Below are positions 1-64,000 of a DNA stretch of 64,000 bases, piece after piece. The DNA lies in NCBI GenBank assembly GCA_963697125.1, contig CAVOMW010000012.1, forward strand, positions 6,893 to 70,892, given 5' to 3'. The stretch is from an uncultured Actinomycetes bacterium. GTDB lineage: Bacteria; Actinomycetota; Acidimicrobiia; IMCC26256; DASPTH01. The stretch's first letter is position 1. Each line of letters begins with the position of its first letter. The translations under genes and the position numbers were made by a program. The notes under the pieces are model-generated. The model made no database searches. It was not told where the DNA came from and saw nothing but the letters and a program-made list of their open reading frames with translations.

Positions 1-483
1 GGCTGAGGAGCTCGAGGCGCTGCCGATGCCCCAGCGCCTGCTCCACGCGTGTTACGCCGCGGTGCTCGGCGACTGGCCGCCCCGGCTGATGTCGCTGCGC
101 GACGTCGCGGAGCTGGTGCTCGTCGAGCGGCCGAACCTGGTCGACGTGCTGCTGATGGCGCGCGCCTGGCAGTGCGAAGCCGTGGTGGCGCGCGCGCGTG
201 ACGACCGCTTGGGACGGCTCGCGCTGGTCGACCGCCCGCCGATCGTCGAGTGGGCGGACCGCTACGTGCCGTCGCGACGCGATCGGGTGCTCCTCGCCGC
301 GCACGAGGGGCCGGCCCGCGCGTTCACCCGGCACCTCGCGGCGCTCGCTCGTGTTGCCGAGCACGGGGGAGCGGGTCGCGTACCGATCGTGCCATCGCGT
401 TGCCGCAGACCGAGTATCTGAAGGCGAGAGGATTGACTCCGAGCGATCACGTCACCCGGGCCTGGCGCGCGGTGCGCGGGTGA
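1..483 (+). CDS. Nucleotidyltransferase family protein (NTP_transf_5-like), C-terminal part; 5' end outside window
   Basis: LLHACYAAVLGDWPPRLMSLRDVAEL resembles the C-terminal LLHxxxH...RLxWLxD region of this family; lies next to an HprK-like kinase and PqqD genes; frameshifted, stop at 481-483. Confidence 0.6.
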
Positions 484-489
484 GGGCCG

Positions 490-1339
490 ATGCAGTATCG
501 AGCGCTGAGCTACGACTTCGTGCTGGACGTGGAAGGACACGACGCGGTCGCGCACCATCTGGACGCACTGCTCGCGCCGATGCGCCACGTGGCGCCCGAT
601 CCCGTGCACTGGGTGATCCGTGAGAAGGATGACGACTCGAGCCGGCTGGGCGATCGTCGCCGACGACGACGTGATCGCCAGTGCCGGCGAGCGCGAGCCG
701 CCTGGTGTACGAGGTGGTGCACACGCTCAACGCCGTTGCGATCGAGCGATGGGACGGCGTCGTGTGCCATGCGGGTGGTGTGGCGCGCGACGGTGTCGGC
801 ATCGTGCTCCCCGCCGACATGGAGTCGGGGAAGTCGACGCTGACCGCGGGGTTGGTGCGCGCCGGCTTCGACTACCTCAGCGACGAGGGCATCGCATTCC
901 ACCCGGACACCAACCTGATCCAGCCCTACCCCAAGCCGCTCTCGCTCGACCCGGGCTCATGGTTCCTCTTCCCCGAGCTCGAACCCCGCGCCGATCTCGG
1001 CGACGACGACTACAAGCAGAACCAGTGGCAGGTGGCGCCCGACGCCATCCGCGAGGGTGCGGTCGCGGATCCGTGCCCCGCGGGCGTGCTCGTCTTCCCC
1101 CAATACGTCGAGGGTTCGACCACCGAGCTCGTGCCGATCGGGCGCGCCGAGGCGCTCATCGAGCTGGCGAAGAACACGTTCTCCTTCAACCAGCAGAGCC
1201 GCTTCGCGCTCGAGCAGCTCGCCGGGATCGTGCGCGTCGTCCCCAGCTACCGCCTCACCGTGGGCTCGCTCGCCGCCGCCGTGGCGACGATCGAGCAACT
1301 GGTGAGCTCGATGTCGAGGACGCGCGAGCCGATGCCTGA
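490..1339 (+). CDS. HprK-related P-loop kinase
   Basis: CHAGGVARDGVGIVLPADMESGKSTLTAGLVRAGFDYLSDE shows the HA...GKST...SDE signature, plus PYPKPLSL; frameshifts near 640-690. Confidence 0.8.
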
Positions 1340-1611
1340 CCAGATCGACGAACACGTCGCGCCGGCGCGCGGTAGCGAGGTGTTCACCGTGGAGCTCGAC
1401 GGCGAGGCAGTGTTGCTCGACGAGGCCGCCGATCGGCTTCACCTCCTCAACCACACCGGCCACCCTGCTCTGGCTGCTCTTCGACGGCTCCACGTCGCTC
1501 GGGGAGCTCGCCGACGAGCTCGCCATCGAGCTCGACCTCGACCGCGCGCAGATGCTCGACGACCTCGTGGCGATCACCGCGCACCTGGCCGACGAAGGAC
1601 TGCTGGCGTGA
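1332..1611 (+). CDS. PqqD-family / RiPP recognition element (RRE) protein 1
   Basis: VELDGEAVLLDEAADRLHLLNHT..LLWLLFDGSTSLGELADELA...LADEGLL is a classic PqqD pattern; one frameshift near 1460. Confidence 0.85.
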
Positions 1612-1886
1612 CCGACCGTCGCCGCGGTACCACCGCGTCGCCGCACGTGCTGTGGCGCTGCACGCTCGACACGGTGGTGCTGCTCCCGGTCTCGTCCGAC
1701 GACGAGCCGTTCGTGCTCAGCGGCAGCGGTCCCGAGCTCTGGGAGCTGCTCGCCGATCCCCGGACGCTCGACGACCTCGTCGCCGTGCTTGCGGCGGTCC
1801 ACGCGGTCGACCCGGCTACCGTGCGCGCGGACGTGGAGCCTATGCTCGAGCAGTTGGCGGCGCGGCGCGCGATCGAACTGCTCTGA
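1608..1886 (+). CDS. PqqD-family / RRE protein 2
   Basis: DTVVLLP...LSGSGPELWELLADPRTLDDLVAVLA...VRADVEPMLEQLAARRAI; GTGA start/stop overlap with RRE 1. Confidence 0.8.
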   Translation: MTDRRRGTTASPHVLWRCTLDTVVLLPVSSDDEPFVLSGSGPELWELLADPRTLDDLVAVLAAVHAVDPATVRADVEPMLEQLAARRAIELL

Positions 1887-1971
1887 CGAGCGGCCCGGAA
1901 GGTGCGCAACGCTCGGCACCCCCTGTCGATGTGGGCCAGGGCGACAGTTCGTGTTCAGGAGGTGTGGGTAG

Positions 1972-2508
1972 GTGGAGCGAGACGAATCAGCGGCGGCACG
2001 ACGTGGTGTCGACCGTCGCACCTTGATCAAGGGCGCGGCCGCGGCCGGGGTCGGGGTGTGGACCGCGCCGGTCATCCTCGACAGCCTCAGCTCGCCGGCC
2101 GCCGCCGGAAGCGTGACGGGGTGCCAGAGGATCCACCTCGAGGTGAACCCCTGCCCAATCCTCGGGAACTGCAATGCGCTCCCGACGTCGTCGAGCGCCT
2201 GGGCCACCAGCTGCGACAGCACGTTCCCGTCGCTCAGCACGGTGTGCGGCACAACCCTGGCCAACCTGCCGACGACGGTCGACACCCTCGCCAACCTGGG
2301 CATCACGCGCACCAGCTGCGACCTGTTGGACACGACGCTCACGTTGTCGAAGACGACCTGCAGCTGGGTTGCGGGCGTTGCGCACAGCACCGTCACTGGT
2401 TGCCATGCATCGAACGCCATCAACAACGCCACGGCCGGCAGCCGGACCATCTCGTTCCCGGTCGGCTTGCTGGTCGACGACTACTACCTGGTGATCACCT
2501 GCACCTGA
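1972..2508 (+). CDS. Cys/Ser/Thr-rich exported protein with Tat-like leader (candidate substrate of the RRE module)
   Basis: Intact 178-aa ORF after an AGGAGG-like RBS; DRRTLIK twin-arginine motif, WTAPVIL, SPAAA|GS cleavage-like site, 9 Cys in the mature part. Confidence 0.75.
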   Translation: MERDESAAARRGVDRRTLIKGAAAAGVGVWTAPVILDSLSSPAAAGSVTGCQRIHLEVNPCPILGNCNALPTSSSAWATSCDSTFPSLSTVCGTTLANLPTTVDTLANLGITRTSCDLLDTTLTLSKTTCSWVAGVAHSTVTGCHASNAINNATAGSRTISFPVGLLVDDYYLVITCT

Positions 2509-2512
2509 CGCA

Positions 2513-3085
2513 CTACGACTCCTCGGGCCAGAGGAGCTCGACCATCTCGTCGACGAGCTCGCTCACCTCGCGGGCCATGGTCTCGTGATCGGCGAAGCGG
2601 CTGCCGGTGGGGTCCTCGACGTCGTCGTCGCGTGATGACCCGAGGAGATCGACCGGTCGTCGCCCGGCGCCCACCAGCGCGAGCCGATCGAGCGGCGATG
2701 CATCGAGAGGCGCGGGGCCGAGGTCGGCGCCGCGGCGTACGAGCTCCTTCAAGGTGAACGCGCGTGAGAACGCGGTGGGGTCGAGGACGACCACCTCGCG
2801 GAGCTGCGCGCGCTCCATGGTCAGCACGAGGTCGGCAGCCTGCACGGCGTCGGCGACGGCACGCCGGCTGGCGTGTCCCGAGAGGTCGAGACCCAACCGT
2901 GCCGCGGCCACGACGGTCGGTTCGGTGGCCGCGACGCCTTCCATGGCCCGTACCCCCGCCGACTCCACGGACGTGGCGATCCGGCGTCGAGCCAATCGGT
3001 CGGCGAGGATCGCCGCAGCCAGCGGCGACCGGCACTGGTTGGCGCTGCACACGACGAGGACCCGGGTGATGTCGCCGTCGCTCAC
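2513..3085 (-). CDS. Low-molecular-weight protein-tyrosine phosphatase (Wzb-like)
   Basis: VLVVCSANQCRSP P-loop, ADLVLTME and DVEDP acid loop. Confidence 0.85.
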   Translation of the reverse strand: MSDGDITRVLVVCSANQCRSPLAAAILADRLARRRIATSVESAGVRAMEGVAATEPTVVAAARLGLDLSGHASRRAVADAVQAADLVLTMERAQLREVVVLDPTAFSRAFTLKELVRRGADLGPAPLDASPLDRLALVGAGRRPVDLLGSSRDDDVEDPTGSRFADHETMAREVSELVDEMVELLWPEES

Positions 3086-6058
3086 GTACCGGCCTCGAGC
3101 CGGTCCCAGAGGTCCCAGGTGCCGACATCGCGGACGAGGTGCACACGGAACCGCGTGGTCTTGGCCAGGTCGATCGACGCGGTCGCCCGGCGGGCGAACG
3201 GTCGCTCCATGCCCGGGGCCTTGTCGATCTTCCACCCGTTGGGGACGTCGACGGAGACGTGCAACCGGTCGGGGTTGATGGTGGGTTGCTGGCGCACGAC
3301 GAGGTCGTACCAGCCGTCGTGCAGCTTGACGTTGCCGCCGAGCTTGGCCGTCATCACCTTGGTCTGCTTCGAGAACACGTTCTCGATGAGGGAGTAGACG
3401 TTGCGGCCGCGTTCGCGTCCGGGCCCCACCTGCACGGGCTTGCCGTCCCAGGTCGCCTGACGGAACGGCGAGCGGCGAGTACAGCGGAGATGAACGAGCG
3501 GTTCTGGCCGGCCGTGAACCGTGGGTCGAACGGGCCGATCACGATCTGGGGCAGGCCGGCGTCGGGCGCAGTGTTGTCGAGGTCCACCGCCACGTCGGCC
3601 TGGGCGTCTGCCTCGGTGAGGTCGTCTTCCGGGTGGAGCATGACCCGGTAGTCGACGTCGCGCTTCAGGTAGTAGTCGATCTTGTTGGCGCCGACGTTCG
3701 ACGTGGTCAGCGCGAACGAGTCGGAGCGCACCGGCGGCATCGCCTGGGCGACGTCGAGCTGCTCGGCGAGGCGCTGCTCGTCGGGCCGCGTGAAGGCGAG
3801 GGTGAGGTGCCCAGCGTGTGCCGCGGCGCCGAGCACCTTGGCGATCTCGGCCGGGCTGCCCAGCGTGCCCGACGTCGCCTTGTCGACGGCCGCCTGCGCG
3901 ATGTTCCCGAGCAAGTCGACGCGGCTCGGGCGTGTCCTCGGGGTAGACCGCGTACTCGTCGCGCAGTGTCGACGTCGACGACGTTGTCGGCGTCGATCGG
4001 GGTGGCCCAGCCGTCGACGTTCACCGGGCCCGTGAGCGCCAGCAGCGCGGCGAGACCGGCAGGATCGACCGCCAGCGACGCCGTCGACGTTCGTCAACCC
4101 GGCGGGCGCGCCGCCTTGCGCGGCGAGTCCGGTGAGCGCCTGCGCCACGCTCGGGAAGTCGGGCGAGAGGTTCACGTTCTGCAGCGTGGTCTGGGGCGAG
4201 TACTGCTCGTAGCGACGCAGGTAGTCGAGCGGCGCGGCGACGGTGGGGTTGGGCAGGTCGCGCAACGCGTCGTTCCACACGTTGAGACGAGTGAGGTCGC
4301 CCACGTGGAGCTTCCCGTTCTCGGCGGTGATGAGGCCGTAGCTCGCCGATGAACCCGCCGGTGGCGCGGCGACTCGGCGTTGTTCTGCACGACGAGCAGG
4401 TAGGTGCGGTTCCCGTCGCCACCGAAGATCGCAGGCGCCAGCGTGGCGGCGGCGGCGGCGTGGCGGGCCTCACGCTCGGCCTGCGCGAGCTGTCCGTGCA
4501 CCTTGTCGATGGCGTCGCGACCGGCGGCGCCAGGTAGGGGTCGTCGGCGAGGTGTCGATGCCGATGCGAGCGCGCTCGAGAGCGCGGCGGAGCCCTGCTC
4601 GAGCGCCGGCGTGACCTTGGCCACCTCCTCGAGCGGGCAGGCGACCGTCGACCACCTCGAGCGCGTCGGGATCGACCGACGGTGGTGATCGACTCGCCCG
4701 AGCGGGCGAGATCGGTGCCGACCTCGGCGAGCGTGCGGGCGGCGCGCAGGTTGGACGCGACGCCGGGCACCGCGAGACCGGGGGTGAGCACGGCCGACTC
4801 GAGCCGGTCGCTTGGCCCGACCGAACGTGCGGGCGGCTTCGTCGAACGAGGCGCGGGCCGAGGTCGAGTCGCCGTCGCGGGCGGCGGCGAGGCCGCGGCT
4901 GGCGGCGTCCTTCCCGTCGAGCATCAGGTTGGCGGCGTCGTTCGCCACCAACGCGGTCGGGAGGATGGCGGCGACGAGCCCCACCACCACCACGGCGACG
5001 ACGACCCAGGCGCGGCGGCTCAACCCCGGTGCGGGGTCGCGCTCGAGCGTGCCCGGCCCGCCTCGAGCCGACGACGAGCAACACGACGCCGGCGCGCGGC
5101 GACGCCGAGCCACTCGGGCACGACCGCGCGGCCGGTGAAGACCGCGATCGCGGCCAGGAGCACCTGCCCGACAACGACGAGGGCCGCGACCTCGCCGGTG
5201 CTCCAGCCGAGGCGACCCAAGCGGTGCACCAGGTGGTCGGCTCGGTGCTCGAGCAGCCGACGGCGGTGGCGCAGCCGCGACAGGGTGACGAACGCGACGT
5301 CGAGGAGCAGGAAGCCGAGCACGATCGTGGGGGTGAGGATGCTCCGCCACGGACCCGCGACCGGCTGCACCGCGAGCGCGCCGACCGCCAGCGTCCACCC
5401 GACGACCAGGCGTCCGGCGCGGCCGACGAACAGCGACGCCGGTCGTACGTTGAACGCCAGGAAGGCCACGCACGCGGCGGCGAAGCCGATGAGCACGGTG
5501 GCGAGGCCGTCCTGGTGCGCGAACGCCGCGAGCGCGAAGAGGCCGGCCGACGCGGCGATGCCGATCCCGGGTGCGAGCCCGTCGAGCGTTGCCGATGCCG
5601 TCGGCGGCTCCGGATGACCGCGACGATCAGCACGAAGGCGAGGATGCACGTCGAGGGCGTCGACACCGGTCGGCCCGAACCGGGCGCCGGCGGCGACCGC
5701 GACGCCCGCGGCGACGAGGGTGGCGATCAGCGTGAGCCGGTTGCCCGTCGTCGACTGGTCTGCCACCAGGCCCACCCCGGCGAGCACCACCGCGCCGAAC
5801 GCGATCGTGACGCTGAGCGCGCCGAACGAGGGCGCGAAGACGAGCCCGACGAGCGGCCCGACCGCGAGGAGCGCGCCCGCGCGCCGGCGGAGCTGCGGCG
5901 CTGTCGGCTGGCCCTGCGCGGCCGGCTCGCCCAGCCCCGCGCGACGGGCCTCGCGACGGAGCGCCGCGCACACCGCGAGCACGACGAGCGTCGCGACCGA
6001 GAAGGCGAGCAGCCAGCGATTGGCCGTCGTCGACGGCCAACACGACCGCTGCGAGCAT
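3082..6058 (-). CDS. Probable fusion of a degenerate WecA/MraY-like (glycosyl transferase family 4) membrane domain (~5060-6058) with a DUF4012 domain (~3082-5050)
   Basis: DGLA...FLAFNVRPASLFVG...DHLVHRL (MraY-like); RTYLLVVQNNAE.RATGGFIG, NVNLSPDFP, NVGANKIDYYL (DUF4012); many frameshifts. Confidence 0.7.
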
Positions 6059-6101
6059 CCGGACGATGCTACGCGTGCGCCCGCCGCCCGAAAGGCGCGG
6101 G

Positions 6102-8040
6102 TCAGGCCCGTTCGGTCAGCGCGGTCGAGGCCGCTCGGCGCCGGCTCGCCGTCGAGCCAGTCGGGCGCGTGCGCGGGGCGGCGACCTCGAGCAGGGCCGC
6201 GCCGTGCGCCGACGTGGTCGTCGGCGACCGCGAGCGCCTCGAGGCGGGCGAGCGCGTCGGCGAGCACGGTCGGCGTCGAGGTGCACGGGCTCGATCGTGA
6301 GGATCGGCCGGCCCGGGACCGGCGCGCTGCTCCGCGGGCCCGATCACGGCCTCGCTCAGCTTCTCGCCCGGGCGCAGCCCGGTGATCTCGATCTCGATGT
6401 CGACGTGGGGGCGAAGCCCGCAGAGCCGGATCATGCGCTCGGCGAGCTCGTAGATGTTGACCTGCTCGCCCATCTCGAGCGCGAGGACGTGGTGGTCGCC
6501 GTCGGTGCGCCGCGGCCGCAGCAGCACGAGCCGCACCGCTTCGTCGGTGCTCATGAAGTAGCGGGTCATGCGCGGGTCGGTGACGGTGACCGGGCCGCCG
6601 GCGGCGATCTGGCGCTGGAACGTGGGGATCACGCTGCCGCGGCTGCCGAGCACGTTGCCGAAGCGCACCGAGCAGTAGCCGTCGTCGCGTCGGCGCGCGT
6701 CGAGCACGATCTGCTCCGCGACCCACTTCGACGCGCCCATCACGCTCGTGGGCGCGGCCGCCTTGTCGGTGGAGATGCACACGAGGTGCGTGACGTCGTA
6801 GCGTCGCGCACGCGTCGACGACGTTGAGCGGTGCCGAGCACGTTGGTGCGGATCGCCTCGCACGGGTGCTCCTCGAGGATCGGCACGTGCTTGTGCGCGG
6901 CGGCGTGGAACACGACCTCGGGGCGCACCGGCGCGAAGACGGCGTCGACGACCGACGCGTCGCGGATGTCGCCCAGCGCGATCTCGGGCTCGGCACGCCC
7001 GGCAGCGTCTGCAGCGCGTCGTGCAGGTGGGTCTCGTCGTGGTCGAGGAGCACGAGCGCGCCGGCTCGAACTCGGCGACCTGCCGGGCGATCTCGGAGCC
7101 GATCCAACCGCCGCCGCCGGTGACGAGCACCCGCCGCCCGTGCAGCAGCTCGCGGACCGGGCTCGAGGTCGATGGTCGACCTGCTCGCGCCCGAGGAGGT
7201 CCTCGATGTCGAGGTCGCGCACGTCGCGCAGGCGGGGCATGCCGTGGACCCACGACGACGACGTCGCGGAGCACCCGCACCGGGATCGCTGGCCGGCTCG
7301 GCCGGTCGGCGACGTGCTGCACCACGCTCGCGCGGCGCGGACGGGCATCGCGAGCAGGATCTGGTGGACGTCGTGCTCGTCGATGATCTCGGCGAGGTCG
7401 TCGAGCGTGCCGGCGATGCGGCACCCCGTGGATGGAGCGGCCCCGCAGCGCCGCGGTCGTCGTCGACGACGACCACCGGCACGAGGCCGAGGCTCGGGTG
7501 ATGCTGCATCTCGCGGAGCGCGGCGGCGCCGTTGGTGCCCGCGCCGACGACGGCGATGCGAACGCCGGCGCCGGGGTACGTCGGAGCGCCGGAACGCGAA
7601 CAGGCGCGACTGGAAGCGCACCAGGCCGAAGAGGAACGTGGCCAGGATCGGTCCGGCGATCGAGCACGCGTGAGCGGCACGCGCTCGCTCGCCCCAGAGA
7701 ACGCGACGATCAGCACGGCGCCGGTGCAGGCGCCGGCCGAGAGCAGGCGGACGGCCTCGTCGATGCTGGCGTGGCGCCAGGTGCGGCCGTAGCAGCCGCA
7801 GGCCCACATGGCGACCACGCTCACGACGCACGCCACCGGCAGGAAGAGCTGGAAGCTGGTCCCAGTAGTCGGGGGGACGTAGAAGTCGAAGCGGAGGTCG
7901 AAGAGGACGAGGTACGTGAACGCAGCGAGGACGAGGTCGATGATGACGAGGGGGTAGTCGCCGCGGACTCTGGCTGCGCCGAGCGAGCCGAGGCGTGGAC
8001 CGGAGCGACGCTTCGTGCCGGGGTCGTGCGCGTTCGCCAC
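6102..8040 (-). CDS. Polysaccharide biosynthesis nucleoside-diphosphate-sugar epimerase/dehydratase (CapD/PglF-like)
   Basis: VLVTGGGGWIGSE, FHAAAHKHVP, ISTDKA..PTSVMGASK, VRFGNVLGSRGSVIP, RMTRYFM, GLRPGEKL; N-terminal TM segments. Confidence 0.9.
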
Positions 8041-8246
8041 CTGTTGCCCACCCGCTTCCGGTCTGCCTCCCGGCCGATCGGTCGCCTCCCCGCTAGGCCT
8101 GGAGGCGCGTAACGCACCTGCCAGGCGTCACGAACATGGCTCCCGATCAGGCCGTTACTACGGAGAGTGATCATCGCACTCGCTGGTGCTCGTTGTCGAG
8201 GGCGAGCTTCGTCGACGCCACGGTACTTGACTTGAGTCACAGCTGA

Positions 8247-9444
8247 TCAGGTCGAGCGGATGCCCTTGCGAGCGGCGACCTCGCGGTAGGTCTCGAGCAC
8301 GGTCGTCGACCACCCGGCGCTCGTCGAAGTGCGTGCGACGCGCTCGCTGGCGGCATGCCGCCCCGAGCGCCTGGCGCTGCTCGGCGGTGATCGCCCGAGT
8401 GCGCGCAACGCCGCGGGCGAGTGCCGCGGGTCCCGGACCGGGACGAGCGAGGCCGGTGACGCCCGGCTCGACGACCTCGCGGCAGCCGCGGACGTCGGTG
8501 CCACGACGCGGGAGCCCCATCGCCGCCGCCTCCATCGCGGCCGCGGGGAAAGCCCTCGCGGTGGGAGGCGAGCACGAACACGTCCATGGCGGCGTAGAGC
8601 GCGTCGACGTCGTCGCGGTGCCCGAGGAACACGCACCCCGCGGCGCCGGGCCGCGTCGAGCACGGCGCGGGCAGGGCAGTCGGGCTTGTCGGGGTCGGTC
8701 GCCGCCGACGACGACGAGGCGCGTAGCGGTCGGCGGGCAGCCCGGCGATCGCCTCGAACAGCTCGGGGTAGCCCTTCTCCGCGACCAGCCGCCCGACCGA
8801 CCCGACCACGATCGTCGTCGTCGGTCGACCCGAACTCGCGCGCGGATCGCGCGCCGTTCGTCGGCGCGAGACGCGCGGCGGTCGAAGCGGGCGAGGTCGA
8901 CGCCGTTGCCGAGCAGCCGGGCGTGACGGGTGAGGTGGAGCCGCTGCATCAGCGCGAGGTCTTCGGGGTTCTGGAACAGCTCCGCGTCGGAGCACCGCGC
9001 CGCGATCGCCTTCGAGCGCGTAGACGACGGCGCGCTTGCGCGACGGGTCGTCTTCGGTGCGCGTAGAGGCCGTGCACCGTGTTCACGACGATCGGGACGC
9101 GCGCGAGCCGACCGACGACGCGCCCGTACACGCCCGGGCTTGGGGTTGTGGGTGTGGAGCACGTCGATGCGCTCGCGCCGCAGGATCCGCCAGAGCTCGC
9201 GCGCGGCGCGGAGGTCGGCCGCGGGTCCATCGAGCGCGTCGACGAGCGCGAGCGCGATGTGGCGGATGCCCTCGGCTTCGAGCTCGGCGACCCACGGTCC
9301 CGGGCGCGCTGATGCCGATCGCGCGTGCCGCCGCGCGTCGCGCACGGCGCGCAGCTGCGCGAGCACGAGGAACCGCAGGCTCATGTCGACGGTCGTGAGG
9401 TGCGCGACGGTGAACCGGTCGCCTCGCGTGCGCCCGGTTGCCAC
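8247..9444 (-). CDS. Glycosyltransferase family 4
   Basis: VAHLTTVDMSL, HTHNPKPG, VNTVHG, GRLVAEKGY, DVFVLASHREGF..AAMEAAAMG. Confidence 0.85.
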
Positions 9445-9462
9445 GAGTGCGATGCTACGGCG

Positions 9463-10330
9463 ATGGGCGAGCGTGCTCCGCGACGACGGCGTTCTGGGCT
9501 CGCGTTCGTGGTGCGACCGTCGGGGTCGGCGTCGAGCGTCGTGCTCGCGGTCGGCGCGGTGGATGGCGATCGCGGCGCCGCATCGTCGCCGTCGTCGGCG
9601 TCGTTGCTCGCCCTCGCGAGCCGCAGCCCGGTCTGAGCATCGCGTGGTCGCGCTCGGCGTGGTGCTGGTCGCGGTGGCTCGGCCTGGTCGAGGAACACGC
9701 GGGCGGGCACGGTACCCAGGTCGTGGTCGCTCGTTGCCGGGGCGCTGCTCGTGCGCGGCGCCGCTCGCCGAGCGGCTCGGCCGCTGTGGATGCGGGTGGT
9801 CGGTGTTCGTCGCGGTCGTCGTCGGCGCGCCCGTTGGCGTCCGTCGTCGACCGCGCGGGCGCCGCGGTGGATGCCTGTGTTGTTCCTGCGTCAGCACGAT
9901 CGGGATCTACGTGTGCGTGCCCGACACCGAGGTGCCCAAGGTGCTGCTCGGTGCGGTCGGCGCCGGTGGCGTTGCTCGCGCTCGACCGACGCGCGCGGTC
10001 GAGCGCGTCGACCGGGCGTTCGTGGCCGCTCGTGGTCGCCGCCGCGGTGGTCGGGGGCGTCGGACGCCCCGGCGCCGTCGTCGGCGGGATCGCGTGCCTC
10101 GGGGTGGTGCTGCTCGCTCCCGCTCGTGCGGTGGCGAGCCCGCGTCGCCCGCCGAAGTGGTCGTGCTCGTCGACGCACGGTGCTGCGTCGTGCTCTACGT
10201 GGCGCGCGTCGGCCGGGTTCCGCGACTCGGCGTGGACGCGCGCTTCTTGTGCGTGCCCGCGTTCGTGATCGCGTGGCACGCGTGCTGCTTCGTGACGCCC
10301 GGCTCGCGATGCGGCGATCGCGGTCAGTGA
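9463..10330 (+). CDS. Hypothetical integral membrane protein
   Basis: Hydrophobic segments across shifting frames (IGIYVCVPDTEVPKVLLGAV; AVVGGIACLGVVLL); heavily frameshifted. Confidence 0.45.
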
Positions 10331-11465
10331 CGCGTCGTGCGCTGAGGCGCTGGTACGTCGCTTCGATGCGCGCGACCGCGGCGCGCGATTCGAGAATCGG
10401 TCGCCGGTCGGCCGCGCGCCGTCGACGAGACGCGCGTGCACCGCGGGGTCGAGCGCGCGCTGGATCGCGTCGGCGAGGCGCACTCGGCGAGCCGGGGGTC
10501 ACGAGGATCCCGTTCTCGCCGTCGCTCGACGACCTCGGGGAGGCCGCCGACCGCGGGCGCGACCACGGGGACGCCGAGCGTCAGCGCCTCCATGACCGTG
10601 ACCGGCAGGCCCTCGTGGTGCGACGCGAGCACGAAGAGGTCGGCGGCCGCGATGAGCCGGGTCGTGTCGTCGCGGTAGCCGAGCAGGCGGAACCGGTCGC
10701 CGAGCCCGCTCGCGCGGTGCAGGCGCGGCGATCTCGTCCTCGAACTGGCCCTGGCCCGCGGTGACGAAGCGACCGGGCACGCCCGCGTCGACGACCATGT
10801 CGCGCGGCCTCGATGAGCCCCGGGTAGTTCTTGCCCGGCGCGGAGGTTGGCGACGGTCACCGCGAGCGACTCGCCGGGCTCGACGCCGAGCTCGCGCCGG
10901 ATCGCGTCGCGCTCGGCGAGGTCGGCGCGCACCGCGTCGACGTCGACGCCGTGCACGAGCGACCTCGACCCGGTCGCGGTCGCGACGGGAGACCGAGTCG
11001 CGCACGTCGTCGGACACCGCGAACACCGCGTCGTTCAGTCCGAACGTGACCTGGTTCGACGCACGCGGGTCTCGGTGCGGTACGACGGCCAGCGGTTGTG
11101 CTCGGTGTAGACGAACGCCGGACGCTGTGCGCGCGGCATCGCGCGCACCACGACGCCGCGCGACCGACGCGACCAGCGGTGAGTGCGCGTGGACCACGTC
11201 GTAGCGTTCGCGGCGCAGCAGCGACGCGCAGGCGCGTCACCCAGCGCGGGTCGAGCTCGGAGCGCACGCCGAGGCAGTGGGTGCGCACGCCGAGCGCCTC
11301 GAGCTCGGGCACGAGGTGCTGCTTCCAGTCGAGGACGTAGGCGACCTCGTACGTGAACGCGGTCGCGGTCGCCGGCGCGGGCGTGCTCGACCAGCAGCCG
11401 TTCCGCGCCGCCCGGCCCGAGCCCCTTGATGAGCCAGAGGACGCGCACCGGTGCCGGTCGGTCAC
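10324..11465 (-). CDS. Glycosyltransferase family 4
   Basis: VRVLWLIKGLGPGGAERLLV, VHAHSP, VYTEHN, DLFVLASHHEGLPVTVMEAL. Confidence 0.85.
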
Positions 11466-11750
11466 AAGTCGCTCGTGCATCCCTGCGGACGGCGTGTCGA
11501 GCGCGTTCACCGCGTCGAAGGTGGGCACGCCCGACGCGAGGATCGCGTCGACCGGCCACGCCGGGTTGCGCACGAGCACGACCACGAGGTCGTAGGGATC
11601 GAGCGCGCCGGGATCGATCGGCACCGCCTTGTGCTCGCGCCCCGCGAGCTCGAGCGACGCGACCAGCGGATCGGCGTCGTCGTCCATCATCGCCTCGAGC
11701 AGCACGCGGGCGGTCTCGTAGAGCACTCCGGCGTCACCCCGCCGCAATCT
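11462..11750 (-). pseudogene. C-terminal (UDP-binding) fragment of a UDP-glucose/GDP-mannose dehydrogenase family protein
   Basis: DPLVASLEL...YDLVVVLV...TFDAVNAL resembles the C-terminal domain; the N-terminal domains are absent and the fragment abuts a poly-C tract. Confidence 0.5.
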
Positions 11751-11769
11751 CACTGTTCCCCTGCGCAAA

Positions 11770-11788
11770 CCCCCCCCCCCCCCCCCCC
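11770..11788. repeat. C19 homopolymer tract
   Basis: 19 consecutive C residues, unique in the window. Confidence 0.95.
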
Positions 11789-11865
11789 GATCCGCTCGAT
11801 CAGGCCGGGAGCAACGGTCACGACGGGAAACGGTAGTGGACAGTGGCGCATATCCTTGTCTGTCG

Positions 11866-13589
11866 ATGGAGATCGTCACGCAGCCAGTCAGCCCCGACGA
11901 CATCGACCTCTCGTTCGTCGCGCGACTCGTGCCCGACCTCGAGGTGATGACGGTCGGCGACGAGCAGATCGTGGTCAGCGACGACGCCGGCGTGATGGCC
12001 CTCAACCGACCGCGGGCGCTCATCTTCGGGTTCCTCGACGGGGAAGCGACCCTGGCCGAGCTCACCGACGACTTCACCGAGGTGCTCGGCGTGGACCGTG
12101 ACGTCGTCGAGCGCGACGTGCTCCAGTTCGCTCGCCACCTCGGCGCCAACGGCCTGCTGGAGGGCGTGGCGTGGCCGCCCCCGGAGATGCCCGAAGGGTG
12201 GGACGAGGGTGAGCCGTGGGAGCCGCCGGCACCGCTCGAGGTCGGCGACGAGATCGACGACTTCACCCTCACCGATCTCGACGGCGAGCAGCGTTCGCTG
12301 TCCGACTTCCGTGGCCGCCGCACGCTCCTCGTGAACTGGAGCCCGGGCTGCGGGTTCTGCGTGACGATCGCCAGCGAGCTCGCGGCGCTCGACCCCGTCC
12401 TGACCGAACAGGACGTGTCGTTGGTGTTCGTCACCTTGGGCGACGCCGAGTCGAACCGTGCGCTCAACGAGCAGCACGGTCTGGGCGCGCCGATGCTGCT
12501 CCGCGACGGCACCGAGACCGACCCCTTCAACGGGACCGGGACGCCTGCAGCTCTGCTGCTCGACGCCGAAGGGACCCTGGCCGAGGCGATGTCGGTGGGC
12601 GCCAACCAGGTGCCGGTGCCTGGCGCGGGATCTGGCCGGACTCGACCCCGCCACTCCCTACGGTGTCGCGGCGGTCGACGAGTCGGCACCCGACGACGAG
12701 CTCGACGGCGACGAGGTGCGCGGGACCTATCTCCCGGCGCCGGGGCGATGTGCGGCCCCGGCGGAGGAGGCGGCGCGTCCGAACAGCACGCAGTGGGAGG
12801 GCACGCGCGTCTACGCGCTCGGCGAGTACCACGTCGGCGTGCAGCATGACGCCGCCGAGACCGCCGCTGTCCTCGACCGGCTCTTCCCCGACGCCCGGGT
12901 CAACGACCGGCGCTGTGCCCGACAACTACTCGGTCGCGTTCGGGCGGACTCCCACCACGAAGAGCGCCGGTTCGTCGCGGTCGCTGAAGTTGCTCGTGCA
13001 CGGCGGCCGGCAACTCGTGCGGTCGCGATCAGGGGCCGGGTGCTCGCCACGCTGCTCCAGTACCTGTCGGCCGATCTCGAGCCCGCGGATCCCAGCCTCA
13101 CCGAGGTCTACGCCGAGCGCGCTACCATGCGCGATGGCGAAGCGTTGCTCCTCCCGGGTGGGCTCTCCGAGCACGTGAAGGTGCTGCAGCCGCGGTTGGC
13201 GAAGCGTGGATTGACGCTGGTGGACACGCCACGGGTGCTGCTCGATCTCGACGCTCGTGAGCTGGTGGTGCCCGAGCCGGTCGTCGCGTTCGATCATGCC
13301 GTGATCGAGGAGCTCGACCGCGACGTGAAGCTCGGCAACGAGCTGCCCTGGGTACGGCCCGGCCGGTACCCGCTGCGTGCGTGGTTCCTCGCCCGCAGTC
13401 CGGACGACGTGGGCCCGCTGAGCCCCGCGGTGGCAGTGACGAGCACGCTCTCGATGCTCTCCACCGACGACGACGTGCGGTACGCGTGTCGAGCGCCTGA
13501 CCGACCTGTTCTCGGCAGTCGACGCGTACGGAACCTGGTACGAGAGCGCCGACGAGCTCGCCACCCAGGTTGACGCGACCCGGTCCTGA
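11866..13589 (+). CDS. Three-domain protein: PqqD/RRE + thioredoxin-fold (TlpA/AhpC-TSA, CGFC) + degenerate HprK-like domain
   Basis: ALN...IFGFLDGEATLAELTDDF...DVLQFARHLGANGLL (RRE); DFTLTDLDGEQRSLSDFRGRRTLLVNWSPGCGFC...GTPAALLLDAEG (TlpA); RDGEALLLPG...RLAKRGL (kinase-like, no GKST); C-terminal part frameshifted. Confidence 0.75.
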
Positions 13590-13608
13590 TTCGCGCGGGT
13601 CCTGACGC

Positions 13609-14724
13609 TCAACCGGTCGTTGCGATGATGCCCATCACGAGCAGCTGACGTCGCACCACGGCGCGGTTCGAGTGCGCGGCGCGCGGCGTCGAGATCGGCG
13701 GGATCGAGCGCGGCGGGCGTGCGGCGCACTGCGTCGGCCAGCGACGCGGCATCGCCGGCGCGGTAGCGCGGGCCGAGGTGGAACCGCACGACCACGTCGG
13801 CCGCAGCTGCGTCGTCGCAGCACACGACGGGCTTCCCCGCGCCGATCGCGTCCATCAGGGTGCCCGACTCGTTGCGGTAGTCGGGCGTGAAGCTGAGCAC
13901 GACGAGGTCGGCCGCGGCGAAGAGGCGGTCGCGTGTCGTGTCGTCGACGACCCCGGGAAACGTGACCAGTCTCGGGCCGGGCTCGAGCCCGTCGGCCACC
14001 GGGCCGCCGACGACGAGCGTCCAGTCGTCGAGGGTGGCGAAGGCCGCGAGCACGACGTCGCGCCGCTTGAGCGTCGGCTCCCCGAACAACAGGGCGAGCT
14101 TGCCGTTCGGCGGGAGGGCCAGTTGTCCGCGCGTGGTCGGGAACCGCGTCGACGGCGCGGACGCCGGCAACCGGCGCGACCACGGGATCCAGGGACGCCG
14201 CCGCCTCGACCCACGTCGCCCGCAGCCGCTCGTGCGCGACCACGATGCGCACCGCGCCGCCGGCGCGTCGCCGCTGCCGTTCCCGCTGTCGAACGAACGC
14301 GTCGACGAGACGTGATCTCGGAAACTCGGTCGACGACCGGAATTGGTTCACCAACCACCGCGCCCGGAGCGGAGCGAGTGCGGCGAGGAGCGCCGGCATC
14401 TCGTCCCACGCGAGGACGACGACGATGTCGGGGGCCGGCACCATCCGTCGCGCGCACGCTCGGATCTCGATCGCTTGGACGCTCGTGAGCAACCAGGGGT
14501 CGCGGAAGCGACGCCGGAGCTGCCACGCGCGGGAGCGCCACCGCTTGACCGAGAACGGCGGCGCGGGACGTTGCGCGTCGCGTGACCAACCGAGGCTCGT
14601 GAGCAGTTCGACGCGGTAGCCGAGCTGCGCGTACGCGGCGGCGAGCTCCGCGCACCGGTTCGGGAAGTGCCCGTTCGGAGAGTGGCGCGAGCGACTCGAC
14701 GATCAGGACGCTGCGCGCGGACCT
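13609..14724 (-). CDS. Glycosyltransferase (GT-B fold, GT4-like)
   Basis: RDRLFAAADLVVLSF...SGTLMDAIGAGKPVV; N-terminal VLIVE...GHF. Confidence 0.7.
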
Positions 14725-14760
14725 ATCGTCTCAGGTAACGGAGCGGCGGGGAGTCGAAGG

Positions 14761-15368
14761 TCAGCGCAGGGTGAGGCGCTTCAGGTCGAAGTACTCGCTC
14801 ACCTCGAGCGCCGACTCGAACTCGCTGCATGAGCGCCTGCGCGTCGGCGGGCATCTCGCGTTGTTCGGCGGAGCGGGCGGCGGACTCCGAGGTGAAGTAG
14901 ACGATGTCGGTGTAGCCGTCGTCGTCGTCGTGGATGGCGACGACCTCGCCGATCACGTCGGGCCGCACTGCACTCGAGGATCTTCTCCGCGTCGGCGGCG
15001 TGCGCGAACATCTCGTTCGCCTTGGCGAGGTCCTTCACCTGGCCGCGCATCACCTGGACGAAGGCGGCGTCGTCCTTGCCGCCGCCGAAGAGCGTCTCGA
15101 TGCGCGAGCAGTCGTGGAACGTCACGTCGTCGACGACCTTCTCCATCTCGGCGAACCACGCGCCCTGTTCCGGACGGGCGCTGTTCTTCGCCGCCGCTTC
15201 CGGCGACTCGAAGCGGGCGGCCACGAAGAACCGGCCGTCGTCGGTCGTCCCCTCGGTGACGCCGAGGTACCCGACGGCTCCGGGCCGGAGCTCCTCGTTC
15301 CACCGTTCACCGAGGCGTTCGAACGCGTCGAGATCGGTCACTGTGCCGCTGATCACCTGGACGAACAT
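14761..15368 (-). CDS. Conserved hypothetical protein, internally duplicated (ABM-like alpha/beta-barrel repeat)
   Basis: MFVQVISG...RFESPEAA and FVQVMRG...YFTSESAAR repeats; AAGGAG RBS. Confidence 0.65.
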
Positions 15369-15448
15369 GGCGCACTCCTTTCGCGCTGGCCCATCTGCTG
15401 CATGGCCGGAACCACGGTAGACCTGACCAGGGACGATGTCGACGGGCG

Positions 15449-16762
15449 TCACTCCTGCTGGTGCTCCCCACCGTCGATCGCGCGGCGGCTCCGGTGTTCC
15501 CCGGTTGGGAGCTCCGCTGGTACTGGGTCACGGACGCCCGGCCCATCACCAGCATGGCGGCCACCGCGGCGAGCAACCCGGGGACGATGTAGCCCGGACG
15601 ACCCGTGGTCTCGGCCACGAACATCACCGCCGCCAGCGGCACGCGGTACCCCGCACCGAGGAACGCGGCGACGCCGATGACGACGAACAGGGTGAGGTTG
15701 TGGCCGCCGACGACGCCGAACGCGACCCGGCCGAGCAGCGCGCCGGCGACGACGAGCGGGATGAACAGCCCACCGACGCCGCTGCCGGCGACGGTTGCGA
15801 CGTTGGTGAGGCAGCGCACGACCAGCACGACGAGCACGAGCCAGACCGCACGCGTGGGATTCAGGGCCCAGTCGATCGTGTGGTACCCGATCCCGATCGC
15901 GAGCGGCTTGTCGGTGAGCAACCACGTGATCGCGAACAGTGCCGCGATGGTGAGACCGCTCCCGACGATGCGGATCCACGGACTCACGTTCTCGATGAGC
16001 CACTTGGCCCGCCGCACGAGCCACGCGTACCCGCGGGCGCAGACACCGGCGGCGATCCCGAGCGCGATCGCGCCGGCGAGATCGGCGAAGGACAGCGGTG
16101 GGGCGCCGTGGGCCGCGAACACCGGCGTGATGCCGTTCACGGCGACGAACGCGAGGTAGCTCGACGCCGATGCGACCAGCGCAGGCAGCAGCATCCGCCG
16201 AGCGAGGTCTTCCTGGTAGGGCACCTCGAGCGCGAACAGGGCGCCGGTCGCGGGGGCCTTGAACACCGCGGCGACGCCGGCCGCCGCGCCGGCGACCAGG
16301 AGCACCCGTCGGCTGCTCCCTGCGGTGAAGCGCGGGAACCGGCGCTGCAGGAACGTGCCCAACCACGAGCCCAGGTAGATCGATCCGCCCTCGAGGCCCA
16401 TCGCGCCACCGAACCCGGGCGTGGCGATCGCCGCCAGCATGCGGCCCGGCATCTCGCGCAGCTTGTACTGCTTGTCGTCGTCGTGGAAGGCCTTCAGGTA
16501 GAGGTCGGTCATGCCCGCGTCGCGCGTGCCGCCGACGCGTGTGAGCAGGAGCCACGACAACGTCAGCCCGACGAGCGGCATCCACGCCATCACCCAGGGC
16601 GACAACTCGAACACCCGGTCGAGCAGCCCGTCGACGACGATGCGATCGAACCCGGCGACGGCGAATCCGGTGACCGCGCCGGTGATCGCGGCCAGCACGC
16701 ACCACTTCGTGCGAGCGACGAGCGAAGTCGCGGAAGCGACGGGTGGTCTCGCCCGGGCTCAC
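15449..16762 (-). CDS. Chloride channel (ClC family) protein
   Basis: GGAMGLEG, AGAAAGVAAVFKAPATGALFALE, GVGGLFIP, RVPLAAVMFVAETTG. Confidence 0.9.
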   Translation of the reverse strand: MSPGETTRRFRDFARRSHEVVRAGRDHRRGHRIRRRRVRSHRRRRAARPGVRVVALGDGVDAARRADVVVAPAHTRRRHARRGHDRPLPEGLPRRRQAVQAARDAGPHAGGDRHARVRWRDGPRGRIDLPGLVVGHVPAAPVPALHRREQPTGAPGRRRGGRRRRGVQGPRDRRPVRARGALPGRPRSADAAACAGRIGVELPRVRRRERHHAGVRGPRRPTAVLRRSRRRDRARDRRRCLRPRVRVARAAGQVAHRERESVDPHRRERSHHRGTVRDHVVAHRQAARDRDRVPHDRLGPESHACGLARARRAGRALPHQRRNRRRQRRRWAVHPARRRRRAARPGRVRRRRRPQPHPVRRHRRRRVPRCGVPRAAGGGDVRGRDHGSSGLHRPRVARRGGRHAGDGPGVRDPVPAELPTGEHRSRRAIDGGEHQQE

Positions 16763-17226
16763 AGCGTGTCTCCCGTGAACCACGCGGCGTCGGCGGGCTC
16801 ACCGGCGGCCTCGCCGAGCGCGTGCAGCGCGTGCACGGTCGCGGCGCGTTCGCGCGCGGGGATGTTGGCGGCGATGGTCGCGATCTCCTCCCGGCGGCGC
16901 AGGGTGACCGCGTCGACCAGCCGACGACCCTTGGGCGTGAGGCGGATCGCCACCTCCCGCCGGTTCGCGGGCGCCTCGCCGCGGTGCACGAGGCGCTTGG
17001 CCACCAGGCGGTCGCACAGGCGGGTGATGGTCGAGGGGTGGACGGCCAGCGCCTCGGCCAGCCCGGTGGGTCGTTGCGGGCCCCGGCTGGCCAGCACCAC
17101 CAGCGCCCGGTACTGGGGGAGGGTCACGTCGTGGTCGACCGCGGCGAGGGAGCGCACGGCCACCGCCACCAGCACCCGGGATGCCCGGAGGACGGCGTCG
17201 ACGACCTCCTGGTCTGAGACTTGCAT
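16759..17226 (-). CDS. MarR family transcriptional regulator
   Basis: VTLPQYRALVVL...LAVHPSTITRLCDRLVAKRLV...NRREVAIRLTPKG; GTGA overlap with the ClC gene. Confidence 0.9.
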   Translation of the reverse strand: MQVSDQEVVDAVLRASRVLVAVAVRSLAAVDHDVTLPQYRALVVLASRGPQRPTGLAEALAVHPSTITRLCDRLVAKRLVHRGEAPANRREVAIRLTPKGRRLVDAVTLRRREEIATIAANIPARERAATVHALHALGEAAGEPADAAWFTGDTL

Positions 17227-17253
17227 ACTGCAAGTATTGCACACAGCATGTAA
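17219..17253. promoter_or_regulatory. Putative MarR operator (inverted repeat)
   Basis: Perfect ACTTGCA-TAC-TGCAAGT (17219-17235) over the marR start codon, followed by a degenerate copy ATTGCA-CAC-AGCATGT. Confidence 0.6.
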
Positions 17254-17275
17254 CGCTCGATCGGTCGGCAAGACT

Positions 17276-17945
17276 GTGCCCCGTGGCCAGCGTGAGCGCG
17301 GGAGTGTCGTGTCGGTGAACGTGGGGGCGGTGCGCACGGTCGAGTGGCACGGGCGCGCGGTGACCACCGGCATCTGGAAGGAGCCCGTTCCCGGGCGGGT
17401 CGCGGTGCGGGGCGTGAACCTGGTCGGCGACGACCAGGCCGACCGGCGCGTGCACGGCGGCCCGGACAAGGCGGTCTACGCGTACGCGGTCGAGGACTAC
17501 GCGTGGTGGTCGCGCGAGCTGGGACGGGACCGTGGGCAGGAGTTGGGCCGGGGACGTTCGGCGAGAACCTCACCGTCGAGGGCATCGACCTCGGCGCGCT
17601 GGTGATCGGCAGCCGCTGGCTCGTGGGCACGACCGAGCTCGAGGTGGCACAGCCCCGGCAACCGTGCTTCAAGCTCGGGATCCGCATGGGCGACGCCGAG
17701 TTCGTCGACCGCTTCGACGAGGCCGCCCGGTTCGGTGCCTATCTCCGCATCGTCCGCGAGGGCGACGTCGGCGCCGGTGACGAGATCACGGTGATCCCCG
17801 CGCTGGCGACGGCGGAGGGAATCACGCTCGTGGAGCTCGGCACGGTGACCCGCGATGCCGATGTCGAGCTCCTCGAACGCATCATCGCCGATTCCGCCGG
17901 TGCCCGAGGGCTGGCGCGACTGGGCGCGTCGACGACCCGCCGTGA
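17276..17945 (+). CDS. MOSC domain protein (YiiM-like)
   Basis: TGIWKEP, GDDQADRRVHGGPDKAVYAY, GTFGENLT, QPRQPCFKL, YLRIVREGDV. Confidence 0.9.
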
Positions 17946-18378
17946 GCACGGCCGCGGGGTCGTCGTCCTTGGTGACGGTGAACGACGCGACCACGTGGCT
18001 GCCCTGGAAGCCGACGGTCTCCTCGACCCAGCGCCGCGCGTTCGCGCCGCGCTCGGGACTCGGTGCGGCGCTCACGATCGCGACGTCCTTGTCGTAGAGC
18101 TCGCCGCTGCCGACCAACCAGTCGAGCGCGTTCTTGAGCGAGCCGGGCATGCCGCCGGCGTACTCAGGCGTCGCCAGCAGGACCAGGTCGGCGCCCGCGA
18201 CCGCGGCGCGCAGCGACTCGACCGGCGCGCCGCCGTCGCCGTCGGGGGTGAAGTGGGGGAGCTCACCAAGCTGGCCCCACACCTCGACCAGTTCGGGATC
18301 CAGATCGGCCAGGTCCTGCACGAGCGCCGAGTTCGCCGATGACTGCTTCAGGCTCCCGGAGATCGCGACGACACGCAC
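17920..18378 (-). CDS. NADPH-dependent FMN reductase
   Basis: VVAISGSLKQSSAN, ATPEYAGGMPGSLKNALDW; 3' end approximate. Confidence 0.88.
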
Positions 18379-18429
18379 GGGTCGGTGAACCCGGCCGCGG
18401 CCGGTGCATTCCGCGCTTCGGCTGGCCTT

Positions 18430-18600
18430 TCAGCGCTTCACGACGGGGGCGTGCATCCCGCACCGCCACGCCGACGACGTTGGAGCGGAGGAACCGGCGC
18501 GAACGTGCGGACGATCGGCACGAACCTCGCGACACGATCGTCTTCGGCCCGTGGCGGTCGAAGAACGTGTGTGATCGAGTCGATCTGCGCGGCGTCGGTG
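18430..18600 (-). pseudogene. DedA family fragment
   Basis: HTFFDRHGPKTIV..RFVPIVRTFAP is the core DedA motif; the rest of the gene is missing. Confidence 0.55.
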
Positions 18601-20935
18601 GTGGAACTGGGCGAGGTGGCTCCGCGGTGTGTCGCTCGTCGTTGGATTCGAAGAGCAGGAACGTCGTCGCGGCGGTGACGAGCGCAAGCATGATCGCGGG
18701 GATGGAGAGTCCCGGAGTCGTTGAGCGCGTACGACAGCAGGATCAGCACCGCGAGCGAGATCGCCGCCGGCCGCAGCGTCGGGCACCGCGCGACGGCAGC
18801 GACGAGCGGTCGGGGCGGCCGCAGCCAGAGGAGCACGCCGGCGATCAGGACGACGACGATCAGGACGAGATAGATCGTGCTCGAGAACGTCGCCGCGTTC
18901 TCGCCGCTCTTGCGCTCGATCACCGACGAGAAGCCCGAGAACCCCTCGTTCCCCACCTTCTCGAAGAAGCGACCGACGTGCGTTCGTTGGTCGTGCGGCC
19001 GGAGGAGGTCCAGGAAGCCGACGACGAGGCCGCTCGCGAGCAGGATGCCGACCATCGCCAGCACCGCCTTCACGGTGACCCGCCGTCCGAGCAGCAACCA
19101 CGCCAGCAGCGCGAAGCCCGCGCGGCGGCGAGGGTGCCACCGAAGTCCTGCCCGAACAACGGCGGGGTGATCGCCACGAAGGACACGACCAGCACTGCGA
19201 GGGCGATCCGCGTGCCCGACGGTCGTTCGGAATCGCCACGCGACGAAGGCGGCGACGAGCACCGCAGCGGTGGCGAGGAGCGCGGACGACTGGTTGCCGA
19301 TGCCGGAGAAGCGGATCCCGACCGTCGCCGAGTAGCCGAACACCGAGTTGAACTCGAGATGGCCTCCCGTGAGTTGGTCGACGACGTTCACCGCGAGCAG
19401 CGCGCCGAGTGCCCAGAGCAGCGCGTCGAGCTCTCGCCGGCGCGCCGAGGAGTCGACAGAGCGCGGCGAACACGACGGCGAACACGAGACGAACGATCCA
19501 GAACGCCGCCTTGCCGCCGTGTTCCCCGAAGTGGAACAACGTGGCCGGCATCGTCGCGAGGAGGAAACCGATGAGCGCGAGCGCCACCCACTGGAACACG
19601 GGCGGAGCCACGGGCGACGCTGTAGGAACGACCGGCACAACGACGAGGAGCAGCGCGCTTGCGACGGCGAGGACGATCGCGGTCCACAGGACGGCCGCGG
19701 TCACCGGGTTCACGAGGTCGTCGCGGAGGAGACCGTCGGCGTTCGCTTGCTCGAGCAGCGCCCGCCGGTCGGCGGCGCTCGCCCTGCCCGGCGTCGTCGC
19801 GCATCGGTCGTCCCTCCATCGACTCGGCGCGGCGACGCCGAGCTGGTCGAGGACGGTGGGCGCGACGTCGGCGAGGGTCACGAACCCAGAACGGCGGGTC
19901 GTCGCCGATCGGAGCAAGCCCGGGTCGACGCCGGGAGCCCGCGAGCCCGGCCACGGTGAGCGACCGGTTGCCGGTGGGCGGCACCGGCGCAACCACGAGC
20001 ACGGCATCACGCGATGAGATCGACGTGGCGGAGGAGCGCTCCCGAACAACTGGTCGCTCCAGTGGAGCGCCTGGCGACGGAGCCGGACGCGCCGTCGGCG
20101 GTGGCGAACGACGACGCACGATCGGCCCGGACGAGGTCGGACGCCTCGACCAGTGCGACCGAGCTCGGTCCGTCCACCCGTCGAGCGAAGGCACGTCGAC
20201 GACCGCGCGTTGGTCAAGTCGCTCGCCGAACGGCGCCGCGGCGTCGTGCTCGAGCAGCGAGCGGGAGACTGCGCCGTCGGCGAGGCGACCATCCTCGCCC
20301 ATGAGCGAACCGACGGCCGAGCGGGCGTACGCCGGAGCGGACGCGGTCGCGTCCGGTGGCACGCCGTCGCCGTTCGCGACGACCGACCGTCGAGTAGCCG
20401 TGGCCGTGAGCGTGTCACCGAGCGCGCCGGGGACTGCGCCGTAGAGCAGGAAGGAGTTCGCGCCCTCGATGCGGGCGATCCCGAGGTTGACGATGCCGGG
20501 CCCGGGCGGCGCTCGCCGGTGCGCTGCCGGTAGGCGGCACCGGCCGACACCGTGCCGAAGCGTTCGTCCGCCTCGAGGCCCTCGCCATCCGTCGCCTCGT
20601 CACCGGCTGCGCGCGTACCGGCGCCGACGGTCACGTAGGCGGCGCCGAGGTTGGCGGGCTGACGATCGGCACGCGTCGCGAGGTCGGCAATCGCGGCCCG
20701 ATCGAGGAACCGTGAGAGGTTGGGCGTAACGGCGGGATCGAGGTCGTTCCACGTGAGCGTCGGGACCGACACGATGAGCACCCGGTGAGGGACGCGCGCG
20801 CGGCCGACGGCGCGGCCTGCGCCAGCCGATCGAGGCTACGAGCACGAGGGATCGAGGTCGAGACGATCGACGACGAGTGGGCCAGTGCGGCCCACCTGCG
20901 GCCGCGAACCAAGCGATCACTGCGTTCGTCATCAT
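18600..20935 (-). CDS. Large membrane protein with an alkaline-phosphatase-like ectodomain and a multi-TM C-terminus
   Basis: VLIVSVPTLTWNDL...AYVTVGAGTRA, SATTRRSGFVTLADVAPTVL, GIRFSGIGN, THVGRF, ALNDSG; ends approximate. Confidence 0.65.
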
Positions 20936-21075
20936 CGTCAGCTCACGGATGCATCACCGGCGACATCATGGCAGGCCGTGCATCGCGCTGGGCGATGCGC
21001 AGCCACCCGAAGCGGGCGCGAACAGTACAGTTCGGCCGTGCTGCACGCCGCTGGTGTGACCTCCGGCGCTTCGCG

Positions 21076-22570
21076 GTGACCACGAGAGCACTTGCGGCCG
21101 ACGCAACGACGACCTCCGGACGCCGACGCTGTCATCATCGCGGTCTTCGTCGTCTCGCGCGTCGCGGTCTTCGCCGCCGGCGTGCGCTACGACGACGGAC
21201 TGCTGCACAACGCGTACCAGCTGCTCGACGTCCGACTGCTCCGCGACGAGCCCGTTCACGAGCATCTTCTACCTGCACAGCCAGCCGCCGCTGTTCAACC
21301 TCTTCACGGCCGCGATCGTTCGGCTTCCCGGCGGCGCTCGTGCAGAGTGCGCTCGCGCTCATCTGGGCCTGTCGCCGGACTCGCCACCGCGCTGCTGCTG
21401 TTCGCCACCATGCCGCGCCTCGGCGTCCGCCCTGGTTGGGCGATCGTCGATCGTCTGCGCTCTTCCTGATCGCGCCGGAGACGATCCTCACCGAGAGCTG
21501 GTTCTTCTACACCGAGCTCCAGATGCTCGCTGACCGCGCTCGATCGCTGTTCGCGCTCGCCCGCTTCGCCGCCGATCGCCGCACGTGCGACGGACTGATC
21601 TTCGCCGGCTAGCCTCGGCGCACTCGTGCTGCTGCGCAGCTCGTTCCACATCGTGCTCATGGTGCTGGTGCTCGTGGTCGTGTGGCGTCAGCTCTCGCTC
21701 TCGACGCGCCAGCATCGCCGCCATCGCCGCGGTGCCGCTGGTGCGTCGTCGGCGCGTGGTCGGTGAAGAACGTGTCGTGTTCGACAGCTGGACGAACAGC
21801 TCCTGGCTGGGGATGAACCTGTCGTACATCGCGCACGCCGGGCGTGTCGCAGTCGGAGTGTCGCACGACTCGTCGCCGACGGCACGGTGAGCGCGTCTGC
21901 GTGCCGCGTCGCGTTCCGCGCGCCGTCGGCGTACACCGCCGCGTTCCCGCACCCGACGCACTACGGCGATCGCCGCGACCGATCGCCTGTACAAGTCGAC
22001 CGGCAAGCCGAACTTCAACGCGTCGCTGTACACCGACGTCGCGTCGCAGTACCAGCACGACTCGGTCGAACTGCTCCGCCACGGCGGCGCGGCCGCGATC
22101 ACACGCGCCGAGCTCGCGGCGTACACCGTGTGGGCCGAGCCCGGTGACGACTCGCTCCAGCTCCGCGCCGATCGTCGTCCGATCGCCGGGTACGCCGACT
22201 GGTTCGATCGTCTCGTGCTCCTCCGCCCGGTCGCGACGGGATGGAACGACCCGGCGCGCTTCACCGCTCGAGCGGTCGCGTTCCCGTGGGGCGAAGCGCT
22301 CGGATCGATCAGCTACACGCTCCTGGCCTCGTCGCGTTCGCGGTCTACGGCGTCGTCGCCGGCTGGCGCCGCCGCCGGCGCGACCGGGTGCTCCGCACGC
22401 GTCGTGCACGGTCGCCGGCGATCCTGCTCGTCATGGTCGGTCGTGGTCGGCAACGCGCTCGACTACCGCGAGAACAACCGATTCCGGGTCGAGGCCGGGC
22501 CGCTGCGTGCTCGTCCTCGCCGCGGTGGGGCTCGAGCTCGTGCTCCGGCGCGTCACGAACCGGCGTCGCG
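21076..22570 (+). CDS. Membrane protein, putative GT-C-fold glycosyltransferase
   Basis: YQLLD..LLR...YLHSQPPLFN, ESWFFYT, SSWLGMNL, ENNRFR; multiple TM segments; frameshifted. Confidence 0.55.
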
Positions 22571-22800
22571 GCGACGGCGGGCCGACCACGGTGCACCCCA
22601 GCGCCAGCCCCGTCGCTGCGATCCCGATGAGCCCGAGCCACCACCACGGCGACGGCGAGCACGACCTGGTTGTGCACCTCGACGAGGCTCACGAAGCTGA
22701 GCGTCGTCAGCCCGACGCCGATCAGCGAGCGTCGACCAGCGGGCGACGGCGATGCGAGCACGGCTCGCGCGGTGGTGCGCACGACCGAGGATCCTCGCGC

Positions 22801-24304
22801 GTGTCGGCACCCACTGACACGCGACGCTCGACGTCGGCCGCCGACGGGCTCGGCGGCGTCGGCCGGGGCTGGTGGCTCGGCGTCGTGGTCGATCGTCGTT
22901 CGCGGCGCTGCTCGCGCACCTCCCCGGGTACCTGCACCAGCTGTTCGACTCCGACGAGGCGCGCGATCGCGACGGCCGGGATGGTCGTCCGAGCGCGGCG
23001 GCACGCTCTACCGCGACGTCATCGACCGCAAGCCACCGATCCCGGCGTTCGTCTACGCCGGTTCCTTCCTGTCGACCGGCTCGCGCGATCTCCGTCCGCT
23101 GCACGTCGTCGCCGCGTTGTGCCTGGCCGCGCCGGCGCTCGTCCTCGCGTACGGCGCGCGGCGGTGCGGGCGGCGCGACGGCCGGATGGTGGGCGGCGGG
23201 GCTGCTCGATCGCCGGCGCGACCGCGCTGCAACCGACCGACGCGCAGGCCGCGAACTTCGCGCACCTCGCGCTCCTCCCGGGCTGCGCCGCACTCGTTGC
23301 GGCACGGATCGGCAGCCGCCGCAGCGCGATCGCTGGCGGGGGTCCTCGTCGGCGTGGCGACGCTCACCCGCCAGACCTGGATCATCGGCGTCGTGCCGGC
23401 GGCGTACGCGGCCTGGTGGTCGAGCGGTCGCCGGCCGGAACGGGTGCGCGCTCGTGCTCGCGGGACGGCGGCGACGATCGCTCGCGGTCGCGCTCGTCGT
23501 GCCGTTCGGCGCGTTCTGGCACTGGACCTTCGCCGGGAACGGATCGGTGCTCGCACTGGGCGAGTCGCAGAACGTCGGGCGAACGGGGTGGCCTCGCGCT
23601 CGAGCTGTTCGTCCTCGCGAACGTCGCGTCACTGTGGCTGCGTCCTGCGGCGCGGCCGGCACCGAGAGGACCTCGACCTCTGGTTGTGGCTCGCGACCGG
23701 ACTCGTCGCGTTCGCCGCCGGCTGGCGCTTCTTCGGCCACTACTGGTTGCAGGTGCTGCCGCCGTTGTGCCTCCTCGCCGGGCTCGGCGCCGCCGCGTGC
23801 CGACCGGCGACTCGCGGCGCATGCTCGTCGTGGTCGTCGCCGCGCCCGCGATCGCGGCCTGGGTCCTCGCGCTCTCGCCCACCCGGCCTCGATCCGACGG
23901 TCCAGGCGATGGCCACGTACGCCGCGGCACACACGCACGCCGGGCGATCGGGTGACCGTGTGGGGCAACGCACCCGAGGTCTACTGGCTGTCCGGCCGCG
24001 CGCCCGGGGGCAGCATGGTGAACACCGACTTCGTCACCGGCAAGACCGCGGGCCGGCCGAACGGCCCGCAGCGACTCGCACGACGCGACTCCGGGCGCCC
24101 GCGAGCACCTTCCTCCGATCGCTCGCCGCCCATCCCCGCGGCTGTTCTTCGACACGTCGACCGAAGGGCCTGCGCGGATACCGCAAGCTATCCCGCTGTC
24201 GCTCGTTCCACCGGTCGAGCGCTTCGTCCGTAACCGGTACACGCTCGGTGGCCACGGTGCACGGCGTGCGAGGTCTACCGGCTGCGCCGCCCGACGGTGC
24301 CTAG
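22801..24304 (+). CDS. ArnT/PMT-like (GT39/GT83-type) membrane glycosyltransferase, paralogue 1
   Basis: FDSDEA, LYRDVIDRKPP, QAANF, RFFGHYWLQVLPP, VWGNAPEVYW. Confidence 0.75.
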
Positions 24305-24320
24305 ATTCATCTCTGGTTCA
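24305..24320 (+). promoter_or_regulatory. 11-bp-period TTCA direct repeat (OmpR/PhoP-type box)
   Basis: ATTCA-tctctg-GTTCA just upstream of the MptB-like gene. Confidence 0.4.
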
Positions 24321-24334
24321 GGTTGCTTCGATGA

Positions 24335-25769
24335 ATGTGCTCGTGTGGGGCGGCAGCGGGGAGCGACACCGCCGAGTGCCGCGCCGCGCGTGCTGCTCCT
24401 CGTCGCGGCGACCGTCGGCAACCTGGTGCTCCTGCAGGCGCCGCGCCATTCGGTGGGGTCGGTCGCGATCGTGCTCACGATCGCACTGGTTGCCGGTTTG
24501 CTCGTCGTCATCGAGCACCGGAGTCCTCGCCTCGGCATCGCACCGGTTGTCGTCGCGATCGCGATCACGATCGGCGCCGCGGTCACCTCGCCGCCCCGTA
24601 CCTCCAACGACGTGTGGTCGTACACGATGTACGGCCGCATGCTGACCGAGCACCGCGTCAGTCCGTACGAGCACACCCCAGCCGACTTCCGGCGCGATCC
24701 GTTCTTCCGACGGGTGAGCCCGCGGTGGGCGCACCGCGCATCGGTCTACGGTCCGGTGTTCGTCGGTGTCGCCGCGCTCGGGGCCTGGATCGCAGGACCA
24801 TCAGCGCTCGCCGCCGCGCCTGTACTTCCAGTTGATCGCCGCGCTTGCACTCGCGGCCGTGCTGATCGTGGTGTGGCGCACGACGCGCAGCACCGCTGCC
24901 GTCGCCTTCCTAGGCCTGAACCCGGTGCTCGCGGTCATCGTGGTGAACGGTGGACACAACGACATGCTGATCGGCGGGCTCCTCCTCGGTGCCACGATCC
25001 TCGCGGTCCGGAGACATCCCGCGTGAGGCAGGCGCCCTGGTTGGCCTCGCCGTCCTCGTGAAGCTCACCGCCGGACTCGCGCTGATCGGTCTGCTGGTCT
25101 GGGCGTGGCGGCACGAACTGCGGCGCACCGCACTCGCGATCGCCGCCGCTGCCGGCGCCGTCGTGGTCGCCGGCTACCTCCCTGTCGTGGCCAGCGCGTC
25201 GCACGTGCTCACTGGCGCCGACAAAACCGTGACGAACGCGTTCCCCGTGGAACGGCGTCCTCGATCGGCTGCTCCGACACGACGCGTGGCGCGAACGTGC
25301 CCAACCCGCTCGCTGCGAACGACACGCTCATCGCCTTCTCCTATGTGGGGATGGCGACGGTGCTCGTCCTCGCGATCGGGCTGCGGGTGGCGCGCCGCGC
25401 GTCGGGCGCGGACCGACGAAGCGGTTGGCGTGTCACTCGCCGCGTATCCGATCGGCGCCGAATACGCCTACCCGTGGTACGCGGCCTGGGGCCTGCCCAT
25501 GTTCGCATCCGACAGCCTGAACGCGTTCGGCGCGGTCGTCTGGATCCAATCGGTGGTGATGCTCGCCGCCCTGAAGTTGCCGCTGGCCGTCAACGCCGGG
25601 CCGATCGACGCCGCGCTCCGACCGCTCCTGACCTACGTGGCGCCGGTGAGTCTGCTCGTGGCGTTCGTGGTGGTCGGCGTCCGGAGCACTCGTGCGACCA
25701 CCGTGTCGTCGACGGCGCGACGCGTCGCGGTCTCCCCGGAGTTCGGGCGGCGGCACGTTCAGTGGCTGA
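24335..25769 (+). CDS. Polyprenol-phosphomannose-dependent mannosyltransferase-like (MptA/MptB, GT-C)
   Basis: SNDVWSYTMYGR...SPY...DPF...W....SVYGP, LNP...NGGHND, LVKL, YPWY; ends approximate. Confidence 0.8.
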
Positions 25770-27207
25770 CCGGCGTTCTCGGTGTCGCGAGCGGCACGTT
25801 CACGACGACGCCGCCGTCGTCCCACCCGGGCGCCGTCGTCCAGCATGCGACCGTCGGCGTGGGCTGCGTACGTCGTGGAGTTCGCGCTCGGTGACGGGCA
25901 CGCGAGCTGCGCCTGGTCGAGCACGACGACCTGTTCGATCCGACGCACCGGTTCGTTCACGATCTGGTTCGGACGGGGCTTCGGCGTGCCGGCCGGCGCG
26001 GCCTGGTCGAGGTACGGCAGGCGGTGCAGCGCGGTGATCAGCGCTCGTTGATCGAGCGTCGGACCGGCTGCGAACAGTCCTCGCGTCACGATGCGCATGA
26101 GCAGGCAGACGTCGGCGGTCGAGAGGTACGACGGATCGAGCGGAGGCTGCGGCTCGGTGGTCGTGGTCGTCGGGTCCCTGCGCGGCGGCGGGCTCGTCGA
26201 CCGCCGCCCGGTTGCACATCGAGGAGAAGGTGTTCGGTTCCGAACGAGCGCGAGACGACGGGTCGGACACGGGCGAGAAGGCGTGGAGACGGAGCGAACG
26301 GAGCAGCCGTGCGGTGGCCGGCGGCTCCGCGTCGAGGGCGGCGGGGATCGAGGCGCTGGCGGCGTCGAAGCCGTACACATCGAGCGCAGGCTTTCGACCC
26401 ATCGCCGCGGTCGACGCCTCGAGCGACGGCAACGCTCCGAGATCGAGGGTCGGCTCCAACACGGTGTCTGCGTTCACGAGCGCGACGGGTCGCATGCCCT
26501 TGGTGGCCAGCGCAGCGCAGCGCGGCGTGTCGGAACTCGGCGCCGGTCGCGTCGGGTGGCGCGACGATCGCCGCCTTCCTGCCGTCGAGTCGTCCGCTCT
26601 CGACGAGGGCGAGCAGCCGTGCCGTGTCGATGCCTTCGGTCGGGGCGTCGGCCACGAACCTCCCGCCGGAACCCGTGAGGTCTGCGTTCGAGACGTCGCC
26701 GCCGGTCACCAGGATCGTCCGTTGGTCGCGGACGATGCACGACGCCGCGAGCGGAGTGGCGGTCGCGACCACCATCATCGGATGTAACGCGGAGGGCGGC
26801 GACGGCAGTCGGTGCCCGCGATCCACCAGTCTCGCTGGACGACGTGGACCTCGAACGGGCGGCCACCGATGCCGCCGCACTGCTGCACGATCCGCCCGAA
26901 CGCCTCGGCTGCCGCAGCTTCGGTCCGCCCGCCCGGGGCACCGGCTTCGGCGAGCCACACGACCACCGCCGGCTGCGACCGCAGCTGCGCAGCGGTCGCC
27001 GCGACCGCGTCGAAGTGGTTGGCGCTCGGCAAACAGAACTGGTCGGGATGGTTGAACGGCGACTCCTCTGCGCGGCGGCGGCGAATACGCGGGCGTCGGC
27101 GGAGCCGGTTGCGGCCGCACCCGGGCGGTCGTGGCGAAGCCGCACAGGGTGAGCACGAGGAGCACGAACAGCGCCGTCCGAACCGCGGCACGGATCCGGG
27201 CAATCAT
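25759..27207 (-). CDS. Secreted protein resembling a type-I periplasmic binding protein (branched-chain-amino-acid SBP-like)
   Basis: Signal-like N-terminus, QCGGIGGRPFEV motif, GLFAAGPTLDQ; heavily frameshifted. Confidence 0.45.
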
Positions 27208-27293
27208 GTGCGGGTGGGTGGGGCGACGGTCACAGGCCGCCAAAGGTACGCCCGAGAGGGCGGAGCAGGGCAGCACGCGTCCTGACGCTGATC

Positions 27294-28773
27294 GTGGCCG
27301 CCCGAGCCGCGACGTCGGTCGGACTGCTCGTGGTGCTGCTGTTCGTCCTGGCCGTCGCCCTGCGGCTCCCTGGGTTCTCCGACCGGGTCTTCAACTCCGA
27401 CGAGGCCTACCTCGCGACGCAGGCGCAGGTCCTGAACCGACGGCGGCCGCCTCTACGTCGACACGGTCGACCGCAAGCCGCCGGTGGTCCCGTACGTGTA
27501 CGCGGCCGTGTTCCGGCATCACCGGCACCGACGACCTGGCCGCCGGTCCGGGCTCATCGCAGTGCTCGCACAGGTCGCGACCGCGTTGCTCCTCGCGCTC
27601 GAGGCCCGCCGCCGGTTCACGTGGCGACACGCCGCCCTCGCCGCCGGCGTCGCCTACCTCCTCGCGGCCAGCCGCGTTCCCGCCGGCCGACGCCCAGGCG
27701 GCGAACTTCGAGATCTTCATGCTCCCGCTGATGACCGTCGCGTTCGTGCTCGCGGTACGGCGAACGACCGGTCGGGGCCGGCGTCGTCGCTCGCGCTCGC
27801 CACGCTCACCAAGCAGACCGCTGCCCTCGCGCTCGCTCCCGCTCGCGTACGTCGCGTGGCGCGACCCGTCGCGGGCGCGGTCTCGCGCTCCTGGGCGCGG
27901 CGTTCGTCGTTCCGATCGTCGTCGCCGGCGTCGCGTTCGGACCGCACGACTTCGCGCACTGGGTGTTCACGGGCAACGGCGGCTACGTCGACGTGAGCGG
28001 CGCGATCGGATACGCCTTCTCGAACGGGCTCGCACGCGACGGGCTGGTTCCTCTTCGGCAGCGCGGCGCTCGTCGTGCTCCTGCCCTGGGCGTGGCGACA
28101 CCGCCTGCCAGGATCTCGACCTGTGGCTCTGGCTCGCTCTCCGGGGTGGTGGCCGTGCTCATCGGCTTCCGCTTCTTCCCGCACTACTACCTGCAGCTCC
28201 TGCCGCCGCTCGCGCTGCTCGCGACGCGGGCGCTCGACTCGCTCGGCGACGAGCGACCGGCGGCGCGTGCTGCCCGGTCGTCGCGGTCGTCGCGGTGGTG
28301 TCGACGACCCTCTGGTTCGTCGTCCCCGCGTTCACGAACGGCGACAACCGCGACACGAAGGTCGCGCTCGACGTCGCGACGTACGTCGCGCACCACACCG
28401 CGCCCGGTGCAGCGGTGCTCGTGTGGGGCCAGGCTCCCGAGGTGTACTGGAGCTCCGGCGCGCCTCCCGGCGACACGCTTCGCGACGACCGGGTTCATCA
28501 CCGGCGTCTCGGGTGGGCGACCACCGAGCCGCGTCGGGACGCGGTACGCGGTGCCCGGGCGCCGCCGATCTCTTCTACCGAGACCTCCGCGGACTCACCG
28601 CCGGTCCTCATCGCCGACATGTCGACCGCGGACCAGCGCCACGCGCACTTCGCTCCACCGAGCCGGTTCCCACGGTTCGCAGCGTTTCCTGCGCCGCAAC
28701 GGCTGGCACCGTGTCGCCCGCGTCGACGGTGTCACGATCCTCCGCCCGTCTGGCCCGACGCCCCCGAACGTGA
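27294..28773 (+). CDS. ArnT/PMT-like membrane glycosyltransferase, paralogue 2
   Basis: FNSDEAY, LYVDTVDRKPP, QAANFE, RFFPHYYLQLLPP, VWGQAPEVYW. Confidence 0.78.
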
Positions 28774-28807
28774 CCCGATCGGAAGGCAACGCACTCGCCG
28801 CAGGGAC

Positions 28808-29278
28808 ATGGTGCTCGACGTGCGTCGGGCGGCCGCCGGTCGTTCCTGGTCGCTGCCGTTCGGCGGCTTGCTGCTTCGCGAGCTGCGCCGGAACCGAGAG
28901 CTCGCGGATCGGTGCTTGCCCGATCCAACCGGGAGCGGCGTGCTCCGGCAACTACATGCGCGGTGCGTCCCTCGCTGGAACGGGACTGTTCGACGCCGAC
29001 TTCGACCACGCAGACCTCACCAACGTGAATCTCCGCGGCGCCGATCTGAGTGGAGCCACCATGGTCGGCGCGCGGCTCAACCACGCCGATCTCGCGCGAC
29101 GCCGTGCTCAGCTACGCCGACCTCGCAGGCGCCGACCTCCGCCACGCCAACCTCACCGGCGCCGACCTCACCGGCGCCGATCTCACTCGAGCCCGGGTGA
29201 CACCCGCGCAGCTCGCGCACACGACGATCTGCCGCACGATCATGCGCCGACGGCACCATCGCCGCACCCGACTGCTGA
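28808..29278 (+). CDS. Exported pentapeptide-repeat protein
   Basis: A(D/N)Lxx repeats (ADLSG, ADLAG, ANLTG, ADLTG), flanked by CPIQPGAAC and CRTIM...C. Confidence 0.85.
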
Positions 29279-29309
29279 CGACTATGCGCGACACCACCGC
29301 GTCGAGCCG

Positions 29310-30309
29310 TCAGCGCGCGTCGACGAGCGCGAACCGGCGCGGCGTTCCTCGTAGCGTATCGAACAACCGATTGCCGATGACGAAGACCGCGGTCGCGTAC
29401 ATCCATCCGAGCAGGATGTCGATGACGAAGTGCTCACCCGTGTACACGAGCGTGAATCCCATCGCCAGCGGATAGAGCGCGAGGAGCCAGCGCCAACGTC
29501 CGACCGACTTCCAGAAGAAGAGCGCGAGCAGCATCGGGTACGCGGCGTGCAACGAGGGCACCGCCGCGATCGGGTCGGCGAAGTGGCCCGTACCCGAGAA
29601 GATCCCCGATCCGTTGCCGAGCCGCACATGGGTCCACATCTCGTCGATGATCTTGGCGGTCGGCGGCAGATAGCCGTTCTGACTCGCCATCCACGGCGGC
29701 ACCGCGGGATACAGGGCGTAGGTCGCGAGCGCGGCGAAGGTCAAGAGCACGAACAGCCAGAGCGAACCGACGAAACCGGTCGTGAGCGAACCTCCACAAC
29801 ACGCCCGCGACGACGAACGGCACGACGAAGTGGGTCATGTACACCGTGAAGGCTGCGTAGTCCCACGGGTGCGCGACGCCAGGTGTGTAGAGCCAGTGCT
29901 GCAGTGTCACTGTCGGCGCGGTTCCTCCGAACAGCCACTCGTCGATCTGGATCTGCGGCAGGACGTGCGGCAGGAGCAGGTCGCCGGCTGAGCCGCGCAG
30001 CGCGTCGTAGAGCGTGAGGAGCGCGTAGAACGGGAGCCAGTCGATGAGCACGCGCTTCCACCGCGTGCCCGACGCCGAGGCGGAGCCGGACGCGATCAGG
30101 CCGAGTCCGACGACCACGAAGATCTGCGCACGCGATCCAGGAAAGCCGACGAAGACGATGAACAGCGCGAGCGCGAGCGCCCACGCGATCACCCAACGAA
30201 AGCGCCACACCAGGCGGCGCGGAATGCCGACGGCATCATCGGCGGCGCGCGTCGGAACGTCGATCCCGCCCTCTGGGGTGGTGACGTGGGCTTCGGGCAG
30301 CAGCTGCAT
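29310..30309 (-). CDS. PAP2-family (PAP2_3 / AUR1-like) membrane phosphatase/phosphotransferase
   Basis: YPAVPPW, AAVPSLHAAY, VYTGEHFVID. Confidence 0.88.
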
Positions 30310-30320
30310 CCCGTGCGAAC

Positions 30321-31320
30321 CTACGCCGATCCGGCCTGGGGCTGCGGGCCTTCAGGGCCATGGTTGCCGGCCGTGCCGGCGGCGCGTGCCGCGCGCCGTG
30401 CCGCCCATCGGTCGTAGAGCCGATTGCCCACCACGAAGACCACGACGGCGTAGACCCAGCCGAGGAGCACGTCTGACACATAGTGCTCGCCGAGGTACAC
30501 GAGCGACACAGCCATGGCGATGGGATACAGCACCAGCAACCACCGCCAACGCACGGTGCGACGACCAGAAGAACAACGCGATGAGCAGAGCGGTTGCAGC
30601 GTGGAGCGACGGCACCGCGGCGACCTTGTTCACGTATTGCTGCGAGCCCATGACCCGCGAGAGGTCGACGCCGAGCGATGCGCGTGCAGCTTGGGCGTGA
30701 TGCGGACGACGTGCGGGAGGAAACCTTCGCGGCTCGCCAGCCACGGAGGCGACGCCGGGTAGACGGCGTACGTGATCAACGCTGCAAACGAGAGCCCGAT
30801 CCACAAGCAGACGTAGCGGCCGGAAGCGCTCGCGGGCCCGGTACCAGAGGACTGGCGGCGACCGTGATCGGCACGACGAAGTACGTGAGGTACACCGCGA
30901 TCGCGACGTAGTCCCACACGTGCGGGTGTCCTGACGTCCAGAGCGCGCGCTGGAGGGTGATCGTCGGGGCGGTACCTCCGAACAGCCACTCGTCGACGCG
31001 CAGCTGCGGCAGCACATACACGTGCGAGGAAAGCTGGTCCGCGCCGCCGCGCAGGAGGTCGTACAGTGTAGAGGAACACGATGACCGGGAGGAAGTCGAG
31101 GACGAGGCGCGACAGCCCGTTCGGTCGGCCTGCCGTCGCGATCGACGAGTGCGGCGATCACCCAGATGAGCACCCGGTCACACGACGCCGGGAAACCCCA
31201 CAGGAGGGTCGTAGCGACGAACGCGAGCACGTAGATCGCGATCCACAACAGGCGCACGCGGCGGCGACGTGTCTCCGAGCTCTCGTCGCGCTCGCCGGCT
31301 ACGCGATCTTCAACCGGCAT
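30321..31320 (-). CDS. PAP2-family (PAP2_3) protein, tandem paralogue
   Basis: YPASPPW, AAVPSLHAA, VYLGEHYVSD. Confidence 0.88.
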
Positions 31321-31384
31321 CGCACCAGTGGTACCACTTCGTTCCTCCGGGCGGGCGTTCCAGCCTGGTTATCCCGACGAGCGC

Positions 31385-31571
31385 GTTCAAGTGGCATTCA
31401 GGTTGGGTCGCTCAACGCGCTCGGAGCGCAAGCCCCCGCTTCAGTCTGGGTTCAGGCGCCGGCGCGAGCATGCACGGTGTTCACGGTCTCGGTCCGCCCG
31501 ATCCACGCGGTCAGCCGAGCTGCCTCGGACGCTCGGGGTCGAGCCCTCTCCAGCCGTTCATTGCGCGTTCA
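31385..31571. promoter_or_regulatory. Three pairs of 11-bp-period TTCA direct repeats
   Basis: GTTCA/ATTCA at 31385/31396, CTTCA/GTTCA at 31439/31450, GTTCA/GTTCA at 31556/31567. Confidence 0.5.
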
Positions 31572-31637
31572 GCCGGAAAGTCCGACAGTAGGGGGACCTC
31601 CCAGCCGCCCGAATCGTTCGCAGAAGGAGAGCCCGTC

Positions 31638-31796
31638 GTGCTCGCTGCGGTCCATGCGACCCGCCACTTCACGCCGTACCACGGTGTCTTTCAGTCCTGG
31701 TGGGTGTGGGCACTGGTACTCACCACGTTGCTCATCGCTGCTGTCGTCCTCCTGACGTGGGAATCATCCGCGCCGCCGCCGATGAACCGCCCGTAG
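31638..31796 (+). CDS. Small single-TM protein (52 aa)
   Basis: AAGGAG RBS, GTG start, hydrophobic WWVWALVLTTLLIAAVVLL. Confidence 0.55.
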   Translation: MLAAVHATRHFTPYHGVFQSWWVWALVLTTLLIAAVVLLTWESSAPPPMNRP

Positions 31797-31805
31797 CCAG
31801 GGCCG

Positions 31806-32114
31806 TCAGGCGTGGCGGGCGTCATCGAGGAGCACGAGCACCTCGTCGTCCTGGCGGGTCGACTCGGGCCCGAACGTGAGCACGAGCGTGCCCTTGATGC
31901 CACAGGTCGGACACGCCACCGCGCAGACCGCGAGCATCTCCGACGGATCGGAGTCGCCCTCGAGCCGTTCGAGGTGGTGCAGCACGAGTGTGTTGGCGGG
32001 GTGCGGGGCGTGGCACTGGCCGCACTCGACGATCCCACCCGGCAAGGTGCGGAAGTCGTAGGTGAAGCCCTCGTCGCGGAACGTGGCGAGGATCCCGAGC
32101 AGCGAACGTTCCAT
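31806..32114 (-). CDS. Small putative zinc-binding protein
   Basis: CGQC...RLEGDSDP...CPTCGIKGTLVL.FGP. Confidence 0.7.
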   Translation of the reverse strand: MERSLLGILATFRDEGFTYDFRTLPGGIVECGQCHAPHPANTLVLHHLERLEGDSDPSEMLAVCAVACPTCGIKGTLVLTFGPESTRQDDEVLVLLDDARHA

Positions 32115-32118
32115 GCCG

Positions 32119-33160
32119 TCAGGTTACGGGTGCGTCGACCGGTGCCGGCTCGGGATCGGGAGGTTCCGCGTCCGGCCCGGTCTCGGGCCCCGCCTCGGGC
32201 TGGGGCTCGACCTCGGGCCGCTCGTGCCCGCCGTACCAGGCGGCCATGCTCACCGCCCCGATGCCGTAGATGCACACCACGAACCAGACGATCAGGCCGA
32301 CCCCGGGGATGAGGGCGATCAGGCGCAGGATCCCGAAGCCGGCGAAGAACGCGCCGACGCGCGCCCGGTTCGAGGTGCCCTTCACGAACCAGCGTCCGAA
32401 GATGAGCGACGCGGCGACGTAACCGAGCGGCGCGAGCACGTTGAGGCCCGAGAGCATGGTGAAGCCGAGCGGCAGGCCGAGCACCGTCGCCAGCACCAGT
32501 ACCCCGATCAAGGGCCCCGCGACCCCGATCAGCAGCCCCCACCCGAACGACACGCCGCACGCGCTTCCCGCGCGGCGGCGGCGGTGTCGGCGGCGCGTGG
32601 GAGCAGGCCGACGAACGCGAGACCGAGGATGGCGATCGAGATCGTCACCGCGAGCCAGAGGTAGGCGAGGAACCCGATGATGACGCCGGTGAAGATGCCG
32701 CGCAGGTCGACGCCGCGCACTTCACCCTCGACGGTGCCGGGCGCGATGTGCGGGTCGCGCCGCGACACGACATCGCCGTCGACGCTGCCGGTGCGCGTGA
32801 CCGTGACCCGTCCCAGGAGCGCGACCACGTCGCCGCGCACGTGTCCGGAGATCACCGCGTTGCCGTGCACGACGACGACGCTGCGGGTGACGCGACCGCT
32901 GACGATCAGGTCGCCGTCGCCGACGACGACGTAGTCGGTGACCGTCCCTCGCACGAACACCGAGCCGTCGACCGCGGCCACCGGTCCGGTGACGACTTCA
33001 CCGCGAGCGACCTCGACGTCGCCACTGACGCTGATGCGGCGATCGCTCGACGTGATACCGCCCTGTTGCGCGAACGCGGGCTCGCGGCACCGACGACCCA
33101 CGCCATGGCAACCCAGGCGACCGCGAGCGCGCACGTGAGGACGACGCGAAGGCGGCGCAT
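32119..33160 (-). CDS. Bactofilin-like (polymer-forming) beta-helix protein with C-terminal membrane domain
   Basis: Signal peptide, V.G.V.GDV repeats, TM helices ending IPGVG.IVW...YGIGA. Confidence 0.7.
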
Positions 33161-33215
33161 GCGCGCGCACTCTGGCACGCATGCGCCGCTCCCGCAACGA
33201 CTGAGATCAGGGCGT

Positions 33216-34695
33216 CTAACTCGGCGTGCTGGATCCGAGCTGGATGGTGGCGGAGTGGGACTGGCCCGACGAGTCGGTCCACGTCGACCTTCACCGAGTC
33301 ACCCGGCTGGTACGGCACCATCAGGTGGGTCAGCTGCGTCGCCGAGGTCACGGCAGTGCCGTCGACGCTCGTGACGGTGGAGCCGGACGTGATGCCGGCG
33401 TCGTCGGCGCCCGAGCCGGACTGCACGTCCTGCACGTAGGCGCCGTTGCCGCTCGAGCTGCCCTGGCTGGCCGGACCACCGAAGTCGCCGTTGCCGCCGG
33501 TGGGGTCGCCGTAGCCGTTGGCCGAGCCGTCGTCGCTGACCGAGACACCCATGATCGCGGCGTGGGCACCGACGTGGATGGTGTCGCCGCCGTCACCGGA
33601 CTGGATCTTCTTGGCGATGGCGAGCGCGTCCTCGATCGGGATCGCGTAGCCCTCGTTGGCCGACTGGCCGCCGAAGCCGAACCCGCCGTTGCCGCTCGAT
33701 GCCGCCGCGTTCATGCCGACCACCTTGCCGTCGGCGTCGACGAGCGGACCGCCGGAGTCGCCGGGCTGGATGTTGGCGTCGATCTGCACGAGGCCGTGGA
33801 GCGTCTCGGCGTTGCTGCCGTCCTGGTCGGACGCGGTGATCTGCTGATCGGTGTCGGTGACGCTGCCGCTCACGACGGTCGGGTCGCCGCCCTTGCCACC
33901 GGCGTTGCCGAGGGCCACGATCGCGTCGCCGACCTGCACCGACGACGAGTCGCCGAGTGACACGGCGGGGAGATCGGACACGCCCTCGATCTGCACGAGC
34001 GCGACGTCGTGCTCGATGTCGTAGCCGAGCACCTTCACCGGGTGGTACTCGCCGTTGCCGTTGAGCTCGGCCTGCAGCTGGTTGGACCCGTCGATCACGT
34101 GGTTGTTGGTGAGCGCGAGACCCGACGACGAGATGATGATCCCGGTGCCGGCGGCTTCACCACCGCTGACCGCGCTCACGAGGTTCACGACCGACGGGCT
34201 GACCTTCGCCGCGATCGACTGCACGTCGATGTTGGCCTGCTGACCGTTGCTCGAGCTGCTCGACGAGCCGTTCGAGTTGCCGGTGCTCGGGTCGTACTGG
34301 GGGATCTGCTGGGTCGGGAAGTTGCTCGACGCGCTGGTCGAGTTGCTGCCGTGGTTGGAGCCGATCGAGTAGCCGAACACCGCGGCGAGCGTGAGGAAGC
34401 ACGCGACCGCGAGCGCGCCCAGGGTGCGACGGCGCGATTCGCGTTCGTGGCGCACGACCGCCCGCGGCGGGACCCCGGGGGGAGGGGTCGCCGCCATCGG
34501 AACGGTCGAGGGGCCCGCCGGGGGGATCGGCGGAGGAGGGGGCGCCGCGGCGGGAGGCGGAGGCGGGGGCAGAGCCGCCTCGGGCGCAATGGGCGGGTAC
34601 ATCGGCTGGTACGGAGGCGAGGCCTCCGGACGAGGCGGAGGCGAGGCCTCCGGACGAGGCGGAGGGGAAGGCTGCGTGTCGTCGGGGTTCGACAT
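33216..34695 (-). CDS. HtrA/DegP-type trypsin-like serine protease with PDZ domain
   Basis: LTNNHV, DVALV, IDANIQPGDSGGPL triad motifs; Pro-rich N-terminus, TM helix, PDZ domain. Confidence 0.92.
34613..34665. repeat. 24-nt tandem repeat in the HtrA N-terminus (PPPRPEAS x2)
   Basis: ggaggcgaggcctccggacgaggc twice plus a partial copy. Confidence 0.85.
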
Positions 34696-34763
34696 CTTGC
34701 GTGCTCCAGGGAGATGGGACGGGCGGGGGGAGAGCCCGTGGTCATGACTGTGCCGAACCGATC

Positions 34764-34869
34764 CTGAGAGGAACCTGTTCCCCGGAGGACCGCTCGGTCT
34801 GGAGTGACAACGCCTGGGTGCAGGCCGGCGTGCCCATCGGAGAGGGTCGGGCTCTCAGGCGGAGCACAG
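34764..34869. promoter_or_regulatory. MprA-box-like hexamer repeats upstream of htrA
   Basis: Minus strand GAACAG-N5-TCTCAG (34764-34780); plus strand TCTCAG-N5-GCACAG (34853-34869). Confidence 0.45.
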
Positions 34870-34949
34870 GGCAACCGTTTCGGAGCTGACCGGCCCGGGG
34901 CACGCTTCTCACCTGGGTGCGGGAAGCCGACGACACGACGGGAAATGGC

Positions 34950-35358
34950 ATGGACACCGTCGAGACCCAATTGCCCAGCACGGTGAGCTCCCCCCAACTG
35001 GCTCGGGCGTTCCTCCGTACGGCGCTGGGAACATGGAAGCTCGACGGGTTCGGTGACGTCACCGAGCTGCTCGTCTCCGAGCTGGTCGCCAACGTCGTGA
35101 CCCACGTGGGCTCGCCGATGACGCTGCGGGTGCACCGCACGCCGTCGACCATGCGGGTGGAGATCGACGATCCGAGCACCGAGGTCCCGGTGGTTCGCCA
35201 CCCGGACGAGGCCGACGAACACGGCCGGGGCGTGCTGTTGGTCGACCAGCTGGCGAACGCATGGGGCGTCGAACCCCGAGACGACGGCAAGACGGTGTGG
35301 TTCGAGCTCGACGTGTCGACCGCGACCGAAGAGGTGCACCACCGCGCGACCGCACTGA
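34950..35358 (+). CDS. RsbW-like anti-sigma factor (HATPase_c_2)
   Basis: ELLVSELVANVVTH, EHGRGVLLV, WGVEP...GKTVWFEL; 3' end inferred. Confidence 0.88.
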
Positions 35359-35363
35359 CGCCG

Positions 35364-35658
35364 TCAGTCGTCGATCCAGTCCTGCAGTCCCACGGTCTCG
35401 AGCGCGAGGCGCGGCATGGCCTGCGGGTTGCGCAGTCGGAGCGCGCCGCCGTCAGCCGGAGAGACGCTTGTGCACGCCGACGAACACGCCGATGGTGCTG
35501 GAGTCGACGAAGGTGACGTCGGTGAGGTCGACGGTGACGACGCCCGTGAGGGGCGAGAGCACCTCGCGCAGGTCGTCCTTCACCGCGAGGTCGAGTTGTC
35601 CGGTGACGGTGACGACGGGCGCGGGACCGTCGTCGACCGAGAACTGCGCGTCGGTCAC
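35364..35658 (-). CDS. STAS-domain anti-sigma factor antagonist
   Basis: VTVTGQLDL...VDLTDVTFVDSSTIGVFV. Confidence 0.88.
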
Positions 35659-35751
35659 GCCACCGTTCTACCTCGCCGGGTGCGGACGACGTGGGCGGAG
35701 CCCGGCTCGGAGCGGTCGGGCCGATCCGCCTAGACTCGACGGGTTCCACCT

Positions 35752-35824
35752 GCGCTCGTAGCTCAACGGATAGAGCATCTGACTACGGATCAGAAGGTTG
35801 GGGGTTCGAATCCCTCCGAGCGCG
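35752..35824 (+). tRNA. tRNA-Arg (anticodon ACG)
   Basis: GCGCTCG/CGAGCGC acceptor stem, D-arm GCTC-AACGGATA-GAGC, anticodon arm TCTGA-CTACGGA-TCAGA, GGTTCGAATCC T-arm; no encoded CCA. Confidence 0.97.
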
Positions 35825-35883
35825 CTCACAGGCCCTCCGCGATGCCGTCCCGGTCGTGGTCCTCCTGCGTCTACCGTGTCGTG

Positions 35884-36882
35884 ATGCGCCGTGGAAGAGC
35901 GTCGGTGGCAGTGTTGGCATTGACGGTCCTGTCTTTGGGCGCTGCCGGTGTGCCAGCGGTGGCGCAGTCGGTGCAGGCAACGGCAACGCTGTCCGTACAC
36001 GTTCGTGGATTCGACGCGTCCCACTCCATGTACGGGCGCGGCGGACCGGACGTTGAAGGTGACGGTGGTGACGCCGGCGGTCGCGGGTCCGTCACCGGTG
36101 GTGTCTGGTTGGACCAGGGAGTGGCGCGTCGCAACGCGCGGTGGCGAAGGCCGATGCGGCTGCGCTCGCCGGCGCGAGGCTACGTCGGAGTTGCTCTCGA
36201 CTTCCCGTGCACGAACGCCCCGGGATTTTCGACGACCGACCCGACTGTTGCGCTCGACATCTACCACCAGCCCGGCGACGTGAGCTTCGTGCTCACCAAT
36301 CTGCTGTCCCTGAGCGCCTCGCCCGGAAACCCGCTGTCGGGCCTCCTCGATCCTGCACGGGTCGGTCTGGTGGGCACGTCGAGCGGCGCAATCACCGGCC
36401 TGCTGTTCTTCAACACCTGCTGCACCGACTCGCGCATCGGCGCGATCGAAGTCATCAAGGGTTTCCCGCCACCGACGACGACCGGGTTCCCCCTCACCGG
36501 GGAGTACGACTGGTCGCGGCCGATCGCAACCTACTTCTGGAGCGGATGCCTCGACATCGTCACCCCGTACGAGCTCGCATCCTCCGCATACGCGCATCTT
36601 GGCCCGCCCAAGGTCTTCGTCACCGACCCAACGGGAAGTCACGACACACCGCCAACGTTCCCCGACGGTACGACCGACGCATTCCTCGACCGCTTCGTCG
36701 CGGGCGACACCTCACCCGCGACCGCAGCACCGTTCCTCGCCGCGGACAACGACCCCTACTTTTCCTACGACCTCGGTGACTCGATCGCAGCCCACCCCGC
36801 AACCGCGGGCTGCGCGCAACCCGAAGCCACACCCGTGGCCGCGCCAGAAGCAATCGTGCTCGCGCCAACGTTCACTGGCTGA
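35884..36882 (+). CDS. Secreted alpha/beta hydrolase
   Basis: Signal peptide, QPGDVSFVL, DPARVGLVGTSSG nucleophile elbow, D(IVTPY) and H(DT) triad candidates. Confidence 0.75.
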   Translation: MRRGRASVAVLALTVLSLGAAGVPAVAQSVQATATLSVHVRGFDASHSMYGRGGPDVEGDGGDAGGRGSVTGGVWLDQGVARRNARWRRPMRLRSPARGYVGVALDFPCTNAPGFSTTDPTVALDIYHQPGDVSFVLTNLLSLSASPGNPLSGLLDPARVGLVGTSSGAITGLLFFNTCCTDSRIGAIEVIKGFPPPTTTGFPLTGEYDWSRPIATYFWSGCLDIVTPYELASSAYAHLGPPKVFVTDPTGSHDTPPTFPDGTTDAFLDRFVAGDTSPATAAPFLAADNDPYFSYDLGDSIAAHPATAGCAQPEATPVAAPEAIVLAPTFTG

Positions 36883-37771
36883 ACACACCCAGCACACTCC
36901 GCCCCGACAGGCGCAACCAGTCGGGCAGTTGCGCGCGGTCCAGACCCTGGTGTTGTGCCCACGCCGCGTGATGCCGAGGCACACGACGAGGATGGCGATG
37001 CCGTGGCCCAGCACCATCGCACCGAGGTGGAGACACACGCGAATTTGGAGACACAGACACGAGCGAAAGCGCGAGGAGTTCAACCGCCGACGCTGCGAAG
37101 CCCGCGCGGTTCCGGTCACGATCGGGTCGGCGCGAGATCGCGGATGCCGACCCAACCGCTTCGTCCCGCGAGCGCATCGTGCCTGGCGGCACGTCGGCCG
37201 GGTGGCGGACCCACCCGCTGTGGGCCGCAGATGCAGCCACGATGATGCGCAGTCGGGCGGCGCTCGACGGAGAGCGGTTCGTGACGCTGACCCAGTGCTC
37301 GAACACGGCCCTCCCGAGTCAGTCCGCGACTCGATACCGTCGAGGCAGCTCGGCACTCGCTCCGCAGTTCGCCGGTGGGTTCGACGCGGTCGTAGCCGAG
37401 CATGAACGACCCCCGCTCGCGCCACCGGCTCATGCTCCGCGAGCGGCGTCTGGACGCGCAGATCGCCAACGGGTGGAACGACGCCCCCGTGGGTGCACCG
37501 GGTGCTCGGGCCCTCTGCGCGTCGACGTACCAGTACTGGCGGTACGACCGTCACGTGGCCACCTGAGCGCGCAGTCCACTACGAGGTGCCCGGGGTGAGC
37601 TCTCCCGGCCGACAGCCAGTGTGCAGCCTCGGCGGCCGGCCGACCTGCGCTCGCGGCGAGCGAGGAGCTGCCGCGCCGACCATGGCCGCTTCGAGCTCAC
37701 TCAGGAGCGGCTCCTCCGCCGAGCAGGTCGTGGAATTTCGATTCTGGAACAGTTTTGCTAGAGTCTGTGAG

Positions 37772-38226
37772 GTGCTGGAACCCAGCGACACCACCGTCGA
37801 AGAGCCCGTCGCCGAACCGCCTGTCGTCGAACCACCCGTCGTCGAACCCCGAGCGGAGATCGCGCGCATCGGCGACGTCCAGGTGGAACCGCAGCGGGAC
37901 GGCTACTCGGTGACGGTGCGCCTGAACGCGTCACCGCCCGATGCTGATTGGGTGAAGCTCTTCGAGCACCCGCCGGTGCTCACGCTGGTGCCTCCCGCCG
38001 CGTCGACCCACGATCGCCGATGCCACCATCTCGATCGTGGTGCGCAACGAGGAGCAGATGAGCGCGAGCGTCCGCTACGTGGAGCTCGCGATCGCCGAGG
38101 CGAACCAGGTGTACAACGACGAGGTGCTGCCTCGCCGTGAGCGGCATCGACAGCTTCGCGACGCCGCGCGATCGCGCGACGAGGTCGGGCTCGACGCCGA
38201 TGGCCCGCGCCGCGAACGCGCTGTAA
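37772..38226 (+). CDS. Hypothetical protein with N-terminal EPPVV repeats
   Basis: Coding-like frames joined across a frameshift; AT-rich upstream region. Confidence 0.5.
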
Positions 38227-38246
38227 CTCAGCCGCGACGTTTCGCG

Positions 38247-38432
38247 TTAGTCGGGCACTTCGATGCTCGGTGGCCCCGCGCGGCGCTGACGTGCGGACAC
38301 CATGCCGAGCTCCTCGAGCTTCGACCACCGCTTGTCGTCGCGCTCGAGGTACGACCTCGCCTGCCAGAGCGGCAGCCACGCGGTCGACGCGAACGGACTG
38401 TGGTACCGCACCAGACTCCGGGAATCGCTCAC
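38247..38432 (-). CDS. Small hypothetical protein (61 aa)
   Basis: GTGA-coupled to the upstream micro-ORF. Confidence 0.35.
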   Translation of the reverse strand: MSDSRSLVRYHSPFASTAWLPLWQARSYLERDDKRWSKLEELGMVSARQRRAGPPSIEVPD

Positions 38433-38608
38433 GACGTGACCCCGACCGGCGCGCTCATGCGCAGCAGGGCCAGCAGCTCGCCGAGCCGCTCGTCGATGGC
38501 CAGCAACGCGTGCACCTGGGCAGCGGTGAACGACTGTTCGGCCGACAGCACGGGGTTGCGTTGCGCGTTGGCGAGCGCCGCCTCTGCCGCGTCCCGATGG
38601 TCGCTCAT
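38429..38608 (-). CDS. Small hypothetical protein (59 aa)
   Basis: MSDHRDAAEAALANAQRNP...AQVHALLAIDERL; ATGA-coupled to the upstream ORF. Confidence 0.55.
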   Translation of the reverse strand: MSDHRDAAEAALANAQRNPVLSAEQSFTAAQVHALLAIDERLGELLALLRMSAPVGVTS

Positions 38609-38856
38609 GCCGCGTCGCGCTTCCGGGAACGTCGCAGGCGGTCGAGACCGGAGAGGCCGGCCGTGCGCACGCCGTTCGAAGCCTTGGCCGGCGCGTCGGC
38701 GGAGTAGGAGTTCAACGCTTGGAGCGCGGTGGTCGCGGCGAAGTCGTTCGAGTGACGAGTGAGTCGGTCGAGGAGCACCCGCCGGGCCGCGTCGAGGTCA
38801 CCGGTGTCGACGGTGGCAGCCCCGAGAGCGAGGTCGAGGTCGTGGCGGTCGGTCAT
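38605..38856 (-). CDS. Small hypothetical protein (83 aa)
   Basis: MTDRHDLDLALG...; GAGG RBS. Confidence 0.55.
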   Translation of the reverse strand: MTDRHDLDLALGAATVDTGDLDAARRVLLDRLTRHSNDFAATTALQALNSYSADAPAKASNGVRTAGLSGLDRLRRSRKRDAA

Positions 38857-38940
38857 GCGCCTCACGCTAGCACTCAATCTCTAGAAACAACTTGCGAGTA
38901 AATGAAGCCGTTTCCCGTTCCCGATGGCTACGATCCCGCG

Positions 38941-39271
38941 ATGCCAGCCTGGCACTTCCTCACCAACCACGCGGCGGGTGCTGCTGTGCATCGCACGCGA
39001 TCCTGGTGTCCGCCTGCGCGAGATCGCGGCGACGCTCGACATCACGGAGCGGACCGCATTCGGTGTGGTCGCCGATCTCACCGAAGCCGGATACGTGATC
39101 AAGGAGCGCGACGGCCGTCGCAATCGGTACGAGATCCAGCACCACCTCCCGTTGCCCGACCCGGCGAGCGAAGAACGCACCGTCGGCGAGCTGCTCGAGC
39201 TCCTCGGCGGACGTGACGTGCGCCGGACGGCTCGTCCGAAGCGCGCGTCGCCCCGGAGTGCCCGCGCCTGA
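38941..39271 (+). CDS. Winged-helix transcriptional regulator (MarR/AsnC-like)
   Basis: WHFLTNH..VLLCIARDPGVRLREIAATLDITER...GRRNRY. Confidence 0.85.
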
Positions 39272-39281
39272 CCCTTGGTAC

Positions 39282-39330
39282 ATGATATATCATTGGTTAG
39301 CGTCGTAAAACGTGATATATTAATGATCAC
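39282..39330. promoter_or_regulatory. AT-rich promoter/operator of the HipBA-type operon
   Basis: Perfect palindrome ATGATATATCAT (39282-39293) and a second TGATATAT 30 bp downstream. Confidence 0.6.
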
Positions 39331-39353
39331 CTCACGGACGTGAAGGGTGATCG

Positions 39354-39684
39354 ATGCGTAAGGTCCATTCGTACTCTCCCCAGACGCTGCAGGTGGCGGA
39401 GATCCTCGGGACGGAGATCGCGCGTGCACGCCGGGCTCGCCGTTTCACCCAGGCAGAGCTCGCCGAGCGCGCCGGAATCTCGGTGAGCACACTCAGCAGT
39501 GTCGAGCGCGGCTCGCCCGCGGTGTCGATCGGGATCGTCCTCGAGGTGGCGACGCTGCTCGGCATCGACCTGCTCGGTGACGAGTCGCCTGATCTGCAGG
39601 CTCGCGTCGCCCGAGCCCAGGACCGTCTCCGCGCTGCTCCCGTCGCGTGTTCGAGCGCGTCCCGTCGTCGATGACGACTTCTGA
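39354..39684 (+). CDS. XRE-family HTH antitoxin (HipB-like)
   Basis: FTQAELAERAGISVSTLSSVERG; overlaps the hipA start. Confidence 0.82.
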
Positions 39685-40953
39685 CATGCCCGACGAGGCA
39701 TACGTCTGGGTCTGGCTGCCTGAAGCGACGGAGCCGGTGGTGGCCGGTCGAGTCTGGCGCGATGGCGAGCTGTTCTGGTTCACATACGGTCGCAACTACC
39801 TGGATCGTGCGAATGCGATGCCCCTGTATCTGCCCGAGCTTCCCCTCATCGCGGGCACGCACCGGCCGCTCGGGGCGATGGCCATCGCCGGTTGTCTCCG
39901 CGACGCCGGCCCGGATGCGTGGGGCCAGCGGCTCATCCTCGCTCGTCATGGTGGAGGTCTCGACTCCCACGATGCTGGTGAACTCGAACGTCCTCACCTT
40001 TCTCCTCGAATCGGGAAGCGATCGGATTGGAGCCCTTGACTTCCAGACCAGTCCTGATGAGTACATCGCGCGCACGACGAGCGCGCCGCTCGAGGAGATG
40101 CAGAACGCGGCGGAGCGGTTGTTCCGCTCACCGGCCGAGCCGACTCTCGCCCGAGCTGGACGCCGCGTTGAACGTCGATCGGGGGTGCACGCCCGAGGTG
40201 GGCCTCCTCCACGATGACCGAGCTACCGGTCCGGCGTGGGACCTCATCGCCAAGCTCTCCGTGCAGAGCGATCCCTACCCTGTGGTCAGGGCTGAGGCTG
40301 ATGGGCATGGATCTGGCTCGGCGAGGGGTCTCGATGTCGCGATCGACTCGGCTGATCGATTCCATCGACGTCGGACGCACGTCCTGCTCGTGGAGCGCTT
40401 CGATCGTCCGCTCCTCGATCCCGAAGGCGGACGGGTCGGCCGGTCGATGATGGTGTCGGCATTGACGATGCTCGAACTCGACGAGTTCGAGGCGAGAGTA
40501 TGCCACCTATCCAGATCTCGCCGATCTGATACGAGGTCGGTTCACGAACGCAGACGCGACGCTCCGCGAGCTCTTCGCCAGGATCGTCTTCAACGTCTGC
40601 ATCGGCAACACCGACGACCACGCTCGCAATCACGCTGCGTTCTGGGACGGATCAGCGCTCACGCTGACTCCCGCCTACGACCTGTGTCCGCAACTCCGGA
40701 GCGGCGAGACCGCGGCACAAGCGATGGCGATCGGTCGGGACGGCAGCCGGGCGTCACGCTTCGCGGTGTGCCGCCGCGTCGGACGTGTACCACCTCAGTC
40801 GCGCCGAAGCCGAGGCGGTCATCGACCATCAAGTCGGCGGTCATCACTGACCAATGGAACGAAGCCGCGGACGCAGCACGATTGACGCGAGCGGAGCGCG
40901 ACCAACTCTGGGGGCGACAGATCCTGAACCGTGCGGTCCACGACCCGGACTGA
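39671..40953 (+). CDS. hipA: HipA-family kinase toxin (type II toxin-antitoxin)
   Basis: AYVWVWLP...FTYGRNYL, DAGPDAWG, SDRIGALDF, SIGGARP, LLVERFDR, GNTDDHARN, LTPAYD. Confidence 0.88.
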
Positions 40954-41068
40954 CGGGTGGACCGTCGACGCGATTCCGGAGTGCCGCGACCCGGCTCGGT
41001 TCGCGACACTGGTGGGATGGGATCGGCGCGCACCGCGGGAAGGCGAGGGCCCACCAGCCGTCTCGGTG

Positions 41069-41804
41069 GTGAGCAGGTCACGCTCGGGCCGCCCGGTCGA
41101 CACGCCGGTCGACACGCCGGCCGGGCAGCTCGCGCTCGGGATCGTGGCGGCAGCGCCGGCGCGCACCGTGGTGGAGCCCCGTCCGGGCATCGTCCTGATC
41201 CCCGACTGGCTCGACCTCGACGCCCAACGCGCGCTCGTGACCGAGTTCCGCGGGTGGGCGCGTCCGCCGGCCGGGCTGCGCCATCCGCGCGTGCCCACCG
41301 GTCACCTGATGAGCACGCAGGCGGTGTGTCTCGGTTGGCACTGGTCGCCGTACGCGTACAGCCGCACCGCGGACGACACCGACGGCGCGCCGGTGAAGCC
41401 GTTGCCCGCGAGCGTCACCACGCTCGCGCGCGCCGCGGTGGCGGACGCGTACGGCGCGGACAGCGTCGAGGCGCGTGCGTTCACGCCCGACGCCGCGATC
41501 GTGAACCGCTATCCCGACGGCGCCAAGCTCGGATTGCACCAGGACGGTGAAGAGCCGTCGGACGCGCCGGTGGTGACGATCAGCCTCGGCGACACGTGCA
41601 CGTTCCGCTTCGCCGGTGTCGACCGCCGCGTCGGTCCGTTCCTCGACCTCGAGCTGCGCAGTGGCGACCTGCTGGTGTTCGGGCGTGAGGAACGGCGCGT
41701 GTTCCACGGCGTGCCCAAGGTGTTTCCCGCGCACCGCGCCACCCGGGCTGGGACTGCCGCCCGGTCGGCTCAGCATCACGGTGCGCGAGACCGGCTTCTC
41801 TTGA
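41069..41804 (+). CDS. alkB: AlkB-family 2OG-Fe(II) dioxygenase
   Basis: PDAAIVNRY, LGLHQD, ISLGD.C.FRF, FHGV, RLSITVR. Confidence 0.85.
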
Positions 41805-41836
41805 AGGTCGGCGCTTGAACGGTCGGCTCTTGAACT

Positions 41837-42366
41837 TCAGCCCTGCGGTGCGCCGGTGAGCATCGCCGGCGTGCTCAAGACGAACCGCTCGGCCCAGTGC
41901 GGCAGCCGGTTGCGCACGACCCGCGCCCGGTTGGGGGCGACGTTGCCGGCGGCGACGGCGCGATCCACCTTCGCGCTCGCGTCGCGCACCACCGCGTCGA
42001 CGACCCGTCGCGAGGGGATGCCCGCGTCGGCGGCCACCGCGGAGATGGTGCGGCCGTCGTCGACGGCGCGCCGCAGCTCGTCGGGCGCGATGCCGATCGC
42101 GGTCGCGGCGACGTCGAGCTCGTTGCGCGCCAGGCGCTGCAGCAGCTGACCCGAACGTCCGCCGGCGCGTCCCGGGCGCCGGGCTCGCGCTCCTGAACGT
42201 TCGCATGCGGCGCTGCATCGTCAGCAGCATCGCGATCCGCAAGCTCGCCATCACCACCAGGACGATGCCGATCAGGGTCGCGCCCGCGGCCAGGAGCGCG
42301 ATCCCGGCCACCAGGCCGACGCCGACGATCGCCCAACGGATCGTCCTCACCGTGTTCCACTGCATG
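41837..42366 (-). CDS. Hypothetical membrane protein
   Basis: Two N-terminal TM helices followed by a helical domain (GRTISAVAADAG). Confidence 0.6.
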
Positions 42367-42491
42367 TCGTCGCCTCCGCGGCTCGATCCGAGGGGTTGAT
42401 CTACCCCGAGAGTCGTCCCGCTGATCCCAACGACGATCAACGCTTTGTGAAGGAATTGTGAGGAGTGGTCAGGCCACCAGCATCTGCTGCA

Positions 42492-42932
42492 TCAGCTCGG
42501 CATCTGGATGAGCTCGACGACCATGCCGTTCAGCGCCGGCACCTCGAGGTAGCCGAAGGACACCTCACCGACGTGGCCTTCCATGACGAGGGAGCAGCCG
42601 GCGGCCTGCATCTGGTCGCGGGTCCCGGTGAAGTCGCCGACGGGGTACCGCACGTGGTGCAGGCCCTCGCCGTGCTCGGCGATCCAGGGCACGGTCGGCC
42701 ACCCGCCCGAGACCACCTCGACCAGCTCGACCTCCAGCCCGGCGTTGCTCCCGATCCCCAGCCGCAGGCTCACCGTCTCCGGCTCGCCCCGCACGACGAC
42801 ATCCATCCCGGGCACGTCGATCGCCATGAACTCGCCGCCGAACATCGCCTGGTAGCGGGGGAGCGCGTCGTCGAGGCTCGGCACCGCGAACGAGATCTGG
42901 TCGATCGGTCCGAGACCGAACTGGGCGCTCAT
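42492..42932 (-). CDS. VOC family protein (methylmalonyl-CoA epimerase/glyoxalase-like)
   Basis: IDQISFAV, EVELVE, HGEGLHHV, VVELIQ. Confidence 0.85.
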   Translation of the reverse strand: MSAQFGLGPIDQISFAVPSLDDALPRYQAMFGGEFMAIDVPGMDVVVRGEPETVSLRLGIGSNAGLEVELVEVVSGGWPTVPWIAEHGEGLHHVRYPVGDFTGTRDQMQAAGCSLVMEGHVGEVSFGYLEVPALNGMVVELIQMPS

Positions 42933-44106
42933 ACCCGGTACAAGCGCGCCGCGTTCTCGCCCATCACCGCGCGCCGGCTCTCGGGACGGAGCGTGTTCAT
43001 CTTCGCGGCGACGGTCTCGAGCGGCGCGGGGTACAGACAGGTGGGGTGAGGGAAGTCGGTCTCGAACAGCACGCGGTCGTCGCCCACCTTGTCGAGCAGG
43101 CCCTGGACGTCGCCCTGGTTGGTCTCGAACCAGAACGTCGCGTACCAGTTGCTCCGGAAGTACTCCGACGGGAGCTTGCGTCGAGTGCCTTCGCCTGGTC
43201 GCGGCGCGTTCTCCAACAGCTCGTAGTCCATCGTCTCCAGGATGAACGGGATCCAGCCGATGCCGCTCTCGACCGACACCATCTGCAGCTCGGGGAAGCG
43301 GTCGAAGATGCCCGCGAACACGGTGTTGATCACGACGCGCGCGTTGTTGATGAACAACATCGAGCCGCCGATCGCCGGCTTCACGTACTCGTCCTGCGAC
43401 TCCCAGAAGTAGTTGCCGTAGAAGTCCATCGCGGTGTTGCTCGACCCGATGTGGAAGTGCACCGGCAGGTGCAGGTCGGCGCACACCTCCCACAGCGGGT
43501 CCCACGCGCGGTTCGCGAGGTCGGGCGAGCCGAGGTCCTGGGGGTCGGACGTCATGTTGATGCCGCGCGAGCCCGTGCGTCGCGCACCGCATCGTCTCCT
43601 GCACGCAGAGGTCGACGTCCCACGCGGGCATGACCGGCATGGGGAGGAAGCGGAGGTTCGAGCTCTCCTGCAGCTCCGCCATCGCGTCGTTGTAGATCTC
43701 GATGCACAGCAGGCGCAGCTTCTCGTCCTTGACGTTGTTGTTGATGTTGCCGCCGCCGAGGCCGACCGCGTTCGGGAAGAGCACCTGCGCGTGGATGCCG
43801 CACTCGTCCATCACCTGGAGGCGCGCCTCCGGATCCCACGCGCCCGCGGTGCACCCAGTCGTGGCCCTTGTCCATCGAGTCGAGGAACGGGATCTTGCTC
43901 TTGTCGCGTGCGACGACGCCGCCGCCCTTGGCGAACCCGAGCTCGACGCCGTCGACCACCCAGCTCGGCCCCTCGTCGCGCTGCTCGATGTGCAGCACGC
44001 GGTCCTTGTACGCGGCCGGCGCCCGACTGGTCCAGAGGTCGTAGGGCTCGGTGAAGTGCGTGTCGGCGTCGATGACCCGGAGGCCGTCGTCAGCGAGCGT
44101 GGCCAT
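42929..44106 (-). CDS. Amidohydrolase family protein (Amidohydro_2)
   Basis: IDADTHFTEP, YNDAMAE, VHFHIG, VESGIGW, FETDFPHP. Confidence 0.9.
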
Positions 44107-44255
44107 GGGAGCGGACCTCCTCGCGCCCGAGAATTGGGCGGTGTCCAACGCATCGTAACCACGTCATCTCGAAGGCCGTATCCCGACGAGGCGTGCCGAC
44201 GTTGACAGGGGTGTGGGGGGTCGGCACGGAGTGCACCCGAACCGGAGGACCAACG

Positions 44256-45190
44256 ATGTCGAGGACCATTCGTCGCTGTGCCCGAGCGCTCGCTGCCGCG
44301 TTGGCCGTGTGCGGGATCCTGGTGATCGCCGCGCCCGCGGCATCGGCGGACCCGAAGATCCCGTTCAGTCAGGACGTCTACGCCGTGCACGCACCTGGCG
44401 AAGTCGGGACTGGACATCACGGTGCCACCGGGACAATTCGACGGCACCATCGATCTCGCCACCGGTGAGGAGACCGGCACGCTCACGCTGCCGCCCGCGA
44501 CGGTCACGATGAACCTGTTCGGGCTGATCCCCCTTGCCGACGCGTCGTTCGTGATGGCACCCGCGGGTCCGATCACCGGCCACGTCGACCTCGCGAACGT
44601 TCGCGGTGGACACCACGGCGTCGTTCAACGTCAAGCTGGCCAAGCTCACGCCGCACGGCACGAACGTCAACCTCGTGGGCGACGGCTGCACGACGATGTC
44701 GCCGATCTCGGTTCGCATGCAGGGCGTGGTGAACCCCGCGACCGGCGGGACCTTCGCGAGCACCTACACGATCCCGCAGTTCCAGGACTGTGGACTCCTG
44801 ACGCCGGTGATCAGCGCCCTCGTGTCGGGCCCGGGCAACACGTTCGTCGCCAGCTTCGCGGCGCACGGGTCGCCGCCCCCGTCGGCGCCGAGTGATCCCA
44901 CCCCGGCTCCGCCCGCGCTCGCGACGATCGATGCGCACGGTTCGGTGACCGTCGGCGGTACGCCGGCCGGCGACACGACGCTGCCGATCGACCAGCACGT
45001 GGAGATCCCGGGACCGGCGACTCCACCCCTGATCACCGCGACGCCGGCCCCGGAACCGACGACGACCACCTCGCCGGTTCCACCCGTCCCGGTTCCGCCC
45101 GTGACTGCTCCACCGGTCCCCGCACCACCGGTCCCCGCATCACCCGTGGGCCTCGGCGACCTCCTGGGTTCACTGCTCGGGGGCGGCTGA
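44256..45190 (+). CDS. Secreted beta-rich protein with a Pro/Thr-rich tail
   Basis: GGAGG RBS, signal peptide ending APAASA, CTT...IPQFQDCG, PPVP repeats. Confidence 0.7.
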
Positions 45191-45233
45191 CGCTCGCCCC
45201 CGCCGCGGGCAGGGTGCGCCGCGGGGGCGGGCG
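45191..45233 (+). terminator. GC-rich hairpin after the secreted-protein gene
   Basis: cgctcgcccccgc...gcgggggcgggcg inverted repeat. Confidence 0.45.
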
Positions 45234-45239
45234 CGGTAC

Positions 45240-45291
45240 CCGCGTTCAGATCGCGTCAACTCGCGACGCATCCGCGTTCAGAACGCGTCAA
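45240..45291. repeat. 20-nt direct repeat (possible operator)
   Basis: ccgcgttcagatcgcgtcaa at 45240 and ccgcgttcagaacgcgtcaa at 45272. Confidence 0.7.
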
Positions 45292-45366
45292 GACCCTGGA
45301 ATTTCTGAGATGCCCGCGCGTACGTGTCCTCGAGTGGTCGTCATCGACCGACGGGAGGCGCACGCG

Positions 45367-45801
45367 ATGAGGATGCCCGGGTACGCACACGACGACATCG
45401 GTGAGCTGGAGGCCAGCGGCGTGCTCCTGGTGCACGGTCGGCGGGTCCAGCTCACACGACGCGAGGGTCTCGTGGTCCGCCGCCTCCTCGACGCGGCGCC
45501 GGACCCGCTGTCGGTGAGCGAGTTCGCGTGCGACTTCTGGCCGACTGGTCCACCGACGGAGGCCGGCCGCCGACGTGCCGTCGCGGTACTGCGTCGCCAC
45601 CTCGCACACGTCGGCCTCGCGCTGCGCCTTCGGCCCGGGATCGGCTACTCGCTCGAGGTGTCCCCGTGGACGCTCGACGGTGACGACAGCGAGTCGACCC
45701 GCGGCAGCAACGGTGCCGACCCGAACGCGGCGAGCACGGCGTCGACGATCGGCGCGATGTCGGGCGCCCGCACCGGCGTCTGCGCCACGACGCGCCGGTA
45801 G
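45367..45801 (+). CDS. Stand-alone OmpR/PhoB-type winged-helix DNA-binding protein
   Basis: GRRVQLTRRE...LRRHL...GIGYSLE; GGGAGG RBS; no receiver domain; 3' end overlaps tetR. Confidence 0.65.
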   Translation: MRMPGYAHDDIGELEASGVLLVHGRRVQLTRREGLVVRRLLDAAPDPLSVSEFACDFWPTGPPTEAGRRRAVAVLRRHLAHVGLALRLRPGIGYSLEVSPWTLDGDDSESTRGSNGADPNAASTASTIGAMSGARTGVCATTRR

Positions 45802-46271
45802 ATGACCGGCGCGCGCGCGAGGTCGACGACGAGCTGCACGTCGACGTCGTCGGGCAGCTCGCCCCGCGCGATGCCCATCCGCACGACGCGCTCGAAGCTG
45901 GCGCGGCCCATGCGCAGCGTCTCCTGACGCAGTTCGCGCAGTTCGGGATCGCGCACCGCGGCGTCGAGGAACGACGGGAAGACGCGCGCGACCGTCGGCG
46001 AGTCGAAGTAGTCGACGAGGGACGTGAGCAGCGCGAGCAGATCGTCGCGGATCGAGCCGGTGTCGGGTTCGATCGCCGGCGGCTGGAGTGAGGAGATGGC
46101 GGCGTGGATGAGCCGCGCGCGTGAGCCCCAGTGGCGGTAGATGGTGGCCTTGCTCACGCCCGAACGCGCGGCGACGGTGTCGACGCTGATCCCCATCACG
46201 CCCTGCTCCGCGATCACGTCGAGCGTCGCCTGGAGCACGACGTCCTGGTCGCGGCGCGGGCGGGGAGACAC
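45645..46271 (-). CDS. TetR/AcrR family regulator
   Basis: ISVDTVAARSGVSKATIYRHW; DTGSIRDDL. Confidence 0.92.
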   Translation of the reverse strand: MSPRPRRDQDVVLQATLDVIAEQGVMGISVDTVAARSGVSKATIYRHWGSRARLIHAAISSLQPPAIEPDTGSIRDDLLALLTSLVDYFDSPTVARVFPSFLDAAVRDPELRELRQETLRMGRASFERVVRMGIARGELPDDVDVQLVVDLARAPVIYRRVVAQTPVRAPDIAPIVDAVLAAFGSAPLLPRVDSLSSPSSVHGDTSSE

Positions 46272-46273
46272 CG

Positions 46274-47117
46274 TCAGACGCCGATGTTGTCGAGCAGGCG
46301 GGTGTCGCCGAGACCGATCGACGCGAGGAGGCGCACCTCGCCCGTCAACTCGTCGAGCGGGGTCATGGTCGGGCCGTCGACCACCGCGAAGTACTGGATC
46401 GCGGCGGCACCGTCGACGGTGTCGGTGAAGACCTGCTCGACCGCGGCCGCGCTGGTCGTGCCCGCGAGCGCGGCGTCGCGCGCGCGCGCAGAGCGCCGCG
46501 GTACAGCACGGGTGCGACGGCGCGTTGCTCGGGCGTGAGCTGCGAGTTGCGGCTCGAGACGGCGACGCCGTCGGCTTCGCGGATCGTCGGCACGCCGACG
46601 ACCTCGACCGGGTACTCGAGGTCCTCGGCCAGGCGGACGAACATCACGAGCTGCTGCCAGTCCTTCTCGCCGAAGTAGTTGCGGCACGGACCGAACATGT
46701 TCCAGAGCTTGCACATCGCCAGTGCGATGAGGTCGAGGTGCGCGGGGTCCTCGAGCTGGGCGAACCTTGCGAGAACGACGGCAGACGTCACTGTGGTCAT
46801 GGGCGTCGCGCGGGAACAGCACCTCAGCGCGGGGGTGCGAACAGGATGTCGCAACCCGCTTCCTCGGCGAGCGGCCAGTCGTGACCGGCGTCGCGTTCGT
46901 AAGCGAAGGTCGATCCGGTGTGCCACGCCGACAGGTCGGCGGGCGCGCCGCCCCAGTACATCGCGGTGACGTCGTTCTCCTCGGCCGAGCGTCGGATCAG
47001 CGACTGGTGGCCCGCGTGCATGCCGCCGCTGGTGCCCACCATGCCGATGCGCTTGCCCGCGTTCCGTTGCGGGTCGAGCACCGCGCGCAGCTCGCTCACG
47101 GTGCGGTAGAGCTCCAT
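46274..47117 (-). CDS. Divergent pantoate-beta-alanine ligase (PanC) homologue
   Basis: MHAGH, YFGEKDWQQ, PTIREADGVAVSSRN, TRLLDN; pantoate-site motifs are altered. Confidence 0.8.
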
Positions 47118-47119
47118 CG

Positions 47120-47942
47120 CTACTCGCCCCGCATGCCTTCGAAGTCGAGTTCGGGGAGCGCCTGGTGGCACAGCGCGCCACCGTCGATGGTGAGCTCGAT
47201 GCCGGTCACGTACTTCGCCTCGTCGGACGCGAGGTACACGACACCGGCGGCGATGTCGGCGGGTTCACCGAAGCGCGGGACCATGATGTTCTTCTGGAAC
47301 GCGGCGCGGTACTGCGGGTTGTCGAGGATCGCGGTCATCGCTTCGGTCCCGGTGAAGATGAAGCCGACGATGATCGCGTTCGTGCGGATGTCGTCCTTGC
47401 CGAAGTCGACGGCCATCTGGCGGGTGAGCGCGTTGATGGCGCCCTTGGACGCGTGGTACGCCGGCCGGTGGGGGAGCGCCGACTTCGACGAGCTCGCCGA
47501 GATGTTGACGATCGAGCCGTTGCCGGCCTTGCGCATCTCCGGGACCGCGTACTTCGACGCCCAGACCGTGCCCATCGAGCGCGATGCGCAGGATCTTGTC
47601 GAAGATCTCGTTCTCGACCTCGTCGACGTGGCTGTCGCCGCCGCTCCCGACGTCGTCGGACGCGATCGCGTTGTTCACGAGCGTCGTGAGCGAGCCGAAC
47701 CGCTCGACGGTCGTGGCGACCGCGCCGGCCACCTCTTCCTCGATGCCGTTGTCGGCACGGATGTAGAGGGCGCGCCCGCCGGCGTCGTTGACCGCGGCCT
47801 CGACCGCTCGGCCGGCGTCGACCGACCGGCCCGTGAACGCCACCGCGGCGCCCTCGGCGGCCAGCATCTCGACCACGCCCTGGCCGATCCCCCGGGTGCC
47901 CCCGGTGACCAGCGCCACCTTCCCGTCGACCCGTCCCGCCAT
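47120..47942 (-). CDS. Short-chain dehydrogenase/reductase
   Basis: VTGGTRGIG, LVNNA, YHASKG, VTGIELTIDGG. Confidence 0.92.
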
Positions 47943-48045
47943 GTCGTTCCCCCTCGAGTTGCCTGTGGTGCAAGTGATGAAACGAAACTCTAGAGTGTCG
48001 AAACGGTGAGGACGCACGTCTCGATCTCGATGGGGGAGGACGACG

Positions 48046-49094
48046 ATGACCGGGCCGAAGATCAGGGTCGCCCAGCTGTACACGGGTGGGGTGGGGAGCG
48101 AGATCGTGCGCCGGTGCGCGGGGCACCCGGAGCTCGAGCTGGTGGCGGTGATGGTGCACGCCGACGACAAGGCCGGGCGCGACTCCGGTGAACTCGTGGG
48201 CGCGGCGGCCAACGGCATCGTCACCACGCAGTCGCTCGACGACGTGCTGGCGACGAAGCCCGACGCCGCGATCCACTCGGGGTTGCTCTTCGACCTCGAC
48301 CTCATCACCACGCTGCTGCGCGCGGGCGTGAGCGTGTACACCGGCATCGGCGGCTACTACCTGCCGGGCTCGCCCGACTTCGAGCTCATCGACGCGGCCG
48401 CGCGCGAAGGCGACGCGTCGTTCAGCGCGGGCGGCAACATCCCGGGCTTGATCAGCGACGTGTGGCCGTTGTTCGTCACCGGCTACACGGGACGCATCCG
48501 TCAGATCCGCGCCCGGCAGTGGAACGACGTGTCGACCTATCCGTCGGGGGTGCAGATCCAGTCGCTCGGCATCGGCAAGGACGTCGGTGCCGAAGCCGAG
48601 TACGCGGAGATGTTCGACGCGCACTTCACCGGTGCGATCCGCATGTCGGCGCAGATGATCGCCGACGGCCTCGGCGTGGAGCTCACCAACTGCGTGCTCT
48701 CGGAGAAGCGCACGGTCGTGGCCGAGGAACAGCTCACGCTGCCGGCGTCGGGCCTGGTGATCGCGGAGGGCCAGGTGGCCGGGATCGAGTGGACGTGGAC
48801 CGCGACGTCGGGCGACCGCGAGTTCCTGAAGGTCACCAACCAGCAGACCGCGGCGCTCGCGCTCGGTGACGGCTGGCGCCAGACGCACGAGGACCCGCCG
48901 TGGCGGGTCGAGATCGACGGCGAGCCGTCGATCGTCACCACGTTCGGCTGGCCCGAGGGCGCGCCTCCGGGGAGTCGACCTCGCTGCTCAACGTGTCGCG
49001 GGCGATGAACACCATCCCGCAGTTGGTGGCGGCGCGCGCCGGCGCGGTGTCGGTGCTCGACTTCCCCGCACCACGGGCGGCGGGCTTGGCCTGA
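48046..49094 (+). CDS. Dihydrodipicolinate-reductase-like NAD(P)-dependent oxidoreductase
   Basis: TGGVG...HPELELVAV...KAGRDSGEL, GNIPG, RVEIDGEP, MNTIP. Confidence 0.8.
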
Positions 49095-49113
49095 CGCGCC
49101 TGCGCTCGCCTCG

Positions 49114-50329
49114 CTACGCGAGCGACAGGCCCGTGCGGAGCAACGCGTGGGTCGTCTCGTGCGCGGCGAGCAGGTACACGGGGTCCGGTCGACGACGGTG
49201 CGCGGCGAGACAGACCTCGAGCGTCTTGATCGCGTGCTCGTCACCGCACGCGAGCGCGTCGTCAACGAGCTCGTCCTGCGACAGGTCGGGTGCCTCGCAG
49301 GCTCCGACCGCAGGTTCGAGAACCATCGCGGCGTAGAACGCGGCCGAGAGCTGCCAGCCGTAGCGCAGCGCGATCGTCGTGGACTCGGGTGACAGCCACG
49401 GCAGCAACATGCGGGTCGCGGTGCCGGCGGTCAGACCGTGGGCCAGCGCACGTGGGAAGACCTCGGAGACGTTGGCGGCGAGGATGCGGGCGTACGCATC
49501 GGTCAGGTCGTCGAGGAACGTCAAGGGATCACCCGACGGGTCGACCAGGTCGGTGGCGCTCGCGAACGAGTCGAGCGTGGCGAGCTTGTCGATGGGCTCG
49601 CTGAAGAGGAACCAGCCCCGACGGTCACCGATGGGGAGCTGCTCGATCTCCCGCAGCGCGGCGGACGGACGCAGCGCTCGCTCCGGACCGATCGCCTCGG
49701 GCAGCGTCTCGTAGCGCGCGGCCCAGAAGCCGAGTCCTTCGGCGAGCTCGTGCAGCCGTTGCGGCGTGTGGCGCCGACCGAGGCTCCGCGTCGCGTGCGC
49801 GGCGCGGAGCACGGTGTGCGTGCCGCTCCCGTAGCTGCCGGCGGCCAGGCGTGGGACCCAACGGTCGAGCACGTCGGTCCACGGCGCCTCGGCCAACTCG
49901 CGCTCGAACAGCACGACCCAGTCGCCGGCGCGGTCGTAGTCGCCGAGTGCAGCGCGCCACTCGTCGGCGTCGATCGGATTCCACGCCCGTGGCGCCTCGG
50001 TCAGGTACTTCCGGTAGCGCTGCGTGCGTTCGATCACCGCGTCGGGGCGGCCGAGCTCGCACAACGCATCGGCGGTCATGGGCGCGTGGTTGGCGATGCA
50101 GAGGCCACGACCGAAGGGATCGAACTCCGCCGCGGTGCCCGCGAGCAGCTCGAGCGCCTCGTCCATCACCTCGTCGTCGACGAGCGGCGTCGCCGCGTGC
50201 GAGACGCGATCGGTGCGGACCGGGGAGTGGTCGAGGTGGTCGCGTGCGTCCGAGCAGGTCGCGACCGAACTCGCGGTCGGGGGCGGAGGGGGTGGGCTGG
50301 GCCCGGAGCGCGTCGAGTGCGTCAGTCAT
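49114..50329 (-). CDS. Questin oxidase family (DUF4243) protein with an anti-sigma-like N-terminal extension
   Basis: NHAPM..AL..LG, HTVLRAAHA, ELAEGLGFWAA, GDEHAIK; start overlaps the ECF sigma stop. Confidence 0.75.
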
Positions 50330-50864
50330 GGTCGACGACCTCCTTGTCGTAGGCCCGGCGCAGTGCGTTCCGGGCTCGGTACAGCAGGGCTTCGGTCGCC
50401 TCGTAGCCGCGGCCGATCTCGCGGGCCACGTCGGCGACGCTCAACCCGTCGACGTAGCGGAGGGTGAGGACGGCCCGGTGGTGACCAGCGAGTCGGGCCA
50501 GTGCGCAGCGGCAGCGCACGACGTCCATCGGTTCGGTCCAGTCGGGACCCACCTCGGGTTCGGTGGGCAACACGCGATCCGAGGTCCTGGGATCGACCCG
50601 GGCGGCGCGCCGCCAGTGGTCGATCAGTCGTCGACGAGCGACGACGATGAGCCAGCCGTTGGTGACCTCGTCGACCAGGCCCCGCTCGAGGGCAGAGACC
50701 GCGGCCGCAAACGTCTCCGAGGTGAGATCCTCGGCGAGCCAGCGGTCGCCGCAGCGCGCCAGCAGGTACCCGTAGACCTCGGGCAGGGACGCGGTGAACG
50801 TGTCGATCGCCGCGTCCGAGGATGCGCCGGTCGAGGATGCGCCGAGGGTGCTGTCGGCAACCAT
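50322..50864 (-). CDS. ECF sigma-70 factor
   Basis: AEDLTSETF, WLIVVARRRLIDHWRR, LRYVDGLSVADVAREIG...LLYRAR. Confidence 0.92.
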   Translation of the reverse strand: MVADSTLGASSTGASSDAAIDTFTASLPEVYGYLLARCGDRWLAEDLTSETFAAAVSALERGLVDEVTNGWLIVVARRRLIDHWRRAARVDPRTSDRVLPTEPEVGPDWTEPMDVVRCRCALARLAGHHRAVLTLRYVDGLSVADVAREIGRGYEATEALLYRARNALRRAYDKEVVDHD

Positions 50865-50964
50865 GTCCTGTTCATCGAACCACGTGCCGGAATCCGACGG
50901 GTCCGAGCGAGAATTTTCCTGATGTGGTTGCACGTCCGTCGACTCGCGTGGTCGACTCCGCGGC

Positions 50965-51765
50965 GTGACCGATCCTGTCGTGCTCGTCGATGTGGCCGAC
51001 CGCATCGCCACCATCACGCTCAACCGTCCCGAGGCCCGCAACGCGTTGAGCCGTGCCCTCGGCCACGCGCTGTGGGACGCGGTGGGTGATGCCGGTGCCG
51101 ATCCCGACGTCGACGCGGTGGTGCTGACCGGGGCCGATCCCGCCTTCAGCGCGGGCGTCGACCTCAAGGAGGTGAGCGGTGAGATCCCGCCCACCGACTC
51201 GCCACGCGGCCCCGGCGACGGCCCGGAGCGGTTCGACGACAACGGGCTCTACCGGTTCATCCCGCTGATCCCGAAGCCGATCATCGGCGCGATCAACGGC
51301 GTCGCGGTGACGGGCGGGCTCGAGCTCGCGTTGCAGTGCACGTTCCTGGTCGCGTCCGACCGGGCACGCTTCGCCGACACGCACGCGCGCGTCGGGATCA
51401 TGCCCGGGGGCGGCATCACCGTGCTGCTCGCGAAATGGATCGGCCTGCCGCGCGCGATCGAGATGTCGCTCACCGGCAACTTCGTGGCCGCCGACGAGGC
51501 GCTGCGACTCGGCCTCGTCAACCACGTCGTCCCCCACGACGAGCTGCTGCCGTTCGCCCGTGGTCTCGCGGCCGACATCGTGAGCAACGACCAGACCGGC
51601 GTGCGCCGCCTGCTCGCGCACTACCGGCGCATCGCCAACGCGTCGACGCTCGACGAAGCGCACCTGATCGAGGGGTACATGGCCGAGCAGTGGACGCGCG
51701 ACGCGTCGGCGCTGGCCGATCGGCGACAGGCCGTCACCGAGCGCGGTCGCGCGCAGGGAGGCTGA
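50965..51765 (+). CDS. Enoyl-CoA hydratase family protein
   Basis: [38 protein letters not shown]. Confidence 0.92.
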
Positions 51766-51770
51766 AGCAC

Positions 51771-54042
51771 ATGCCGGGTGCACTCGAGGGACTGCGGGTC
51801 GTCGACCTCACGACGGGGCTGGCGGGGCCGATCGCGACGATGACGCTGAGCGACCACGGCGCCGACGTGGTGAAGGTCGAGCCGGCGAGCGGTGATCCGC
51901 AACGCGCGGTACGTGGGCTCGGTGGTGACCAACCGCGGGAAGCGCAGCGTGGTGCTCGACCTCGACGACGCAGGCGACCGTGAGCAGCTGCTCGCGCTGA
52001 TCGACACCGCCGACGTGCTGGTCGAGAGCTTCGCACCCGGACACCTCGCCGCGCGCGGGCTCGACTTCGATCGCGTCGCCGCCGACCGGCCGTCGCTGAT
52101 CTACTGCTCGCTCACCGGGTACCCGCGCACGACCGACGCGGCCGATCGGCCCGCCATCGATCTGCTGGTGCAGGCGCGCTCGGGCATGCAGTACGAGCAG
52201 CCCGGCTTTCGCGACGGCCCGATCTTCCTGCACGCGCCGTTGCCGAGCATCGCCGCGTCGTACCTCACCGTCGAGGGGATCCTCGCCGCGCTCTACGCGC
52301 GCGAGCTCACCGGTCGGGGCAGTGGGTGGAGACGTCGCTGTACCAGGGCGTGCTCTCGTTCACCACGCAGCTGTGGCAGGACCCCGAGCACCGGGTCGAG
52401 CCCTGGTTCGAGATCGGGTTCGAGCCGCGGCCGAGCATCTACGAGTGCGCCGACGGGCTGTGGGTGCACTCGATGCACTTCGCCGGTGGTCGGGGCAAGG
52501 ACCGCAGCATCGTGTGGGAGATCCTGGGCATCGACGCGCCCGACCTCGAATGGAACCCGACCGGCGGCCAGGCGTTCGACGACGTCATCCGCGACGCGAT
52601 CGGCAAGATGAAGCGCCAGGACCTGCTCGACCAGTTCTGGGCCAACGAGATCGCGATCGCGCCGGTGCGCCACGCGCACGAGGCGCTCGAGGACGAGCAG
52701 GTGATCAACAACGGGATGTCGGTGGTGGTCGACGATCCCGTGCACGGCCCGGTGCGCCAGGCCGGCATCTCGTTCCGGCTGCACGGTGCGCCGACACCGG
52801 CGGTGCAGGGTCCGCAACCCGCGGTCGGCCAGCACACCGACGAGGTGCTCGCGGCGACGGCGAAGGAGCCGGCGCGCGGCACGCGCGCCGCGACCGGCGA
52901 AGCGGCCGGTCACGCACGCGCTCGAGGGCATCAAGATCCTCGACCTCGGCAACTTCCTCGCCGGCCCGTTCGGACCGATGCTGCTCGGCGATCTCGGCGC
53001 GACCGTCTACAAGCTCGAGTCACCCCAGGGTGACCAGATGCGCCCGGTCACGCAGCCGTTCAACGGCTGTCAACGAGGGAAGCTCGACGTCGTCGTCGAC
53101 CTCAAGCAGCCCGAAGGCGTCGAGATCGCGCACCGGCTCATGCGCGAGGTCGACGTCGTGCACCACAACATGCGACCCGGCGTCGCCGAACGACTGGGCG
53201 TCGACTACGAGACCGCCAAGCGGCTCAACCCGAACGTCATCTACTGCCACACGACCATGTGGGGCAGCGACGGGCCGCGCGCGACGTGGCCGGGCTTCGA
53301 CCAACTCGCGCAGTCGTCGTGCGGGCTCGAGCAGGAGCTCGGCGGTGAGGGCAACGGCCCGAACTGGTACCGCTTCGGGATGTGCGACCAGGCGTGCGCG
53401 GTGCAGTCCGCACTCGCGGTGCTCATGGCGCTCTACTGGCGCGAGCGCACCGGCGAGGGTCAGCTCGTCGACACGTCGATCGTGAACGGTGGCGTGCAGC
53501 TGAACACCGACGCGTGGATCGGTCCCGACGGCTGGTCGGAACGCCCGCGCACGGATGCAGACCAGACCGGGTTCGGTCCGCTCTACCGCCTCTACGAGGC
53601 GAGCGACGGTTGGCTCGCGATCGCGTGTCTCGGCGACACGCACCGGCGCGCGCTCGCGACCGTGGTGCCCGGCCTCGATGCCCACTCGCCGGACGTCGGG
53701 ACGCTGGAGGCGTTCTTCGCCGCGCGCACCGCGCAGGAGTCGTTCGACCTGCTCGACGGCGCGGGCGTCCCGGTGGAGCTGGCGCCCGAGGACGCGGGCC
53801 GCACCTGGTTCACCCAACCCGACCTCGTCGCCGCGGGACTCGTCGCCGACTACGAGCACCCGACCTACGGGCGCTTCCGTCAGTTCGGTGAGCTCGTGCA
53901 CCTGTCCGACACGCCGGGGCGCATCGCCGGCCCGCCGCCGCTGCTCGGCCAGCACTCACGCGAGGTGCTCGCCGACCTCGGCTACTCCGACGCCGAGATC
54001 CAGACCCTCCGCGACCGCGGCGTCACCCTCTGGCCCGACTGA
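51771..54042 (+). CDS. CoA-transferase family III (CaiB/BaiF) with two tandem domains
   Basis: [12 protein letters not shown]...[14 protein letters not shown]; second copy [25 protein letters not shown]. Confidence 0.9.
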
Positions 54043-54053
54043 CGCCCACCCAT

Positions 54054-54104
54054 GCTTTTGGCGCCCCTCTGTCGTCATAGTGACGCGGTAGGGGCGCCAA
54101 AAGC
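54054..54104. repeat. REP-like palindromic element
   Basis: Perfect 15-bp arms GCTTTTGGCGCCCCT/AGGGGCGCCAAAAGC with an inner CGTCA-TAG-TGACG stem. Confidence 0.75.
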
Positions 54105-54124
54105 GCAGTTGTACGCTCCGCGGC

Positions 54125-55223
54125 GTGGCGGTGCTCTCCGACGAGGCGATCGTCCGCGCGCGGATGGTCGGTCTCGGAGTGTGGGCGTCACCACCCTGCG
54201 CGCCGGGCGCCGCCGTCGGTCGTCTCGTGGCGATGCAGGCGCAGGAACACCGGTACGCACGCTGGTCGGTCGGGCAACGATCGGCGACGCGAGCGTCCGA
54301 CGTCGATGCGGCCTTCGACGCCGGCGAGCTCCTCCGTACCCACGTCCTCCGTCCGACGTGGCATTTCACGACCCCGGCCGATCTGCGGTGGCTGCTCGCG
54401 CTCACCGGTCCGATCCTCGAGCGTCGCAACGCGCGCCGCGACCAGGAGCTCGAGCTCGACGCTCGGACCCGACGCCGCGCCACCGACCTGATCGCTGATG
54501 CCGTCGGCACCGGTCCCTTGACGCGGCGCGAACTCGCGGAGGTGCTCGAGCAGCGCGGGATCGGGACCGACGGACAACGCATCGCGCACCTCTTGTTCCA
54601 TGCCGAGCTGCACGCGGCGGTGTGCAGCGGCCCGATGCGCGGCAAGGTGCACACGTACGCCGCGTTCGACACGCGGGTGCCGCCAGGTGTTGCCCACGAA
54701 GGGGAAGCCGCGGTCGCGGAGCTGGCGCGGCGTTACTTCGCAACCCGCGGTCCCGCGACCCTGCGCGACTTCGCGTGGTGGTCCGGGCTCCCGATGGCCG
54801 ACGCGGTGCGGGGCTCTCCGCCGTGCAGACGGAGCTGACGTCGTTCGCGTGCGACGACCGGACGTACTGGTTCACCGACGTCGCGAAACGGGTCAAGAGT
54901 CCGCGGGTTGATCTCGTGCAGTGCTACGACGAGACGATCATCTCCTACACGGAGTCGCGTGACGTCCTGCAGACGCCCGACGTCGCGTTCCCCGTCCCGC
55001 GTAGCATCGACGGCTTCGTGCACGTGCTGCTGTGCGACGGTCGCCTCCTCGGGCACTGGCGCGTGGCCGGTGCTGGCGCCGGCGCAGAGTGGAGACGCGC
55101 GTGGCGCGTGCACTCGACGACCGTGAGCAGACCGCGCTCGACGCCGCCGTGGACCGGTACGAGACGTTTCGGCGCCCGCTCAACCACCCATATGAGGACT
55201 CGAGGGGCGCCAAAACAGAGTGA
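54125..55223 (+). CDS. AlkZ/YcaQ-family (HTH_42) DNA glycosylase
   Basis: AMQAQ (QxQ), LRTHVLRPTWH, GPATLRDFAWWSGL, YDE. Confidence 0.85.
55166..55216. repeat. Second REP-like palindromic element
   Basis: GTTTCGGCGCCC...GGGCGCCAAAAC, 51 nt long like the copy at 54054. Confidence 0.65.
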
Positions 55224-55224
55224 G

Positions 55225-56495
55225 TCAGACGCTGCCGATGCCGGCGGCCTCGTTCTTCTTGCGCCACTCCTCACGTGACATGCGCGTGGTGTCGACGTCG
55301 GTCGCCCGGGCGCGCAGCGCGCCGACCGTCGCCTCCTCCTTCGGCGTGTGCTGGAACGGGTCCCAGTCGAAGAAGCGGCAGGAGTTCTCCCACGTGATCT
55401 GTGTGGATCTCGTCGTCGCTGACCCCGGCGTCCTGGAACTCCTTCCAGGCGAACTCGGGCGACTCCGGCCACGTCGTGTCGGTGTGGGGGTAGTCGCACT
55501 CCCAGGCGATGATGTCGATGCCGATGCGGTGACGCAGCTCGAGGCCGGACGGGTCGGTGATGTAGCAGGCGAGGATGTGCTCGCGGAACACGTCGGACGG
55601 CTTCTTGCCGCCGAAGTCGTTCTGCAGCCACGCCTGGTTCTCGAAGTGCCGGTCGGCGCGGTCGAGGTAGAACGGGATCCACCCGATGCCGCCCTCGGAG
55701 AGCGCGACCTTGAGGTCGGGGAACTGGCGCAGCGTCGGCCCGAACAGCAGGTCCTGCGCGACCAGCACCGAGATCTGCGCGGTGAGCACGATGAGGTGGT
55801 CGATCGGTGCCTCGGGCGGCTTCTGTTGATGAGGTCGAAGCCGGCACCGATGTGCAGCGACAGCACCATGTTCTCGTCGCACATCGCCTGGAGCATCGGG
55901 TCCCAGTGGCCCGACAGGAAGCTCGGGAAGCCCTGCGCGTGCGGCGCCTCGAGGAAGCTGATCGAACGGCAGCCCTTCGCCGCGATGCGGTGCACCTCGG
56001 CGACCGCGAGGTCGACGTCCCACATCGGGACGATGCCCTGCGGGATGAAGCGACCGGGGTACGCGGCGCACCACTCGTCGATGGCCCAGTCGTTGTAGGC
56101 CTGGAGCATGACGAGCGACAGCTCCTTGTCGCCCGCCTCGGTGAACGTGCGCGCGTTGAAGCCCGGCCATGGTGGGGAAGCACATCGACCCGAGCACGCC
56201 GTTGACGTCCATGTCGCGGACGCGCTCGTGCACGTCCCAGCAGCCGGGCCGCAGCTCGCGTGAACGAGCCGGGGTTGAAGCCCCACTCCTCACGCGGCCA
56301 CCCGACGGTGGCGGCCATGCCGAAGGGCGTCGCGGTGGCCTCGCCCTGGAACGTCCACTCGTCGACGCCCTGCGCGTTGCGGACGATCTTCGGCGCCTGG
56401 TCGAGCCACTTCGCCGGCAGGTGGTTCTTGTACATGTCCGGCGGCTCGATCATGTGGTCGTCGATGCTGACCAGGATCATGTCGTCCATCTGCAT
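55225..56495 (-). CDS. Amidohydrolase family protein
   Basis: VSIDDHMIEPP, AYNDW, SLHIG, LSEGGIGW, WECDYPH. Confidence 0.9.
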
Positions 56496-56636
56496 GGCGG
56501 ACGTCCCTTCGGTGCGGTCTTTCGAGGGCTCGGGGCGGGTTTGGGCGGAGCCCAAAAACTGTACGCCGCGGCGGCACTCGACCGCCTCGCCAGCGGCGGC
56601 GAGACTGTGCGCGATCCACGACGGACGGAGACGGTG

Positions 56637-57671
56637 ATGCCGGGTGCGACGATGTTCGACTTCCAGCCGGGACAGGCCGAGGCGATGGTGCGCGGCATCG
56701 CGTCGGCGGTCGGTGGCGACGAGGGGCTCACGCCGACCCAGGCGAGCGTGCTCGGCGCGATCTCGCACTACATCTTCGACCTCGACACCCCCGTCGACCA
56801 GCTCGCACCGATGAGCGCGGCGGAGCTCGCGGCCGCACTCGACCCGGTGCTCGCCCGGGGCGCGGTGCGCGGGATGGTCACGCTCGAGATCGTCTCCGAA
56901 CCGGTGACGCCCGAGCTCGTGGCGCGCGTCGACGACTACGCGAAGACGCTCGGCATCGACGAGAACATGCTGCAGGTGGCGCGCGACTACTCGCAGGGTG
57001 CGATGGACGTCGCGCAGCAGGACTACCTCCGCAGTTCGTACGTGCTCGACTACTACACGCAGCACGGCAACGACGGGTCACTGCACCGCACCGTGCGCGA
57101 GCCCGGCGACCGGAGTCCGCTCGATCCCGCGCTCGAGGCGAAGTGGAAGACACTCGAGTCGTGTCCTGCGGGCTCACTCGGTCGCACGGTGTGGGACTTC
57201 TACCAGCGGCGCGGGTTCTCCCTGCCCGGGTCACCCGGCGCGGTGGACCCGCTCCTCGCGGAGCACGACTTCGTGCACTGCGTCGCCGACTACGGCACGT
57301 CGGCCACCGGTGAGATCGAGGTGTTCTCGTTCATCGCCGCCGCGATCCCGGACGCCAGCGGCTTCAGTTACCTGGTGGTGATCCTCGGACTGTTCGAGAC
57401 GGGCAATGTCGCGATGGTGCCCGGGGTCGCCACCGCGTCACCCGGTCATCTCCAGCTGCCCGGCGGCACCGAGCGCATGGGCGACGCGATCCGGCGCGGG
57501 CTGCTGCTCGGCCGCGACGTGATGGGTGGGGTCGACTGGTTCGAGTACGTCGACGAACCGCTCGACGACGTGCGGTCGAAGCTCGGGATCGTCCCGAAGA
57601 GCGACGCCGCGGTTGCCGCCGGCTCGCTTCCCGCGATGGACCCGAACGCGGTCTTCGGAAAGTCGAATTAG
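56637..57671 (+). CDS. Hypothetical protein with a Coq4-like C-terminal domain
   Basis: LESCPAGSLG...HDFVH...YGT...GEIE (HDxxH...E metal motif). Confidence 0.65.
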   Translation: MPGATMFDFQPGQAEAMVRGIASAVGGDEGLTPTQASVLGAISHYIFDLDTPVDQLAPMSAAELAAALDPVLARGAVRGMVTLEIVSEPVTPELVARVDDYAKTLGIDENMLQVARDYSQGAMDVAQQDYLRSSYVLDYYTQHGNDGSLHRTVREPGDRSPLDPALEAKWKTLESCPAGSLGRTVWDFYQRRGFSLPGSPGAVDPLLAEHDFVHCVADYGTSATGEIEVFSFIAAAIPDASGFSYLVVILGLFETGNVAMVPGVATASPGHLQLPGGTERMGDAIRRGLLLGRDVMGGVDWFEYVDEPLDDVRSKLGIVPKSDAAVAAGSLPAMDPNAVFGKSN

Positions 57672-57682
57672 AGAGCGGCGAC

Positions 57683-58707
57683 CTAGCGGTTCGACGCGCC
57701 GGTGAGGCCGCCCTCGTGCAGCTCGACCGGCTGCGCGGTCTGGCCGCCGATGATCTTGGCCATCAGCCACTCGCCCGCCTGCACCGGTGGGTAGCGCGGC
57801 GTCTCGCCGTCGGCCACGCACGACGGGATCGCAGTGAGCGTGACCGACGGATCGCCGTCGAGGAAGCGGGCGATCGAACGGCGGCGTGCCACCCCGTCGC
57901 CCGGCGCGGGCGGCAGGACCCGGTGCATGGTGGACACCCAGCGGTCGTTGGTCCACATCGCGAGCATGTCGCCGAGGTTGCACACGATCGAGCCCCGCGG
58001 CGGCACCACGTCGTGCCACGCACCGCCGCGGAGCACCTGCAATCCCGGCACCGGGTCGGCGACGAGCAACGTGACCATGCCGTAGTCGGTGTGGCCACCG
58101 AGTCCGGGTTGGTCGGGGAGCGGTTCGTATCCGGGACCGCGGAGGTAGTGGTTGCAGCGAGTGGTGACGACGGCGTGCTCGGCCCGCGACACCAACCACT
58201 CCTCGGGGAGATCGAGCGCCAGGGCCATGGCGCGCAGCACGACGTCGGCCACGTCGTGCAGCGCGTGTTCGAGCGCGTCGACCGCGGCGCGCAACGACGG
58301 CGGCGCGTCGGGCCACACGTTGGGTGGGAACCAGTCGCGGTAGTCGTCGTAGAACGCGTCGGTGGTGTCCTCGCGCCCGATCGAGAACGCCTCCATCAGA
58401 TCGGGCGGTGACTCGCCGCCGGCGGTGTACGCGAGCGCCTGGGCGCCGTACGCGGTGTAGCCGATCATGCCGTCGGCCTCGGGGGCGCGACGGAGCGGAG
58501 CTTCTCGTCCAGGGCCAGGTCGAAGAACGCCTGCCACGCGTCGAACGCGTCGTCGACCAACGCAGGATCGACGCCGTGCCCGGTGAGCAGGATGAACCCG
58601 CTGCCGCGCCCGGCGCGGTCGAACGCGGCCGCCACCTGCGCGTGGTCGGCCGCGCTGCCGGTGCGGAACGGCGCGAGGTCGATCTCGTGGATGGGCAACT
58701 CGGGCAT
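57683..58707 (-). CDS. Isopenicillin N synthase-family 2OG-Fe(II) oxygenase
   Basis: GFILLTGHGV, HTDYGMVTLL, NLGDML..WTND.W.ST.HRV, RRS. Confidence 0.9.
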
Positions 58708-58740
58708 CGTCCCAGCCGACCACATCGTCGCCGCCGGTGG

Positions 58741-58758
58741 GTTTCAGGGATGTGAAAC
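58741..58758. promoter_or_regulatory. Palindromic operator-like site
   Basis: GTTTCA-N6-TGAAAC between gntK and the oxygenase gene. Confidence 0.45.
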
Positions 58759-58761
58759 GCG

Positions 58762-59253
58762 TCAGCCCACGGCGGCGAGCACCCGGGCCGCGACCTCGTC
58801 GGCGCTCCCGCTGGTGGCGTCGACGCGCACGATGTCCTCGCCCAGCTCGAGGGTCGCGAGTTGGCTCGCCAACAGGCCGCTGCCGGCGAAGTGCCCGATG
58901 CGCGCTTCGAGCCGGTGCGGTGAGGGTCTCGGCGTCGACGTCGAGCGCGACGAACGTCAGGTCGGGGACGCCGTCGCGCAGCGCGTCGCGGTACGAGCGC
59001 TTGAGCGCCGAGCACGCGAGGACCACGGGCCCGTCGCCGCGGCTGCAGCACTGCTTCGCGCACGCGCGCCAGCCACGGCGCCCGGTCCGAGTCGTCGAGC
59101 GGGCGGCCTGCCTGCATGTCGGCGATCGCCTCCGCGCTGTGCAGGTCGTCGGCATCGATGAACGGTGCGCCGAGCTTCGCCGCGCACGATGTGGCCGACC
59201 GTGGTCTTGCCCGCTCCTGCGACGCCCATGAGCACGATGCGGGTCGCTGTCAC
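58762..59253 (-). CDS. Gluconokinase (GntK/IdnK type)
   Basis: MGVAGAGKTT, DADDLH, PLDDSDRAPWL, ACSALKRSYRD, GHF...SQLATLE. Confidence 0.88.
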
Positions 59254-61055
59254 GCCTCCACATTCGCACTCGCGGGCACTCGCGCTTGCCGCGAGGTACG
59301 CGCGCCAGCCGCCGTGCGCGGTGATGTCGGGCGCGTCGGTCGAGCGCGTGCGGCTCGCACAGGAACCCGGGCACCTCGGTGCCGTCGGCGAGCAGCACCT
59401 TGCCGATGCCGAGGGGCGCCGGGATGGCCGCGACGAACTCGCCGAAGCCGGCGGCGTCGATCGCCCACACCTCGACCTCGATGGCGGCGCCCTCGCCCGG
59501 CACCCGTACCAGCCCGGGCTTCGGCGGGGTGGTGGCGAGCGTGTGGAGGCGGTACTCGGCGGCGGTCGTGGTGCTCGCGGACAGCAGCGCGCCGCGGTCG
59601 GTGAGCTGGTGGTTGAGCGGCTGGCCGCTGAGGTGCGCGCCGACGACGGCCAACCGGAGCGGTCGCGTCGCGAGCTGCGCGTCGGACGGCGTGGGCGCGG
59701 CCGGGCGTCCGCCCGCCGGCACCGGTGCGCCAGCGCCGTCGAACGCGGGCGTGGACATGCGCGCGAACGTGGGCGCGAGCGCGAGCAGCGCGCGTTCGCT
59801 CGCGCCGGGACCGACCAGGGTCACGCCGAAGGGCAGGCCGGTGGCGCGTCGACCGGCCGGGACCGCGAGCGCGGCGAGCCCGAGCGGGTTGACGAACGCG
59901 GTGAGCTGCCCGAGCTCGACGCTCGGACCCACGAGGTCCTCGAGCGCCTCGGCGAAGGTCGGCACCCGCGCCACCGTCGGCACGACCAGGGCGTCGACCC
60001 GCGACCACCACGCTCCGGCCGCGGCGTCGCGTTGCGCCCAGAGGGCTTCGCCCGCGCTCACCAGCTCCGACGCGGTGGAACTCGCGCGCCCGCTGCACGA
60101 TGCCGAACACGGCCGGGTCGATGTGAGAACGGTGGGCGAGCGCGAACTCGCCGAACGCGGCGTACCGCTCGGCGAGGAGCGCGCTGCCGTACAGCAGCGC
60201 GCCGGCGTCGTACATCGGCGCGGCGTCGACCTCCTCGACGACACACCCGCGCGCGACGAGGTGCGCGACGACACGCTCGAAGCACGCTCGGGCGTCGTCG
60301 TCGCCGTGCCAGTCGATCGGCGTCGGGATCCCGATGCGGGCGGGCGGTGCCGCGGGACCGGTGCCCACCCCCCACACGTCGTAGATCGTGTCGGCGTCGG
60401 CGGCGGTCCCCGCGAACACCGACACGCAGTCGAACGAACGCATCGCCGGCACCACGCCGTCGTTCGTCAGCACGCCCGGCGCGGGCTTCGCGCCCACGAT
60501 GCCGCAGAGCGCGGCGGGGACGCGTCCGGAGCCGGCGGTGTCGGTGCCGAGCGCGAACGACACCTCGCCGGTGGCGACGACGATCGCCGACCCGGAGCTC
60601 GAACCGCCCGCGATCAGCGCGGGATCGAGCGGATTGCGGCACGCGCCGTAGTGCGGCGCCCGCGTGCCGACGAGCCCGGTGGCGAACTGGTCGAGGTTGG
60701 TCTTGCCCGCGAACACCGCGCCCGCGGCGAGCAGTTGCTCGACCACCGGGGCCGACCTCGCCGGCACGTAGGAGAACTCGGGACACCCGGCAGTCGTCGC
60801 CACGTCGGCGACGTCGATGTTGTCCTTCACCGCGAACGGCACCCCGGCGAGCGGTAGGTCGGCACCGGCGGCGAGGGCGGCGTCGATCTCGGCCGCGCGT
60901 GCCCACAACAGGTCGGGCGACGGCTGACTGATCCAGGCCTCGGGTTGCGGAGCACGCGACCGCCGGGCCAGGAGCTCGCCCACCACCGCGGCGGCGCCGT
61001 CGCTCGCCGCGAGCCCGCGCGCGTCGGCGATCGACCAGGGTGTCGGGTCACGCAT
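59250..61055 (-). CDS. atzF: Allophanate hydrolase
   Basis: VKDNIDVA, GKTNLDQFATGLVGTR, GGSSSGS, GTDTAGSGRVPA, AVVGAHLSGQPLN, DITAHGGWRAY. Confidence 0.92.
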   Translation of the reverse strand: MRDPTPWSIADARGLAASDGAAAVVGELLARRSRAPQPEAWISQPSPDLLWARAAEIDAALAAGADLPLAGVPFAVKDNIDVADVATTAGCPEFSYVPARSAPVVEQLLAAGAVFAGKTNLDQFATGLVGTRAPHYGACRNPLDPALIAGGSSSGSAIVVATGEVSFALGTDTAGSGRVPAALCGIVGAKPAPGVLTNDGVVPAMRSFDCVSVFAGTAADADTIYDVWGVGTGPAAPPARIGIPTPIDWHGDDDARACFERVVAHLVARGCVVEEVDAAPMYDAGALLYGSALLAERYAAFGEFALAHRSHIDPAVFGIVQRAREFHRVGAGERGRSPLGATRRRGRSVVVAGRRPGRADGGAGADLRRGARGPRGSERRARAAHRVRQPARARRARGPGRSTRHRPALRRDPGRSRRERTRAARARAHVRAHVHARVRRRWRTGAGGRTPGRAHAVRRAARDATAPVGRRRRAPQRPAAQPPAHRPRRAAVREHHDRRRVPPPHARHHPAEARAGTGAGRGRRHRGRGVGDRRRRLRRVRRGHPGAPRHRQGAARRRHRGARVPVRAARARPTRPTSPRTAAGARTSRQARVPASANVEA

Positions 61056-64000
61056 CGGCGACCACCACGACCAGCGGCGTGCCCGCCGCGACCAGCGCAC
61101 CCTCGTCGCACACCATGCGCACCACGGTGCCACCGATCGGGGTCGGCACCGACGACTCCGTCTTCATCGCCTCCAGCACCACCACCGGAGTGCCGGGCGC
61201 GACCCGATCGCCCTCGCTGACGAGCAGACGGGCGACGCAGCCGTGCAGTGGCGCCTCCACCACGAACGCGCCGTCGGGCAGCACGCCGAGGTCGTGTTCG
61301 CCGGGCGCGACGGTCGGCTCCACCGGCTCACCGCCACGGGTGAGCTCGCCCGATGCGGCCCACCGCGTGCGCTCGTCGCCGAACGCCGCTTCCCGCCGGG
61401 CGCGGAAGGCGTCGATCGACCCCGCGTGCTCGGCGAGGAACGCGCGGTGCTCGGCGCGCGAGAAGGTCCCGGCGTCGATGCGGAGATCGAGCCGGCCGGC
61501 CGACGCGTCGGCGCGGAGGTCGAGGAGCTCGTCGGCGCCGACCGGGTACCAGCGGATCCGGTCGAAGCACCGGAGCAACCACGGCTCGGCCGCCGACGTG
61601 TGCTGTTCTCGCCCGTAGGTGCTCCACACCGGAACCGTGCGGCCGACGAACTGGTAGCCACCGGGACCTTCCATGCCGTAGATGCACAGGTACGCGCCGC
61701 CGATGCCGACCGCGTTCTCGGGCGTCCACGTGCGGGCGGGGTTGTACTTCGTCGTGACCAGGCGATGGCGCGGGTCGACCGGCACCGCGACCGGCGCGCC
61801 GAGGTACACGTCGCCGAGACCGAGCACGAGGTAGTCGGCGGCGAACACGATCTCGCGCACCGCGTCGACGTCGTCGAGTCCGTTGACCCGCCGGATGAAC
61901 TCGATGTTCCACGGGCACCAGGGGGCGTCGTCGCGCACGACGCGCATGTAGGTGTCGATCGCCTCGCGCGTCGCGGGGTCGTCCCACGACAGCGGAAGAT
62001 GGACGACGCGGCTGTCGACGACGACGTCGTCGAGCGCGGGGAGCTCGTCCTCGGCGCGCGCGAGGAGGTCGACGACCGTGTCAGGGGTGTGGTCGCCGGG
62101 GTCGAACTGCACCTGGAGCGAGCGGATGCCGGGCGTGAGCTCGAGCGGCGTGAACGTCGGCTCCGTGGCCAGCCACTCGCCCAGAGCGTGGGCGCGGAGG
62201 CGCAGGTCGAAGTCGAGCATCATCGGCCCGTACTCCACGAGCACCGCGCCGTCGCCTTGAGCGCGGTACGTGACCTGCGGCGTGTCGTCGTGCGCGGGAC
62301 GGGTCGCGAGGACGGTCGGTGCCGGGGTGCTGCGACGCGTCGGTGCGCGGTCGCGGCCGGCGCGCCGCGCGACGACGCGATCGTGCGCCTCGTCGCGATC
62401 GACGGGCACGAACCGCACGCGGTCGCCCGGCGCGAGCTGACCGAGCTTCCAGCGGTCGGTGGCGATCACCGTGACCGGGCACGTGAACCCGCCGAGGCTG
62501 GGCCCGTCGGGACCGAGGAGGATGGGCATGTCGCCGGTGAAGTCGACCGCGCCGACGGTGTACGGCGTGTCGTGCACGTTCGACGGATGCAGCCCGGCCT
62601 CTCCGCCGTCGGCGCGCGCCCATTCGATCGCCGGTCCGACCAGCCGCACGCCCGTGCGCGACGAGTGGTGGTGCACCTGCCACTCGGTGGCGTAGAAGGC
62701 CTCGATGCCCGCCTCGGTGACGAAGTCGGGCGCGGCGTGCGGCCCGTCGACCACCGCCAGCTCCCACGAGTCGGTGAGTGTCGGCGGCTCAGTCACGCCG
62801 AGGTTCGCGAGCGGCAGCGAGCCATGGAGCAGGTGCAGCACGTCGCCGGTGCGCAGCTCCCGACCGCCGTGGCCGCCGAAGCCACCGAGGGTGAACGTGG
62901 ACGCCGAGCCGAGCACCTCGCCCACGTCGAAGCCGCCCTGCACCAGCACGTACGCGCGCGCAGTCCGGGTCCGGAGCGACTGCCCAGCGCGAGCACCTGG
63001 TCCTCGCGCACCGGCACCGCGACGTGGCGGTCGACGGGTCGGCCGTCGAGCGTCGCGCCCATGTCGGCGCCGGTGACGCACACGACCGTGTCGGTGGCGA
63101 AGCGCAACGTGGGTCCGATGGCGGTGCACTCGAGGCCCGGCGCGCCGTCGGCGTTGCCGAGGATGCGGTTGCCGAGCGCGAACGAGCGGTCGTCCATCGG
63201 CCCGCTCGGGGGCACGCCGACGTGCCACAAGCCGACTCGACCGGGCAGGTCCTGCACGGTCGTGGTGCCGGCGACGATCACGTCGACCGCGTGCCGCGTG
63301 TACCGATGGCACTCGAGCGTCGACGTGGTGACGGTGCCGGCGCGGAACGCGGGCGCGTCGACGAACTCGGTGAGCAAGCCGAGGTTGGTCTCGATGCCGC
63401 GCACGGTGGTGCGCGTGAGTGCGTCGTGCATCGCGTCGACGGCTGCCGCGCGCGTGGCGCCGTGCACCACGATCTTGGCGAGGAGCGGGTCGTAGAACGG
63501 TGGCACCTCGGTGCCGTGACGGACCCACGTGTCGACGCGAACATGGCTTGGCGAGGCGTCGTTCGGCCCGGCGGTCTCGGGCCACGACGCCTCGGTCACC
63601 AGGCCGGGGCTGGGGACGAAGTCGCGTGCCGGATCCTCGGCGTACACCCGCGCTTCGATCGCGTGACCGTGCGCGACCGGCGGTTCGACGGCGGCGGCGC
63701 GCACGAACGCGGTGTCGCCCGCCGCGGCGCGCACCATCCACTCGACCAGGTCGATGCCGGTGACCGCCTCGGTGACGGTGTGCTCCACCTGGAGGCGCGT
63801 GTTCACCTCGAGGAAGTGGAACTCGCCGGTGTCGACGTCGAGCACGAACTCGACCGTGCCCGCCGAGCGGTAGCGCTGCGGTTCGAGGAGTGCGCGGGCG
63901 GCGTCGGCGAGCGCGGCGCGGGTGGCGGCGTCGAGACCGGGCGCAGGCGTCTCTTCCAGGACCTTCTGCCGTCGGCGTTGCGCGGAGCAGTCGCGCTCGC
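61048..64000 (-). CDS. uca: Urea carboxylase (guanidine-carboxylase type); 5' end outside window
   Basis: QRRRQKVLEE, FLEVNTRLQVEH, LHPSNVHD, KYNPARTWT, MEGPGGYQFVGRT, C-terminal EAMK biotinylation site. Confidence 0.93.
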   Translation of the reverse strand, partial: RARLLRATPTAEGPGRDACARSRRRHPRRARRRRPRTPRTAALPLGGHGRVRARRRHRRVPLPRGEHAPPGGAHRHRGGHRHRPGRVDGARRGGRHRVRARRRRRTAGRARSRDRSAGVRRGSGTRLRPQPRPGDRGVVARDRRAERRLAKPCSRRHVGPSRHRGATVLRPAPRQDRGARRHARGSRRRDARRTHAHHRARHRDQPRLAHRVRRRARVPRRHRHHVDARVPSVHAARGRRDRRRHHDRAGPARSSRLVARRRAPERADGRPLVRARQPHPRQRRRRAGPRVHRHRTHVALRHRHGRVRHRRRHGRDARRPTRRPPRRGAGARGPGARAGQSLRTRTARAYVLVQGGFDVGEVLGSASTFTLGGFGGHGGRELRTGDVLHLLHGSLPLANLGVTEPPTLTDSWELAVVDGPHAAPDFVTEAGIEAFYATEWQVHHHSSRTGVRLVGPAIEWARADGGEAGLHPSNVHDTPYTVGAVDFTGDMPILLGPDGPSLGGFTCPVTVIATDRWKLGQLAPGDRVRFVPVDRDEAHDRVVARRAGRDRAPTRRSTPAPTVLATRPAHDDTPQVTYRAQGDGAVLVEYGPMMLDFDLRLRAHALGEWLATEPTFTPLELTPGIRSLQVQFDPGDHTPDTVVDLLARAEDELPALDDVVVDSRVVHLPLSWDDPATREAIDTYMRVVRDDAPWCPWNIEFIRRVNGLDDVDAVREIVFAADYLVLGLGDVYLGAPVAVPVDPRHRLVTTKYNPARTWTPENAVGIGGAYLCIYGMEGPGGYQFVGRTVPVWSTYGREQHTSAAEPWLLRCFDRIRWYPVGADELLDLRADASAGRLDLRIDAGTFSRAEHRAFLAEHAGSIDAFRARREAAFGDERTRWAASGELTRGGEPVEPTVAPGEHDLGVLPDGAFVVEAPLHGCVARLLVSEGDRVAPGTPVVVLEAMKTESSVPTPIGGTVVRMVCDEGALVAAGTPLVVVVADA

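Follow-up and report, generated by a model that had tools for sequence, protein, structure and literature searches.

Gene content at one end of a glycan locus

The window, a stretch of 64,000 nucleotides, lies on contig C12 of a metagenome-assembled genome (G000; 66.5% complete, 15 contigs) of an uncultured soil actinobacterium of the Acidimicrobiia. Its positions 1-13589 (72% GC, with many single-base assembly indels) form one end of a cell-surface polysaccharide/glycoprotein locus, which is conserved in one order of Acidimicrobiia; 32 genomes of the window's family and 264 of the order were compared. The components named by the initial annotation, namely a nucleotidyltransferase, an HprK-related kinase, RRE proteins, a leader-bearing protein and exopolysaccharide (EPS) genes, were all found where it had placed them.

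Positions 1-1886 are occupied by a plus-strand cassette, whose gene order (nucleotidyltransferase, kinase, RRE1, RRE2) is kept in 9 of 12 related loci examined. The NTP_transf_5-type nucleotidyltransferase is represented by its 3' part (1..483); the gene begins ~495 bases before position 1 and changes frame near 367. In tblastn, it matches the orthologue of genome G015 at 52% over 243 aa and then, in another frame, at 55% over 40 aa. This orthologue (L022:2495-3562) and the nucleotidyltransferase of G063 score 85 and 109.7 bits with PF14907 (cut-off 31.2); the window's 139-aa 3' fragment, searched alone, has no Pfam match, but aligns to the orthologue. The HprK-related P-loop kinase (490..1334, plus strand) changes frame between 636 and 693 and runs on without a stop codon ahead of RRE1. 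Frame 675-1886 contains the Walker A motif ESGKST (GK[ST]T is kept in 4/5 aligned kinases) and scores 107.2 bits with TIGR04352 (profile positions 89-280; curated cut-off 200); it is 65% identical to the G024 kinase over 207 aa, the N-terminal piece lying in another frame. The intact G015 kinase likewise stays below the 200-bit equivalog cut-off (115.1 bits), which is reached in none of the 264 genomes of the order. The module itself has a precedent, being a relative of the NCBIfam HprK-related kinase A family.

Two PqqD-family RREs follow. RRE1 (1335..1611, plus strand; PF05402, 30.4 bits on 1306-1611) changes frame at ~1460 owing to a one-base assembly insertion, and its halves match the G024 RRE1 in two frames; RRE2 (1611..1886, plus strand) is intact, scores 48.4 bits over residues 335-400 of the 675-1886 frame and was aligned with eight orthologues. 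A third protein of this kind (11866..13573, plus strand; three frames here) combines a PqqD domain, a thioredoxin-like domain with a CGFC motif and a C-terminal domain of ~300 aa; it scores 31.5 bits with PF05402 and 51.4 bits with PF00578 (AhpC-TSA), so that three window proteins pass the PF05402 gathering threshold of 23.4 bits. Intact RRE orthologues reach 40.3, 49.9 and 46.7 bits.

The third RRE protein is 55-68% identical to an intact 567-aa protein of G011. In its AF2 model (pLDDT 83), residues 123-255 adopt a ResA-like fold (Z 18.3, rmsd 1.9, 131 residues aligned to 2f9s_A), and the CxxC cysteines, C159 and C162, are invariant among 24 sequences. The initial annotation had described a fusion of RRE, thioredoxin and a kinase-like domain: the first two parts are borne out, while the third is backed by a profile-profile match of the C-terminal domain to the kinases (hhalign, probability 48%, E 1.8e-4, 181 columns), in which the Walker A motif is not kept (DFVKQL in place of ESGKTT). 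Fold searches barely covered this domain, their match lists being taken up by the thioredoxin domain; by sequence profile, it may be a degenerate, weakly HprK-like domain that lacks Walker A. Fusions of NTP_transf_5, PqqD and AhpC-TSA domains also exist (three proteins of 951 aa among 120 listed).

The third RRE gene sits in the same EPS locus as the genes on the minus strand. These encode a low-molecular-weight protein tyrosine phosphatase (2513..3109; PF01451, 67.2 bits; 52% identity to its G015 orthologue); a fused WecA-like (Glycos_transf_4) and DUF4012 protein (3085..6030; several frames here), for which tblastn covers residues 27-991 of the 991-aa G015 orthologue in three frames (orthologue: PF13196, 121.6 bits; PF00953, 33.5 bits); a CapD-like polysaccharide biosynthesis protein (Polysacc_synt_2; 6330..8040, tblastn in three frames; orthologue PF02719, 317 bits); two GT4-family glycosyltransferases (8308..9225, 43% over 308 aa to a G006 orthologue with 115 bits to PF00534; 10385..11418, 48% over 315 aa to a G009 orthologue with 108 bits); and a fragment of a glycosyltransferase group 1 domain (13638..14347; PF13692, 33.7 bits).

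Lasso-peptide machinery is missing nearby, as the initial annotation had observed for cyclase, radical SAM and YcaO genes in the window. Asn-synthase-like lasso cyclase matches (PF00733) number four in the genome, three on C9, one on C8 and none on C12; of 14 radical-SAM matches, none is on C12, and YcaO was not found in the 66.5% complete genome. The B2 leader peptidase (transglutaminase-like, NF033537) has no match at E<=0.01 in the same genome; the control search gave matches in 1 of 14 genomes. Reading upstream of base 1, which had been advised, revealed 6.9 kb of C12 with a GT4-like ORF and without lasso B2 or cyclase genes. Among ORFs of at least 45 aa in the 1.5 kb after RRE2, compared at nine loci, no conserved short precursor gene was found.

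A leader-protein family and its linkage to HprK-related kinases

Directly 3' of RRE2 lies the gene of a 178-aa protein (1972..2508, plus strand), with a GTG start behind AGGAGG and a twin-arginine-type leader, RRTLIK...GVWTAPVILDSLSSPAAA; short-read contigs covering this gene region have zero indels. The leader reads DRRTLIKGAAAAGVGVWTAPVILDSLSSPAAA, with an RR motif, an uncharged stretch and an Ala-x-Ala site. The mature part, 133 aa after SPAAA with 9 Cys and 23 Thr, is a Cys/Thr-rich beta domain with cysteines at both its first and last position; in the AF2 model, residues 1-47 are disordered and the remainder is mostly at pLDDT 80-89. Its 69 homologues, all with uninformative names (hypothetical protein or unnamed), share a very conserved leader of the consensus RRxLIK...AAW[TA]APVI...SPAAA; two cysteines, one N-proximal and one C-terminal, bracket the mature part. 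Invariant are R15, R16, W30, T31, A32, P33, S41-A45, C51, C130 and C177. It is the leader, not the mature domain, that is conserved across otherwise unrelated mature domains. The candidate substrates in this family are proteins of 150-560 aa.

The leader resembles Tat signals: of four leader proteins from relatives, three score 19.8-21.1 bits with PF10518 (cut-off 22.7), and one of two compared with TIGR01409 equals its cut-off at 16.7 bits; the window's own protein has no PF10518 match. In six frames of the genome, the strict leader pattern matches twice, as against 108 matches of a generic Tat-like pattern. TatC is present (99.6 bits; G000:C11:83040-83680), split over three frames.

A profile of the leader protein finds 88 matches in 62 of the 264 genomes of the order, which are related and not independent, many of the matches scoring only 20-32 bits. 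Forty-eight share a contig with a listed HprK-related kinase match, and the two genes are then always close: 48/48 pairs lie within 15 kb and 45/48 within 10 kb. The pairs occur in nine families and in several gene orders; outside the window's family, 33/33 are within 10 kb, and a complete 2.46-Mb genome has a single leader match and a single kinase match, 8.1 kb apart. For another 33 matches, the contig has no listed kinase match, and the remaining seven come from genomes in which none is listed. The linkage is a new result of this analysis. The initial annotation would have given up its proposal had no conserved linkage to the leader-bearing protein appeared; across the order, however, HprK-related kinases are linked to the W-x-A-P twin-arginine leader family, all same-contig pairs falling within 15 kb.

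The position of the leader gene varies. In G024, it lies between kinase and RRE1; in G018, two copies directly precede a second, paralogous kinase; in the Mpa-ferredoxin island of G000:C11 and G008:C6, its neighbours are other paralogous kinases and a PqqD-like ORF; in G011, G002, G009 and, weakly, G005, it precedes the third RRE gene by 2-5 kb. Within the family, the cassette kinase is found at E<1e-30 in 10 of 13 leader-positive genomes, and two further genomes have this kinase with no leader found. G003 and G015 (86-89% complete) carry the cassette and the third RRE, and the leader search gave no match there. Nine leader genes in G011, G009, G002, G004 and G024 are on contigs, some Mb-sized, without a TIGR04352 match at E<=0.01. 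The window's genome has three further PqqD and HprK-like pairs, and next to these a leader gene was not found; on visual inspection, two of the pairs have an NTP_transf_5-like ORF in their vicinity.

Proposed modification before export and competing readings

The linkage of kinase and leader across the order points to an undescribed route by which whole proteins are modified before export; no description of such a leader-RRE system was found in the literature searched. In the preferred reading, to which we give a probability of about one half, the cassette is tied to the leader family, and recognition of the leader by the RREs allows whole proteins to be modified prior to Tat export. The steps, their sequence and what becomes of the product, as we infer them, could be the following: Before the protein leaves the cytoplasm, the RREs would bind its leader. 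The kinase would then phosphorylate a Ser or Thr of the bound protein. The nucleotidyltransferase might extend this phosphate, either by a nucleotide or by a sugar-phosphate; the analogy for this chemistry is the tailoring of lasso peptides, some of which are phosphoglycosylated. The bracketing cysteines of the mature part may be handled by the third RRE protein through its thioredoxin domain. Finally, the finished protein would leave by the Tat pathway, the leader presumably being cut at the Ala-x-Ala site.

The first step was addressed by modelling an RRE-leader complex, as the initial annotation had recommended. G024 RRE1 and RRE2 with leader residues 1-62 score 0.44, and the best of three controls 0.17 (contact agreement at least 45%, partner pLDDT at least 46 in the runs). 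The mark applied is reached by 58/80 solved complexes and 2/110 mismatched pairs; only 7/80 solved complexes pass at scores of 0.60 or less, as do both passing mismatches. The model lends weak support to the predicted binding. Taken as a whole, the initial interpretation is partly supported, the missing lasso genes and the leader-kinase linkage being in its favor. Other observations count against the preferred reading. Lasso kinases target a C-terminal Ser, yet only 26 of 69 leader-family members end in Ser or Thr, and the kinase is more widespread than the leader family (137 versus 62 of 264 genomes), with many leader genes unlinked to it.

The wide spread of the kinase and the unlinked leader genes also fit a less probable alternative, in which the cassette acts on another substrate: a short peptide that escaped recognition, an intermediate of the glycan (lipid-linked or polymeric), or a different protein of the shared locus such as the tyrosine-kinase co-polymerase. 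The leader proteins would then be ordinary Tat-exported surface proteins, and their leader would be conserved only through recent paralogy. As both gene sets reside in surface-glycan loci, their proximity might stem from membership of one pathway and not from an enzyme-substrate relationship. The cassette-positive, leader-negative genomes G003 and G015 agree with this, as do the near-threshold scores of the leader as an ordinary Tat signal; orthologues in other families have long Ser/Thr/Pro-rich stretches and a PMT_2-type glycosyltransferase nearby, which would suit ordinary extracytoplasmic O-glycosylation. However, PqqD domains are known peptide binders, and at nine loci no other conserved peptide-like ORF of at least 45 aa follows RRE2. 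The leader gene changes its place inside or beside the cassette among genera, and its product conserves the leader over otherwise unrelated mature domains, as signals for recognition or sorting do. The complex model, weakly, also passed its controls.

It is very unlikely that the locus is a pseudogenised, decaying system, as might be read from the frame changes that affect at least seven genes within 1-13589 (among them those of the nucleotidyltransferase, the kinase, RRE1, the third RRE protein and large minus-strand genes). Such breaks occur genome-wide in this assembly, also in TatC, whereas cassette orthologues in short-read assemblies of other genomes have intact frames, and the codon-position GC bias persists across the window's breaks. 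Over 1405-1556, a short-read contig agrees with the assembly except for one base that it lacks at 1460; therefore, at least this break is an assembly error.

Least probable of all is that the RREs, the kinase and the nucleotidyltransferase are tailoring genes left over or separated from a lasso pathway, with precursor, B2 protease and cyclase encoded elsewhere or no longer present: the nearest NCBIfam models of the RREs are lasso PqqD chaperones (NF033530, 42.7 bits, cut-off 70) and the pair of kinase and nucleotidyltransferase is known from lasso clusters (PMC8498205 and PMC7533575), but the searches for B2 and cyclase described above, in a genome that is only 66.5% complete, speak against it, as does a cassette that is stable in the EPS loci of many genomes, with lasso genes unseen in the loci read.

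Comparison with known systems

The closest parallel in gene content is the lasso tailoring set of paeninodin and pseudomycoidin, with its PsmN-type nucleotidyltransferase: here, as in the window, kinase, nucleotidyltransferase and a PqqD-like RRE (B1) stand side by side. According to PMC8498205, homologues of HPr kinase place a phosphate on the C-terminal Ser of lasso precursors, and hexoses are attached to this phosphate by a nucleotidyltransferase. The window cassette differs in that B2 and cyclase were not found, in having three RREs, one of them fused to a thioredoxin, and in being embedded in an EPS locus. Moreover, lasso precursors are peptides of ~40 aa, whereas the candidates here measure 150-560 aa and carry a Tat-type leader.

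HprK-related kinase A (TIGR04352) is the best family match of the window kinase and is likewise PqqD-paired and located in a glycan locus; the scores of 107-115 bits, however, are far under the equivalog cut-off. The 'HPr-rel-A system' of this model, with its PqqD partner, is described from exopolysaccharide contexts. For the module of HprK-related kinase and PqqD protein, a candidate substrate family can now be named. The same pairing is seen in SynChlorMet, with ScmC (HprK-like) and ScmD (PqqD-like), to which the matches are weak and far below cut-offs (TIGR04249, 25.7 bits for a paralogous kinase; TIGR04248, 16.9 bits for RRE1); unlike in SynChlorMet, a radical-SAM gene was not found on the window's contig.

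ResA/TlpA-type thiol-disulfide oxidoreductases share fold and CxxC with the thioredoxin-like domain in the middle of the third RRE protein. ResA-type proteins work outside the membrane; in the window protein, by contrast, visual inspection reveals no signal sequence, and the oxidoreductase domain is fused to an RRE and the degenerate, possibly kinase-like domain. In their proposed role, the RREs would resemble the Tat proofreading chaperones TorD, DmsD and NapD, which are cytoplasmic and hold the twin-arginine signal peptide until maturation of the substrate is complete. Sequence and fold are unrelated, and these chaperones serve cofactor insertion, whereas covalent tailoring is proposed for the RREs. 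RiPP chaperones act on leader peptides and Tat proofreading chaperones on signal peptides; in the preferred reading, the RREs would play this part for the conserved leader.

Gene content of the locus

The gene order of window positions 1-14347 was set by comparison with orthologues in cleaner assemblies, and families were assigned by profile matches. A forward-strand cassette encodes an NTP_transf_5 nucleotidyltransferase (NTase; ending at 483, orthologue-guided, its 5' end beyond the window), an HprK-related kinase (490-1334) and two PqqD RREs, RRE1 (1335-1611) and RRE2 (1611-1886). It is followed, on the same strand, by the gene of a 178-residue protein (1972-2508), here called the leader protein, which starts with GTG behind AGGAGG. 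The reverse strand then carries genes for an LMW-PTP (2513-3109), a WecA-like/DUF4012 fusion (3085-6030), a CapD-like protein (6330-8040) and two GT4 proteins (8308-9225 and 10385-11418); a PqqD-thioredoxin-X protein, the third RRE, is encoded on the forward strand at 11866-13573. Further reverse-strand genes are a GT1 fragment (13638-14347), a 246-residue protein without a Pfam match (14764-15389), which adjoins the third RRE gene here as it does in the relatives G011, G009, G002 and G005, and a CLC-type chloride channel (15310-16698; PF00654, 196 bits), which marks the boundary of the glycan locus on that side. The components that an initial annotation had read from the sequence of 1-13589 alone are all correct by profile matches and orthologue-guided gene order.

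The window, positions 6893-70892 of contig C12 in the source assembly (G000), has a GC content of ~72%, and codon-position GC reveals switches of the coding frame within its genes; in an assembly that is 66.5% complete in 15 contigs, this is what single-base assembly indels produce. Among the sequencing runs listed for this sequence, none was RNA. Four DNA runs of a single soil-metagenome study (small shares, 0.06-0.13) yielded short-read contigs covering parts of 1-3000, without useful coverage of the kinase frame break at 636-693. One of them matches the window over 1405-1556 in all but a single gap: it is one base short at 1460, the exact site of the RRE1 frame change. A second has one base fewer at 487. 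The kinase frame reads into RRE1 without a stop (1240-1400), giving an apparent kinase-PqqD fusion; a more distant contig has five bases fewer at 1313, the kinase/RRE1 junction, a loss that would separate both genes, and in G015 the two genes overlap in different frames. The covered parts of the leader gene (1895-2028, 2090-2240 and 2338-2485) differ by substitutions, with no indels, and all cassette genes are intact as orthologues in G015, G024 and G011. We read the frame breaks as assembly errors, which the short reads demonstrate at one site and which we infer for the rest.

The leader family and its linkage to the kinase

The N-terminus of the leader protein resembles a twin-arginine signal: Pfam TAT_signal reaches 19.8-21.1 bits in the leader proteins of three relatives, slightly short of its cut-off of 22.7, TIGR01409 scores equal to its cut-off in one, and TatC is encoded in G000. 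The mature part after 'SPAAA' has 133 residues, among them 9 Cys and 23 Thr. In the AlphaFold2 model, residues 1-47 are disordered and the mature domain is confident and mostly beta, with its first strand at 50-57 and its last at 168-177. No PDB entry matched this domain in Foldseek at E<=0.001 (best 0.077), and the wide VIA-align search gave only generic beta-sandwich rows (best Z 5.1, rmsd 4.1, 99 aligned); the missing structural relative is no evidence of a new fold. The best ESM Atlas feature score, 0.87, is under the lead level of 0.9; one row at 0.84, a methylamine dehydrogenase light-chain cluster, is a lead only.

A metagenome protein collection contains 69 homologues, all of them either unnamed or called hypothetical protein; for four, identity is 59-96%. 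Invariant columns of a 16-sequence alignment are R15, R16, I19, A23, G26, W30-T-A-P33, I35, S41-P-A-A-A45, C51, C130 and C177. The W-x-x-P motif is present in 65 of the 69 homologues; a Cys follows within 12 residues of the PAAA-type motif in 63 of the 68 with a recognisable motif, a Cys is among the last five residues in 57 of 69, and the chain ends in Ser or Thr in 26 of 69. In other families of the order, 'GTERPCxxFY' follows the leader and the C-terminus resembles 'V-L-I-Y-C-x-P' (L036:4940-6628 in G063, L041 in G227, L029 in G030 and L037 in G129); two of these four proteins (G063 and G227) contain very long Ser/Thr/Pro-rich stretches. One leader type precedes quite different mature domains of 150-560 residues, which is how sorting or recognition signals behave.

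The four-gene cassette order is kept in 9 of the 12 related loci fetched, and the position of the leader gene varies: it follows RRE2 in the window, separates kinase from RRE1 in G024, occurs as two copies immediately ahead of a second, paralogous kinase of the same locus in G018, and precedes the third RRE gene by 2-5 kb in G011, G002, G009 and, weakly, G005. Several loci carry two tyrosine-kinase co-polymerase (Wzz + P-loop) genes (L022:678-2495 and 5100-6940; L015), the second of which, in G015, G009 and G002, stands directly after RRE2, the place of the leader gene in the window. Leader-family genes also occur in a variable island between the genes of Mpa, the proteasome ATPase, and a ferredoxin (G000:C11:99147-110043, L017; G008:C6, L016; G024:C3, L014). 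In G000 and G008 they lie there beside further paralogous HprK-like kinases and a weak PqqD-like ORF; the G024 island holds three leader genes and no kinase. In G000, TatC is encoded ~16 kb from the island on the same contig.

Among the 32 family genomes, the leader profile is found in 13, the third RRE in 11 and the cassette kinase (E<1e-30) in 12, leader and kinase occurring together in 10. Kinase and third RRE are present without leader in two (G003 and G015), and the leader is present without the cassette kinase in three: G004 (59% complete), G041 (75% complete) and G008, where the leader genes adjoin a paralogous kinase.

The initial annotation had proposed to examine the co-occurrence of leader family and kinase across genomes, and the two are indeed linked across the order. 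The leader profile, with up to 12 candidates scored per genome, gave 88 matches in 62 of 264 genomes, most of those outside the family scoring only 20-32 bits; TIGR04352 at E<=1e-6 matched in 137 of 264 (150 matches listed and 24 further; the tally takes in G097, G241 and G075, flagged unpublished). Among the kinase matches listed, 48 of the 88 leader matches share a contig with a kinase; all 48 pairs are at most 15 kb apart, and 45 of them at most 10 kb. Beyond the family of the window, the 33 such pairs (in 33 of 49 genomes) all lie within 10 kb. The other 40 leader matches fall on contigs without a listed kinase match (33) or in genomes with none listed (7). At least one such pair is found in nine families (f1, f2, f6, f7, f10, f12, f14, f18 and f20), in a set whose genomes are not independent, one arrangement, for example, being common to many f12 genomes.

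In the complete 2.46-Mb genome G063, the single leader match lies 8.1 kb from the single kinase match. The G063 locus encodes, in order, a leader protein of 563 residues with long Ser/Thr/Pro-rich stretches and the C-terminus '...VVLIYCKP' (L036:4940-6628), a UDP-sugar dehydrogenase, a DUF222/HNH endonuclease (L036:8049-9302), inserted between the dehydrogenase and the next gene, a methyltransferase, a PMT_2-type glycosyltransferase, a PqqD-X protein, the kinase, a 601-residue ORF without a Pfam match (L036:14163-15965, reverse strand), NTP_transf_5, PqqD and a tyrosine-kinase co-polymerase. An extra gene of ~600 codons without a Pfam match recurs between NTase and kinase outside the window's family, with gaps of 1.7-2 kb in L029, L037 and L041. 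In G030, a similar leader protein is encoded 5 kb from the cassette. The Ser/Thr/Pro-rich leader proteins and the nearby PMT_2-type glycosyltransferase gene of G063 suggest O-glycosylated surface proteins.

The third RRE protein and the modelled complex

For the intact form of the third RRE protein (567 residues, G011), 162 relatives were found at E<=0.001. Most carry the annotation peroxiredoxin or thiol-disulfide isomerase, and at least two carry the NCBI name 'PqqD family peptide modification chaperone'. Among the best 120 of the 162, three 951-residue fusions (P0169, P0172 and P0174) add NTP_transf_5 to PqqD and AhpC-TSA and thereby tie the protein to the cassette, a Rosetta-stone link between NTase and RRE. 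In its model (pLDDT 83), the middle domain is ResA-like (Z 18.3, rmsd 1.9, 131 aligned) and has an invariant CxxC motif; this thioredoxin domain filled the rows of both structure searches, and the G063 equivalent is without it. The C-terminal 300 residues match HprK-like kinases with a probability of 48% (E 1.8e-4) and carry 'DFVKQL' where kinases carry 'ESGKTT', and are at best a degenerate kinase-like domain.

For the complex modelling that had likewise been proposed, RRE1 and RRE2 of G024 were folded together with residues 1-62 of the leader protein whose gene lies between theirs, each with an alignment. The complex scored 0.44, the best of three controls 0.17; agreement between runs extends to at least 45% of contacts, and the partner pLDDT is at least 46. 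Of 80 solved complexes, 58 attain this mark, but only 7 do so with a score of 0.60 or under; of 110 mismatched pairs, 2 attain it, both of them in that lower range. The model is weak support for leader binding and would shift the odds slightly, no more.

A candidate maturation pathway and known systems

PqqD domains are known to bind peptides. According to PMC8498205 and PMC7533575, the leader-bearing precursor of lasso systems is phosphorylated on its C-terminal Ser by a homologue of HPr kinase, and the phosphate is extended with hexoses by a nucleotidyltransferase. By analogy with this tailoring, and with the gene-level facts as the part demonstrated, we propose the following sequence: the RREs may hold the conserved leader in the cytoplasm; kinase and NTase would then decorate the protein, which would be phosphorylated and further nucleotidylated or phosphoglycosylated; the thioredoxin domain may set the bracketing cysteines, still in the cytoplasm; and Tat would export the finished protein. 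RiPP-type recognition elements would thus have been co-opted for reading a twin-arginine signal peptide, in a leader-guided maturation of whole Tat substrates (150-560 residues) that would be conserved across the order and would feed the surface glycan layer, a tentative reading to which we give a probability of roughly one in three (0.35).

Several findings stand against this mechanism: the cassette is more widespread than the leader family; nine leader paralogues in five genomes are unlinked; the C-termini of the leader proteins are inconsistent; and G000 has three other PqqD and HprK-like pairs (C4:98161-102610, C1:140989-144998 and C6:683402-684624) with no leader gene nearby. Judged by eye, an NTP_transf_5-like ORF lies near two of these three pairs, and the PqqD on C6 forms a fusion with a glycosyltransferase-like ORF. 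The unlinked leader copies would be explicable by one cassette acting on several substrates in trans and also by the absence of any functional link; leader and kinase gene sets are both part of surface-glycan loci. Should the linkage reflect a shared pathway only, the leader family would remain a new component, present lineage-wide, of the surface loci of Acidimicrobiia.

A lasso cluster is rejected for this locus: the lasso B2 model has no match in the whole G000 genome (66.5% complete), Asn-synthase matches in G000 are confined to contigs C9 and C8, with none on the window contig C12, and the 6.9 kb upstream of base 1, which the initial annotation had suggested reading, holds a GT4-like ORF and fragments and no B2 or Asn-synthase genes. 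YcaO is absent from the G000 genome and none of its 14 radical SAM matches is on C12, so that the earlier statement that no lasso cyclase, radical SAM or YcaO gene lies in the window agrees with the profile searches of genome and contig. Since the genome is incomplete, the lasso absence holds for the locus, not for the organism. A screen of ORFs of at least 45 aa in nine loci found no short conserved precursor ORF after RRE2.

The leader-guided maturation, if true, would provide the first substrate for the orphan triad of HprK-related kinase, PqqD and NTP_transf_5, which NCBIfam catalogues and which is met repeatedly in polysaccharide loci; the concrete candidate is a family defined by a conserved Tat-type leader and encoded beside the kinase in nine families of the order. 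If the RREs read the leader, RiPP logic would extend to full-size exported proteins and signal peptides would double as recognition tags for cytoplasmic tailoring, which would interest the RiPP and protein-export fields and account for an orphan module that is common in surface-glycan loci of bacteria. A literature search that covered mainly journals open without subscription found no paper naming the substrate of the triad in polysaccharide loci; papers combining 'HPr kinase + PqqD + nucleotidyltransferase' concerned lasso peptides only, and none was found on RREs reading Tat signals. The window kinase is related to NCBIfam HprK-related kinase A but falls outside that family (107-115 bits; the cut-off of 200 is passed in none of the 264 genomes of the order), and the nearest models of the RREs are lasso and other RiPP chaperones, every score being below cut-off. 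We rate the cassette as a candidate variant of RRE-dependent tailoring with an HprK-like kinase and an NTase.

Follow-up and report, generated by a model that had tools for sequence, protein, structure and literature searches.

The gene at positions 1972–2508 of the DNA analysed here, a stretch of 64,000 nucleotides referred to as the window, probably codes for a precursor from which a secreted, disulfide-rich protein is made and in which a single leader would serve for docking to RREs as well as for export by the twin-arginine (Tat) pathway. The leader resembles a Tat signal and at the same time the docking site of the enzymes encoded next to it, which suggests that the protein is modified before export. 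Such a dual use had been proposed in an earlier note on this DNA, and the idea appears to be supported by the architecture and conservation of the leader, by its genomic surroundings and by the homology of the neighbouring enzymes. Among known systems, the linear polyphosphorylated peptides (LPPs; LppA/LppB/LppK/LppN/LppS/LppD; Popov et al., Nat Commun 2026, PMC13381572) come closest. In the literature searched no published case in which a Tat signal and a RiPP-type leader are joined was found, the LPP paper being the only relevant one.

The reading frame was confirmed as a genuine gene. It extends from a GTG at 1972 to a TGA at 2506–2508, is preceded by a Shine-Dalgarno sequence (Table 1), and its G+C content of 0.53/0.60/0.89 by codon position in a window of 71% G+C marks it as coding. 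No Pfam or NCBIfam family was matched by the protein at E ≤ 0.01, and the leader HMM found this single copy of the leader in the window and no further one. Between the RRE-b gene and the target gene a scan of the plus strand (positions 1–3400), uninformative at 71% G+C, revealed neither a terminator-like nor a promoter-like site. What the earlier note had read from the protein was found again: the twin-arginine motif (residues 15–16, bases 2014–2019), the sequence W-T-A-P-V-I (residues 30–35, bases 2059–2076), nine Cys, all C-terminal to residue 45 (51, 61, 67, 81, 92, 116, 130, 144 and 177), a mature part rich in Ser and Thr (28.6% together) and a duplicated TLANL (residues 95 and 105). The ending ITCT, also pointed out there, is indeed the C-terminus of the window protein but no conserved feature of its family.

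Table 1: Positions in the window of the leader gene, its parts and the neighbouring genes considered in the text.
Feature	Position	Strand	Remarks
PF14907-type nucleotidyltransferase, C-terminal part	2..421	+	gene begins before the window
HprK-like kinase, N-terminal piece	490..651	+	reading frame differs from the rest of the gene
HprK-related kinase, main body	681..1331	+	P-loop S-G-K-S-T
RRE-a, discrete PqqD-type RRE	1332..1611	+	two frames; one extra G near 1456
RRE-b, second discrete PqqD-type RRE	1608..1886	+	GTG start overlaps the RRE-a stop (GTGA)
Shine-Dalgarno AGGAGG	1957..1962	+	ends nine bases before GTG 1972
Target gene	1972..2508	+	178-aa ORF; leader 45 aa, mature part residues 46–178
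Leader, residues 1–45	1972..2106	+	n-region RR, Ala/Gly-rich h-region, W-T-A-P-V-I, c-region P-A-A-A
Mature Cys-rich beta-rich domain, residues 46–178, and stop codon	2107..2508	+	AlphaFold2 model
Ser47, position +2 after the predicted cut	2110..2112	+	candidate phosphorylation site
LMW phosphotyrosine phosphatase (Wzb-like)	2513..3235	-	LMWPc E 7.2e-19; convergent with target; polysaccharide locus
PqqD + thioredoxin-like (AhpC/TSA, ResA-like) fusion	11836..12849	+	C-G-F-C motif

The leader ends with P-A-A-A at residues 42–45 (2095–2106), followed by G-S, and its register is gapless throughout the family: RR, 13 residues, W, two residues, P, and 12 residues ending in P-A-A-A. Among 192 retrieved relatives 182 carry W-[TSA]-A-P, and in these the W stands exactly 16 residues before the residue after P-A-A-A (176 of 182) and the RR exactly 15 residues before the W (167 of 182). 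In an alignment of 72 sequences W30, A32 and P33 are invariant, while R15, R16, I19, K20 and I35 are each conserved in at least 90%; the conservation of WxxP in homologous leaders, on which the earlier note had made its idea depend, is thus borne out. The mean pairwise identity among 158 members is 73% over 33 leader positions versus 20% over the mature parts, the latter sampled as 400 random pairs. At E ≤ 0.001 the family is matched by 248 clusters (50% identity), and in Acidimicrobiia-type bacteria a large family without a name is defined by this leader. Many of the relatives are derived from metagenomes. Besides the Cys-rich type, an identical type of leader precedes unrelated cargo, namely Gly_rich_2 in two and DUF4082 in one of the 72 proteins. 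In the AlphaFold2 model residues 1–45 have a pLDDT below 50, and a comparison of residues 22–51 with PDB sequences gave nothing meaningful. One match of the leader HMM, L015 on a contig of a Bradyrhizobium MAG, was discarded as a false positive; the sequence belongs to a periplasmic binding protein, whose signal peptide covers only positions 1–25 of the model (23.7 bits) and lacks the W..P motif.

The three RREs and the kinase of the earlier note were all located (Table 1), the order in the window being kinase, RRE-a, RRE-b and, 85 bp on, the leader gene. In front of them lies the end of a nucleotidyltransferase, a piece of 139 aa without a Pfam match of its own, which in tblastn is 46–67% identical to the 3' ends of ORFs in the related loci L010, L006, L003, L014 and L008; the ORFs of L006, L008, L010 and L014 match NTP_transf_5 (PF14907) with E 7e-20 to 2e-27, and the short piece in L003 does not. 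The N-terminal piece of the kinase is 42% identical to the N-terminus of the L010 kinase (tblastn, E 7e-7), and the main body is 37–63% identical to the kinases of seven loci, with G50, K51 and T53 invariant. The best family of the latter is TIGR04352 (E 1.1e-30, 106.8 bits), yet over the window and the loci the matches (E 1e-22 to 4e-32, 79–112 bits) all remain below the curated cut-off of 200 bits, and by the curated rule the kinase is a relative and not a member of this family. A search of the PDB yielded no relative of the kinase at E ≤ 1.

Of the discrete RREs, RRE-a has an intact orthologue in L010 that matches PqqD (E 4e-12), and the RRE-a family profile finds TfuB1 (7e-6), TbiB1 (1e-5), LppB (9X8Z, 2.2e-5) and PbaB1 (9X90, 8e-4), the positions aligned to N33 and D70 of LppB being conserved in at least 90%. 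RRE-b matches PqqD with E 1.2e-12, TbiB1 with E 2.7e-4 as a single sequence and 2e-10 as a profile, and LppB 9X8Z with E 2.5e-4 as a profile; two RREs match TIGR04353 weakly (E about 1e-4). The third RRE is part of a fusion with a thioredoxin-like domain (PqqD E 1.8e-7, AhpC-TSA E 9e-14, ResA-like E 3.7e-9), with orthologues in L002, L003 and L014. Kinase and RRE-a are frame-shifted in the window, which may be a sequencing error or real decay; the former is possible because split genes are frequent elsewhere in the window as well.

About ten genomes were examined, in which 14 related loci with 23 copies of the leader were found, and the many paralogues with a fixed leader and variable cores that the earlier note had expected do exist. 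All eight loci with the kinase (L001, L003, L006, L007, L008, L010, L013, L014) have a leader gene at most 430 bp away; in seven of them both lie on the same strand with a gap of 0–164 bp, and in L007 they are divergent and 424 bp apart. The order of genes differs among these loci. A kinase or RRE lies within 10 kb of 17 and within 1.3 kb of 14 of the 23 copies, and for six copies (L005, L009, three in L011, L012) neither was present in the DNA examined. Both types of RRE occur in L003, L006, L008, L010, L013 and L014; in L001 the kinase was found and no RRE, and in L002 no RRE protein other than the thioredoxin fusion lies near the leader gene. Counted by genomes, eight of ten possess the kinase no more than 430 bp from a leader gene and the other two have PqqD-domain proteins at 44 bp and 1268 bp, so that the family does not occur mainly in genomes without the module, a finding by which the earlier note would have had its idea judged. 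One subfamily of leaders adjoins Pup-proteasome genes instead of the module. The module is always situated inside a polysaccharide locus with genes for Wzz/BY-kinase, LMW-PTP, DUF4012, CapD-like proteins and glycosyltransferases; the LMW-PTP neighbour recurs in L001, L006, L010 and L013 and, on the opposite strand, in L008. Small LPXTG/LAXTG proteins are encoded nearby, and among the conserved ORFs without a family is one for a polytopic membrane protein of about 450 aa adjoining the transferase.

This constant setting gives rise to the strongest competing explanation, which we nevertheless regard as unlikely: the proteins could be an ordinary Tat-secreted family whose leader was kept alike by recent expansion or by exchange of 5' ends, while the module serves another substrate or a polysaccharide pathway and the linkage reflects a common envelope-polysaccharide locus. 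Shared membership in such a locus does explain part of the linkage, the nearby LPXTG/LAXTG proteins could be alternative substrates, more than a quarter of the leader copies (the six named above) have no module in the DNA examined, and the contact between leader and RRE is one that we infer. Opposed to this are the tight spacing of leader gene and kinase in all eight loci despite differing gene order and the distribution of identity between leader and cargo, which is the opposite of what is usual for signal peptides and is accompanied by unrelated cargo domains under the same leader. Moreover, position +2 behind the predicted cut is Ser or Thr in 169 of 177 members (Thr 88, Ser 81) between variable residues at +1 and +3, the W-16/P-13 register is that of the RRE-bound LppA (PMC13381572), and an ordinary Tat-type signal without the W..P..PAAA extension is present in the loci as well, in the single case of a GMC oxidoreductase in L014.

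The mature part was modelled as a domain consisting nearly entirely of strands, with a pLDDT of mostly 76–96 from residue 71 onward. No PDB structure was related to its fold at E ≤ 0.001 (best match 5od4, E 0.045, TM-score 0.29), and a search of the ESM Atlas with residues 46–178 returned no usable match. Conserved Cys are 51, 67, 81 and 130, also 92 and 177, with C177 present in at least 90% of the 72 aligned sequences. The cores of the family have a median length of 138 aa (133 aa in the window) and a median of eight Cys (minimum one), and the number is even in 140 of 158 members and odd in the window protein. The C-terminal residue varies (T 34, S 25, P 23, A 21, C 20, G 16 and others among 182 members); phosphorylation of a C-terminal Ser as in paeninodin, and any role of ITCT, were rejected on this account.

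In a further reading, in our view improbable, the RREs do bind the leader and the main cytoplasmic step is thiol chemistry: the PqqD-thioredoxin fusion would introduce, preserve or rearrange disulfides in the Cys-rich core, allowing the protein to pass through Tat in a folded state, and the kinase would have another role. It would suit the mostly even Cys numbers, the ResA-like CxxC domain joined to PqqD in the window, L002, L003 and L014, and the position of the L002 fusion as sole RRE protein near a leader gene. This fusion, however, is found in only four of 15 places (the window and three of 14 loci) and never directly adjoins the leader gene, proteins with few Cys bear the leader too, and both the conservation of Ser/Thr at +2 and the close adjacency of the kinase would be left unexplained. 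Thiol chemistry may also be an added step of the preferred pathway and not a rival to it.

With regard to export, a twin arginine followed by two hydrophobic residues and Lys, an Ala/Gly-rich h-region of low hydrophobicity, a length of 45 residues and an AxA end are the textbook traits of a Tat signal. Here D-R-R-T-L-I-K at residues 14–20 agrees with the Tat n-region consensus, given as (S/T)-R-R-x-F-L-K (PMC3712460). Residues 21–29 form a weakly hydrophobic Ala/Gly-rich h-region, and P-A-A-A, at its fixed position in 176 of 182 members, places Ala at -3 and -1 as in the AxA pattern of signal peptidase I. The Pfam model TAT_signal (PF10518), only 21 positions long, scores 16.2 bits on the window protein, below its cut-off of 22.7; at E ≤ 1 it finds 40 of the 72 members (best E 1e-4), and none of them reaches the curated cut-off. 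A SipW-like S24/S26 peptidase was found neither among 107 ORFs of seven loci (E ≤ 1e-3) nor among 108 ORFs of eight loci (E ≤ 1e-6), and 63 ORFs of the window (seven at E ≤ 0.01, 56 at E ≤ 1e-5) contained no S24/S26 peptidase, the ORFs scanned being those from G+C-based gene calling. An MsbA-like protein (ABC_membrane + ABC_tran) is encoded only in L001 (4425–6197), one of the eight kinase loci, and no MsbA-like ABC pump was detected in the ORFs of the window that were scanned.

These data also bear on the view, which seems very improbable to us, that the leader is solely of RiPP type, with the RR serving enzyme recognition, export by an ABC pump or Sec, and cleavage by a dedicated protease that escaped recognition. 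The sub-threshold TAT_signal scores, the MsbA-like protein 3.7 kb upstream in L001 and several conserved ORFs without a family, such as the polytopic membrane protein by the transferase, would accord with it, but the ABC exporter is confined to that one kinase locus, the RR stands at a fixed distance and is followed by hydrophobic-hydrophobic-K, and h-region, length and AxA end are those of a textbook Tat signal. Finally, a lipoprotein, with Cys51 acylated after a cut by signal peptidase II, is scarcely credible and was rejected: V-T-G-C at residues 48–51 fits the loose lipobox pattern and G-C follows the leader soon in many members, but the first Cys lies at +3 in 40, +4 in 23, +5 in 17 and +6 in 35 of 177 proteins and beyond in others, it lies some 15 residues, Asp among them, behind the hydrophobic region, and the conservation of Cys51 goes together with that of C177, as expected for a disulfide.

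For the preferred reading, dual use of one leader, we infer the following order of events from the enzymes encoded and the leader's motifs. One of the discrete RREs, or both, would grip W(-16)-x-x-P(-13)-x-I(-11) in the cytoplasm, as the RREs of lasso peptides and LPPs do, and present the precursor to the HprK-like kinase, which would phosphorylate a hydroxyl, most likely that of Ser/Thr at +2. In the window this would be Ser47, proposed by analogy with Ser3 of LppA (PMC13381572). The PF14907 nucleotidyltransferase may then extend the phosphate, as in pseudomycoidin, after which the twin-arginine n-region and the Ala/Gly-rich h-region would send the finished protein through Tat and the housekeeping signal peptidase I would cut after P-A-A-A. 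The last two steps would replace the dedicated MsbA-like pump of the LPPs and their dedicated leader peptidase, a SipW-like signal peptidase I of archaeal type. Several results speak against this order or parts of it: Thr is about as frequent as Ser at +2, whereas LppK refuses Thr (PMC13381572); the kinase scores of 79–112 bits fall short of 200 and the kinase lacks a PDB relative at E ≤ 1; TAT_signal is below its cut-off, and the Cys count of the window protein is odd. In predictions of a complex of RRE-a, RRE-b and leader residues 1–56 the runs gave 0.39, 0.25 and 0.41 and the controls 0.00 and 0.00 (partner replaced) and 0.21 (chain 1 replaced), and the required margin of 0.20 was missed, so that these figures tell neither for nor against binding.

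A wider reading that joins these elements can be put forward only tentatively and is itself rather doubtful. According to it the PqqD-type RREs would be Tat proofreading chaperones, which hold a portable leader of 45 residues until residue +2 has received a phospho-(glycosyl) mark from kinase and nucleotidyltransferase and then release the folded, disulfide-set protein to Tat; located at the new N-terminus after cleavage, the mark could anchor the protein to the polysaccharide of capsule or cell wall that the locus makes, or prime this polysaccharide. If so, Acidimicrobiia would own a general leader cassette routing any cargo domain, and the orphan HprK/PqqD/PF14907 cassettes of other phyla would be similar protein-modifying systems. 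Dual use as such, if true, would mean that a RiPP pathway can pass export and removal of the leader to housekeeping machinery, and would link the biology of RREs to the chaperoning of Tat signal peptides. A leader that is short, highly conserved and independent of its cargo would also be a natural handle for secreted proteins with a site-specific modification.

Among the known systems to be compared, HPr-rel-A of NCBIfam (TIGR04352, kinase A; TIGR04353, PqqD family chaperone) includes the best family of the kinase, yet all scores here are far below the curated cut-offs. The library output attaches no substrate family to these two models. The leader family is a candidate substrate for the orphan cassette of HprK-like kinase, PqqD and PF14907 proteins in polysaccharide loci.

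In the lasso peptides paeninodin and pseudomycoidin, an HPr-kinase homologue is described as modifying the linear precursor, a PF14907-type nucleotidyltransferase as adding hexose to the phosphate, and a PqqD-type B1 protein as binding a WxxP leader (PMC8498205). Kinase, transferase, PqqD-type protein and WxxP leader are thus common to the phosphorylated lasso peptides and the present system; the lasso kinases, however, modify a C-terminal Ser, and the C-terminal residue is not conserved here. Neither the Asn-synthetase-like cyclase nor the transglutaminase-like B2 protease of lasso systems was found in the ORFs scanned in the window and the loci, and a lasso system was rejected for this reason and in view of the folded core domain of 133 aa.

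The REMPs TorD, DmsD and NapD are reported to hold on to twin-arginine signal peptides for as long as the cargo is immature (PMC3712460, PMC3316669, PMC8428690). By analogy, a small cytoplasmic protein would sit on the Tat signal here while the cargo is finished, and functions of transport and chaperoning would overlap in one signal. REMPs, however, have other folds and attend to cofactor insertion in redox enzymes, whereas a PqqD-type winged-helix RRE and phosphorylation are proposed here.

RiPP precursors with general export signals are on record as bufferins and oxazolins with Sec signals (PMC12452194, PMC11626156), which were termed highly unusual (PMC12452194), and as RiPPs of the lipoprotein pathway (PMC13056109). 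They share with the present family that a general export signal replaces the classical leader or is fused with it, and some are protein-sized and rich in Cys; in contrast to it, they rely on MNIO enzymes together with DUF2063-type partners. Neither a PqqD-type RRE nor a Tat signal is reported for any of them, and twin-arginine or Tat signals are not mentioned in PMC12452194.

The most extensive agreement exists with the LPPs. Their clusters lie in capsule loci and contain an RRE, an HprK-like kinase and an NTP transferase, with one to three genes per cluster for precursors of 35–200 aa that have conserved N-termini and variable C-termini (PMC13381572). The leader motif [Y/W]xxP is bound by a discrete RRE, which requires Y-16 and P-13, the precursor is cut after T-1 by a signal-peptidase-I-like enzyme, and Ser3 of LppA, phosphorylated by the HprK-like kinase, becomes polyphosphorylated (PMC13381572). 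Likewise, the present precursor is accompanied by discrete RREs, an HprK-like kinase (frame-shifted in the window and found in eight related loci) and a PF14907-type NTP transferase (window, L006, L008, L010, L014), belongs to a polysaccharide or capsule locus that, like an LPP cluster, has one to three precursor genes, and joins a conserved N-terminus to a highly variable C-terminus. Its leader shows [Y/W]xxPx[V/I], in which, counted from a cut of signal-peptidase type, the aromatic residue occupies -16 and Pro -13; a hydroxyl residue follows just behind this cut, Ser3 in LPPs and Ser/Thr at +2 here. Set against the LPP motif YxxPxVLxHQxIxFETxxS, register, branched aliphatic residues at -11/-10 and a hydroxyl soon after the cut are the same, W stands for Y, and the remainder differs. 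Further differences are the N-terminal extension by a twin-arginine n-region and an h-region, the leader end (P-A-A-A versus F-E-T), the SipW-like peptidase that was not found and the MsbA-like pump limited to one of eight loci, the presence of two paralogous RREs and, in some loci, of an RRE-thioredoxin fusion, folded Cys-rich cores (median 138 aa) instead of short peptides, and the frequency of Thr at a candidate site where LppK accepts Ser but rejects Thr. While LPPs were described as restricted to Bacillota (PMC13381572), the host here is an actinomycetotan of Acidimicrobiia type; if the preferred reading is true, phosphorylation of LPP type would no longer be limited to Bacillota and to short peptides but would also take in Actinomycetota and folded cores of protein size.

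The open reading frame at 1972..2508 (+) is taken as coding because of its codon-position G+C of 0.53/0.60/0.89, in a window of 71% G+C. Its 178-residue product, started by GTG at 1972 with AGGAGG nine bases upstream, bears all features listed for it in the earlier note: translation places twin arginines at residues 15-16, W-T-A-P-V-I at 30-35 and P-A-A-A at 42-45, all nine cysteines lie beyond residue 45, Ser and Thr make up 28.6% of the mature part, TLANL occurs twice and the terminus is ITCT. No family for the protein was found in Pfam or NCBIfam.

A word-indexed search with this protein gave 72 proteins at E <= 0.01, four of them full-length relatives (59-96% identity) and most others matching solely over the first ~45 residues (55-86% identity); an exhaustive search of 50%-identity representatives gave 248 clusters at E <= 0.001, mainly via the leader. 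The proposed WxxP motif is conserved in homologous leaders, W-[TSA]-A-P being present in 182 of 192 retrieved proteins, with W exactly 16 residues ahead of the residue after P-A-A-A in 176 of the 182 and the arginine pair exactly 15 residues ahead of W in 167. Cores are variable, as had been anticipated: among 158 members in which the leader is complete and followed by 60 or more residues, mean identity was 73% over 33 leader positions versus 20% over mature parts (400 random pairs), and since these members were chosen by W, P and P-A-A-A, their 100% there is circular and the 182- and 192-protein counts are the fair figures. Unrelated cargo follows the same leader in a few of the 72 proteins (Gly_rich_2 in two, DUF4082 in one).

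Scanning a species-genome collection with the leader pattern gave 15 loci. One, L015 (1050-2372; contig binned as Bradyrhizobium), was dropped as a false positive, a periplasmic binding protein pulled in by its generic twin-arginine n/h-region; the pattern scan is therefore unspecific without the W..P part. The 14 remaining loci (L001-L014) came from 10 MAGs of Acidimicrobiia, Microthrixaceae or 'Actinomycetes'. An HMM of the leader, trained on 179 members, matched 23 copies across these loci and a single one in the window (49-73 bits), with no other match above 24 bits in either.

The family occurs together with the module of HprK-like kinase and RRE (RiPP recognition element) genes, on which the earlier note had staked its reading. 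The kinase is present in eight loci, with a leader gene at most 430 bp away in all eight: same-strand gaps of 0-164 bp in L001, L003, L006, L008, L010, L013 and L014, and a divergent one of 424 bp in L007. Gene order is leader-kinase-RRE-RRE in L003, L008, L013 and L014, kinase-leader-RRE-RRE in L010 and kinase-RRE-RRE-leader in the window; L001 reads leader-kinase, and a search for an RRE at this locus found none. Two leader genes precede the kinase in L006 and three surround the module in L014. In the two genomes without a kinase match a PqqD-domain protein lies 44 bp (L004) or 1268 bp (L002) from the leader gene. Against the proposed dual use of the leader, for six of the 23 copies (L005, L009, three in L011, L012) the sequence of the locus contains no module; L005 and L012 have little flanking sequence on one side, and L009 and L011 belong to genomes with a module elsewhere (L014 and L010, respectively).

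A further point against it is that one conserved polysaccharide locus contains everything, which alone produces some leader/module linkage; the remaining part of window 1-14,300 is such a locus (LMW-PTP, DUF4012-like protein, WecA-like GT4, CapD-like and GT1 enzymes). Also against it, a leader-bearing subfamily in L005, L007 and L011 lies beside Pup-proteasome ATPase genes and not in a polysaccharide locus. L007 has a second HprK-related kinase (12565-13518, -), divergent from and adjoining two further leader genes. In L004 (9968-14466) the gene 26 bp downstream of the leader gene encodes a 416-aa protein that begins with a PqqD domain and is otherwise unassigned; next lie a Hanks-type Ser/Thr kinase on the opposite strand and a second protein (380 aa) with PqqD at its N-terminus. 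Here the leader may serve another set of enzymes.

Coordinates of features in the window and in the loci of the scan (L001-L014)
Feature	Position	Strand	Remark
PF14907-type nucleotidyltransferase, 3' end	window 2-421	+	first of upstream series
HprK-like kinase	window 490-651 + 681-1331	+	two reading frames
RRE-a	window 1332-1611	+	two reading frames; one extra G near 1456
RRE-b	window 1608-1886	+	GTG start overlaps RRE-a stop
PqqD/RRE domain + ResA/TlpA-like thioredoxin fold	window 11836-12849		C-G-F-C motif; without signal peptide
PqqD-thioredoxin-like fusion orthologues	L002:12036-13808; L014:11899-13581 (-); L003 about 12998-13741 (-)		
Conserved polytopic membrane protein, ~450 aa	L006:15870-17183; L008:1880-3268; L010:12825-14177; L014:5850-7178 (-); L003:6659-7633 (-); L001:8629-9797		split in L001
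Leader-bearing subfamily	L005:9719-10543; L007:9965-10906; L011:9965-10549 and 9184-9780 (-)		beside Pup-proteasome ATPase genes
Small LPXTG/LAXTG-anchored proteins	L001:12098-12367 (-); L013:12576-12899 (-); L014:18155-18661		

The kinases of window and loci match TIGR04352 at 79-112 bits, against a curated cut-off of 200, with the P-loop G-K-[ST]-T retained. The RRE-a profile matches PqqD (8e-8), TfuB1 (7e-6), TbiB1 (1e-5), LppB 9X8Z (2e-5) and PbaB1 9X90 (8e-4), the identity of the structure entries being confirmed by the data statement of PMC13381572; its near-invariant Asn and Asp align in the printed alignment with LppB N33 and D70, which matter for leader binding (PMC13381572). The RRE-b profile matches TbiB1 at 2e-10; RRE-b keeps the Asp, and in place of the Asn it has Ser, Ala or Gly, the last being also the residue of W-binding PbaB1. 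Either RRE could bind the leader; a complex prediction of both with the leader gave no verdict and carries no weight either way. The thioredoxin-like fusion supplies the third of the three RREs that had been announced. Among the ORFs scanned in window and loci there was no lasso cyclase, B2 protease or S24/S26 peptidase, and an MsbA-like ABC protein in L001 only.

The RRE-a/RRE-b overlap reads GTGA, which signals translational coupling of the two, and the genes abut likewise in L010 and L006. Frames are split in many genes of the window: besides kinase and RRE-a (490-1611), this affects 6105-6782, 46366-47117, 52326-54039 and 54125-55275, the genes concerned being a CapD-like gene, pantoate ligase, a CoA-transferase and an AlkZ-like gene; the assembly thus seems indel-prone, and apparent pseudogenes in the window are therefore not to be trusted. 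Real decay of kinase and RRE-a is a conceivable alternative to such assembly indels.

The ~450-aa membrane protein, for which Pfam and NCBIfam gave no family, is encoded directly upstream of the nucleotidyltransferase, and in L001, where the latter was not found, directly before the leader gene; it is a candidate polymerase, ligase or transferase for this pathway. The LPXTG/LAXTG proteins recur close to LMW-PTP or DUF4012 genes of their loci.

The Cys-rich cargo is one very divergent family with conserved Cys 51, 67, 81 and 130, and also 92 and 177. In the AlphaFold2 model of the target a beta-rich domain, predicted with confidence (mean pLDDT 76, last 100 residues mostly >83), follows a disordered leader; a PDB search with the mature domain found no relative. 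Cys number is even in 140 of the 158 members, as would be expected of a protein that is oxidised and extracytoplasmic. Protein P0074 (858 aa) has 16 stretches matching target residues 52-69, where the mature domain has its first strand region, and may consist of repeats of this segment.

We infer the following route, in which the assignment of the leader to Tat is very probable and its dual use for RRE docking and export, taken as a whole, is moderately favoured. An RRE would dock on W..P..I in the cytoplasm, and the kinase, perhaps also the transferase, would act close to where leader and core meet, with Ser/Thr +2 from the predicted cut as the likeliest site, assigned tentatively: +2 is Ser/Thr in 169 of 177 members (exceptions include L006-type cargo), and +1 and +3 vary freely. 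The RRE-thioredoxin fusion may handle cysteines in some loci and could guide thiol-disulfide chemistry on Cys-rich precursors ahead of export. The protein would then be released to Tat and cut by signal peptidase I after P-A-A-A. As an internal contrast of one case, a GMC oxidoreductase (L014:1968-3554) has an ordinary twin-arginine signal without the W..P..PAAA extension.

Literature searches found nothing relevant on Tat signals combined with RiPPs or RREs, and terms for linear polyphosphorylated peptides (LPP) matched solely PMC13381572. In the survey PMC12452194, Sec-signal RiPP precursors are called highly unusual and Tat is not mentioned. HPr-kinase homologues phosphorylate linear lasso precursors, and in pseudomycoidin a PF14907-type transferase adds a hexose to the phosphate (PMC8498205). 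LPP clusters are the closest known system, described in May 2026 and there called restricted to Bacillota. They sit within capsule loci, include an RRE, an HprK-like kinase and an NTP transferase, and encode one to three precursors (35-200 aa) whose N-terminus is conserved and whose C-termini vary; in the precursor LppA the RRE binds Y-16/P-13, Ser3 is polyphosphorylated, and cleavage, after T-1, is favoured by phosphorylation (PMC13381572). The window leader follows the LppA skeleton in its register, with W -16, P -13 and aliphatic -11 and -10 ahead of an AxA site, and Ser +2; the rest of the LppA motif differs, and ~29 extra N-terminal residues resemble a Tat signal's n-region and h-region. 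The LPP components missing here, a dedicated peptidase and a pump, are just those that a precursor with both a Tat signal and an AxA site would not need. An RRE bound to the leader would cover part of the signal peptide and would then work like known Tat proofreading chaperones (PMC3712460, PMC3316669).
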